A DNA stretch of 32,898 bases, taken from positions 1-32,898 of the forward strand of contig CAZHVK010000015.1 in assembly GCA_964535955.1 (NCBI GenBank), in the 5' to 3' direction. A program made the position numbers and the translations under genes. Positions within the stretch are counted from its first letter, which is position 1. Every line of letters begins with the position of its first letter. This document shows positions 1-32,898 of this stretch, piece by piece. The notes beneath the pieces were generated by a model, which saw only the letters and a program-made list of their open reading frames with translations, made no database searches and was not told where the DNA came from. The DNA is from an uncultured Methanosarcinales archaeon (GTDB lineage: Archaea; Nanobdellota; Nanobdellia; Woesearchaeales; CAXGTL01).

Positions 1-1034
1 TGACCAGTATGCATTGCTTCAAACAAAACTTCTGCTTCTTTTTGCCTTCTTATTTCTCCAACAATTATCCTATCAGGTCTCATTCTTAATGAATTCACAA
101 CAAGATCAAGCATAGTAACTTCACCTTTACCTTCAGGATTAGGCATCCGAGTTTCCATAGGAACCCAATGAAGTGTATCAGGCAGCTGCAGTTCTCTAGT
201 ATCTTCAATTGAAATAATTCTTTGGTTTGGTGGAAGAAAATTAGCAAGAACATTCATCATAGATGTTTTACCAGAACCAGTACCACCAGCAACCAATATT
301 GACAACTCATGCTGCATTGCCAGCCATAACAAAGCAGCACCTTCATAAGATATAGTTTTTGCTTTTATAAAATCAGTTATTGTCCACGGCCTTGTAGCGA
401 ACTTTCTAATAGTGATTGTATTTCCAAAAGAAGAAATAGGATTTAATGTAGCATTAACTCTGTCCCCTGTCTTAAGATGAGCATCCATTAAAGGTTCAAG
501 AACAGTTATTTGTTTTCCAACATCCTTACCAATCATTGTTGAATAATGTCTGATCTGATTTTCTGATTTAAGAAAAATATTAGACTTAAGCCATCCTTGT
601 TTTTTGTGATAAACCCAAAGAGGATCTTTGGCATTATTAATAACAAGCTCCTCCAAATTAGGATCTCTTAAAAGGATCTCTATATTACCTAAACCAATAT
701 TTTGTTGCACAACATAAGTCACTAATAATCTTAAAGATTTGTCATCTATGTTAGGAAAATATTTTTTAATCAAAATTTTAATTTCATGCTTAAACTTTTG
801 TTCTACACCTTTTACACCTTCTGGCCCTCCTAACTCTGTTTTACCTAAACTTAAAGAAGAAATAAAGTCTTCTCTAACCCTTTTCAAAACAAGATTAGTT
901 GCCTTTGATATATTTAAAATAGAAATATTATAAGTTGGTACAAACTCATCACTATACTGAACAATTTTAACATTTACAACCATTTCATCTAATTTTATGT
1001 CGTATGTATCGAGTAATTTAGCGTTTCTTTCCAT
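1..1034 (-). CDS. Type II/IV secretion (VirB11/CpaF/FlaI-like) ATPase, runs off the left edge
   Basis: Absent from the ORF track. Manual translation from ATG 1034 (MERNAKLLDTY...) gives Walker A AGGTGSGKTS, SIEDTREL and LRMRPDRIIVGEIRR...EAMHTGH. Confidence 0.93.
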   Translation of the reverse strand, partial: MERNAKLLDTYDIKLDEMVVNVKIVQYSDEFVPTYNISILNISKATNLVLKRVREDFISSLSLGKTELGGPEGVKGVEQKFKHEIKILIKKYFPNIDDKSLRLLVTYVVQQNIGLGNIEILLRDPNLEELVINNAKDPLWVYHKKQGWLKSNIFLKSENQIRHYSTMIGKDVGKQITVLEPLMDAHLKTGDRVNATLNPISSFGNTITIRKFATRPWTITDFIKAKTISYEGAALLWLAMQHELSILVAGGTGSGKTSMMNVLANFLPPNQRIISIEDTRELQLPDTLHWVPMETRMPNPEGKGEVTMLDLVVNSLRMRPDRIIVGEIRRQKEAEVLFEAMHTG

Positions 1035-1044
1035 TTTTCATCAC

Positions 1045-3381
1045 TTATGTTTTTGCTTTATTAGATTCAAAATTAATTTTATCTAAAAACAATTTTGCTT
1101 CAGTATTATCAGGGTCCAATTCAAGAATAGTATAAATTTCTTGTAATGCTGAATCAAAGTTTTGATTATGCATATATTTCTTTAATCGGGATTTTTTAGC
1201 AGAAATCATTTTATTGACAATAGAATCCTTGAATTTATCTTCACGAAGATTTTTGATCTCAATTAACTTATCACTAGCTTTCCTATCCCTAGGGTTAAGT
1301 CTTAAATAAGCTTCTAAGGCTCTCACTGCAGTTGTATAATCTCTTTCCCTGATATTCTTCAATGCTGCTTTGTGAAGTTGTTTTGATTTTTTCAGCTTAA
1401 ACATTGCATCTATCTTTGCTCTTTCTTCTTCTTCTGTGTCCAGAGATGTTATACGATGTTTAGCTTCTGGAATAGGCATAATTATCCTTGGACTCTGTCT
1501 AAAATCATGCATTGCTGGTTTTTTCTTTTCTGATTCTTGTTTCTTAACCTTTAAATCTTCTAAATGTAGTTTTTCTGCATACTTATCATAATATTGTTTA
1601 ATAAACTTAAGAATTTTCACAAAGCCATAACAATTTTTTTGAGCAGATACGAAATTATGATTAATAAACTTAAGAACAAACCTCAATCCCCTCATATCTG
1701 ATGCATTATAATATTTATTAAGACTAAGCGCAGCTTGATAAAGCCTGTATATTTCAAAAACTTTCCTAATCTCTTGTTTTAACAAGAACTTTTTATTAAC
1801 AAGATACAATGGCAGCTCATTATAAAGTGAATAGATATTATTATAGATCTGACCAATCAATGAAAACTGGTTACTATCTACAATCTGATGAGCACTTACA
1901 AGTAAATCAAGCAGTTTAAGATATCTTGTCTTAACATAAGGACTAAGTTCTCCTAACTCCACAAAATCTTTTCCAGACAAAACATCGTAATACAATTTAT
2001 AAACTTTTTTCCTTACTTCAAGTTTAACAGGGTCAAAACCTGTAGGGAATGTATTATACTTATCAATGATCTGTCTATAAAGATCATAAGCTACATTAAA
2101 ATCTTTATTATTATGAGCAGCCTGTGCTTCATCTATAAGATGGTTGATATTCAATGATCCTTGTTTAATTATTTGAATAGACACATACTTCTTAAGTTCT
2201 ATCAATTGTTTATATGACTTTAACAGCATGTTTTGGGCATGATTGTACTCTTTGGAAAAAGCTTTTGGCATTTTTTCAAATATAGCTCTTGCTTCATTAA
2301 AAGATTTCACACCATTTTCAATATCTCTATTCTTCATATAATCATGCGCATATTTCAGCAGCTGTTTAATCGTATTAATTTTTTCTAAGATATCTTGTCT
2401 TAATCTTGACTTTTTATCAACCATTAACTGCCGATATATATTAATCATTTTTTCTTGAATATCTAACTTTTGATCTAAGAATCCAGGCGGTAACGAACTA
2501 TAAATTTGTTTTAGATCTCCATAAGTTGCAATCGCATTCTCAATATTCCCTTTAGCAATAAATGATTCAATATTAAGAACCAAACCTAATATTTGTCTTG
2601 TTTTTACTTGCATATCTTTTTCATTTAATTGATTTGTAATAGATGACAATCTTTGAAAAAACTTTAATATGCCTTCTGCTAACTTAGTCTTTTCACCATA
2701 AAAACCATCTGGCATAGAATCATAAGTTGTTTTGATTTGATTATATAACTCAACAGCATCATCAACATTTTTTTTCTTAACAAATACATATCCTTGTTTA
2801 AGTAAATTATTAATCAGAACAGTTCCTTCTTTAATTTGTTTAAATCCTTGCTTTTGCAGTGCAATTGATAACTCATTGTTTAAGTGTATAAGTTCTGTCT
2901 CTATTTCATTCTTTCTTTGAAGAAAGACAATAGGTAATGAATCATATGATTTTTTTACTTGAGAATAAATATTTTTTGCAGCAGAAAAATTACCTTCATT
3001 AATCAAAGACCTTATATGAGTGAGAGACAGATTTATGTCTGTTTCTTCTGGAGCAATTAATTCCTTTCCAACTTTTTCATCTTTACTAGGCAAAGCCTTC
3101 ATTGGTTCTGCTTCTACTTTTAGTTTTTCATCTTTTCCATCAAAAATGACATCATGTTTTCCATCTTTTGTTTGCTTTAGTTCAATAAAGGGTGTTGTCA
3201 AACTATATTTTGTTGCCACAATTCCTTCTTCTTCAAGAACACTTACTAAATTTTCCACAGTAGAAACAACTGTTTTTAACTCCTTAGCAGCCTGTTCCAT
3301 AGAAATTCTTTTTCTTCTTTGTAATAAATCTACAAATGCATCAACATCAGTTAGTGTAACTCCCTCTTTTTTATCTACCAT
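1045..3381 (-). CDS. Large helical-repeat (TPR-like) protein with a putative N-terminal HTH, probably co-transcribed with the ATPase
   Basis: 778-aa ORF with recurring units of about 75 aa (Y..ik..Y..lP.gF...K) and C-terminal TPR-like LRLNPRD and LELDPDN. Ends 10 nt before the ATPase start. Confidence 0.75.
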   Translation of the reverse strand: MVDKKEGVTLTDVDAFVDLLQRRKRISMEQAAKELKTVVSTVENLVSVLEEEGIVATKYSLTTPFIELKQTKDGKHDVIFDGKDEKLKVEAEPMKALPSKDEKVGKELIAPEETDINLSLTHIRSLINEGNFSAAKNIYSQVKKSYDSLPIVFLQRKNEIETELIHLNNELSIALQKQGFKQIKEGTVLINNLLKQGYVFVKKKNVDDAVELYNQIKTTYDSMPDGFYGEKTKLAEGILKFFQRLSSITNQLNEKDMQVKTRQILGLVLNIESFIAKGNIENAIATYGDLKQIYSSLPPGFLDQKLDIQEKMINIYRQLMVDKKSRLRQDILEKINTIKQLLKYAHDYMKNRDIENGVKSFNEARAIFEKMPKAFSKEYNHAQNMLLKSYKQLIELKKYVSIQIIKQGSLNINHLIDEAQAAHNNKDFNVAYDLYRQIIDKYNTFPTGFDPVKLEVRKKVYKLYYDVLSGKDFVELGELSPYVKTRYLKLLDLLVSAHQIVDSNQFSLIGQIYNNIYSLYNELPLYLVNKKFLLKQEIRKVFEIYRLYQAALSLNKYYNASDMRGLRFVLKFINHNFVSAQKNCYGFVKILKFIKQYYDKYAEKLHLEDLKVKKQESEKKKPAMHDFRQSPRIIMPIPEAKHRITSLDTEEEERAKIDAMFKLKKSKQLHKAALKNIRERDYTTAVRALEAYLRLNPRDRKASDKLIEIKNLREDKFKDSIVNKMISAKKSRLKKYMHNQNFDSALQEIYTILELDPDNTEAKLFLDKINFESNKAKT

Positions 3382-3520
3382 ATATATACCACCCTAGCTT
3401 TTATATTATTTTATATATATAAAGCATTTATAAATGTTACTATTTTTATATATGAAATACTATATAAAACAAAAGATAAACCAAAACACTAATATACATA
3501 TACATCATCACACATACAAC

Positions 3521-4363
3521 ATGCAAAAATCAATACAAAAATTACAAGAAATCACAGCACATGATAACATAATTCTAACAAATAGAGGCAATACTGCGAT
3601 TAGATTAGCTTTAAAATATGTAAAAGAATTGAATAAAGATAATGATAAGAGGATGATATTTATTCAAGATCAAGGTGGTTGGATGTCTTATCACAAGTAT
3701 ACTGAAAAATTAAAATTACAAAAATTCGATCTTCAGACAACTTTTGGTGTGCTAAAACCATATCAATTAGAAAAATCATTAAAAAAATACAATAATTTTG
3801 CAGCAATCATTTATCAAAATCCAGCTGGTTATTATGCTGATCAGCCGTATAAAGAAATATATGAAATCTGTAAAAAATATAATATTGTGTGCATACTTGA
3901 TGTTACTGGTTGTATAGGATTGGACAAATTTGGAAATTATGCTGACATTCTAGTCTGCAGTTTTGGTGAATCAAAGCCAATTGATCTAGGTTATGGTGGT
4001 TTTATAAGTTTCAAAGAAGCAAAAGCAGCTGAACAATGTAATTATAAATTAGAAGAACAAGATAAAGAACTTAATGCAAAAATAATAAAAAATCTTCCAG
4101 ATAAAATAGACAAATTAGGTACTCGGTATGGTAAACTTTTCACAGAAGTTCATAAAGTAAAAACAGATTTAGCAAAATTCAAGATACTGCACAAAGACAA
4201 GAAAGGAATTAATGTTGTTGTCATGTTTAGAAATGATAAAGAAAAACAAAAGATCATTGATTACTGTAAAAAGAACAAATATGAGTTTACAGAATGTCCT
4301 CGATATATTCGGGTAAATACCAAGGCTATTTCTATTGAAGTAAAAAGAATAAAGACTGATTAA
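3521..4363 (+). CDS. DegT/DnrJ/EryC1/StrS-like PLP-dependent aminotransferase-fold protein
   Basis: Motifs TNRGNTAI, ILDVTGCIG and SFGESKPIDLGYGGFI (PLP Lys). Start 3521 is preferred because the 3434 extension is low-complexity; the start remains uncertain. Confidence 0.7.
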   Translation: MQKSIQKLQEITAHDNIILTNRGNTAIRLALKYVKELNKDNDKRMIFIQDQGGWMSYHKYTEKLKLQKFDLQTTFGVLKPYQLEKSLKKYNNFAAIIYQNPAGYYADQPYKEIYEICKKYNIVCILDVTGCIGLDKFGNYADILVCSFGESKPIDLGYGGFISFKEAKAAEQCNYKLEEQDKELNAKIIKNLPDKIDKLGTRYGKLFTEVHKVKTDLAKFKILHKDKKGINVVVMFRNDKEKQKIIDYCKKNKYEFTECPRYIRVNTKAISIEVKRIKTD

Positions 4364-4418
4364 GAAAAGAATATAATGTCAATTTATCAATTGGAAAGTT
4401 CGAACGAACAATGCACAG

Positions 4419-4615
4419 ACCTTAAGTCGGCTTCATCCAATAAATCCATCTGTGCTGTCAGAAATACAGAGTATTTCTGATCATGCTCATAAATGCTCCA
4501 CATTTATGACACGTGTATGCCTATGTTTGTTTGGCAAACATGGCATGGCCAGATGAAGTTTTATGAATGTAATGAGTAAAACGTAATAGGATTTTTGGAT
4601 GGAGCACCTTAAGTC
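4419..4615. mobile_element. MITE-like or highly structured intergenic element flanked by 10-bp direct repeats
   Basis: ACCTTAAGTC at 4419-4428 and 4606-4615. Imperfect terminal inverted repeats GCTTCATCCAATAAATCC (4430-4447) and GGATTTTTGGATGGAGC (4589-4605). Internal hairpins at 4458-4480, 4487-4509 and 4517-4546. Confidence 0.5.
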
Positions 4616-4657
4616 AAAAGATTTATATATACCTAAACCAATAATAACATTATCAAC

Positions 4658-6073
4658 ATGTTTAAAAAACAAAAAAGAGGACAATTAACAGTTTTTATAG
4701 TTATAGGATTAATTCTTTTACTGTCAATGATATTATATATATACATGCAAAGACAAGCATTTGGAATACCTGAAGAATTAAACATTGAAAACATCAAAGG
4801 AAAAATTGAGCTTTGTCTTATTCAAAAGACAGAAACAGCATTGAAAGAATCTGGAAGAAAAAATGGATATGTTTATGATGTGGATTTTGCAAAGAGCATT
4901 TTTACAAACAATTATGAATTAAATCAAGAACTAATAAAAACACAGATAAACAGATATTTAAAAGAAACATTACCTGAATGTATAAATAATTTTGAAGAAT
5001 TAAAAAAACATTACCATCTTGAACCAATAGGAAACTTTAGTTCAGAAATAATTTTTAAACAAGACAATATAATTGTTAATTTAGATTATCCTCTCAAAGT
5101 TTCAGACAATCTTAAAACAAAATCAACACTTGTGAATGAATATCAAGCAACAATTCCTATTAGATTTAAACATATTCTTAACATAAAACAACAAATACAA
5201 ACAGCAGAAGACAAAGATAGATTCATAAGTAATTATTTAATAGAAAACATTGAAGTTCCTATCAAACAAAAGCATGAATCAAATGAAGAATATAATAAAA
5301 AACTGCTTAGTTTTTTTTCAAAAGGAAGTAAAAAATATCTAAAGAATATAAAGATAGAAAACACAGATTACAAAGAAGGTACAGAAGATAAGTTATGGGT
5401 TATCACTAATGAAATTTATCCAAGAACAGAGATACAATTTTCATACAACAGATTACCATTAGAAATAAACAATCCTGAATTTAATTTCAAAACTAAATAT
5501 AACAAAAACTTGTTAAAATATTCAGAATATTTAAAAAAAGGTGCATTTGATTTTGATCTAAACATAATTATTCCTGTCAGTGTTAAGATAAATGACAAAC
5601 TATCATTCAAAGAAAAAGGTTATGAATTTAATTTTGTAGTTCCTGTTAATCTAGATCTTGGTTCTGGAGAAGATATTTCAGAACATAAAACAAAAAACTT
5701 TGAGATTGATATAAAGACATTAACTTCAGATTCTAATTTGGAAAATTTTAATTCTCCTATCGCTTTAGAAGACAATGAACAAGTGGTTGTTCAAATCTAT
5801 AATAAAGATCATTATGCAGCAGCACTATATCCTGAACAAAAAACAATAAGTTTACCAAAACAAAAACAAGAACTAAATATTGAAGCATTATTATTCAAAG
5901 ATTACAGGTTAATAGGTGGCTATAAAACAAGATACACTTTAACAACAGATGATTTATCAAAAAATAAATTAAAACTAAGTGTTGTAAAACTTCAAGGATA
6001 CAGTGACAGCATAATATTAAACATTCTTAATAACCAAGATTATTCTAATAAAGTTGTGGTTGGGTTTGAGTGA
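4658..6073 (+). CDS. Secreted or membrane protein with an archaeal class III (prepilin-type) signal peptide
   Basis: N-terminus MFKKQKRG|QLTVFIVIGLILLLS; TATA box TTTATATA at 4622. Confidence 0.8.
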   Translation: MFKKQKRGQLTVFIVIGLILLLSMILYIYMQRQAFGIPEELNIENIKGKIELCLIQKTETALKESGRKNGYVYDVDFAKSIFTNNYELNQELIKTQINRYLKETLPECINNFEELKKHYHLEPIGNFSSEIIFKQDNIIVNLDYPLKVSDNLKTKSTLVNEYQATIPIRFKHILNIKQQIQTAEDKDRFISNYLIENIEVPIKQKHESNEEYNKKLLSFFSKGSKKYLKNIKIENTDYKEGTEDKLWVITNEIYPRTEIQFSYNRLPLEINNPEFNFKTKYNKNLLKYSEYLKKGAFDFDLNIIIPVSVKINDKLSFKEKGYEFNFVVPVNLDLGSGEDISEHKTKNFEIDIKTLTSDSNLENFNSPIALEDNEQVVVQIYNKDHYAAALYPEQKTISLPKQKQELNIEALLFKDYRLIGGYKTRYTLTTDDLSKNKLKLSVVKLQGYSDSIILNILNNQDYSNKVVVGFE

Positions 6074-6143
6074 AATAATTCTAACTATAAAAATAAAAAA
6101 AGAACAACAGAATCTACTCTCAGACACTAGTTTCATAATAAAA

Positions 6144-6244
6144 CCCAAGACATTAGCCGCTTATTAAGCCAGGAGTGGGTAGTGGGGATAGGGATGGTGG
6201 GTTATTGTCTGGGCTGGATGGTTGGGGGTTTTTAGGACTGAGGG
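6144..6244 (+). other. G-tract-rich intergenic segment (G-quadruplex motif) overlapping an imperfect stem
   Basis: Runs of three or more G at 6177, 6184, 6191, 6199, 6211, 6224 and 6242. CCCAAGACATTAGCC (6144-6158) can pair with GGTTATTGTCTGGG (6200-6213). Confidence 0.5.
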
Positions 6245-6290
6245 AATATAGCAAAAACATTTATAAACTCCTTTTCTCTTCTATATACTA

Positions 6291-6569
6291 ATGGCAAAGA
6301 AATGCATCATATGTAAAGAAGAAGCAAGATATATTATTAAAGATACTTCTGATTATTATTGCGAAGAATGTGCAAAAGACAGTTTTAATGATATTTCTGC
6401 TCTGTTAAAAGTCGAAGAACAAGCACAGATGTTAAAAAAAGCAATTAAGGAAAAGATGAAAGAAGAACAAAACAATGAAGAAACAACAGAAAAGACAAGT
6501 GATCAAGCAGAAGAAAAAGAAACAAGTGAAGAAGTTAGTGAAGAGAAAAAGATTACAAAAAAAGAATAA
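6291..6569 (+). CDS. Small zinc-finger protein with an acidic/charged tail
   Basis: CIIC...YCEEC motif; TATA TTTATAA 31 nt upstream (6260). Confidence 0.8.
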   Translation: MAKKCIICKEEARYIIKDTSDYYCEECAKDSFNDISALLKVEEQAQMLKKAIKEKMKEEQNNEETTEKTSDQAEEKETSEEVSEEKKITKKE

Positions 6570-7581
6570 TCATTTCCATGAAACCTCTACCTCATCAGTT
6601 CTCCAATAAGGCAAAACCTTTGTATGTTTCACATCTTTAATCTTTCTCATTGCATTATATTCAAGAATACCTTGCCATGCAATCATTGCAGCAGCATCAA
6701 TCAAGAACTGTGGCTCTGGTATAAAACATTTAGCATCTCTTTCATAACACATTAACTTAGCCATCTCTTGCAGATGAAGATTACATGCTACACCACCGCC
6801 TAACAATAATTCATCTTTACCACAATGCGCCATTGCTCGTTCAGCAACTTCAAGCAGCATTGCAAAACATGTTTCTTGCAATGAAAAACATAGATCTTCT
6901 TTAGTATATTTACCAGAATCAAACTTTTGCTTTAGATTAGTTAGGATGCCACCAAATGAAACATCCATTCCTTTCACCACATATGGAATCTCGATAAGAT
7001 TTTTACCTTTAATAGCTAATTCATAAACTTTTGGTCCACCTGGAAAACCTAAGCCAATATACCTAGCAAAAGTATCCAAAAAATTACCAGCACCAATGTC
7101 AAGTGTTTCACCAAATATCCTATACTTGCCTCCTTCTAATGCAATCACTTGAGTATTTGCACCTGATGCATAAAGCAGCACAGGATCTTTTGCACCTGTC
7201 ATTGCTTTGCCAATTGTCAAATGTGCAATGCAATGATTAACACCAACTAATGGAACTTTTAATTTCAAAGAAATATACCGAGCAATAAATGCACCTATCT
7301 TCAGCATGTGCCCGATTCCTGGTCCTCTTGAAAAAGAAACAAGATTTATATCTATCCACTTTAATCCACTCTTATCAAGAGCTTCTTTCAAAACCTTATC
7401 ACAACATTCTACATGATGATCAACAACTTCAACAGGTTTCATTCCACCTTTTTTTGTGATAAAACTATCTCTAACATTAGAATACACTTTTTTTTGATCA
7501 TCCATTATTGCTACACCGAATGTATCTCTGCCTTTAGAGTGCAGTACTTTCGATGCCTAAACAGATTAGTTTTTTTGGCAT
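6570..7581 (-). CDS. kae1: KEOPS tRNA N6-threonylcarbamoyltransferase Kae1; two exons, 7581-7539 and 7525-6570 (332 aa if spliced)
   Basis: Motifs RGPGIG, VNHCIAHL, ASGANTQ, GETLDIGAGNFLD and GGVACN. The N-terminus MPKKLICLGIESTA-H-TFGVAI is restored only by removing 13 nt. The TATA box at 7612 is 31 nt before ATG 7581. Confidence 0.95.
7526..7538 (-). other. Putative 13-nt BHB/BHL-type mRNA intron in kae1 (UCUAAAGGCAGAG)
   Basis: Exon-exon helix with 11 of 12 pairs, a 3-nt AGA bulge, a 4-bp CUGC/GCAG helix and a 9-nt loop. Cuts at AC|U and AG|A rebuild the His codon CAU. The unspliced frame reaches TAA at codon 16. Confidence 0.85.
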
Positions 7582-7605
7582 AATATTAGGATAATGGGTT
7601 ATAGG

Positions 7606-7612
7606 TTATAAA
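7606..7612 (-). promoter_or_regulatory. Archaeal TATA box of the leaderless kae1 transcript
   Basis: TTTATAA with an A-rich BRE-like region upstream. The 29-31 nt TATA-to-ATG spacing is the same at 6260/6291, 8813/8843, 14251/14280, 16805/16836 and 24094/24125. Confidence 0.7.
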
Positions 7613-7682
7613 TTTTATTGTTTACTAGACTACCAAAATCTTTATAACACTAATTAAACACCCACATGTCAAGGGGATAAAC

Positions 7683-8789
7683 ATAATAAAAAAAACATTA
7701 TTAACAATTCTTGCATTATTAATCACTACAACAAGTAATGCTTATCCTATTGGTGAACCAAAAGAAGTCTACATACCAAAATCAGCAACAACAACAAAAG
7801 AACTTAAACAAACATATGAATCAATTGAAGACGCAATTGAATTCCATCTGAATGTAGCTGAAAATTTTATTAATAAAGGAATGTTAGAAAATGCAAAAAT
7901 TCACATAAATAAAGCAAATATTTTAGCAGGATGCACTGATATTGATATTTCATATGAAACAAAAGATCTTTTAACAACAGGAATAATGACTTTTCTTGAA
8001 GATTATAAAAAAATATTTCCTAAGCATTATAAATGTTCACAAGATCTGGATATAATGGAAAGCTTAATTTCTTTATCTAGAGAAAATGAACTTTACATAG
8101 AAAAAGAAATAATTGATCAATTTGGATATATGGAATATCAATTTTTATTAAAAAAAAAAGAACATAATCAAGAGATGAACAAAATATTGGAATATGGAAC
8201 AGCATTACACCTAAAAATAAAAACAGAACAATACAAAATAAGATTAAAAGGTAAAAGAAGAGCAAGACAAAGAGTTCAATCAGAATTAGATGAAATAAAA
8301 AGAAAACACAAATTAGAAATAGAAATTGCAGAAGAAAAAGCAAGACAAAGAAAATGGGAAAAAGAAGAAATAGCAATGAACAAAGCAAGAGAAGAAGAAA
8401 AAGAAAGACAAAGAAAATTAGAATGGGAAAGAAAAATAAGAGAAAAAGAAGAAAAAGGAGAAGTGGAAACAAAAGAACCAACAATAGATTATTCTAAGAT
8501 CAAAAACATAATATACCATGTAGTAATATATGAATCATCTGAAGAAGAATATCAAAAACTAATAAAGTATGAAGGATATGAAAATGCCCCAAGAGCGATT
8601 ACAGAACCTGCAAGTTATAAACATTTCACAAAATATGAAACAAGATTGACAAAAGAACAAGCATTAGAAATTTTGGTTGGTGAAAAACTAATTCTTGATC
8701 CTGAAGAAGAATTTGTAAATGAGTTGATGGATAAAGCATTATTTGAAGAACAGGAATATTCTATTGTTAAGATTGAAATAATTAGATAA
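7683..8789 (+). CDS. Secreted coiled-coil hypothetical protein; true start lies upstream of the track's 7881
   Basis: The frame is open upstream of 7881 and encodes a signal peptide (IIKKTLLTILALLITTTSNA|YP) with no in-frame ATG, GTG or TTG. The middle of the protein is an E/K/R-rich coiled coil. Confidence 0.7.
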   Translation: MIKKTLLTILALLITTTSNAYPIGEPKEVYIPKSATTTKELKQTYESIEDAIEFHLNVAENFINKGMLENAKIHINKANILAGCTDIDISYETKDLLTTGIMTFLEDYKKIFPKHYKCSQDLDIMESLISLSRENELYIEKEIIDQFGYMEYQFLLKKKEHNQEMNKILEYGTALHLKIKTEQYKIRLKGKRRARQRVQSELDEIKRKHKLEIEIAEEKARQRKWEKEEIAMNKAREEEKERQRKLEWERKIREKEEKGEVETKEPTIDYSKIKNIIYHVVIYESSEEEYQKLIKYEGYENAPRAITEPASYKHFTKYETRLTKEQALEILVGEKLILDPEEEFVNELMDKALFEEQEYSIVKIEIIR

Positions 8790-8842
8790 TGATTCTTTTG
8801 TTTACAAAAACATTTATATAAAACAACAATATATTACATATT

Positions 8843-10753
8843 ATGCTCACAGCAGAAGAACTTATCAATAAAGTACTTGAATATAATCCAAAAGCACATG
8901 TTTCTTTAATCAGAAAAGCATATGATTTCTCAAAACAAGAACATGGTGAACAGAAACGTGATTCAGGTGAACCATATTTTGAACATTGTGTTGCAACAGC
9001 AGAAATCCTTATAGAAATGAAACTAGATTCATCAACAATATCAGCAGGTTTATTGCATGATGTTATTGAAGATACAAAGATCAGATCACACACAATTGAA
9101 GAAGAATTTGGAAAAGAAATCCTTGACTTAGTACAAGGAGTTACAAAAATAAGAAAGATTGACATTGGTGAAACAGAAGAAAGAAAAGCTGCTACTGTTA
9201 GAAAGATATTATTAGCAACATCAAAAGATATAAGAGTTATTCTAATCAAATTAGCAGATAGACTTCATAACATGAGAACATTAAAATTTAAACAAGAAAA
9301 AGTACAAAAAAAGATTGCACAAGAAAGTCTTGAAATATATGCACCTGTTGCACACAAACTAGGGATGTACAAAATAAAATCAGAAATAGAAGATTTATCA
9401 TTAAGATATCTTCATCCAAACATTTATCAAGATATTAAAAAGAAAATAGCAGAAAAAAAAGATGAAAGACAAGAAAGAGTTAATAGAATAATGAGTATAA
9501 TAAGAGAAAAATTAAAAGAATCAGGAGTCCAATTTGTACACATCTATGGAAGAGCAAAAACATTTTATTCAATATATAGAAAACTTGATAGAAAAGGTGG
9601 TCATTTTGAAGACATTTATGATTTGATTGCTATTAGAGTTATCACCAAAATAAAAGAAGACTGTTACAGAGTTTTAGGAGTCATACATTCTAATTGGAAA
9701 TATTTAAAACAGGAATTTGAAGATTTTATCGCAAATCCTAAACCAAATGGTTATCAAAGTCTTCACACTGCAATCCTATTTGAAAAAAAACCAATTGAAA
9801 TACAAATAAGAACAGCAGACATGCACGTTGAAGCAGAAGAAGGTATTGCAGCACACTGGAGATATAAAGGAACAGAAAGAGACAAAAGATTTGACAGAAA
9901 AATAGCTTGGTTAAAACAATTCCTCGACTGGCAAAGAACATCAACAACAGCAAAAGATTTAATTGAAACAGTAAAGATTGACTTATTTAAAGATGAAATC
10001 ATAGTTTTCACACCCAAAGGTGATCCAATCGCATTACCAGAAGGTTCTACACCAATTGACTTTGCATATGAAATTCATTCAGAAATAGGTGACAAGTGTG
10101 CAAGATCAAAAGTCAATAATATACTAGTAAGTTTATCACACCAACTTAATAGCGGCGACGTTGTTGAGATCATGACACAAAACAATGCAAAACCATCCAG
10201 GCAGTGGTTAACATTTGCAAAAACAAACCATGCAAAAGCAAAGATTAGACAAGCTTTAGGAATACAATTTGATGATAGAAGAGTAAAAAAATATGAAGAA
10301 GGGTCCAAAAAAGATTTAGAAAAAGAAATAATTGTTGAAAAAGAAACAAAACCAAACATAAGATTATCAAGATGTTGTGGAGTTAATATTGGTGAACCAA
10401 TAATAGGATTTAAAACAAAAGACAAAAAAATAGCGATTCATGCACAGGATTGTCCAAATGTGGATTCAATGCTTAATCTTAAAAGAGTAATTGTAAGCTG
10501 GAAAAAAAAGAATAAAGAACAAAACATAAAAAAATTAGTTATTACTGTCAGAGACAGACTAGGATTATTAGCAGACATATTAAATATAGTAACAGTCTCA
10601 AAAATGAACATAAAAAGTATAAACTCAGAACCAAAAAAACAAAATATCCAAATAAATATGAATCTAGAAATAACAAATGAAGAAAATTTTAAAAAACTAG
10701 TTAATTATATTAAAGGGATACCAGGAATTGTTGGTATTAATGTTATGGGGTGA
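8843..10753 (+). CDS. rel: Long RelA/SpoT homologue, (p)ppGpp synthetase/hydrolase (HD-SYNTH-TGS-ZFD-ACT)
   Basis: Motifs RDSGEPYFEH, LLHDVIEDT, KLADRLHNMRT, GRAKTFYSIYRK, PKPNGYQSLHT, EIQIRT, TPIDFAYEIHS, RCC...H..DC and ACT DRLGLLADI. Confidence 0.95.
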   Translation: MLTAEELINKVLEYNPKAHVSLIRKAYDFSKQEHGEQKRDSGEPYFEHCVATAEILIEMKLDSSTISAGLLHDVIEDTKIRSHTIEEEFGKEILDLVQGVTKIRKIDIGETEERKAATVRKILLATSKDIRVILIKLADRLHNMRTLKFKQEKVQKKIAQESLEIYAPVAHKLGMYKIKSEIEDLSLRYLHPNIYQDIKKKIAEKKDERQERVNRIMSIIREKLKESGVQFVHIYGRAKTFYSIYRKLDRKGGHFEDIYDLIAIRVITKIKEDCYRVLGVIHSNWKYLKQEFEDFIANPKPNGYQSLHTAILFEKKPIEIQIRTADMHVEAEEGIAAHWRYKGTERDKRFDRKIAWLKQFLDWQRTSTTAKDLIETVKIDLFKDEIIVFTPKGDPIALPEGSTPIDFAYEIHSEIGDKCARSKVNNILVSLSHQLNSGDVVEIMTQNNAKPSRQWLTFAKTNHAKAKIRQALGIQFDDRRVKKYEEGSKKDLEKEIIVEKETKPNIRLSRCCGVNIGEPIIGFKTKDKKIAIHAQDCPNVDSMLNLKRVIVSWKKKNKEQNIKKLVITVRDRLGLLADILNIVTVSKMNIKSINSEPKKQNIQINMNLEITNEENFKKLVNYIKGIPGIVGINVMG

Positions 10754-10755
10754 TC

Positions 10756-11202
10756 TCACAGATCAATCGGCTTTCTATCAATCTCTCTTAACTCAATTTT
10801 ATCAACCAATAGTTCAAACAATTCTGGCTGTATCTTAAGAATATCTTTTAATGTGATAAATCCTACCATTCTTTTCTCATGCATTACAGGCAAGTGTCTT
10901 ATGTTTGCATCAGTCATCATTTTTAATGCATCAAAAACATCAACATCAGGAGCAACTGTTATCAATCTCTTTTCCATAAAATCTTCAACTTTTGCTTCTT
11001 TAGCATCTTGATCTTTACTAATAACTTTCCTAACAATATCTTGCTCAGTTATGATTCCTTGCACAGTCTCACCTTCACCAACTAACAGACTACCAACATG
11101 ATGTTCTGCCATAATTTTAGAACATTGAACAATAGAAGTATTTGGATCAACCATGATTGGTTTTATTGTCATTGCGTCCCCGACTTTGTAACCGGTTTTC
11201 AT
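10756..11202 (-). CDS. CBS-domain pair protein
   Basis: Motifs VGSLLV...GIITEQDI and IRHLPV...VGFITLKDI. Confidence 0.92.
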   Translation of the reverse strand: MKTGYKVGDAMTIKPIMVDPNTSIVQCSKIMAEHHVGSLLVGEGETVQGIITEQDIVRKVISKDQDAKEAKVEDFMEKRLITVAPDVDVFDALKMMTDANIRHLPVMHEKRMVGFITLKDILKIQPELFELLVDKIELREIDRKPIDL

Positions 11203-11322
11203 TTTTTATCAGCCTCTTTACTTATTTTTTATTTATATAATTTTATTTATTGATTTTTATTATAATCATCAACTGAGGTTGATAGGGGTGAAGAATTAGT
11301 TAATAAAGGTTTCGGAAATCTA

Positions 11323-11949
11323 TTACTTTAAATGTTGTACCTTAGAAGGCAATTCACAATCATCTATAATTCCTCTAAGAGTAAGATATTCTTTAAAAGT
11401 TTTAAAATATTTAAAAGAAATTCCTCTGGGCTGTGAAGGCAAAAGTTCTCTCAAATGATCAACTTTATTAGAATAATCCAGAAAAGGATTTCTTTGATTT
11501 GAAACTTCAATTAATTTAAGTGAAAGATTATATAATTCATAAATTTCTCTATTTGTAATATCTAAATAATGAACTCCAAATCTAGCAGAACTGCCATGAC
11601 ATGCTTCTGCTTTATTCATTCTAAAAACCCTAACAATTCCTTTTGTCCTTTCAAAATACATATCACGATTCTGTTTTTTAATAACATACCACAAAATTTC
11701 TTCATCAAGCTTTTCATCCAATAACCTATGAAATTGTTTTTTAGAAACAGGTTTTGCTTGAGGATAAAAATTTTGTATAACTTCTTCTAATGCTGTCTTC
11801 TGCACTTCACTTAATGGATCACTAAGTTCAATACATTTTTTGATAAACATATCAGACACTTCAGAACCCTCTACAGTTATAAGATATTGATTAGGTTCAA
11901 AATAATTTGATAAATTTCTAAATGTGTTTGCAATTTTGTCTTTTATCAT
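11323..11949 (-). CDS. Hypothetical protein
   Basis: 208-aa ORF with a TATA-like TTTATAAA about 40 nt upstream. Confidence 0.7.
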   Translation of the reverse strand: MIKDKIANTFRNLSNYFEPNQYLITVEGSEVSDMFIKKCIELSDPLSEVQKTALEEVIQNFYPQAKPVSKKQFHRLLDEKLDEEILWYVIKKQNRDMYFERTKGIVRVFRMNKAEACHGSSARFGVHYLDITNREIYELYNLSLKLIEVSNQRNPFLDYSNKVDHLRELLPSQPRGISFKYFKTFKEYLTLRGIIDDCELPSKVQHLK

Positions 11950-12046
11950 TTCTACCCACTATATAAGAAAAAGGAATAATTTCAGATTTATAAAGATTTA
12001 TATGCTATAATCTAATAAACAAAAAAAACAAAAACAAAAAAAAGCC

Positions 12047-14065
12047 TCAATCAAACTCAATAACATTCAATTCTTCTAAACTGTCAAGATCATTAAGTTT
12101 TAACATTGCATCACTCATTGTGTACAAAACATCCTCAATATAAAGTGATCTCTGTATCTGTTCATCATATCTCATGTAATAACCACTCTTAAGATAATCT
12201 TCTTCAACATTATGACTTACACCGCCGCGAAGATCAAAACCATTATCTAAAGTAATATCATACACATAAGCACCTTGGAAAACAATATCACCACGCAAAG
12301 GATAACCAGATTCATCAAACTTTTCATCACCAGCAACTTCAGCAACTCTTATAGGTAAGACAAGAAGATTCCTTTCTCTGTCAAACAAGAATGCTTTATG
12401 ATTACTCAGCACAGGTGATTCTGTTCCACGATCACCAATCACAACTTTATGCATCTCGATTGGATTTGAAACATCTGAAACATCAAAGATAGCCATCTTT
12501 ACACCTTGGTACCATGCAAAATCAATTCCTCTATCTTGTATCTGATCCTCAAGTGCTTCCATTGTATCTTTACCAATTCCAATTATATGTGTTTCATCAT
12601 ATGGATGTAGATAATCACTATAACCTGGTATCTTCAACTTACCGAGTACTGTTGGGTTGGTATGATCAGACAAGTCTATGACAAACAAAGGATCAACTTT
12701 TTTGAATGTTACAATATATCCTTTTTTACCCATAAATCTTACAGAATAAATCCTTTCACCAGGTGCAAGATCTTCTAATGAACCAACAAGTTCCATATCT
12801 TTATCCAAAACATAAACATTATTAGTAGACATTACTTCTTTATCCCAAACATTGCCTTTAGTAGTTGCAATCCTAAAATGTGAATCAAACTCATCCATTG
12901 AAAACTGGTTAAGTATACTTCCAGGAACTTTTCCAATTCCTTGATATTTTATATTACCTTGATCAAGATTAAACTTGGTCACAACAGTCACTTCATTACG
13001 ACTAGTAACAGGCTCACCTACTTGAGATTCTCTTTCATAAGTTGTCTGTGCAACATAAAGATTTTGTAATGAAGCAAAAACATTTTCACCATCACCAACA
13101 ATCACTTCTTTACCAACTTCTTTATCTTCATCAGTCATTGACATTGAAGCAACTGTTATAAAATTCTCAGCACGTAACGGAGTAATATAACCAATATCTT
13201 TTGCCTCAACAACAGGTTCTGTTGCTTCTTTATCTTCTCTGTACAAAGGAATTATATCAATTGGCTCATCATAGCTCCACTTAGGCCATGAATTAACAAC
13301 AAAATAAACATTTTCACCAATTTTTCTTGATGTAACATAATCACCTTCTAATTCAACAGATCTTAACAAATGAGGTTTTTCTCTATCTTCAACATCATAT
13401 AATCTGACACCAACAACAGATGAACCATAATAATAGTCATCCATTACAACACTGTCTCCTGTTACTTTTTCACCTATTTCTGCTTCATAGATAATAAAGT
13501 TCCATTGATTTCCAAACAGCAACAACCTATCTTCATGTATAAATATTTCACTTGGCCTAAAATCATCAAGATCTATTTCAGACAATAATTCAGCTTCTTG
13601 AGCAGGATATGCTTTTGCAATATACAATTTATTATTAGCAACAACATATATGTAATCACCATCTGTCTTGATTATATCAGCTTCATCAACACCTTCTACT
13701 TGTATATTTGTTTCAGAAAAATCTCTTGATTCTCCGCCAGCAGCTGATGGTGCAGCTGTATCAGTAGCAGCCATCTTAGTAGGCATGACAGAAGTTACAA
13801 TAGTTTCAAATATTCCATCCTCTTCAGCATACACTGGTCTTACATCTTCAAAAGCTTCTGCTAATTGATCAACTGATTCAAACTTTAAGAATTGAGCATC
13901 AACAGCTTCTAAGTCAGACTTATAATCCACATCATCTGGTTTATCAGGATCCACTGGATCCACAGGTTCACATGCTGTTAAAGCAGACAATATCAATAAT
14001 ACTCCTAAAAACACAGCAATTATTTCATTATTAAATAATTTCTTTATTATTTTCATCATTTTCAT
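12047..14065 (-). CDS. Secreted beta-propeller domain lipoprotein (Beta_propel family)
   Basis: Lipobox LTA-C; motifs FSETNIQVEGVDEADIIKTDG, LNQFSMDE, IYSVRF and VDPLFVIDLS...LGKLKIPGYSDYLHP; SD AGGAGG. Confidence 0.9.
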   Translation of the reverse strand: MKMMKIIKKLFNNEIIAVFLGVLLILSALTACEPVDPVDPDKPDDVDYKSDLEAVDAQFLKFESVDQLAEAFEDVRPVYAEEDGIFETIVTSVMPTKMAATDTAAPSAAGGESRDFSETNIQVEGVDEADIIKTDGDYIYVVANNKLYIAKAYPAQEAELLSEIDLDDFRPSEIFIHEDRLLLFGNQWNFIIYEAEIGEKVTGDSVVMDDYYYGSSVVGVRLYDVEDREKPHLLRSVELEGDYVTSRKIGENVYFVVNSWPKWSYDEPIDIIPLYREDKEATEPVVEAKDIGYITPLRAENFITVASMSMTDEDKEVGKEVIVGDGENVFASLQNLYVAQTTYERESQVGEPVTSRNEVTVVTKFNLDQGNIKYQGIGKVPGSILNQFSMDEFDSHFRIATTKGNVWDKEVMSTNNVYVLDKDMELVGSLEDLAPGERIYSVRFMGKKGYIVTFKKVDPLFVIDLSDHTNPTVLGKLKIPGYSDYLHPYDETHIIGIGKDTMEALEDQIQDRGIDFAWYQGVKMAIFDVSDVSNPIEMHKVVIGDRGTESPVLSNHKAFLFDRERNLLVLPIRVAEVAGDEKFDESGYPLRGDIVFQGAYVYDITLDNGFDLRGGVSHNVEEDYLKSGYYMRYDEQIQRSLYIEDVLYTMSDAMLKLNDLDSLEELNVIEFD

Positions 14066-14134
14066 TTCCTCCTATATTGTGTATTTATTATAATAGTATA
14101 CAATAATCCTTATTTTATAGCTTTCTAGTACTTA

Positions 14135-14198
14135 AAACTTACTATAAATACTAACAAACCATAAACTTACTATAGAAATTAGATAGTAAAACTTCTAT
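14135..14198. repeat. Spaced direct repeats between divergent genes, possible regulator sites
   Basis: AAACTTACTATA at 14135 and 14163, with a degenerate AAACTTCTAT at 14189. Confidence 0.4.
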
Positions 14199-14279
14199 TT
14201 ATAAGTACAAGTAGACTTTGAATGAGGTTGAAGTTATGACCATCAAAACATTTATAAGATAACTAAATATCCCAACACC

Positions 14280-14693
14280 ATGAAAATCGCAATCTGTGGA
14301 AGCATGAGTTTTTCAAAAGAAATGATTGAAATAAAACAACAACTTAACAATAAAGGCCATGAAGTCATACTACCACATTCAACAGAACTCTATGCAAACA
14401 ACACTTTATCAGCAGAATCTAGAAAAGAATCAGCAGAAAACAAGATAAAGAATGACCTGATAAGAGATTATTTTAAGATAATACAAGACTCTGACGCAGT
14501 TCTAGTCACAAACTTTACAAAAAACAATATCAACAATTATATTGGTGGCAACACTTTTCTAGAAATAGCTTTTGCACATGTATTAGACAAAAAAGTCTTT
14601 TTATTAAACCCAATTCCAGAAGTTTCTTATTCTGATGAAATAATTGCAATGCAGCCTGTTGTTTTGAATGGTGATTTGGATAAAGTTGAATAA
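14280..14693 (+). CDS. Nucleoside 2-deoxyribosyltransferase-like (flavodoxin-fold) small protein
   Basis: MKIAICGSM...GHEVILP...SDAVLVTN...YIGGNTFLEIAFA...LNPIP; paralogue of 19648-20079. Confidence 0.7.
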   Translation: MKIAICGSMSFSKEMIEIKQQLNNKGHEVILPHSTELYANNTLSAESRKESAENKIKNDLIRDYFKIIQDSDAVLVTNFTKNNINNYIGGNTFLEIAFAHVLDKKVFLLNPIPEVSYSDEIIAMQPVVLNGDLDKVE

Positions 14694-14735
14694 GAAAAAT
14701 AAATAATAAAAAATAAATTAAAAAAAACAAAAACC

Positions 14736-16604
14736 TTAGTAATTAACCAAAACTTCTACATCTTTCCCAAAGACTTTCTTCAAACTCTCAAACACTTGCT
14801 CCTTAACAAAAGCTTGTCGTGGCCCTTTGAACTCAGCCAAAGCTTTTTCAAACTCTTCAATATTAGTCTCTTGCACAGCTCCAAATGAACCATCTTTGCC
14901 GATTGATGCTTTGCTTACTCTTTTTGGTTTTGCATTAAGATCATGAGTTATAAAAGCAATATCATCAAATAATATCACTTCGCCGACATTCTTACCGCCA
15001 AATCTAACCCTTATCTTTGCTTTTTCCAGCTCACGAGAACGTTTTCTTTGCATATACTCAACCATGTTTTTAATAAATTCTCTTGACAATTTTCTTACTT
15101 GTTCAACTTCTGTTGCTGTTAGTTTTTTATTATCATAGTCTTTCTTAGCTTTCATTATGTCTTTCAAAGTTCTTACAAACTTGCTAGGAACCTTACCTGT
15201 TGAGACCAAATGTTCTTCAAACATGTCAACTAATTCACTTTCTTTAGTCTTTTCCATTCCTTCCATCTTAAGAACATCTCTTACAACAGTCACAATTGTT
15301 TCATAGATATGCATTACAGATTCTTCCTGCTTCATCTTTTCTATCTGTGTAAACAATCTTCTTATTCTTGCTAAGTATTTCTTACCATTGATTAATAATT
15401 CATCAATTTCTTTACCAGAAACTTCTTTCTTAAGACCATGCTCAATTTCTTTTCTAAGTTTATGAGCTTTTTCATACATCTTAACAAATTTTTCTTCTAG
15501 TAATTTCTCTTTCTTAACAAAAACATCTCTCATAACTTCACCACATGACTTTGGATCAGGTGGTGCAACACCATAAAGCATTAATGCAGCTTGTGTTGGT
15601 GTAAGCATTGCTAAAAATATGTCATCCATTCCAATTGATTTTAATTTCATGTCAACTCTTTTCAACATTTGCTCACCAGAACCCATAAACATGTCAATTG
15701 CTTCTGGACTAGGCTTTATCTTACCCATATGCAATAATTGTTTCATTGGCATAAAGATTCCTCTATCATAGAATGGTACACAATCTCTTAGTAATGTAAA
15801 TATTACAGGATGTGCTTCTCTTAGATTGTCCCAGAAATCTGTTAATATGTATATTTGTACATGCAATTTGTTCTTTATTCCTGTTATTTCACCTGCTTCT
15901 AATCCCATACCAATTATGATTGCTCTTAACTTATCTCTAAGTTCTGTTCTAGTCATTTTCTTGACATCAGTATCATCGATTATAATGTATACATCAAGAT
16001 CAGATGTAGGTTTTGCATAACCTTTCATAATTGATCCAGCTACAACATATGATACAATGTATTTTTCAAACTTCTTTAGAACCATTGTCTTGTGAACTTC
16101 TGCAACCTTAACATTACCTAGAACACCTTTATCAAAGATAGGTGCAGACATTGCTATTAATTGCAATAAATCATTCTTACCATCAAAACAACTTTGCCAT
16201 AACTCAGACAATATCACAGTCTGTGGTACAATATTTTTATCAATATCATCAGCAACCTTAACAATCACAGATGAAAGTTTTTCTTTTAGTTCTTGTTTAG
16301 ACATCTTTTTTGAATCAGAATCATCAACAACAACTAAAACCCTTATTTTTTCCTTAGAAATATCAGGTAATTTTTCACCAGGCTTTGCTTGCGGCGGCTT
16401 TTCAGGCGGCATCAATGCTATACCTAGGATATATTTATTATCAAACTTTTTTAGAAGTGTGTCTTTGAACTTTTCAAGTTTATTTTTAATGTTTTTTAAC
16501 TTGTTTTGGACATCTTTTGGTAATTTATTTAGAAGTTCTTTTTCTTTTGCTTTGATAGCATCTTGTTTATCTTGTTTTTTTGCTTTTTTTTGTTTTTTTG
16601 CCAT
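14736..16604 (-). CDS. Pol-beta-family nucleotidyltransferase fused to HEPN-like domain(s)
   Basis: AGSIMKG...SDLDVYIIIDD active-site motif, a degenerate N-terminal NTase repeat (VLVVVDD) and a HEPN-like TQAALML...RKEIEH region. SD AGGTGA precedes ATG 16604. Confidence 0.8.
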   Translation of the reverse strand: MAKKQKKAKKQDKQDAIKAKEKELLNKLPKDVQNKLKNIKNKLEKFKDTLLKKFDNKYILGIALMPPEKPPQAKPGEKLPDISKEKIRVLVVVDDSDSKKMSKQELKEKLSSVIVKVADDIDKNIVPQTVILSELWQSCFDGKNDLLQLIAMSAPIFDKGVLGNVKVAEVHKTMVLKKFEKYIVSYVVAGSIMKGYAKPTSDLDVYIIIDDTDVKKMTRTELRDKLRAIIIGMGLEAGEITGIKNKLHVQIYILTDFWDNLREAHPVIFTLLRDCVPFYDRGIFMPMKQLLHMGKIKPSPEAIDMFMGSGEQMLKRVDMKLKSIGMDDIFLAMLTPTQAALMLYGVAPPDPKSCGEVMRDVFVKKEKLLEEKFVKMYEKAHKLRKEIEHGLKKEVSGKEIDELLINGKKYLARIRRLFTQIEKMKQEESVMHIYETIVTVVRDVLKMEGMEKTKESELVDMFEEHLVSTGKVPSKFVRTLKDIMKAKKDYDNKKLTATEVEQVRKLSREFIKNMVEYMQRKRSRELEKAKIRVRFGGKNVGEVILFDDIAFITHDLNAKPKRVSKASIGKDGSFGAVQETNIEEFEKALAEFKGPRQAFVKEQVFESLKKVFGKDVEVLVNY

Positions 16605-16835
16605 TTTGTTTTTCACCTATTTTGCTTATTTTATTTGTTTTTATTATCTATTTTTTAACTAAAATAGTGACTATTAATAATCACCTATACCTTAGTAGGT
16701 TAATTATACTTTTAAATATAACTGTTGTAGAATACACATGAATGTGACATTTTGGTCATATCACAGGTATAATTAACTACTAAATAATAATTAATACAAC
16801 AAAATTTATATAGTATTATATAATCCACACAATAT

Positions 16836-17603
16836 ATGAAACAGCAAAAACAAAAAGATATTACTCAAAATATTCTAGAAAAAGTAACAGATCATCTTTG
16901 TCAAAAATACAAACATCTTGGCAATCCTTATGAAGATAATATGGCTTTAGGATTAAAATATGATGAAGAATTTACACAAGATGAACAAAAATCATTAAAA
17001 GAATCATTATCAGCAATTGGCTCACAAACAATCACAATAAGGCAATATTATGATCATTTCAACATACTTCCTGAACATTCTCAAATAATAAAAAAAATAC
17101 AACAAGTTAATCCTAATAAAGATTATATTGAATGGGAACATGTTAATGTTAGTTTACCAACAGGCACGATACATTCAATAGATACTTATCTTGAGCACAT
17201 GATACCAAAACAAATGATTGATATAACAGAAAAAAAGATTAATAAATTAAAAGAAGGGATATATAAACATTATCTCAAAAGATATAACAATCCTATGGGG
17301 CTATATAATACATTTGAAAGAAGAGCAAAAAGATTATGGGATAAGATATCATATGCTGTTCAAGATTCTTTATTCTTCTTTTTTTCAGGATTTACAAAAA
17401 TCATTGTAAGAGAACCTGAAGAAGACTATATCAAAAAGGGTTTATTAATTGGTTTAGGAAGAGCAATGTCAGACCTTGAGAATGATATTCAGATACCAGA
17501 GGTTTTATTAGCAACTTATTTTAAATTCGAGAAAAAATTGCAAAGAGAAGATGAAGAATATAAGCTCCAGAAGGCTTCTAATCACCAGATTCAAGCATTT
17601 TAA
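16836..17603 (+). CDS. Hypothetical protein
   Basis: 255-aa ORF with a TATA box 31 nt upstream. Confidence 0.75.
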   Translation: MKQQKQKDITQNILEKVTDHLCQKYKHLGNPYEDNMALGLKYDEEFTQDEQKSLKESLSAIGSQTITIRQYYDHFNILPEHSQIIKKIQQVNPNKDYIEWEHVNVSLPTGTIHSIDTYLEHMIPKQMIDITEKKINKLKEGIYKHYLKRYNNPMGLYNTFERRAKRLWDKISYAVQDSLFFFFSGFTKIIVREPEEDYIKKGLLIGLGRAMSDLENDIQIPEVLLATYFKFEKKLQREDEEYKLQKASNHQIQAF

Positions 17604-17710
17604 ACCCCAAATAACAACTTTCTAAACCATAAATTCTCATTATCACAAACCCTATTTACAAGCCTTCTAGGGCTCATTTACTACTTAAAAGTAACTAAAA
17701 TATGGAAAGA

Positions 17711-17762
17711 TTTATATACTAGTTCTAGTTCCTTATGCATAATATGTATAATTCTATACATA
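17711..17762 (+). promoter_or_regulatory. TATA box plus palindromes at the head of the small-gene array
   Basis: TTTATATA at 17711, palindrome TTATGCATAA at 17733-17742 and inverted repeat TATGTATA-attc-TATACATA at 17743-17762. Confidence 0.55.
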
Positions 17763-17788
17763 AAAAACACATAAGAGGTACATAAAAA

Positions 17789-18193
17789 ATGCAAATACCA
17801 CTATACAAAGGAACCATAACAATAGACCAAAAAAACAAAGTAGAATGTGAACTAAAAAACAATGGTCCAATTGACAAACCATTTGAATTATCATTTAGAC
17901 ATTATTACAAAAAAACAGATGAACAAGAATTCAAAAGATCATATAGTCAAAAAGATGAAGGAATTCTATATTTTAACAGACAAGGCAAAATTATTGACAG
18001 ATCTCCAATGAGCAAACACAATCCTACAAAACAATTACAAGAAAAATATTCTATACCACTTTCAATATCATTAGCAAGCTTAGTAAGTGGAAATAAAGTA
18101 AGAAATCTTATATCAGGTTTTTTTTCAGGTGAGAATGGTATTGATCCAGAAGCAAAAGAATATGTAAGATTAACATTTAAAGAGGAATTATAA
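17789..18193 (+). CDS. Hypothetical protein, first gene of the array
   Basis: 134-aa ORF with SD GAGGT. Confidence 0.75.
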   Translation: MQIPLYKGTITIDQKNKVECELKNNGPIDKPFELSFRHYYKKTDEQEFKRSYSQKDEGILYFNRQGKIIDRSPMSKHNPTKQLQEKYSIPLSISLASLVSGNKVRNLISGFFSGENGIDPEAKEYVRLTFKEEL

Positions 18194-18195
18194 AT

Positions 18196-18378
18196 ATGAA
18201 ACAATCAAGACCAATGACAAGGATATTATCACCATATGAAACTCATGATAAAGAAAAAGTTACAGAAAAAATTGCAGAACATCAAGCAAAAATATTACCA
18301 AGTCAAGAATACACATTAAGAGAAAAATACAAATTAGTACGAACATTGATTGATAATATGATTGAAATGGAAAGGTGA
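18196..18378 (+). CDS. Small hypothetical protein
   Basis: 60-aa ORF with SD GAGGA, tightly packed with its neighbours. Confidence 0.65.
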   Translation: MKQSRPMTRILSPYETHDKEKVTEKIAEHQAKILPSQEYTLREKYKLVRTLIDNMIEMER

Positions 18379-18385
18379 AAATAAA

Positions 18386-18607
18386 ATGACAGAACATTAC
18401 AAAGAAATATTCAACAAAAAAGAACAAGAACTAGAACCATCAATGCAAAGTGTTGAATGGTATGATACTAAAGTTCCTGGAAAAACAGTTGTGTTTCTTG
18501 CAAAAGGCAAAGCAAGAGACATAAGTGCAAAGCTAAGCAAAGCTGCTGAGGCAGAACAAAGAGAAAAAGAAATATTAGCTAAAAGTTTATATGGAATACC
18601 AATGTGA
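18386..18607 (+). CDS. Small hypothetical protein
   Basis: ATG 18386 follows AGGTGA; protein begins MTEHYKEI. Confidence 0.7.
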   Translation: MTEHYKEIFNKKEQELEPSMQSVEWYDTKVPGKTVVFLAKGKARDISAKLSKAAEAEQREKEILAKSLYGIPM

Positions 18608-18618
18608 GGCAAAATAAA

Positions 18619-19050
18619 ATGGAAGAACAAACTATAGATAAAATAGTCAAACAAAATGTACAAAAACTAAGAAAACCAAAATTACACAATGGCATAGACT
18701 TTAACACAAAATTAGCAGATTCAGAAATAGATTATCATACAGTAAAGATAGAATATAATACACAAACAGGTGAAATAACAACAAGGCCTGCACAGCATGA
18801 CAAGGGTAAGTTTTCTGAAATAACATTAGCATGGAACAATGACGGCACATATGGATTCAGACCTTATAATAATCCATCAAATGCAACTCACAGATTATCA
18901 GATGATGACAGAAATAAATATCTGGTTACTGATTGTTTTGGCACAGAACCAGGTGACAAGGTTTTAGAACAATCTATTCAAGTTTATAATGCTTTAAGAA
19001 CATATGGTGAAAAGCATTCTAAAACAATAAATAAACAAACTAAAAGGTGA
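18619..19050 (+). CDS. Hypothetical protein
   Basis: ATG 18619 follows GAGG. Confidence 0.72.
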   Translation: MEEQTIDKIVKQNVQKLRKPKLHNGIDFNTKLADSEIDYHTVKIEYNTQTGEITTRPAQHDKGKFSEITLAWNNDGTYGFRPYNNPSNATHRLSDDDRNKYLVTDCFGTEPGDKVLEQSIQVYNALRTYGEKHSKTINKQTKR

Positions 19051-19056
19051 AACAAA

Positions 19057-19314
19057 ATGTGTGAACACGAAATGGAAAAAGAACAAGTACAACCAGAAGT
19101 AAAAGTTGATTTAAAAGAAATACCTGAATATAAACCAAGAACAAAACTTAGGTTAAAAAGAAAACCAACTAAAGAACAAAATTTAGAAGGAAAATTCTAT
19201 GACAATTATGATCAAAGGATTGAATTAATGGATGAACAAGGTAATATATTAAAAACTCGTCCAACAGGCAACAAATATCCTGATACAAAAACATTCAATG
19301 AAATGTTATGGTAG
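19057..19314 (+). CDS. Small hypothetical protein
   Basis: 85-aa ORF with SD AGGTGA. Confidence 0.68.
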   Translation: MCEHEMEKEQVQPEVKVDLKEIPEYKPRTKLRLKRKPTKEQNLEGKFYDNYDQRIELMDEQGNILKTRPTGNKYPDTKTFNEMLW

Positions 19315-19325
19315 GTGAAAATAAA

Positions 19326-19637
19326 ATGACAAAACTATACAAAGAAATACACAGACAAACAGTTAGATTCCCAGCAGATGACAAAGATTTTGCAAAAGCA
19401 AAAGCATTCTTTGGTTATCATCCTGGAGACAAATTTATAGCAGACGTTGCTGTTTTAGACTGTGGTGAAGAAAAAGTATTAGGTAACAGATATGTTATTG
19501 ATATCAAGATAGGTGACACTGGTTCAACACCAACATATGTGCCAGCTGGTGAAAACCTAGAAGATGCAATCAAATTATGCAAAAAGGTTTGTACAAGAGA
19601 AGAAGCACTTAAATGGCATACAATGGATTATAATTAG
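19326..19637 (+). CDS. Hypothetical protein
   Basis: ATG 19326 follows AGGTGA; protein begins MTKLYKEI. Confidence 0.72.
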   Translation: MTKLYKEIHRQTVRFPADDKDFAKAKAFFGYHPGDKFIADVAVLDCGEEKVLGNRYVIDIKIGDTGSTPTYVPAGENLEDAIKLCKKVCTREEALKWHTMDYN

Positions 19638-19647
19638 GTGAAATAAA

Positions 19648-20079
19648 ATGAACATATTCATAGTATGCAGCAAATACTGTTATGACAAGGTTGAAGCAAT
19701 TCAATCTAAATTAGAAGACATGGGACATAGTGTTATGTTGCCAAATGTGTTTGATGACCCATTTTCAGAGTTTGACATAAGAGACAATCAACCTGACAAA
19801 TTTGCAGAATGGAAAGGTGCAACATACAAAGAATCACAGGAAAAGGTTGAAAGATCTGACTGTTTGCTTGTATTAAATTATGAAAAACATGGTTGTCCAA
19901 ATTATATTGGTGGAAACACTTTATTAGAGATGTATGATGGTTTTAAACTAGGAAAACCAATTTATCTTATGAACCCTATACCAGATAATATGTTAAGGGA
20001 TGAGATATTAGGATTTGGCCCTATTGTAATTAATGAAGATTTAGAAAAGATAGTAGATAAAACTAAACTAGGTGAATAA
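19648..20079 (+). CDS. Nucleoside 2-deoxyribosyltransferase-like protein, paralogue of 14280-14693
   Basis: GHSVMLP...SDCLLVLN...NYIGGNTLLEM...MNPIP; SD AGGTGA. Confidence 0.72.
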   Translation: MNIFIVCSKYCYDKVEAIQSKLEDMGHSVMLPNVFDDPFSEFDIRDNQPDKFAEWKGATYKESQEKVERSDCLLVLNYEKHGCPNYIGGNTLLEMYDGFKLGKPIYLMNPIPDNMLRDEILGFGPIVINEDLEKIVDKTKLGE

Positions 20080-20084
20080 AGAAA

Positions 20085-20270
20085 ATGATAGAATCAATTA
20101 TATCACAATCATATGTAGCGCAAACATATGCAAGAGATTATGTAAAAACAACAGCAGCACTTGCTAAAAAAAAGCAAGACAATGAAGAACCACAAGCATA
20201 TGATAATTTGATCGCGCAAAAACTACCAATAACTCCAGGAATAGGAGTCAAAATTGATTATGTTGTATAA
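20085..20270 (+). CDS. Small protein resembling the YjfB (putative motility) family
   Basis: 61 aa with the pattern alaKKkqD...PGIGVKID.VV; family resemblance judged by eye. Confidence 0.5.
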   Translation: MIESIISQSYVAQTYARDYVKTTAALAKKKQDNEEPQAYDNLIAQKLPITPGIGVKIDYVV

Positions 20271-20281
20271 GAGGAATAAAA

Positions 20282-20863
20282 ATGACAAAACCAACAACCA
20301 CAACAAAAAGATTCATTATAACAGCAGCAATAATTGCTGGAGCATTTGGACTAATAAAACGTCATGACATTGCAGCAGCTTTTGAAGCACATAAACTAAG
20401 AAATGCTACATCTAACCCAGACATTGTTGCAGAAGAAATATATAAAAACCTACCAACTCAAATGCCATTTGATGATTATGAATGGAGAATACCTTGTATT
20501 GTTTATGAGCCTGAAGCAACAGGTAAAGGTGAACCAATATATCTTCATAAGAAAACAGGTGTGCTAATATTAGCAGATGAAGAAGATAATCCAGTAAGAA
20601 TAGACAAACCATCAGCAATCAATAAAGTAAAGATAGATGCTTACATTCCACAAAGAGACGTAAAAAGATTCTGGACACTTGCAAAAGACATGATGTTAGG
20701 AAATGTGTACAGACACAATGAAACAGGTAAACTTGCTTATATTGATGAATATTCAAGAATAAGACAGATAGTTGACAAAGTAGAAGACATAGATAGAAAC
20801 CAAGAACCAAATTATTTTGGCAAAGATCCAATTGAACAGGATTATCCTAGAAAAGAAGAATAA
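20282..20863 (+). CDS. Hypothetical protein with an N-terminal hydrophobic anchor or signal
   Basis: N-terminal KRFIITAAIIAGAFGLI; SD GAGGA. Confidence 0.72.
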   Translation: MTKPTTTTKRFIITAAIIAGAFGLIKRHDIAAAFEAHKLRNATSNPDIVAEEIYKNLPTQMPFDDYEWRIPCIVYEPEATGKGEPIYLHKKTGVLILADEEDNPVRIDKPSAINKVKIDAYIPQRDVKRFWTLAKDMMLGNVYRHNETGKLAYIDEYSRIRQIVDKVEDIDRNQEPNYFGKDPIEQDYPRKEE

Positions 20864-20865
20864 AA

Positions 20866-21060
20866 ATGAATATAGTAAAACCACTAGATAGACAACCGAG
20901 AAAAAAACAATTAGAAAAACAAATACCTAAAGTTAATGTTGACTATACAATGCTCTATGTCGTAGTAGACATGTATCAATTTGAATATTTAATTAATCCA
21001 ATAAGGTGTTTACAAAGGACTTATGCAAGTCTTGGTTATGACATTAATAAAACCAATTAA
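20866..21060 (+). CDS. Small hypothetical protein
   Basis: 64-aa ORF that fills the gap in the array; weak SD. Confidence 0.55.
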   Translation: MNIVKPLDRQPRKKQLEKQIPKVNVDYTMLYVVVDMYQFEYLINPIRCLQRTYASLGYDINKTN

Positions 21061-21070
21061 GGTAATAAAA

Positions 21071-21211
21071 ATGCAAGAATTCACTTTAACAAAACAAATA
21101 AGCAAACATGGAAAGCAAGCAATAATTGTTATTCCAAAGATTTTGCAGAACCAACTTCAACCAAAGACATTGGTTGAGATAAAGATTAAAGTATTGAAGG
21201 AGGCTGAGTAA
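21071..21211 (+). CDS. AbrB/MazE-like swapped-hairpin small DNA-binding protein
   Basis: MQEFTLTKQISKHGKQAIIVIPK...LVEIKI; SD AAGGT. Confidence 0.6.
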   Translation: MQEFTLTKQISKHGKQAIIVIPKILQNQLQPKTLVEIKIKVLKEAE

Positions 21212-21213
21212 AA

Positions 21214-21933
21214 ATGAGCTCATACGGAACAGTTGTAATAAGAGAAAAAGATGGAAACACCCACATTCATAATGCAAATCTAGCATTATCATGGATAGTT
21301 GAGAATATAAGATTTATTGAAAAGTCACCTGAACTAATAAAAGGATTTTTAGATGTAGGATATGATATGTTAAAACATGTTGCACCAACAAATTCAGGAT
21401 TAATAGTACTAGACCAGATGAAAGACAAAGTAATAACATATACACCAGGAACAAATCATGCTTTTGGATTGTTATCAACTATATCAGTTAGTTATTATTT
21501 AAGCTTAAACAATGGAAATGTAAAAGCAAGATTAATAGACAATGCTCCTACTGACCTAAAACCAGAATTAATTGGATTTTATATTGATAATTTTGATTTA
21601 GAGCCAGTTAGATTAAGAGAATTTTATGAACAAGGTAAAGTTAAACACTTAATAGAATGGAATCCAAAAGAACAAGATTATTCAGGGAAAATCAGAAGCA
21701 TAGAAGGAATGTCATTAGAACAGATTGGACTTTTAGCTTTACAAAATAAGAGACCTAGCAAAGCATTTGCTCTGGACATGGCTCCTTATGAGATGATTGA
21801 CTTTCTTACACCAATGGGTGCAGTAGATTGGGAAACAGCAACACAACAAACTAAAGAATTACTAACAGAATTAGGATTCAATGTAAATCACAAAGAATGG
21901 GATAAATGGAAAAAAGAATGGGATGAGGAATAA
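21214..21933 (+). CDS. Hypothetical protein
   Basis: 239-aa ORF with GGAGG upstream. Confidence 0.75.
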   Translation: MSSYGTVVIREKDGNTHIHNANLALSWIVENIRFIEKSPELIKGFLDVGYDMLKHVAPTNSGLIVLDQMKDKVITYTPGTNHAFGLLSTISVSYYLSLNNGNVKARLIDNAPTDLKPELIGFYIDNFDLEPVRLREFYEQGKVKHLIEWNPKEQDYSGKIRSIEGMSLEQIGLLALQNKRPSKAFALDMAPYEMIDFLTPMGAVDWETATQQTKELLTELGFNVNHKEWDKWKKEWDEE

Positions 21934-21948
21934 TGGAGGAAAACTAAA

Positions 21949-22212
21949 ATGACAAATGAAAAATATACAATGTTTAAAAAAACAGCAAGGGTTAGTGGTT
22001 TAGTCACTGTACTTGCAGGAGCAGCATTATTACTAACTTCATGTGCAGACATGGATGCTGGTAGACAAAAATTAGAAAAAAAAGTAGAAAGATATGAACA
22101 AAAATTAGAAAAAAAGGATATAACTAAAGCAAGAGATGATTTTGAAGCAAAAGTTTACAAATATGAAGATAATATTGAAAAAAAGCTTAAAAAATCATTT
22201 TATGATAATTAA
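21949..22212 (+). CDS. Small lipoprotein
   Basis: Hydrophobic stretch ending in the lipobox LTS-C; SD GGAGG. Confidence 0.7.
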   Translation: MTNEKYTMFKKTARVSGLVTVLAGAALLLTSCADMDAGRQKLEKKVERYEQKLEKKDITKARDDFEAKVYKYEDNIEKKLKKSFYDN

Positions 22213-22233
22213 TAATATAGAGGTTGAATAAAA

Positions 22234-23022
22234 ATGAGACAAATAAAAACATTAAAAGAACTATTAGACTTAGATAGTCTAAGAAACATATCAAATGTTG
22301 TGAGAAAAGAAATAAGTACTGCACATCCAAACTCAGATGTAAGTTATGTATATGAAAATCTTTGTACTACAAAAGTAGTTTATTTTGAACCTGATAAAGC
22401 TGCAGAAAAAATGCCTGTAAAAAGACCATCTGTATATGACAATCTATGTATTATATTAGACACAAGCGGTTCAATTGTCTTTAATGGACACGAAAAAAGT
22501 GAAAATTATAAAGCAATGAAAAAAGGAACACAACAAGCATTTGAAGCAGGAATTGGAGACGGTAAAAGAAGAGATTATGCTGTAATCAATTTTTCAGCTG
22601 GAACTATTAGTTCTGGATGGATTCCAAAATCAAAATCAAATAAATTAGGCAGTACAATAAATAAAGTTTTTGCTGGAGGATCAAAACTTAATACTGATAC
22701 TTTAGACAAATTATCATCTGAACATGAAACTTTTAGTTTAATAATGATAACAGATGGATGGATAGGAAATGGTGCAGAGGTCATTTCAAAGCTAAAAAGA
22801 TTATATGATCAAGGCTGTGATATAAACATAGTATACATACCTAATAGTCAAACTATACCTGATGAGATTATAGAAATGAATGAATTTGCAACAGTCTATT
22901 TAACAGAAAGTCCTGAAGGAATAAAACAAGAAATGAAAGACATAACAGATATCAAAGTATATAGAAAAGGAATTAAATCTCAAATAACTAAAAGAAGAGA
23001 TTATAATATATTAATTGATTAA
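22234..23022 (+). CDS. von Willebrand factor A (vWA) domain protein
   Basis: MIDAS IILDTSGS, VINFS and IMITDG; SD GAGGT. Confidence 0.85.
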   Translation: MRQIKTLKELLDLDSLRNISNVVRKEISTAHPNSDVSYVYENLCTTKVVYFEPDKAAEKMPVKRPSVYDNLCIILDTSGSIVFNGHEKSENYKAMKKGTQQAFEAGIGDGKRRDYAVINFSAGTISSGWIPKSKSNKLGSTINKVFAGGSKLNTDTLDKLSSEHETFSLIMITDGWIGNGAEVISKLKRLYDQGCDINIVYIPNSQTIPDEIIEMNEFATVYLTESPEGIKQEMKDITDIKVYRKGIKSQITKRRDYNILID

Positions 23023-23042
23023 TTTTTTTATTTTATTTTTTT
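23023..23042 (+). terminator. Oligo-T tract after the vWA gene, candidate archaeal terminator
   Basis: TTTTTTTATTTTATTTTTT immediately after the stop codon. Confidence 0.45.
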
Positions 23043-23073
23043 AAAATCAGAGAGAGGAAAAAATAAAACTAAA

Positions 23074-23343
23074 ATGCTAAAAAAACTACTTTCAAGAATC
23101 GATGCAAAAGGAATGATACCTCATGTAGGAAAGATTATTGGATTTAAACATAATAGTATTATATTCAAGACAAATGTTCATCAAAGAGAATATGGTATGC
23201 AGATTAAAGAACAAGAACTTAAGAAATTATTAGACATGTATGGTGTTTCAGACAAAGAATATTTAAAAGATAAGCATGTTATTACATTATGGAAAGAATA
23301 TCCAGACCAAAAATGGATAAATGGTATAATACCAATAGTATAA
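23074..23343 (+). CDS. Small hypothetical protein
   Basis: 89-aa ORF with GAGAGG upstream. Confidence 0.65.
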   Translation: MLKKLLSRIDAKGMIPHVGKIIGFKHNSIIFKTNVHQREYGMQIKEQELKKLLDMYGVSDKEYLKDKHVITLWKEYPDQKWINGIIPIV

Positions 23344-23365
23344 TTAAGCACAAGGGGGGTAAGAA

Positions 23366-24100
23366 TTGCAGACAAATGAATCAGAATCTATAGATGACAA
23401 AATAGATCAAACAATAGATCCTGAATATAAAAGAAAGACAAAAAGAAATTTAGTAATCTTAATGATTTATTCATTATTTCTAACAATAGGGTTCAAACTA
23501 ACACTAAGCTATATGATGGATAAAAAGATAAACCAAGATAGTAATCAAGAAAAATCAATTGAATTAGCACAATTACCTCCTGCATATTATAAAATACCAA
23601 AACAAGAGCTAGAAGAAAAAAACATTCTCCAACAAGATCTTGAAAACAGAACAATGGTAGTCATGAGTAATTCCTTAATAAAAGATTTTATGAAATCAAG
23701 AAGACAAAGAATCACTTATTTTACAAAATACTTATCAAGATTAGAAAAAAATTATAGAATGCAACCAACAACTAGCTTACCAATATGTCTAGATATAAGA
23801 CCAGGAGAATTTAGACACAAAATACATCCATATGAAAGAGTTATAGTGGTTGGTACAGATTGCATTATAGATGGAATAAAAAAAGAATATAATGATGACT
23901 TAATAGCATTAGGAATATATAATCAAATATTGCATTACATAAACCTTCCACAACAAGAACCAAGTATCCAAACACTTGCTGCAGAATATACTACACTTCT
24001 CAATGACAAGAAAGCAATCAATAACAATGAATACCTAGGTATATTACAAGTATGGCAAACAGCAGTAGATATAAAACAAAGTAAACCTCAAGATTTATAA
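23366..24100 (+). CDS. Membrane-anchored hypothetical protein
   Basis: TTG start after GGGGGGT; one hydrophobic segment (LVILMIYSLFLTIGF). Confidence 0.72.
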   Translation: MQTNESESIDDKIDQTIDPEYKRKTKRNLVILMIYSLFLTIGFKLTLSYMMDKKINQDSNQEKSIELAQLPPAYYKIPKQELEEKNILQQDLENRTMVVMSNSLIKDFMKSRRQRITYFTKYLSRLEKNYRMQPTTSLPICLDIRPGEFRHKIHPYERVIVVGTDCIIDGIKKEYNDDLIALGIYNQILHYINLPQQEPSIQTLAAEYTTLLNDKKAINNNEYLGILQVWQTAVDIKQSKPQDL

Positions 24101-24124
24101 GTCTATAAACAATTCTCAACAAAA

Positions 24125-25852
24125 ATGAACAGCCTAAACAAATTATGTAAAGAAATACTTAAAGAATTAGATAATTCTAAAACTATAAATCAACAACAAC
24201 TAAACAAATTAAAACTAAGAGTAATAAGAAAAATAAAAGGTACAAAAATACCAAGCAATATAGAAATACTAAACAATGCAACACAACAACAAAGAAAAAA
24301 ATACAAAAACATCCTAACAATCAAACCAACAAGAACAATGAGTGGTGTAAATGTTATTGCAATAATGACAAAACCAAGAAAATGTCCTCATGCAAAAACA
24401 GGAATAGGGCCATGTACTATGTGCCCTGGAGGACCAAAGTCACACTTTGGAAACATACCACAATCTTACACAGGAAAAGAACCAGCAACATTAAGAGCTC
24501 TAAGAAACAAGTTTGATCCTTATCTCCAGGTTTTCAACAGACTTGAACAATATTGCGCAATGAACAAGTTACCAGAAAAAATAGAATTAATAATAATGGG
24601 AGGAACATTTCCTTCTTATCCAAAAAAGTACCAAGATACATTCATCAAAGATTCATTCAAAGCAATGAATGATTTTTCTAAATTATTTTTTAAGAATAAT
24701 AAATTCCTAGTCGACAAATTTCTAAAATTCTTTGAACTACCAGGCAAAGTAGGTGATCCTAAAAGAACAAAAAACATACAAAAAAAGATATTAAAACTAA
24801 AAAATAAAACAAAGAAAAAAACAAAAAAAAACAAAATCTCTTTAGAACTAGAACAAAAGAAGAATGAAAAATCAAAAATAAAAATAGTAGGTTTAACAAT
24901 AGAAACAAGACCAGACTATGCAAAACTCAAACATTGCAAACAAATGTTAAGACTAGGTGCAACACGAGTAGAGCTAGGTGTACAAACTATCTACAACAAA
25001 GTTTTAAAAAAAATTAAACGTGGTCACACAGTTGAAGATTCGATAAAAGCGACACAGACATTAAAAGACTTAGGTTTTAAAATAAATTATCACATGATGT
25101 TAGGTTTACCAACAGTAACACCAAAACAAGATCTAAATTCACTAAAAACATTATTCACAAACCAAGAATTCAGACCAGACATGTTAAAATTATATCCATG
25201 CATGGTAATGAAAGGAACTCAACTCTACAAACAATGGAAGAAAAAGAAGTTTAAACCTTTAACAACTAAAAAAGCAATCAAAATTATCACAAAATTCAAA
25301 AAAAACATACCAAAATTTGTTAGAATAATGCGTGTACAAAGAGACATCCCTACACACACAACTGAAGCAGGTGTTGACAAAACTAATTTAAGGCAGATGA
25401 TTCAACAGAATCTCGGTAAAACTAAATGTAATTGCATAAGATGCAGAGAACCTGGACGAAGAAACTTAGATCACAAAAATGTAAAATTCTACATTTATGA
25501 ATACAAAGCTTCTGACGGAAAAGAATTTTTCATTTCAGCAGAAGACAAAGTAAATGATTGCATTGTTGGTTTTATTAGAATGAGATTCCCAAGCAAATCA
25601 TTTCTACCTATAATCACAAAAACCAGTGCTTTAATCAGAGAGCTTCATGTCTACGGTGAAACAGAGAAAATAGGTAAAAAAGGCAAGATCCAACACAGAG
25701 GTTATGGTAAAAAACTTCTTAAAATTGCAGAACAAATTGCAAAACAACATAAGAAGAACAAGATCATAATCATCTCAGGCATTGGTGTAAGAGAATATTA
25801 TAAAAAACTAGGATACAAACTACAAACTCCTTACATGGTTAAGAAGGTTTAG
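24125..25852 (+). CDS. elp3: Elp3 tRNA U34 acetyltransferase (radical SAM plus GNAT)
   Basis: Motifs CPH...CTMCPGGP, PQSYTGKEPA, MGGTF, IETRPD, RVELGVQ, RVQRDIP, IRELHVYG, QHRGYG and ISGIGVREYY. Confidence 0.96.
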   Translation: MNSLNKLCKEILKELDNSKTINQQQLNKLKLRVIRKIKGTKIPSNIEILNNATQQQRKKYKNILTIKPTRTMSGVNVIAIMTKPRKCPHAKTGIGPCTMCPGGPKSHFGNIPQSYTGKEPATLRALRNKFDPYLQVFNRLEQYCAMNKLPEKIELIIMGGTFPSYPKKYQDTFIKDSFKAMNDFSKLFFKNNKFLVDKFLKFFELPGKVGDPKRTKNIQKKILKLKNKTKKKTKKNKISLELEQKKNEKSKIKIVGLTIETRPDYAKLKHCKQMLRLGATRVELGVQTIYNKVLKKIKRGHTVEDSIKATQTLKDLGFKINYHMMLGLPTVTPKQDLNSLKTLFTNQEFRPDMLKLYPCMVMKGTQLYKQWKKKKFKPLTTKKAIKIITKFKKNIPKFVRIMRVQRDIPTHTTEAGVDKTNLRQMIQQNLGKTKCNCIRCREPGRRNLDHKNVKFYIYEYKASDGKEFFISAEDKVNDCIVGFIRMRFPSKSFLPIITKTSALIRELHVYGETEKIGKKGKIQHRGYGKKLLKIAEQIAKQHKKNKIIIISGIGVREYYKKLGYKLQTPYMVKKV

Positions 25853-25854
25853 TT

Positions 25855-28545
25855 TTATTTATTCGCATTATAATGCTGTTTAATTTCTTTTGCAGTTAAT
25901 TCTCTTCCATATACCCTAAAATCATCTAATGCACCTACAAATGCAGGAGCACTTCTTGTCTTTGAACCGATTACAGGATAAATATGCCTTCCACTAGCAG
26001 ATGCTGCAGCAAATACTCCTTTTGTTTCAACACCATTAATATAAATACTCATTCTTCTTTGTTTATGATTCCAAGTAACTGCTAAAAAATACCATTTATT
26101 ATTAGGAGGAGCCTTAGTTGAAATAACTGTTGAAATTTGGTGTGCATTGTGTGGTTTTAAAATCAATCTATCAGTTCTAAGATCAAAATTATTGAATTTT
26201 CTAATCATTCTAATTGTTTCAGCATAAATCACACCATCACTCTCTTTCTTGATCCACATAGTAATACTTCCTAAACCTGCACTAATCAAACCTTTCTGTG
26301 CACCTGTTTGTGGTTGAACAGCAGGAGGAAATTGTTTTGCTTTCCCAAACTTACCAGCAACAAAAGGACCAGTATCAGGACAATGTTGCTTTCCAATAGA
26401 ATCTTTTCCATTTCCATCAAACTTATAATGAACATCTAATTGTTCAGAACTTAATTGTGTCTGGACACACGCATTATTCTTACATTTTTTGCCAGCACCA
26501 CAAGCAATATTTCTCTTATCTAAACAAGGATCAGAATCAGAATAAATACATCTTAAAACAGTTTTGCCATCAGCACTGCATGATTTAGGATTATACTTTG
26601 CACAATCATTTTTACAACATTTTGCTATTCCTTTAGGAGTATAACACTTTGCATCTGTACATGTTTCTTGTTTTTTCCAAGAAGTACACCCATTGCTGCC
26701 TTTTTTACAAATCAAAACATCATATTTATTAACAGAATCACACTTAGTTTGTGCTTCTGTGCATTCATCAGTACATGTTGCAACACATTGACCACCTGAA
26801 CATTCTTTACCACCAACACATGTACCACAACTTAGTGTACCACCACAACCATCAGAATGACTACCACATTCCTTGCCTAATTCTGTACAAGTCTTTGGAA
26901 CACAACTAACAACACATCCACCATCTTGACACTTCTCATTTTCACCGCAACCAGTCCATTCACCACCAAATTCTAAACAACCATCTTCATTAGCATCAAC
27001 ACAGCCATAATAACCAGAAAATTCATCATCACATTGTGTTTGTTCTTCAGAACATTCATCAGTACATTCTATCACTTCTTCTTCATCTTCCTCTACTACT
27101 TCCTCCTCTTCACCTTCTGCTTCTCCTTCACTAGTAATAGAAACATCTTGACAAACTTCATCAAGATCAATTGGCCATTTATTCCAGCCAGCTCTTTCTT
27201 CTAAACATGCTTGATAACCAGCACCTTTTGGACATGGTGGAATTGGTGAATTATAACATTTGCCCTCAGAAGTTAATATGTCTAATGGATGTCTGCAGCA
27301 ATCCATACCAGTTTCTTCAGTAATAGTAAATTCATTTTTATCATCACCACAACAATATTCACTATCAACAATCCAATCAAAGCCGCATTTTTCACATGAA
27401 GCTTTATCATTATCAGGTTCTAGTTCTTCTTCAACCTCAACCTTAAAACATTGACCAATCCAATTATCAAGATTACAATCTTCATCAGGAACCCAATCTC
27501 TTGATTTATCTTTTTTTTTACATGTATAAGCTAATAAATAAATAACACCTGTTTTTGTTTCATCAGGGTCAATATTTAATAATTCTTCAACATCACCCCT
27601 TATCCAATTACTAGAACCAGCTGTTTCTTGGCTAAAGTCCATTATTGACCATTCTTCATCATGCTCACTTATCATTAAATATTTTTTATAAACATAATCT
27701 TCATCAACAATACTCAGCTTAACTTGTTCAGATGAACCAGATCCTAACAAAACACTAACATCATCTGGCTCAACATAGAATATACCAGTTGGATCACTTG
27801 GCTGCCATTCACCAAAGTCGCATCCAGTTTGTGATTCTTGTTCAACAACTTCTTCTTCAACCCCAGAATCAAGAGTTTCGACACTTTTAGTTTCTAAAGT
27901 TTTAGCAACAGGTTCTACACAATCTTCATCAACTTCACCATCACAATCATTATCACTACTATCACAAGTTGAATCATCAGATTTATACAATGAATTATGA
28001 TCTAAATAAACATTATCATCACAACCAGGCCAAGTAAGCTCATCAGTGCATGTTTCTTGTGCACCTTTACAAACACCTTGTTGTTTTTCACAATTTTGTT
28101 TTTCACCAGGAGCACAATCTCCAGTTACACAAACACCATTATCACACTTTTGATTAGACTCGCAAGTTGCATATTTTTTATCAAAGCATCCATCAGAACC
28201 TTTTACACAAGTCCATGCCTTATTACCATCACAATCTTTTTGTCCTGATGAACATTCATCAGTACAAGTTTTAATACAAGCACCTTTGTTACACTTTGTT
28301 CCAGATGGACATTGCTTTTTAGATACTTTAAAATTAGGCCAATATTTTGTACAATAATAATCATAAGCAGTATTACCTTTACAATAATCATCTCTATATT
28401 TTCTACCATTTCTCTTAATATAACCACTTTTATCATAATTATTCCTACCATCAGAATCTTCACACTTAGGTGCAGCTTGCACAAAGCCAGCAAACAATAC
28501 TAGAATAATTAAAATACATAAAATGATTATTAGTTTTTTCTTAAT
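25855..28545 (-). CDS. Secreted Cys/acid-rich surface protein with a C-terminal LamG/ConA-like domain
   Basis: The signal peptide KKKLIIILCILIILVLFAGFVQA lies upstream of the track start (28497). Contains DNDCDG and CTDEC repeats and a HYKFDG...WYFLAVTW...IYING...LDDFRVY domain. Confidence 0.85.
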   Translation of the reverse strand: MKKKLIIILCILIILVLFAGFVQAAPKCEDSDGRNNYDKSGYIKRNGRKYRDDYCKGNTAYDYYCTKYWPNFKVSKKQCPSGTKCNKGACIKTCTDECSSGQKDCDGNKAWTCVKGSDGCFDKKYATCESNQKCDNGVCVTGDCAPGEKQNCEKQQGVCKGAQETCTDELTWPGCDDNVYLDHNSLYKSDDSTCDSSDNDCDGEVDEDCVEPVAKTLETKSVETLDSGVEEEVVEQESQTGCDFGEWQPSDPTGIFYVEPDDVSVLLGSGSSEQVKLSIVDEDYVYKKYLMISEHDEEWSIMDFSQETAGSSNWIRGDVEELLNIDPDETKTGVIYLLAYTCKKKDKSRDWVPDEDCNLDNWIGQCFKVEVEEELEPDNDKASCEKCGFDWIVDSEYCCGDDKNEFTITEETGMDCCRHPLDILTSEGKCYNSPIPPCPKGAGYQACLEERAGWNKWPIDLDEVCQDVSITSEGEAEGEEEEVVEEDEEEVIECTDECSEEQTQCDDEFSGYYGCVDANEDGCLEFGGEWTGCGENEKCQDGGCVVSCVPKTCTELGKECGSHSDGCGGTLSCGTCVGGKECSGGQCVATCTDECTEAQTKCDSVNKYDVLICKKGSNGCTSWKKQETCTDAKCYTPKGIAKCCKNDCAKYNPKSCSADGKTVLRCIYSDSDPCLDKRNIACGAGKKCKNNACVQTQLSSEQLDVHYKFDGNGKDSIGKQHCPDTGPFVAGKFGKAKQFPPAVQPQTGAQKGLISAGLGSITMWIKKESDGVIYAETIRMIRKFNNFDLRTDRLILKPHNAHQISTVISTKAPPNNKWYFLAVTWNHKQRRMSIYINGVETKGVFAAASASGRHIYPVIGSKTRSAPAFVGALDDFRVYGRELTAKEIKQHYNANK
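26942..27047. repeat. 106-bp exact repeat shared with 29872-29977
   Basis: Base-by-base comparison. A second exact block of 60 bp links 26754-26813 to 29540-29599. Confidence 0.9.
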
Positions 28546-28586
28546 CTATACCACCATTTTTTTATACATTTATATGTTTAAAATAA

Positions 28587-31500
28587 TTAAACATTTGCTT
28601 TATTAGCATTATATTCATTTTTAATTTGAGAATCACTAAACTTAGAATCATATATCTTTAACTCATCTAATGAACCCTTAAAATAAGGACCATCCAACCT
28701 AGAACCACATGTCCAAGCACCACCCAAAAAGACACAACAATTATCAAAAAAACCAAAATTAGCTTTAAATGTTTTCTTCAACTTACCATTAATATAAAAC
28801 TTTGCTGTTGGACCATCAAAAGTCGCAGCATAATGATACCATTTATTCATAGGAGGTTCATAATCTAAAGAATAATCAATTGGCCTTCTCCCGTCAAAAA
28901 ACTTAAACTTGGTTGGATGAAGTACAAATGCCCATGAACCACCACATTGTTTCTTTCTTTGTCTACGCTCAGAATAAATAATCCCATCATTTTCTCTTTT
29001 AACCCAAACCATGATAGTTGCTGCAGATTGACGTTCTAATATAGAATTATCACCAGATCTTCCACCATAAACTCTAACAAATTGATAATCTCCACTTAAT
29101 TTCAAAGCTTTTCCACTAACTCCAGTATCATATGTTCCTCCTGAAGTACCATGGTTTTTATTTCCTGAATAATCTATAGGATTATATCCTTTAAACCCTT
29201 CATCAGTATTCTGTTTCCCATCAAATTTATAATACAATAATAAACCCTCTGTTGGTAGATCTTTAACACACTTACCACTTTTACAGTGTTGTCCACTTGC
29301 ACATTTTCCAGGTCTATAATCAAGACAAGGATCAGAATCAGCATAAATACAATTATCTTTATTTAAACTATCTTTACACTTCCATGCATAAGGTGTACAA
29401 TCATTTTTACAACATTTTGCTATGTCATTAGGAGCATAACACTTTGCATCTGTACAAGTTTCTTGCTTTGTCCAATCAGTACAACCATTGCTTCCTTTTT
29501 TACAGACAAGAACATCATAATTATCACATTTACTTTGGCCTTCTGTGCATTCATCAGTACATGTTGCAACACATTGACCACCTGAACATTCTTTACCACT
29601 TGCACAACTTCCACATGATCCCCCACAACCATTATTACCACATTGTTTACCAATACAATCAGAAACACAAACACATTCACCATTAGAACACTCCTCATCA
29701 CTACCACATGCAACAATATCAATACTTAATTCTAAACATTCATCATCATCATAATTACCACATTCATAATAACCAGTACCAACTTCATTACAAGAAGTCT
29801 CACCGACTAAACATAATTCTTCACAAGGCTCTGCTACAGACACACATGCACCAGCTTCACATACGAAACCGTCACCGCAACCAGTCCATTCACCACCAAA
29901 TTCTAAACAACCATCTTCATTAGCATCAACACAGCCATAATAACCAGAAAATTCATCATCACATTGTGTTTGTTCTTGTGTACATTGATCAGTGCATTGT
30001 TGTAATGGTATTCCACATTTATTTTCTTCACAAACTTCACCAGCACCACAACCAACTAATTCACCACCAAACTCTAAACAACCATTCTCATCATAATCTC
30101 CACATTCATAATAACCATTTTCAACTTCATCACACTGTGTTTCTTGTTCTGCACATGCATCTTCACATGAAGTAACACCTACACAAACTTCATCAAGATC
30201 AATTGGCCATTTATTCCAGCCAGCACGTTCATCTAAACATGCTTGATAACCAACACCTTTTGGACAAGGTGGTATTGGTGAGTTCTGGCACTTACCTTCT
30301 GCAGTCAACACATCTAATGGATGTCTGCAACAATCCATTCCTGTTTCTTCGACAATAGTAAACTCATCTTGATCATCACCACAACAATATTCACTATCAA
30401 CAATCCAATCAAAGCCGCATTTCTCACACGATGCTTGATTATCATCAGGCTCTAGTTCTTCTTCAATCTCAACTTTAAAGCATTGACCAATCCAATCATC
30501 TTCATTACAATCTATTTCAGGTATCCAGTCACGAGACTTATCTTCTTTTTTACATGAATAAACTAATAAATACATTGTTCCTGGTTGTGTTTCATCAGGA
30601 TTAATCTCTATTGATTCTTCAACATCACCTCTTATCCAATTACTTGAACCAACAGCATCCTGGCTAAAGTCCATTATTGTCCAAGCATCATCATCTTCAT
30701 GTATCATAAGATATTTTTTATAAACATAATCTTCACCAACAACACTTAGCTTGACTTGCTCTGATGTTGTTGAACCAAATGCAAGACTTACTGTTTCTGG
30801 CTCAACAAAGAATATTCCAGTTGGATCACTAGGCTGGTATTCTCCAAAGTCGCATCTTGTTGGTATTTCAATACAATCAGGATCAATAGGATCACAATCT
30901 TCTAAACAACCATCACCTTGCTCACAAGTAGGAACTACAATTTCTCCACAATCTTCTGCACAACTTATTTCATCCTCGCCTTCTGAACAAGTATCATCAC
31001 CACAAACAGGTTCTATAATTTGTTCACAAGTACATTCATCACTACATGTAGAACATTCACCTAATTCATCACCATCACATTCTTCACCTTCATCAATCAG
31101 ATTATTACCACATTCAAGAACTTCTTCACATGTTTCTTCATAACTTTCAACACAATAAACTTCATCATAAACAGGAGTATAAGTGCAACCTTGTTTTACT
31201 GGTTCTTCAATTTCAACACAAAGAGGTGGTATTGGATAATTATTATAAATATCTTTTATCATTTCATCTGTTAATGGGCCATTAAATATCTTGAACTCAT
31301 CTAATAATCCCATAAGATTCGAACCGTGGCTAATTGCACCACGATATGCACCAACAGTAGGAAATGTATTCTTAATTGGTCCAGATCTATAACCATAATC
31401 TTCTGTCACTAATTTCTCACCATTAACATAAATCTTCATTCCTTCTGGACCCCAAGTGACTGTGTAGAAATACCATGCAGTAACAGGAGGTTCTGGAGTA

Positions 31501-32898
31501 AAAACTGCATCTGTCATGCCGACCCCATTATGTAATGAAAATTTATTTGAATAAAGTGAAAATGCAGGACTTGGTTTAGGTGCTAGTGCACGACGTTCTG
31601 AATAAACCATTCCATTATTCACTCTTTTAATCCAAGTCATTAAAGTACCAGCAGGAGTTAATGGAGTATTAGGTTCTGAACTGCCAAGATTACCTTTGCT
31701 AACTGCAACAGCATCTGTTTCACCATTAAGCCTTAAACATTTATCTAATACTCCTGTTACATAACTGCCACCAGTTGATCCAGATGTACCACCACCACCT
31801 ACGCCATGACGTTCATAGACAGTAGAATCTTTCACATTACCATATGCACCATCTGGCATAAGTTCATCATCGAATTTATAATATAATTGTAGATCAATGC
31901 AAGCATCAGCATAACAACCATATTCACAAGATATATCTTTGATTTCACAATTAGCTTGTTCATCACAAACAAACTCTTGCAATGTGTTAACATCTTTACA
32001 TTTGAATTGAATACAAGCACCATTTCTGCAACCAAATGTACATTCAATTTGTTTTGTGCTCGGATTATTTTCTTCACATACTCTTTCATTCAATAAATTA
32101 TTAGTAGCATCATAAACATCATCACAAACATCTTCTTGAGTCTTTTTAATTTCATTAGTTGTACGACCTTTGACAAATACATTTAAATCATCTGAATCAG
32201 TACATGTTCTTGGAACACAAGCACATTCTTCTGTACATGCAGAACAAGTTCCTAAATCATTGCCATCACATTCCTCGCCCTTTTCTATAATATTATTACC
32301 ACATTCAGGACAATCATTGTCAAGATTACCATCGCAATCACTATCCAAATTATCACCACAGATTTCTTCAACTGGTTCACCTTTAACACAACTATCTGTT
32401 TCAAAACCATCAACACAACTAAGTTCACCAACAGATGCACAAACACCTACACCACATGTTGTTGCAGTAGAAACATAATCATCATTATATTCACCATCAC
32501 AATCTTCATCAAGCTCATTACAATTATTATCCAAACCATCTGGATTTATCAAATTATTAGTATCATCACAATCATTTGCATTATCAACTAATCCTGTTTC
32601 AGCTGTTATTGCGCATTCAGTTGTTTCAACAGCAGACTCTTGATCACCAAACCCATCACCATCTTTATCTTGATACTTTGTGATTTCAAATCCTTCATCA
32701 ATCACACCATCACAATCTTCATCAATTCCATTACACACAGATTCAACAGCAATATCTACAATATCAATATAATCACATCCATTACATCTTTTACCTAATT
32801 CAGTTGCATGACATTGTCCTTGTTGTTCTGATGTACATTCACAACAACCTTCATTTACTTTATCATCACAATTATTATCTAAATTATCTTCACAATTT
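28587..32898 (-). CDS. Giant Cys/acid-rich surface protein with two LamG-like domains; 5' end lies beyond the window
   Basis: The frame stays open to the right edge (NCEDNLDNNCDD...). Contains CNGIDEDCDG metal-binding repeats, CGNN..E.GEECDG repeats and two YYKFD...LDE.KI domains. Confidence 0.88.
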   Translation of the reverse strand, partial: NCEDNLDNNCDDKVNEGCCECTSEQQGQCHATELGKRCNGCDYIDIVDIAVESVCNGIDEDCDGVIDEGFEITKYQDKDGDGFGDQESAVETTECAITAETGLVDNANDCDDTNNLINPDGLDNNCNELDEDCDGEYNDDYVSTATTCGVGVCASVGELSCVDGFETDSCVKGEPVEEICGDNLDSDCDGNLDNDCPECGNNIIEKGEECDGNDLGTCSACTEECACVPRTCTDSDDLNVFVKGRTTNEIKKTQEDVCDDVYDATNNLLNERVCEENNPSTKQIECTFGCRNGACIQFKCKDVNTLQEFVCDEQANCEIKDISCEYGCYADACIDLQLYYKFDDELMPDGAYGNVKDSTVYERHGVGGGGTSGSTGGSYVTGVLDKCLRLNGETDAVAVSKGNLGSSEPNTPLTPAGTLMTWIKRVNNGMVYSERRALAPKPSPAFSLYSNKFSLHNGVGMTDAVFTPEPPVTAWYFYTVTWGPEGMKIYVNGEKLVTEDYGYRSGPIKNTFPTVGAYRGAISHGSNLMGLLDEFKIFNGPLTDEMIKDIYNNYPIPPLCVEIEEPVKQGCTYTPVYDEVYCVESYEETCEEVLECGNNLIDEGEECDGDELGECSTCSDECTCEQIIEPVCGDDTCSEGEDEISCAEDCGEIVVPTCEQGDGCLEDCDPIDPDCIEIPTRCDFGEYQPSDPTGIFFVEPETVSLAFGSTTSEQVKLSVVGEDYVYKKYLMIHEDDDAWTIMDFSQDAVGSSNWIRGDVEESIEINPDETQPGTMYLLVYSCKKEDKSRDWIPEIDCNEDDWIGQCFKVEIEEELEPDDNQASCEKCGFDWIVDSEYCCGDDQDEFTIVEETGMDCCRHPLDVLTAEGKCQNSPIPPCPKGVGYQACLDERAGWNKWPIDLDEVCVGVTSCEDACAEQETQCDEVENGYYECGDYDENGCLEFGGELVGCGAGEVCEENKCGIPLQQCTDQCTQEQTQCDDEFSGYYGCVDANEDGCLEFGGEWTGCGDGFVCEAGACVSVAEPCEELCLVGETSCNEVGTGYYECGNYDDDECLELSIDIVACGSDEECSNGECVCVSDCIGKQCGNNGCGGSCGSCASGKECSGGQCVATCTDECTEGQSKCDNYDVLVCKKGSNGCTDWTKQETCTDAKCYAPNDIAKCCKNDCTPYAWKCKDSLNKDNCIYADSDPCLDYRPGKCASGQHCKSGKCVKDLPTEGLLLYYKFDGKQNTDEGFKGYNPIDYSGNKNHGTSGGTYDTGVSGKALKLSGDYQFVRVYGGRSGDNSILERQSAATIMVWVKRENDGIIYSERRQRKKQCGGSWAFVLHPTKFKFFDGRRPIDYSLDYEPPMNKWYHYAATFDGPTAKFYINGKLKKTFKANFGFFDNCCVFLGGAWTCGSRLDGPYFKGSLDELKIYDSKFSDSQIKNEYNANKANV

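Follow-up and report, generated by a model that had tools for sequence, protein, structure and literature searches.

In the literature searched, as far as its accessible text goes, cbf5 offers the only bulge-helix-bulge (BHB) intron within an archaeal coding sequence, and the origin of that intron is called unclear. The cbf5 introns of Crenarchaeota are 16-44 nt long, split the codon of the catalytic Asp after its first letter and are associated with no known nuclease, and their splicing was demonstrated by cDNA, according to the accessible sections of the report (Yokobori 2009, PMC2738675). In the part of the paper that is accessible, Schwarz 2020 adds to the 5' UTR intron of Haloferax a single other mRNA case, that of cbf5 (PMC7714728). 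Regarding mobility, collaborative homing by free-standing endonucleases is described for phage group I introns in the accessible text of the review by Edgell (PMC2988022). An intron in kae1 is described by none of the matches listed in our literature search, which most subscription journals and supplements lay outside, and a term search of the accessible text of PMC12397907 and of a 2026 preprint on Asgard tRNA introns found nothing on kae1 or on DPANN mRNA. Here we describe, in a window of 32,898 nt (the whole stretch of DNA that was analysed), a 13-nt insert in the essential tRNA-modification gene kae1; in our judgement this insert is very probably a spliced BHB mRNA intron.

On the minus strand, the frame that opens at ATG 7581 reads MPKKLICLGIESTAL and stops at a TAA in codon 16 (7536-7534), and excision of 7538-7526 yields the GIESTAHTFG motif and a frame of 332 aa (14 + 318 codons); a first-pass annotation had given these values, and all of them hold on re-reading of the sequence. 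The insert (7526-7538) divides the His codon of kae1. Exon 1 (7539-7581, minus strand) is composed of MPKKLICLGIESTA and the first base (C) of that codon, and TIGR03722 positions 1-16 are absent from the ORF downstream. Exon 2 (6570-7525, minus strand) has 318 codons including the split His and keeps the C-terminal Asp motif along with the metal-binding HxxxH of Kae1 (HCIAH); gene callers place the start at its internal ATG, 7505. A TATA-like box (TTTATAA, 7606-7612, minus strand) lies 31 nt 5' of the ATG, as had been noted, with similar spacing in three intronless genus-mates, and from its position transcription would begin at or near 7581.

The exonic segments 7545-7556 and 7513-7524, the 5' and 3' strands of a predicted exon-exon helix on the minus strand, pair at 11 of 12 positions, the mismatch being A7548.A7521; the fold indicates both strands, together with 95% of cells paired in 30 sequences for the first and covariation for the second. 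The central 4-bp helix joins the exon strand CUGC (7541-7544) to the intron strand GCAG (7528-7531), both recognised by conservation and covariation, and the bulges are ACU and AGA. This pairing, the AGA bulge and the ACU cut site had all been pointed out before and are present. The 9-nt loop starting with ACU that was described along with them has the bases named, but is really a 3-nt bulge followed by a one-pair inner stem, C7537-G7532, that closes a UAAA loop (7532-7537). This first inner pair recurs as C-G, U-A or A-U in 38 of the 39 kae1 loci considered below, so that the kae1 family belongs to the strict hBHBh' motif and not to the bulge-helix-loop type. The archaeal tRNA splicing endonuclease EndA cuts after the second nucleotide of each bulge flanking a 4-bp helix. 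The cuts predicted for the 13-nt micro-intron are AC/U and AG/A, an assignment that draws on the sequence, on same-site inserts and on covariation.

Taken alone, the fold of this copy is of modest strength (z -2.19; 5 of 200 shuffles equally good). Its minimum free energy is -16.2 kcal/mol, and the splice forms, when forced, lie 1.2 kcal/mol (bulge-helix-loop, -15.0) and 4.0 kcal/mol (strict BHB, -12.2) above it, the inner stem being a lone pair that energy does not favour. A loose genome-wide BHB scan placed the kae1 insert eighth among 1916 matches, after four tRNA-like and three other ones, and it was the sole convincing frame-joining case among the 15 filtered candidates. The search for further BHB-broken genes that the first-pass annotation had suggested thus recovered kae1 itself among the top matches and turned up no further convincing mRNA intron here, within the limits set for it (inserts of 10-60 nt, a minimum of 7 of 8 exon pairs and an obligatory inner pair; weaker motifs escape). 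No breaks were found in the cbf5, rtcB, rnhB, bud32 and sua5 genes of this genome, and the gatE profile matched two open frames with no telling break. What raises the insert above chance is the comparison with other genomes, not its own fold.

Among the first 30 kae1 loci inspected, 28 are intronless, including those of all three genus-mates, and the locus of G005, a genome of another family, has the identical 13-mer. A motif-plus-gap pattern matched 6 of 401 genomes of the order, belonging to six families, and the reversed-pattern control matched none. A scan of GTDB that imposed no structure returned 54 loci, namely 39 kae1 loci in 38 genomes and 15 chance matches; the 39 inserts comprise 33 distinct sequences of 12-30 nt, and the identical 13-mer is present in seven of these loci of other genomes, in genes with only 49-67% identity to the reference protein. 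A metagenome scan, which imposed part of the helix (GCNG), gave 78 loci, of which 71 were confirmed as kae1 by tblastn and the other seven are short or cut downstream. Since GCNG was imposed in this way and the GGC codon of Gly was fixed in both collection scans, covariation was counted on the GTDB set only. The carriers amount to at least 42 species-level genomes (38 of GTDB, three found later and this one), a lower bound because the patterns fix several codons and admit gaps of no other size than 5-35 nt. Most carriers are DPANN. Their labels are chiefly Woesearchaeota/Nanoarchaeia, and also Aenigmatarchaeota, Iainarchaeum, Micrarchaeota and one Baldrarchaeota, this lone label being only tentative as NCBI titles are unreliable in this set. 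The carrier labelled Baldrarchaeota has Clp1-like and Sua5 genes next to kae1 and two EndA genes. Three carriers are titled Methanosarcinales in NCBI, and at least two of these are duplicates of same-order genomes.

In nearly all loci where the contig suffices, the BHB rule restores the His codon and a frame of 312-342 aa, the frame of L069 having 263. A second, intact kae1 was found in 2 of the 38 carriers and in none of the other 36. Nine of 30 low-scoring or split matches were inspected as other breaks of kae1 and set aside, being insertions in protein loops, gaps in the assembly or a shift of one base, with no BHB intron.

The alignment of relatives proposed in the first-pass annotation did find same-position inserts with covarying helices. 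The central helix is complete (4/4) in 37 of 39 kae1 loci and in none of 16 chance matches, as CUGC/GCAG (25), CCGC/GCGG (8) or CAGC/GCUG (3), swaps in which a change of the Thr codon's third base is matched by one in its intron partner. The variable central pair is Watson-Crick in 32 of the 33 distinct introns (partner shuffles, mean 16.5, maximum 25), and the inner pair is formed in the same number (mean 11.5, maximum 23). Over 30 aligned loci 96.3% of cells pair, against 27-44% with slid partners, and 30 cells are changed on both sides against 7.1 when shuffled (0 of 500 shuffles), although two of the five covariation measures are not clearly beyond the shuffles (pairs with change, 30/500; further pair types, 267/500) and, the carriers being related, shuffle counts overstate the independence of events. 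The exon-exon helix forms 8.7 of 9 pairs in 39 carriers and 5.8 in 45 intronless genes (5.75 when only the 12 that have GGC are taken), a control set that takes in loci of G335 and possibly of G184. With the same sets, the Ser codon is AGT in 32/39 carriers against 4/45 intronless genes and the His codon is CAT in 39/39 against 21/45. Of the C-ending codons suggested earlier to uphold the helix, GGC, imposed by the search patterns, is uninformative, though other exon codons do shift in carriers.

The UAA within the intron (7534-7536, minus strand), which is codon 16 of the unspliced message, also has counterparts throughout the family. A stop in the frame of exon 1 occurs in 69 of 70 distinct inserts, against 23.2 when the interior is shuffled (sd 3.7, maximum 36) and against 14 and 12 for stops in the other two frames. 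It is present in all 20 inserts of length 3n and in 46 of the 47 distinct introns that have no endonuclease gene nearby, and it is TAA in 47 cases, TAG in 12 and TGA in 10, positioned at varying codons. This excess over the shuffles, together with the varied codons, indicates that the stop is maintained and not merely inherited. The insert lengths cover all three phases (27, 23 and 20 of 70). The stop may serve to block a full-length dead Kae1 from the unspliced message at any intron length.

Regarding the splicing machinery, this genome encodes one EndA gene of 214 aa and one intact RtcB, the two enzymes on which the first-pass annotation had suggested that splicing may depend. Aligned with the enzyme of M. 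jannaschii, its EndA has no insert between the catalytic Tyr and His, and an EndA without a loop insert fits a strict motif. No EndA beta subunit was detected in this genome by PF01974 or PF02778, from which a diverged one could escape. The first-pass annotation had assumed a relaxed motif requiring a broad-specificity EndA; the family is strict BHB, so such an enzyme may not necessarily be needed. EndA was found in 37 and RtcB in 31 of the 38 carriers, whose genomes are incomplete. Ten tRNAs of this genome stand above the Rfam cut-off, several with introns at 37/38 and in the T-loop, in a catalogue made by in-silico excision that is incomplete and contains false calls; the T-loop introns imply that EndA acts away from the canonical site in this genome. 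The rtcB gene has breaks at two recurring sites in 12 of the 38 carriers, and a BHB-like excision restores the motif in 6 of the 13 loci parsed.

A second component of the system was found next to kae1 in other genomes. Directly upstream of kae1 and on its strand, an ORF of about 330-440 aa is found at 25 of 123 intron loci and at none of 28 intronless loci (24 of 98 when only intron loci with at least 900 nt upstream are counted). It has two LAGLIDADG motifs, with the consensus FAYLLGxxVGD and FLQGLADSDG, and its structural model (pLDDT 88.9) has its best fold matches in PI-SceI, TliVMA and I-DmoI, and matches I-Tsp061I as well (E 2e-7 to 2e-4); Pfam matched 9 of 17 members below its cut-off (best E 6e-5). 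By motifs and modelled fold, this gene is a predicted free-standing LAGLIDADG homing endonuclease, and its ORF lies upstream of exon 1, outside the intron, the inserts measuring 12-30 nt with patterns that reached 35 nt. It is present in 11 of the 38 carrier genomes, each time adjoining kae1, and an endonuclease of this type was not found in the other 27. Among 401 order genomes it occurs in two, both of them carriers (15/80200 if independent, by hand calculation). When 251 genomes of the phylum were searched for the endonuclease first, four of the five matches lay directly upstream of an intron-bearing kae1, three of these loci having escaped the intron patterns, and the fifth was a distant relative (200 bits, L273) away from kae1. 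Viral contigs contained no relatives of the endonuclease.

The arrangement of these loci bears on how the pair moves. In 9 of 25 loci the endonuclease frame crosses exon 1 and ends on the intron stop, and the Kae1 Met is inside that frame where inspected. One cassette locus (G139) retains a promoter and the old start MNCLGIES about 200 nt upstream of the endonuclease, and a second (G466) retains the old start MKNPIILGI upstream of the cassette; a stranded old start was absent in 12 of the 14 cassette loci inspected (1/11 and 1/3 positive). Empty and filled alleles occur in synteny in the bin G405, their sequences matching as far as the old TATA box and then once more from exon 2 on. Stranded starts and such an allele pair are what one-sided repair of a cut in the motif would leave.

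In this genome neither an endonuclease of this type nor a remnant was found, the best profile hit reaching 4.7 bits. Counting from the Gly codon, the first 60 bases of exon sequence, in a putative co-conversion tract (7485-7557, minus strand) assigned by identity comparison, are 90% identical to those of G005 and 68-77% to those of genus-mates, a likeness that is partly forced by the helix and concerns a short tract; beyond it, identity is 55-77% to G005 and 63-93% to genus-mates. The promoter and first codons of this kae1 resemble those of the genus-mates. A quick tree was calculated from 34 intron-bearing and 34 intronless proteins, with the first 14 residues dropped, loci below 290 aa omitted and the intronless rows taken from one order only. 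It groups this Kae1 with its intronless genus-mates at 99, and the intron label needs 13 changes on it, of which at least 7 are forced by starred branches; three carriers besides this one are likewise paired with intronless sisters, and such pairings on starred branches concern G000, G139, G276 and G097. In our reading the intron would have come to this genome recently, its endonuclease having been lost or never copied.

The spliced hairpin would close a 7-nt loop, CUGCACA, cut at the position of tRNA 37/38, and tRNA-Cys loops begin with CUGCA. A pattern for tRNA-Cys introns gave 15 matches in 301 order genomes, about seven of them real-looking, with introns that end in GCAG and two bases. One genome (G131) has a 16-nt tRNA-Cys intron much like several kae1 introns, and G123 provides one further example. 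As GCAG is forced by pairing, a tRNA-Cys intron fits as a source, and a donor role does not follow from this.

Considering these data together, we hypothesize, with a probability of roughly 0.8, that the BHB intron rides as the passenger in a selfish element of two parts that moves by collaborative homing. The pre-mRNA would fold into an exon helix, a 3-nt bulge, the 4-bp helix, a second 3-nt bulge and a short inner stem; EndA would cleave each bulge behind its second base, and RtcB would join the exons to give the His codon and a Kae1 of 332 aa, while the unspliced message would terminate at the UAA after 15 codons. The endonuclease would cut intronless kae1 at the GIES-TAH codons, and repair templated by the donor would copy the endonuclease, a new exon 1 and the intron, homology being confined to the exon-2 side. 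The old start would remain stranded upstream after this one-sided repair, and the intron, by disrupting the target, would protect the carrier. That the adjacent free-standing LAGLIDADG endonuclease drove the spread is, from the loci compared, quite probable. This genome would represent an orphan intron behind a native-looking promoter and start, its endonuclease having disappeared when the old and new 5' ends recombined, or having never been copied.

An alternative that we consider unlikely keeps the splicing but makes the intron ancient and vertically inherited, with one gain and many losses, acting as a host brake on t6A synthesis beside an endonuclease that came later as a neighbour. It would account for the distribution of carriers over several DPANN groups, for the deep Aenigmarchaeota-like and Iainarchaeota-like tree clades that are entirely intron-bearing and for the stop preserved in introns with no endonuclease nearby, and a role as negative regulator was suggested for the cbf5 intron in the accessible part of PMC2738675. 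However, those all-intron clades were sampled without intronless members, matches were limited to 6 of 401 order genomes, genes of so little protein identity share the identical 13-mer, carriers are paired with intronless sisters, and the stranded old starts and the empty and filled alleles indicate insertion. Being patchy and linked to a homing endonuclease, the intron is more plausibly a selfish passenger than a regulator serving the host.

Returning to the two-part element, a wider version of it can be offered tentatively, at slightly less than even odds. DPANN genomes would harbour composite selfish elements whose free-standing homing endonuclease exploits the host tRNA-splicing machinery at an active-site codon of an essential gene and supplies a replacement 5' end. 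The BHB intron of 12-30 nt would confer immunity and, in some copies, provide the stop of the endonuclease; splicing would switch the message between endonuclease and Kae1 (or a fusion of about 735 aa), and orphan introns would be the footprints of such elements. If true, orphan introns make EndA and RtcB a lasting requirement of t6A synthesis, and the copies of 12-13 nt are below the length of every cbf5 intron and rank with the shortest mRNA introns known.

Translational recoding is very improbable as the source of Kae1. T4 gene 60 and byps are examples of ribosome hopping. The stop just after the break and the hairpin recall such sites, and cbf5 introns were themselves formerly taken for frameshifts, according to the accessible text of PMC2738675. 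Frameshifting, hopping or read-through would then yield Kae1 without splicing, but matched take-off and landing codons occur in only 1 of 70 introns, the insert lengths fall in all three phases, the covarying pairs are those of the BHB and, if nothing is excised, the His position is occupied by GAT, AAT or TAT in 69 of 70.

It is about as improbable that kae1 is a pseudogene here, or that the 311-aa ORF from ATG 7505 is the working protein. That ORF matches TIGR03722 from position 17 and is still above the cut-off (405 against 375 bits), and the DNAAMI motif of this copy has an unusual Ala. Against both options, differences from genus-mates in exon 2 are predominantly synonymous (83-112 against 39-42 replacements over 290 codons, that is, two to three synonymous per replacement), Bud32 and Sua5 of this genome are intact, other carriers have no Met at the place of ATG 7505, and the promoter precedes 7581. 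Moreover, Ser9, Cys10 and Asp11 line the substrate pocket of E. coli TsaD, and Ser9 and Cys10 matter for its activity, as stated in the accessible text of PMC7913687. By motif, the split His of Kae1 would be the counterpart of Asp11, and the model positions 1-16 that the 311-aa ORF lacks would include the loop matching Ser9 and Cys10, so that this ORF should be inactive. It is nevertheless the version in public sets for this genome, and the called Kae1 of another carrier has a false N-terminus; the prediction that such introns would be misannotated was thus borne out, with the practical warning that public sets hold shortened or falsely started Kae1 proteins. As for a second intact kae1, for which a check had been advised, the gene is single-copy in this genome, which is rated 100% complete.

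An assembly or sequencing artefact, suggested by the metagenomic origin of the assembly and low depth in the four DNA runs, has a negligible probability and is already refuted for the family, given the inserts that 41 other genomes and 78 loci from metagenomes have at this site and the Logan contigs, which can mask rare alleles, that bridge the 13 nt unchanged in two of the four runs (possibly one data set), no contig bridging by 31 letters in the other two.

These findings make kae1 the second RNA-modification gene with a predicted intron of this kind, carried by at least 42 species-level genomes and with a motif defined by covariation. What is new is the linkage to an endonuclease, a candidate engine of spread and a possible route for tRNA-type introns into protein genes. 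Archaeal mRNA splicing appears to be wider and more mobile than the literature searched describes, and the universal t6A modification may be tied to the capacity for tRNA splicing.

Among the known systems, the BHB intron in the 5' UTR of Haloferax HVO_1309 likewise places an mRNA before the archaeal splicing endonuclease but, unlike that of kae1, it is non-coding, restores no frame and has no mobility reported in the accessible text (PMC7714728). Introns of the I-DmoI type in rRNA share the combination of BHB splicing and a LAGLIDADG endonuclease, as the accessible part of PMC2738675 describes them. They differ from the kae1 system, in which the ORF lies upstream of exon 1 instead of inside the intron and the target is a protein gene. 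The kae1 loci resemble phage collaborative homing in having an endonuclease-free intron in conserved codons beside a free-standing homing endonuclease, flank co-conversion being putative in kae1; however, the phage introns are group I ribozymes of hundreds of bases, whereas those of kae1 are predicted host-spliced introns of 12-30 nt in archaeal chromosomes, and the kae1 cassette comes with a promoter region of its own and a substitute exon 1, with 9 of 25 endonuclease frames ending on the intron stop. Transposition was reportedly proposed by Fujishima in 2010 for short tRNA introns at 37/38, which the predicted spliced hairpin of kae1 resembles in having a 7-nt loop (CUGCACA) with a 37/38-type cut, the host here being the mRNA of kae1. 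The closest parallel is cbf5, since both cases involve a short intron of the BHB type, interrupting the coding sequence for an RNA-modification enzyme, having its cut sites behind the second base of the bulge, inserted after the first letter of an active-site codon and often overlooked by annotation. All BHB features that can be tested in sequence are present, and on this ground the kae1 intron is predicted to work like that of cbf5. It differs in gene and lineage, in size (12-30 against 16-44 nt), in its strict motif where that of cbf5 is relaxed and, in this genome, in the single-gene EndA where cbf5 is served by a hetero-oligomer; in addition, the kae1 introns, known from sequence alone, have a near-universal in-frame stop, a patchy distribution and a link to an endonuclease.

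The tRNA-Cys genes at four loci of the compared genomes (L254, L251, L246 and L253) carry introns at position 37/38 that end in GCAG plus two bases, and the geometry of these introns was found to be that of the kae1 intron. In the genome of the window (G000), the tRNA genes at C5:34140, C7:45525, C7:65833, C9:49454, C9:58952 and C2:55495 (contig and position) are interrupted by introns at 37/38 and within the T-loop, and these intron-bearing genes were mostly missed by ARAGORN and Rfam.

The rtcB gene is broken at two recurring sites in 12 of the 38 other genomes that share the kae1 insert, and the second site is split by intein-sized frames in two further genomes of this kind; in G000, rtcB is unbroken. 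BHB-like inserts of 17-32 nt, one or two per gene, were observed at these sites in L281 and L288-L292 (genomes G420, G402, G401, G437, G415 and G403, respectively). A LAGLIDADG-like ORF with a 361-aa frame (G000 C4:33218-34506) lies immediately 5' of rnhB on the same strand, the downstream rnhB being unbroken, and LAGLIDADG_3 matches in this genome amount to 11 in total.

Two bins contain two copies of kae1 each, one of them intronless (L257 and L266 in G405; L267 and L268 in G418). Because both copies of G405 are flanked by the same set of genes, this bin appears to mix two related organisms, one with the empty and one with the filled kae1 allele. As for the protein itself, Kae1 of the window reads DAAAMI (around 6700, minus strand) where relatives have DNAAMI or DNGAMI, a variant that occurs only once among the spliced Kae1 proteins counted. 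In-frame loop insertions of 20-30 residues were seen at several sites of Kae1 in L051, L056, L059, L060, L065, L066 and L068; they were considered as BHB introns and rejected, since their shape is not that of a BHB.

Elsewhere in the window, two similar small plus-strand ORFs (14280-14693 and 19648-20079) have the motif NYIGGNT.LE in common and gave no hit in a Pfam search. A series of short plus-strand ORFs with no obvious families (16836-24100) is possibly an island, and two large acidic, Cys-rich ORFs with repeats on the minus strand (25855-32897) share a duplicated internal domain. Between kae1 and relA, a charged ORF of 302 aa (7881-8789, plus strand) matched nothing in Pfam and NCBIfam searches and has no counterpart at the same position in relatives. 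The long RelA/SpoT gene (8843-10753, plus strand; TIGR00691, 664 bits against a cut-off of 499) is oriented divergently from kae1 and recurs as its neighbour in seven loci; long RSH proteins are uncommon among archaea.

Follow-up and report, generated by a model that had tools for sequence, protein, structure and literature searches.

A putative 13-nt endonuclease-spliced intron in the kae1 coding sequence of a DPANN-like archaeon

Introduction

Archaeal protein-coding genes with endonuclease-spliced introns are very rare and almost unknown. In the accessible portions of PMC7714728 (2020) and PMC10485636 (2023), the sole bulge-helix-bulge (BHB) intron named within a coding sequence is that of cbf5 in Crenarchaeota, the gene to which the preliminary description of the present locus had correctly pointed as the precedent; the only other mRNA case named there is in the 5' UTR of HVO_1309, and more archaeal mRNA introns are expected to come to light. 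The cbf5 intron (in Aeropyrum, Sulfolobus and others) is short, often BHB-like in a relaxed form, and lies inside the ORF of a gene for an RNA-modification enzyme, features that it shares with the insert in kae1 reported here. It is cut by EndA and patchily distributed, as far as the available text of PMC2738675 and PMC10485636 goes, and the former describes its gain and loss as well as its relaxed motif; for kae1, cutting is a prediction. The two cases differ in the gene and in the lineage, namely, Crenarchaeota for cbf5 vs. DPANN-like Woesearchaeota/Nanoarchaeota for kae1. With 13 to 18 nt, the kae1 inserts are near the bottom of the size range of tRNA introns (11–175 nt) quoted in the accessible part of PMC2738675.

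Two other systems share structural features with the kae1 insert. In HVO_1309 of Haloferax volcanii, a BHB-flanked piece of mRNA is removed by the splicing endonuclease, as described in the available part of PMC7714728, where the evidence is circRNA-seq and in vitro cleavage, whereas the kae1 case is known from sequence alone; the piece from HVO_1309 is 46 nt long, lies in the 5' UTR and interrupts no reading frame. According to the accessible part of PMC5829648, EndAs of broad specificity are required to cut relaxed hBH/BHL motifs, and the EndAs of DPANN have an extra L3 loop that is associated with a greater number of disrupted tRNA genes. Among such introns, the one at position 59/60 of the ARMAN-2 pre-tRNA-Cys has an outer helix followed by one 3-nt bulge and a 4-bp helix, with a loop where the second bulge would be, as does the kae1 insert; its host also belongs to DPANN, and only broad-specificity EndAs are described as cutting introns of this class in the available portions of PMC5829648 and PMC12397907. 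The difference is in the host RNA, which is a tRNA in ARMAN-2 and an mRNA in the case of kae1.

In the unconventional splicing of HAC1/XBP1 in eukaryotes, a small intron is removed from a coding mRNA by a protein endonuclease that cuts stem-loop sites, a tRNA ligase (RtcB in animals) seals the ends, and the reading frame changes. There, the cuts are made by IRE1 instead of EndA, splicing is regulated by stress and no BHB is involved, so that the resemblance is an analogy only. HAC1/XBP1 splicing is mentioned in PMC4090602. The preliminary description knew of no intron in kae1, and searches of the open full-text literature turned up none; the accessible text of a 2026 review (PMC13149111) and of a preprint from 2026 about tRNA introns in Asgard archaea likewise makes no mention of one.

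Results and Discussion

The kae1 reading frame is interrupted close to the start codon

Kae1 is the catalytic subunit in the synthesis of t6A37 in tRNA, and its gene is universal and essential. In the window (the whole 32.9-kb stretch of DNA analysed, from what looks like a DPANN archaeon of the Woesearchaeota/Nanoarchaeota kind), kae1 is on the minus strand. From ATG 7581, the gene reads MPKKLICLGIESTA, then CTC, and then the in-frame TAA at 7536–7534, and a second frame (ACA TTC GGT GTA ..., from 7523) is open for 317 codons to the stop at 6572–6570, which agrees with the frame break originally reported for this gene. From kae1, the ORF listing of the window contains only an ORF of 311 aa (6570..7505, ATG 7505), which matches TsaD (Pfam PF00814, E = 5.8e-71). 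When the 13 nt at 7538–7526 are taken out, C7539 together with A7525-U7524 forms a His codon, and the resulting ORF of 14 + 1 + 317 = 332 codons encodes a product with GIESTAHTFG in its N-terminus; both the sequence and the HMM score given below thus bear out the initial claim that this removal recovers the Kae1 N-terminal motif and a 332-aa ORF. In the window protein, GIE-x-TAH-x-x-G becomes continuous with the residues that follow only once these 13 nt are removed. The intronless homolog P0004 (332 aa, 84% identical) aligns with the Pyrococcus abyssi Kae1 structure 2ivn_A from residue 2 on (E = 1.2e-105) and, therefore, the N-terminal piece lost through the break is part of the solved fold.

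We consider it highly probable that the 13 nt are an intron of the relaxed BHB (hBH/BHL) type within the kae1 coding sequence. The gene model then consists of exon 1 (7539..7581, minus strand; 43 nt, that is, 14 codons and the initial base of the His triplet), supported by the sequence and the HMM; the intron UCUAAAGGCAGAG (7526..7538, minus strand), which contains the in-frame TAA and is the best excision; and exon 2 (6570..7525, minus strand), which contributes the last two bases of the His codon, 317 sense codons and the stop, and is supported by the TsaD match and by dN/dS. According to the proposed mechanism, 12 nt of exon 1 and 12 nt of exon 2 would form a helix in the pre-mRNA, and CUGC, the last four exon-1 helix bases, adjoining the exon helix, would pair with the intronic GCAG. 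EndA would then cut 2 nt 3' of the central helix on both strands (AC↓U and AG↓A), and ligation of the exons by RtcB would restore the His codon and the frame, yielding a Kae1 of 332 aa. The unspliced mRNA would give a peptide of 15 residues only, given that TAA occupies intron nt 3–5. Thus, if kae1 is spliced by EndA and RtcB, Kae1 synthesis and hence t6A would depend on the tRNA-splicing machinery. Upstream of the gene, a TATA-like TTTATAA was noted by eye at 7606..7612 on the minus strand, 31 nt before ATG 7581, a location that would be compatible with a leaderless or near-leaderless transcript.

The insert and its flanks are predicted to form a relaxed BHB motif

The minimum-energy fold of 7556–7513 (−15.1 kcal/mol) is the very structure that had been drawn for this site, with 11 of the 12 outer pairs, the AGA bulge, the CUGC/GCAG helix and the 9-nt loop, and none of the 200 shuffled sequences was equally stable (z from −4.04 to −4.09). 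In this fold, the two exons are joined by an outer helix h between GCAUCGAAAGUA (7545..7556, minus strand) and UACAUUCGGUGU (7513..7524, minus strand; fold and alignment). The central 4-bp helix H is formed by the exonic CUGC (7541..7544, minus strand) and the intronic GCAG (7528..7531, minus strand; fold and alignment), with all four pairs present and the CUGC strand invariant in the three genes with an insert (see below). The predicted 3' splice site AG↓A (7526/7525) is in the 3-nt bulge AGA (7525..7527, minus strand), and the 5' site AC↓U (7539/7538) falls in the 9-nt loop (7532..7540, minus strand), where a strict motif would have a 5' bulge and an inner helix h'; two additional weak pairs form within this loop.

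The strict hBHBh' form, which has a second 3-nt bulge and the inner helix h', is not seen in the window or in one of the two relatives with an insert (L032), where the 5' site is located in a 9- and a 10-nt loop, respectively. In the other relative, L053, the loop can form the strict two-bulge motif, with an ACA bulge and an AUA/UAU stem, at −15.1 kcal/mol compared to the minimum of −17.3 kcal/mol, i.e. 2.2 kcal/mol higher. The predicted structure of the kae1 motif thus places it in the relaxed hBH/BHL class, which the literature counts as EndA substrates, rather than with strict BHBs.

Two relatives carry inserts at the same site

Loci containing kae1 were taken from one genome per species; 600 stretches matched, representing at least 596 relatives, and the best 80 loci were used, so that the sample comprises the window (32.9 kb) together with kae1 loci whose length reaches ~9 kb, all 80 of which align to P0004. 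In L037 and L039 the contig ends and the N-terminus is absent, leaving 78 usable loci of these best 80. Among the 78 Woesearchaeota/Nanoarchaeota genes, 76 run uninterrupted through the motif and two, L032 and L053, are interrupted exactly at the site of the window insert. The L032 insert (2535–2548) is 14 nt long, shifts the frame and equals the window insert plus one A, whereas the L053 insert (3960–3977) is 18 nt long and keeps the frame, with a TAA inside. In all three genes, exon 1 ends in ...GAAAGUACUGCAC, the insert ends in GCAGAG, exon 2 starts with AUAC, and TAA is found at intron nt 3–5. The distance of the insert from the start codon is 43 nt in the window and 40 nt in L032. The three Kae1 proteins come from separate assemblies and share 61–65% amino-acid identity, and the micro-intron is most likely present, judging from these sequences, in at least three DPANN-like species. 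Other in-frame insertions, located elsewhere in the gene and free of stops, were noticed in L019, L028, L072 and further homologs.

All four CUGC/GCAG Watson-Crick pairs and the AGA bulge recur in the window, L032 and L053, the outer helix has 11, 12 and 11 of the 12 pairs, respectively, and the inserts differ in length in the loop only. Each of the three folds was more stable than all 200 shuffles (z = −4.09, −4.28 and −5.06). When the three sequences were aligned, 46 of the 48 cells paired vs. 24–46% with the partner strand slid. Covariation on both sides of a pair was found at none of the 16 pairs in these three sequences, with two one-sided changes and two single mismatches. Thus, the alignment of relatives, which had been suggested as a check, yielded inserts in the same position in two further species, both of which have this helix and this bulge. 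The helices do not covary, and the shared structure is supported by conservation rather than by covariation. The covariance model R1, built from the three inserts, recovers these three at 70–74 bits, compared to at most 23 bits for intronless kae1 sites; a few further matches were weak and due to chance or on the reverse strand, and no strong match was in another gene.

The predicted cut sites coincide with the junction defined by homology

The accessible part of PMC12397907 describes a bulge A13-U14-A15 with the 2'-OH of its middle nucleotide as the attacking group and the scissile phosphate at A15, which places the cut after the second bulge nucleotide. In kae1, cuts by this rule would fall at AC↓U and AG↓A, as had been deduced earlier, and would restore the frame and the His codon. 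Excisions with 65 starts and 31 lengths per gene that led to stop-free products were scored with an HMM of 76 intact N-termini, and the excision prescribed by the rule was the unique top score in each of the three genes (68.1 vs. 58.4 bits in the window, 47.7 vs. 39.1 in L032, 57.2 vs. 48.2 in L053); in L053, two adjacent excisions give an identical product.

The motif as such is not rare. In its loose form (10 or more of the 12 outer pairs), it matched 803 times in 1.25 Mb of strand sequence compared to 432–465 times in shuffled sequences (46–52 matches in shuffles with at least 11 outer pairs), and rarity was accordingly rejected as stand-alone evidence, the loose motif being frequent by chance (803 vs. 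~445 shuffled). What is not due to chance is that the cut sites of the motif coincide, in three separate genes, with the junction that homology defines. As a rough estimate, the proportion of intronless genes with 11 outer pairs (3/76) multiplied by 1/256, the probability of a random insert pairing with CUGC at the correct offset, amounts to ~1.5e-4 per gene.

The same comparison bears on the idea that the ribosome copes with the insert, be it by a +1 frameshift at CUC-UAA-A (giving ...STALKGRDTFG...), by read-through of the stop or by bypassing of the hairpin. A stable hairpin does surround the stop, the frame downstream has no stop as far back as 7538, such that shifting by +1 at the TAA would produce the full-length protein plus four residues, and products that retain part of the insert (10-nt excisions) reach 50.8–51.5 bits, against 68.1 for the spliced product. 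Nevertheless, three different events would be needed, namely, a +1 shift with the 13-nt insert, a −1/+2 shift with the 14-nt insert and, with the 18-nt insert, TAA read-through, so that the three lengths rule out one shared frameshift mechanism. For bypassing, in-frame matching take-off and landing codons are lacking, the GCA of the insert being out of frame. Furthermore, extra residues between STA and TFG are found in none of the 76 homologs (among the best 80 of at least 596 relatives), and what is conserved corresponds exactly to the elements of the endonuclease motif. We accordingly regard a ribosomal solution as very unlikely.

Exon 2 is intact and the flanks of the insert are constrained

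One alternative is that the insert is a disabling lesion or an artefact that is never removed, as in a pseudogene, a defective strain variant or an assembly error. In its favour, the insert is lacking in the closest relative among the best 80 of at least 596 (L001, 86% amino-acid identity) and in P0004/P0122 (84%), and is found in only three of the 79 genes in total (the window and the 78 usable of these best 80 loci); a second kae1 copy elsewhere in the genome is also conceivable. Against this, the identical site is occupied in three assemblies of distant species, with a common helix and bulge and with different lengths, and the 13-nt insert is, by its sequence, no tandem duplication of its flanks. 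Moreover, exon 2 is open over 317 codons in the window, 321 in L032 and 310 in L053, and the three genes match TsaD with E-values of 5.8e-71, 1.8e-81 and 5.4e-75, respectively. Compared to the nearest intronless genes among the best 80 of at least 596 relatives, dN/dS of exon 2 is 0.058 for the window (vs. L001), 0.084 for L032 (vs. L028) and 0.096 for L053 (vs. L027). With dS saturated in these comparisons (1.45–2.06), the values of 0.06–0.10 indicate strong purifying selection on exon 2. Synonymous sites in the flanks of the insert are also constrained such that the helix is kept. Altogether, a lesion or artefact has a very low probability in our assessment, and we return to the intron.

The constraint is apparent when the flanks are compared with those of genes without an insert. 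The 76 intronless genes can form 4–11 of the 12 outer-helix pairs, with a median of 7–8, and 11 pairs are reached by 3/76; the intronless sisters L001 and L028 form 5/12 and 8/12 pairs, respectively. The encoded peptide itself makes the flanks partly complementary. The 11–12 of 12 pairs in the intron-bearing genes exceed this level, in agreement with the earlier proposal that codon choice maintains the exon helix. The codons GGC, GAA, AGT, ACT, GCA, CAT and TTC are the same in the window, L032 and L053, whereas at synonymous sites elsewhere dS among these three genes is saturated; in intronless genes, AGT is used in 8/76 and ATC in 6/76. At the protein level, GIESTAHTFG is kept in 58 of the 76 homologs, and the motif GIE-x-TAH-x-x-G is uninterrupted in all 76.

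Distribution and history of the probable intron

In the Kae1 tree, which was built without the N-terminal columns, the window and L001 form one pair (support 100), L032 and L028 form another (support 99), the intron carriers are scattered, and the distribution of the intron on the tree requires at least three changes. The identical central helix, bulge and position in the three genes argue for a single origin of the intron sequence. Its subsequent history may involve repeated loss, repeated gain or transfer; dS being saturated, the absence of helix-promoting codons from L001 and L028 does not tell gain from loss. The inserts raise the question of how such introns come and go.

Significance and wider occurrence

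Should kae1 prove to be spliced, it would be the second case in a coding sequence, in a different phylum from cbf5 and in a universal, essential gene, and the tRNA-splicing machinery would act on mRNA beyond Crenarchaeota. It would also provide a natural minimal substrate of 13 nt for the recognition of relaxed motifs, with three natural length variants.

Conceivably, although we consider this doubtful, kae1 is one case of a wider class of unannotated 13–18-nt introns, spliced by the endonuclease, in DPANN coding genes that are reported as truncated or frameshifted. The kae1 intron sits where the mRNA is already prone to form a hairpin (intronless median 7–8 of 12 pairs), and in that event its scattered occurrence, as a near-identical sequence in genes that are only 65% identical, would imply that a mobile BHB intron was gained several times or transferred, or else an ancient intron that has often been lost. 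If true, t6A synthesis would be tied to the tRNA-splicing enzymes, which would create a check-point between two steps of tRNA maturation.

Neither endA nor rtcB was seen among the genes of the 32.9-kb window, and no Rfam family matched within it. ARAGORN identified no tRNA genes in the window and six in 60 of the loci (all but L061–L080), none of them flagged as containing an intron. Permissive scans for BHB motifs combined with ORF repair, over the window and the 80 loci, were noisy, with 14,998 motif matches in one run and 10,178 matches and 235 'repairs' in another, and the matches that were inspected mostly linked the end of one gene with the following ORF. The upstream-ORF criterion of the scan also misses the intron of kae1, due to the small size of exon 1 (43 nt).

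Gene calls and the 311-aa protein

Annotation has a blind spot at this site, the public record of the window gene being only a truncated protein: in the public protein collection, it appears solely as the 311-aa P0001, on seven contigs. A third alternative is, then, that the hairpin is regulatory and that the working protein is this 311-aa form, translated from ATG 7505 without the 21 N-terminal residues, which would be dispensable. This ATG exists and is used by gene callers, hence the public entry. The missing residues, however, align to the start of solved Kae1 structures (2ivn_A, residue 2 on) and include the GIESTAHTFG conserved in most homologs, as shown above. Neither relative has an equivalent start: in L032, the first in-frame start in exon 2 is a GTG 27 codons in, and L053 has none for ~180 codons, the first ATG, GTG or TTG in its exon-2 frame being at 4520, so that without splicing just 130 aa could be made. 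Intact genes, too, are shortened by gene callers at this Met. Taken together, these observations leave the 311-aa reading hardly credible, and splicing is the interpretation that we retain.

Short gene calls were considered as an indicator of the intron, an idea that was rejected. P0002 and P0003, both 86% identical to the window protein, are also called as 311 aa, and yet the contig of P0002, L001, has an intact ORF of 331 aa (279..1274). Similarly, P0003 has a full-length cluster mate, P0121 (331 aa), and P0025 has P0124. The 311-aa calls thus reflect a preference of gene callers for the internal Met. Another short protein in the collection, P0112, is 312 aa long, and its contig lies outside the best 80 loci.

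Stop codons and reading frames at the insertion site

In all three interrupted kae1 genes, namely that of the window and those of the related loci L032 and L053, the insert carries a TAA in the frame of exon 1 at nucleotides 3–5 (window 7534–7536, minus strand; L032 2537–2539; L053 3962–3964) and, therefore, an unspliced kae1 mRNA would stop one codon past exon 1. This early stop would hold for L053 too, despite the frame-keeping length of its insert. A 418-aa ORF in L053 (2708–3964), without a Pfam match, is in frame with kae1 exon 1 and stop-free up to the TAA of the intron; this continuity could reflect either chance phase or a fusion.

In some Kae1 homologues, in-frame, stop-free insertions of 10–30 residues were observed directly past the first hairpin of Kae1 (L019 2595–2642; L028 3905–3994 and 4478–4525; L072 3542–3571), and these are taken to be protein loop insertions.

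The hairpin in intronless genes

Among the 76 intronless loci, a partial mRNA hairpin is built into the N-terminal codons (GIES...TFGV), with a median of 7–8 of the 12 exon-exon pairs, and 11 pairs are attained in three loci. Such a pre-existing partial hairpin might favour intron gain at this N-terminal site of kae1.

Gene calls and placement of relatives

Intact kae1 genes are also called short, from the same internal Met, yielding 310–311 aa instead of 327–331 (the protein records P0002, P0003/P0121 and P0025/P0124, the first encoded on L001, where the intact ORF spans 279–1274), so that a short kae1 call is no indicator of an intron. This comparison covered the listed records and left out P0112 (312 aa).

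In the Kae1 tree, many records titled 'uncultured Methanosarcinales archaeon' group within Woesearchaeota/Nanoarchaeota (L001, L006–L009, L012, L017, L020, L025, L031 and L032, among others); judged by this placement, their Methanosarcinales titles look like mislabels.

Other features of the window

Between a DegT-like ORF and the next gene lies a gap of ~290 nt (4364–4657); neither of its strands holds an ORF longer than 65 aa, and no Rfam family matched there. On the plus strand, this DPANN-like genome encodes a 636-aa RelA/SpoT-type protein (8843–10753; HD_4, RelA_SpoT, TGS and ACT domains), a (p)ppGpp enzyme of bacterial style; the kae1 of the same window is archaeal. Two very large proteins, of 880 aa (25855–28497) and at least 1383 aa (28587–32738), are encoded on the minus strand; since the sole Pfam match of both is a C-terminal Laminin_G_3/concanavalin-like domain, they are probably surface proteins. 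An Elp3-like protein (24125–25852, plus strand), with ELP3_N, radical SAM and GNAT domains, is a second tRNA-modification enzyme of the window, beside Kae1.
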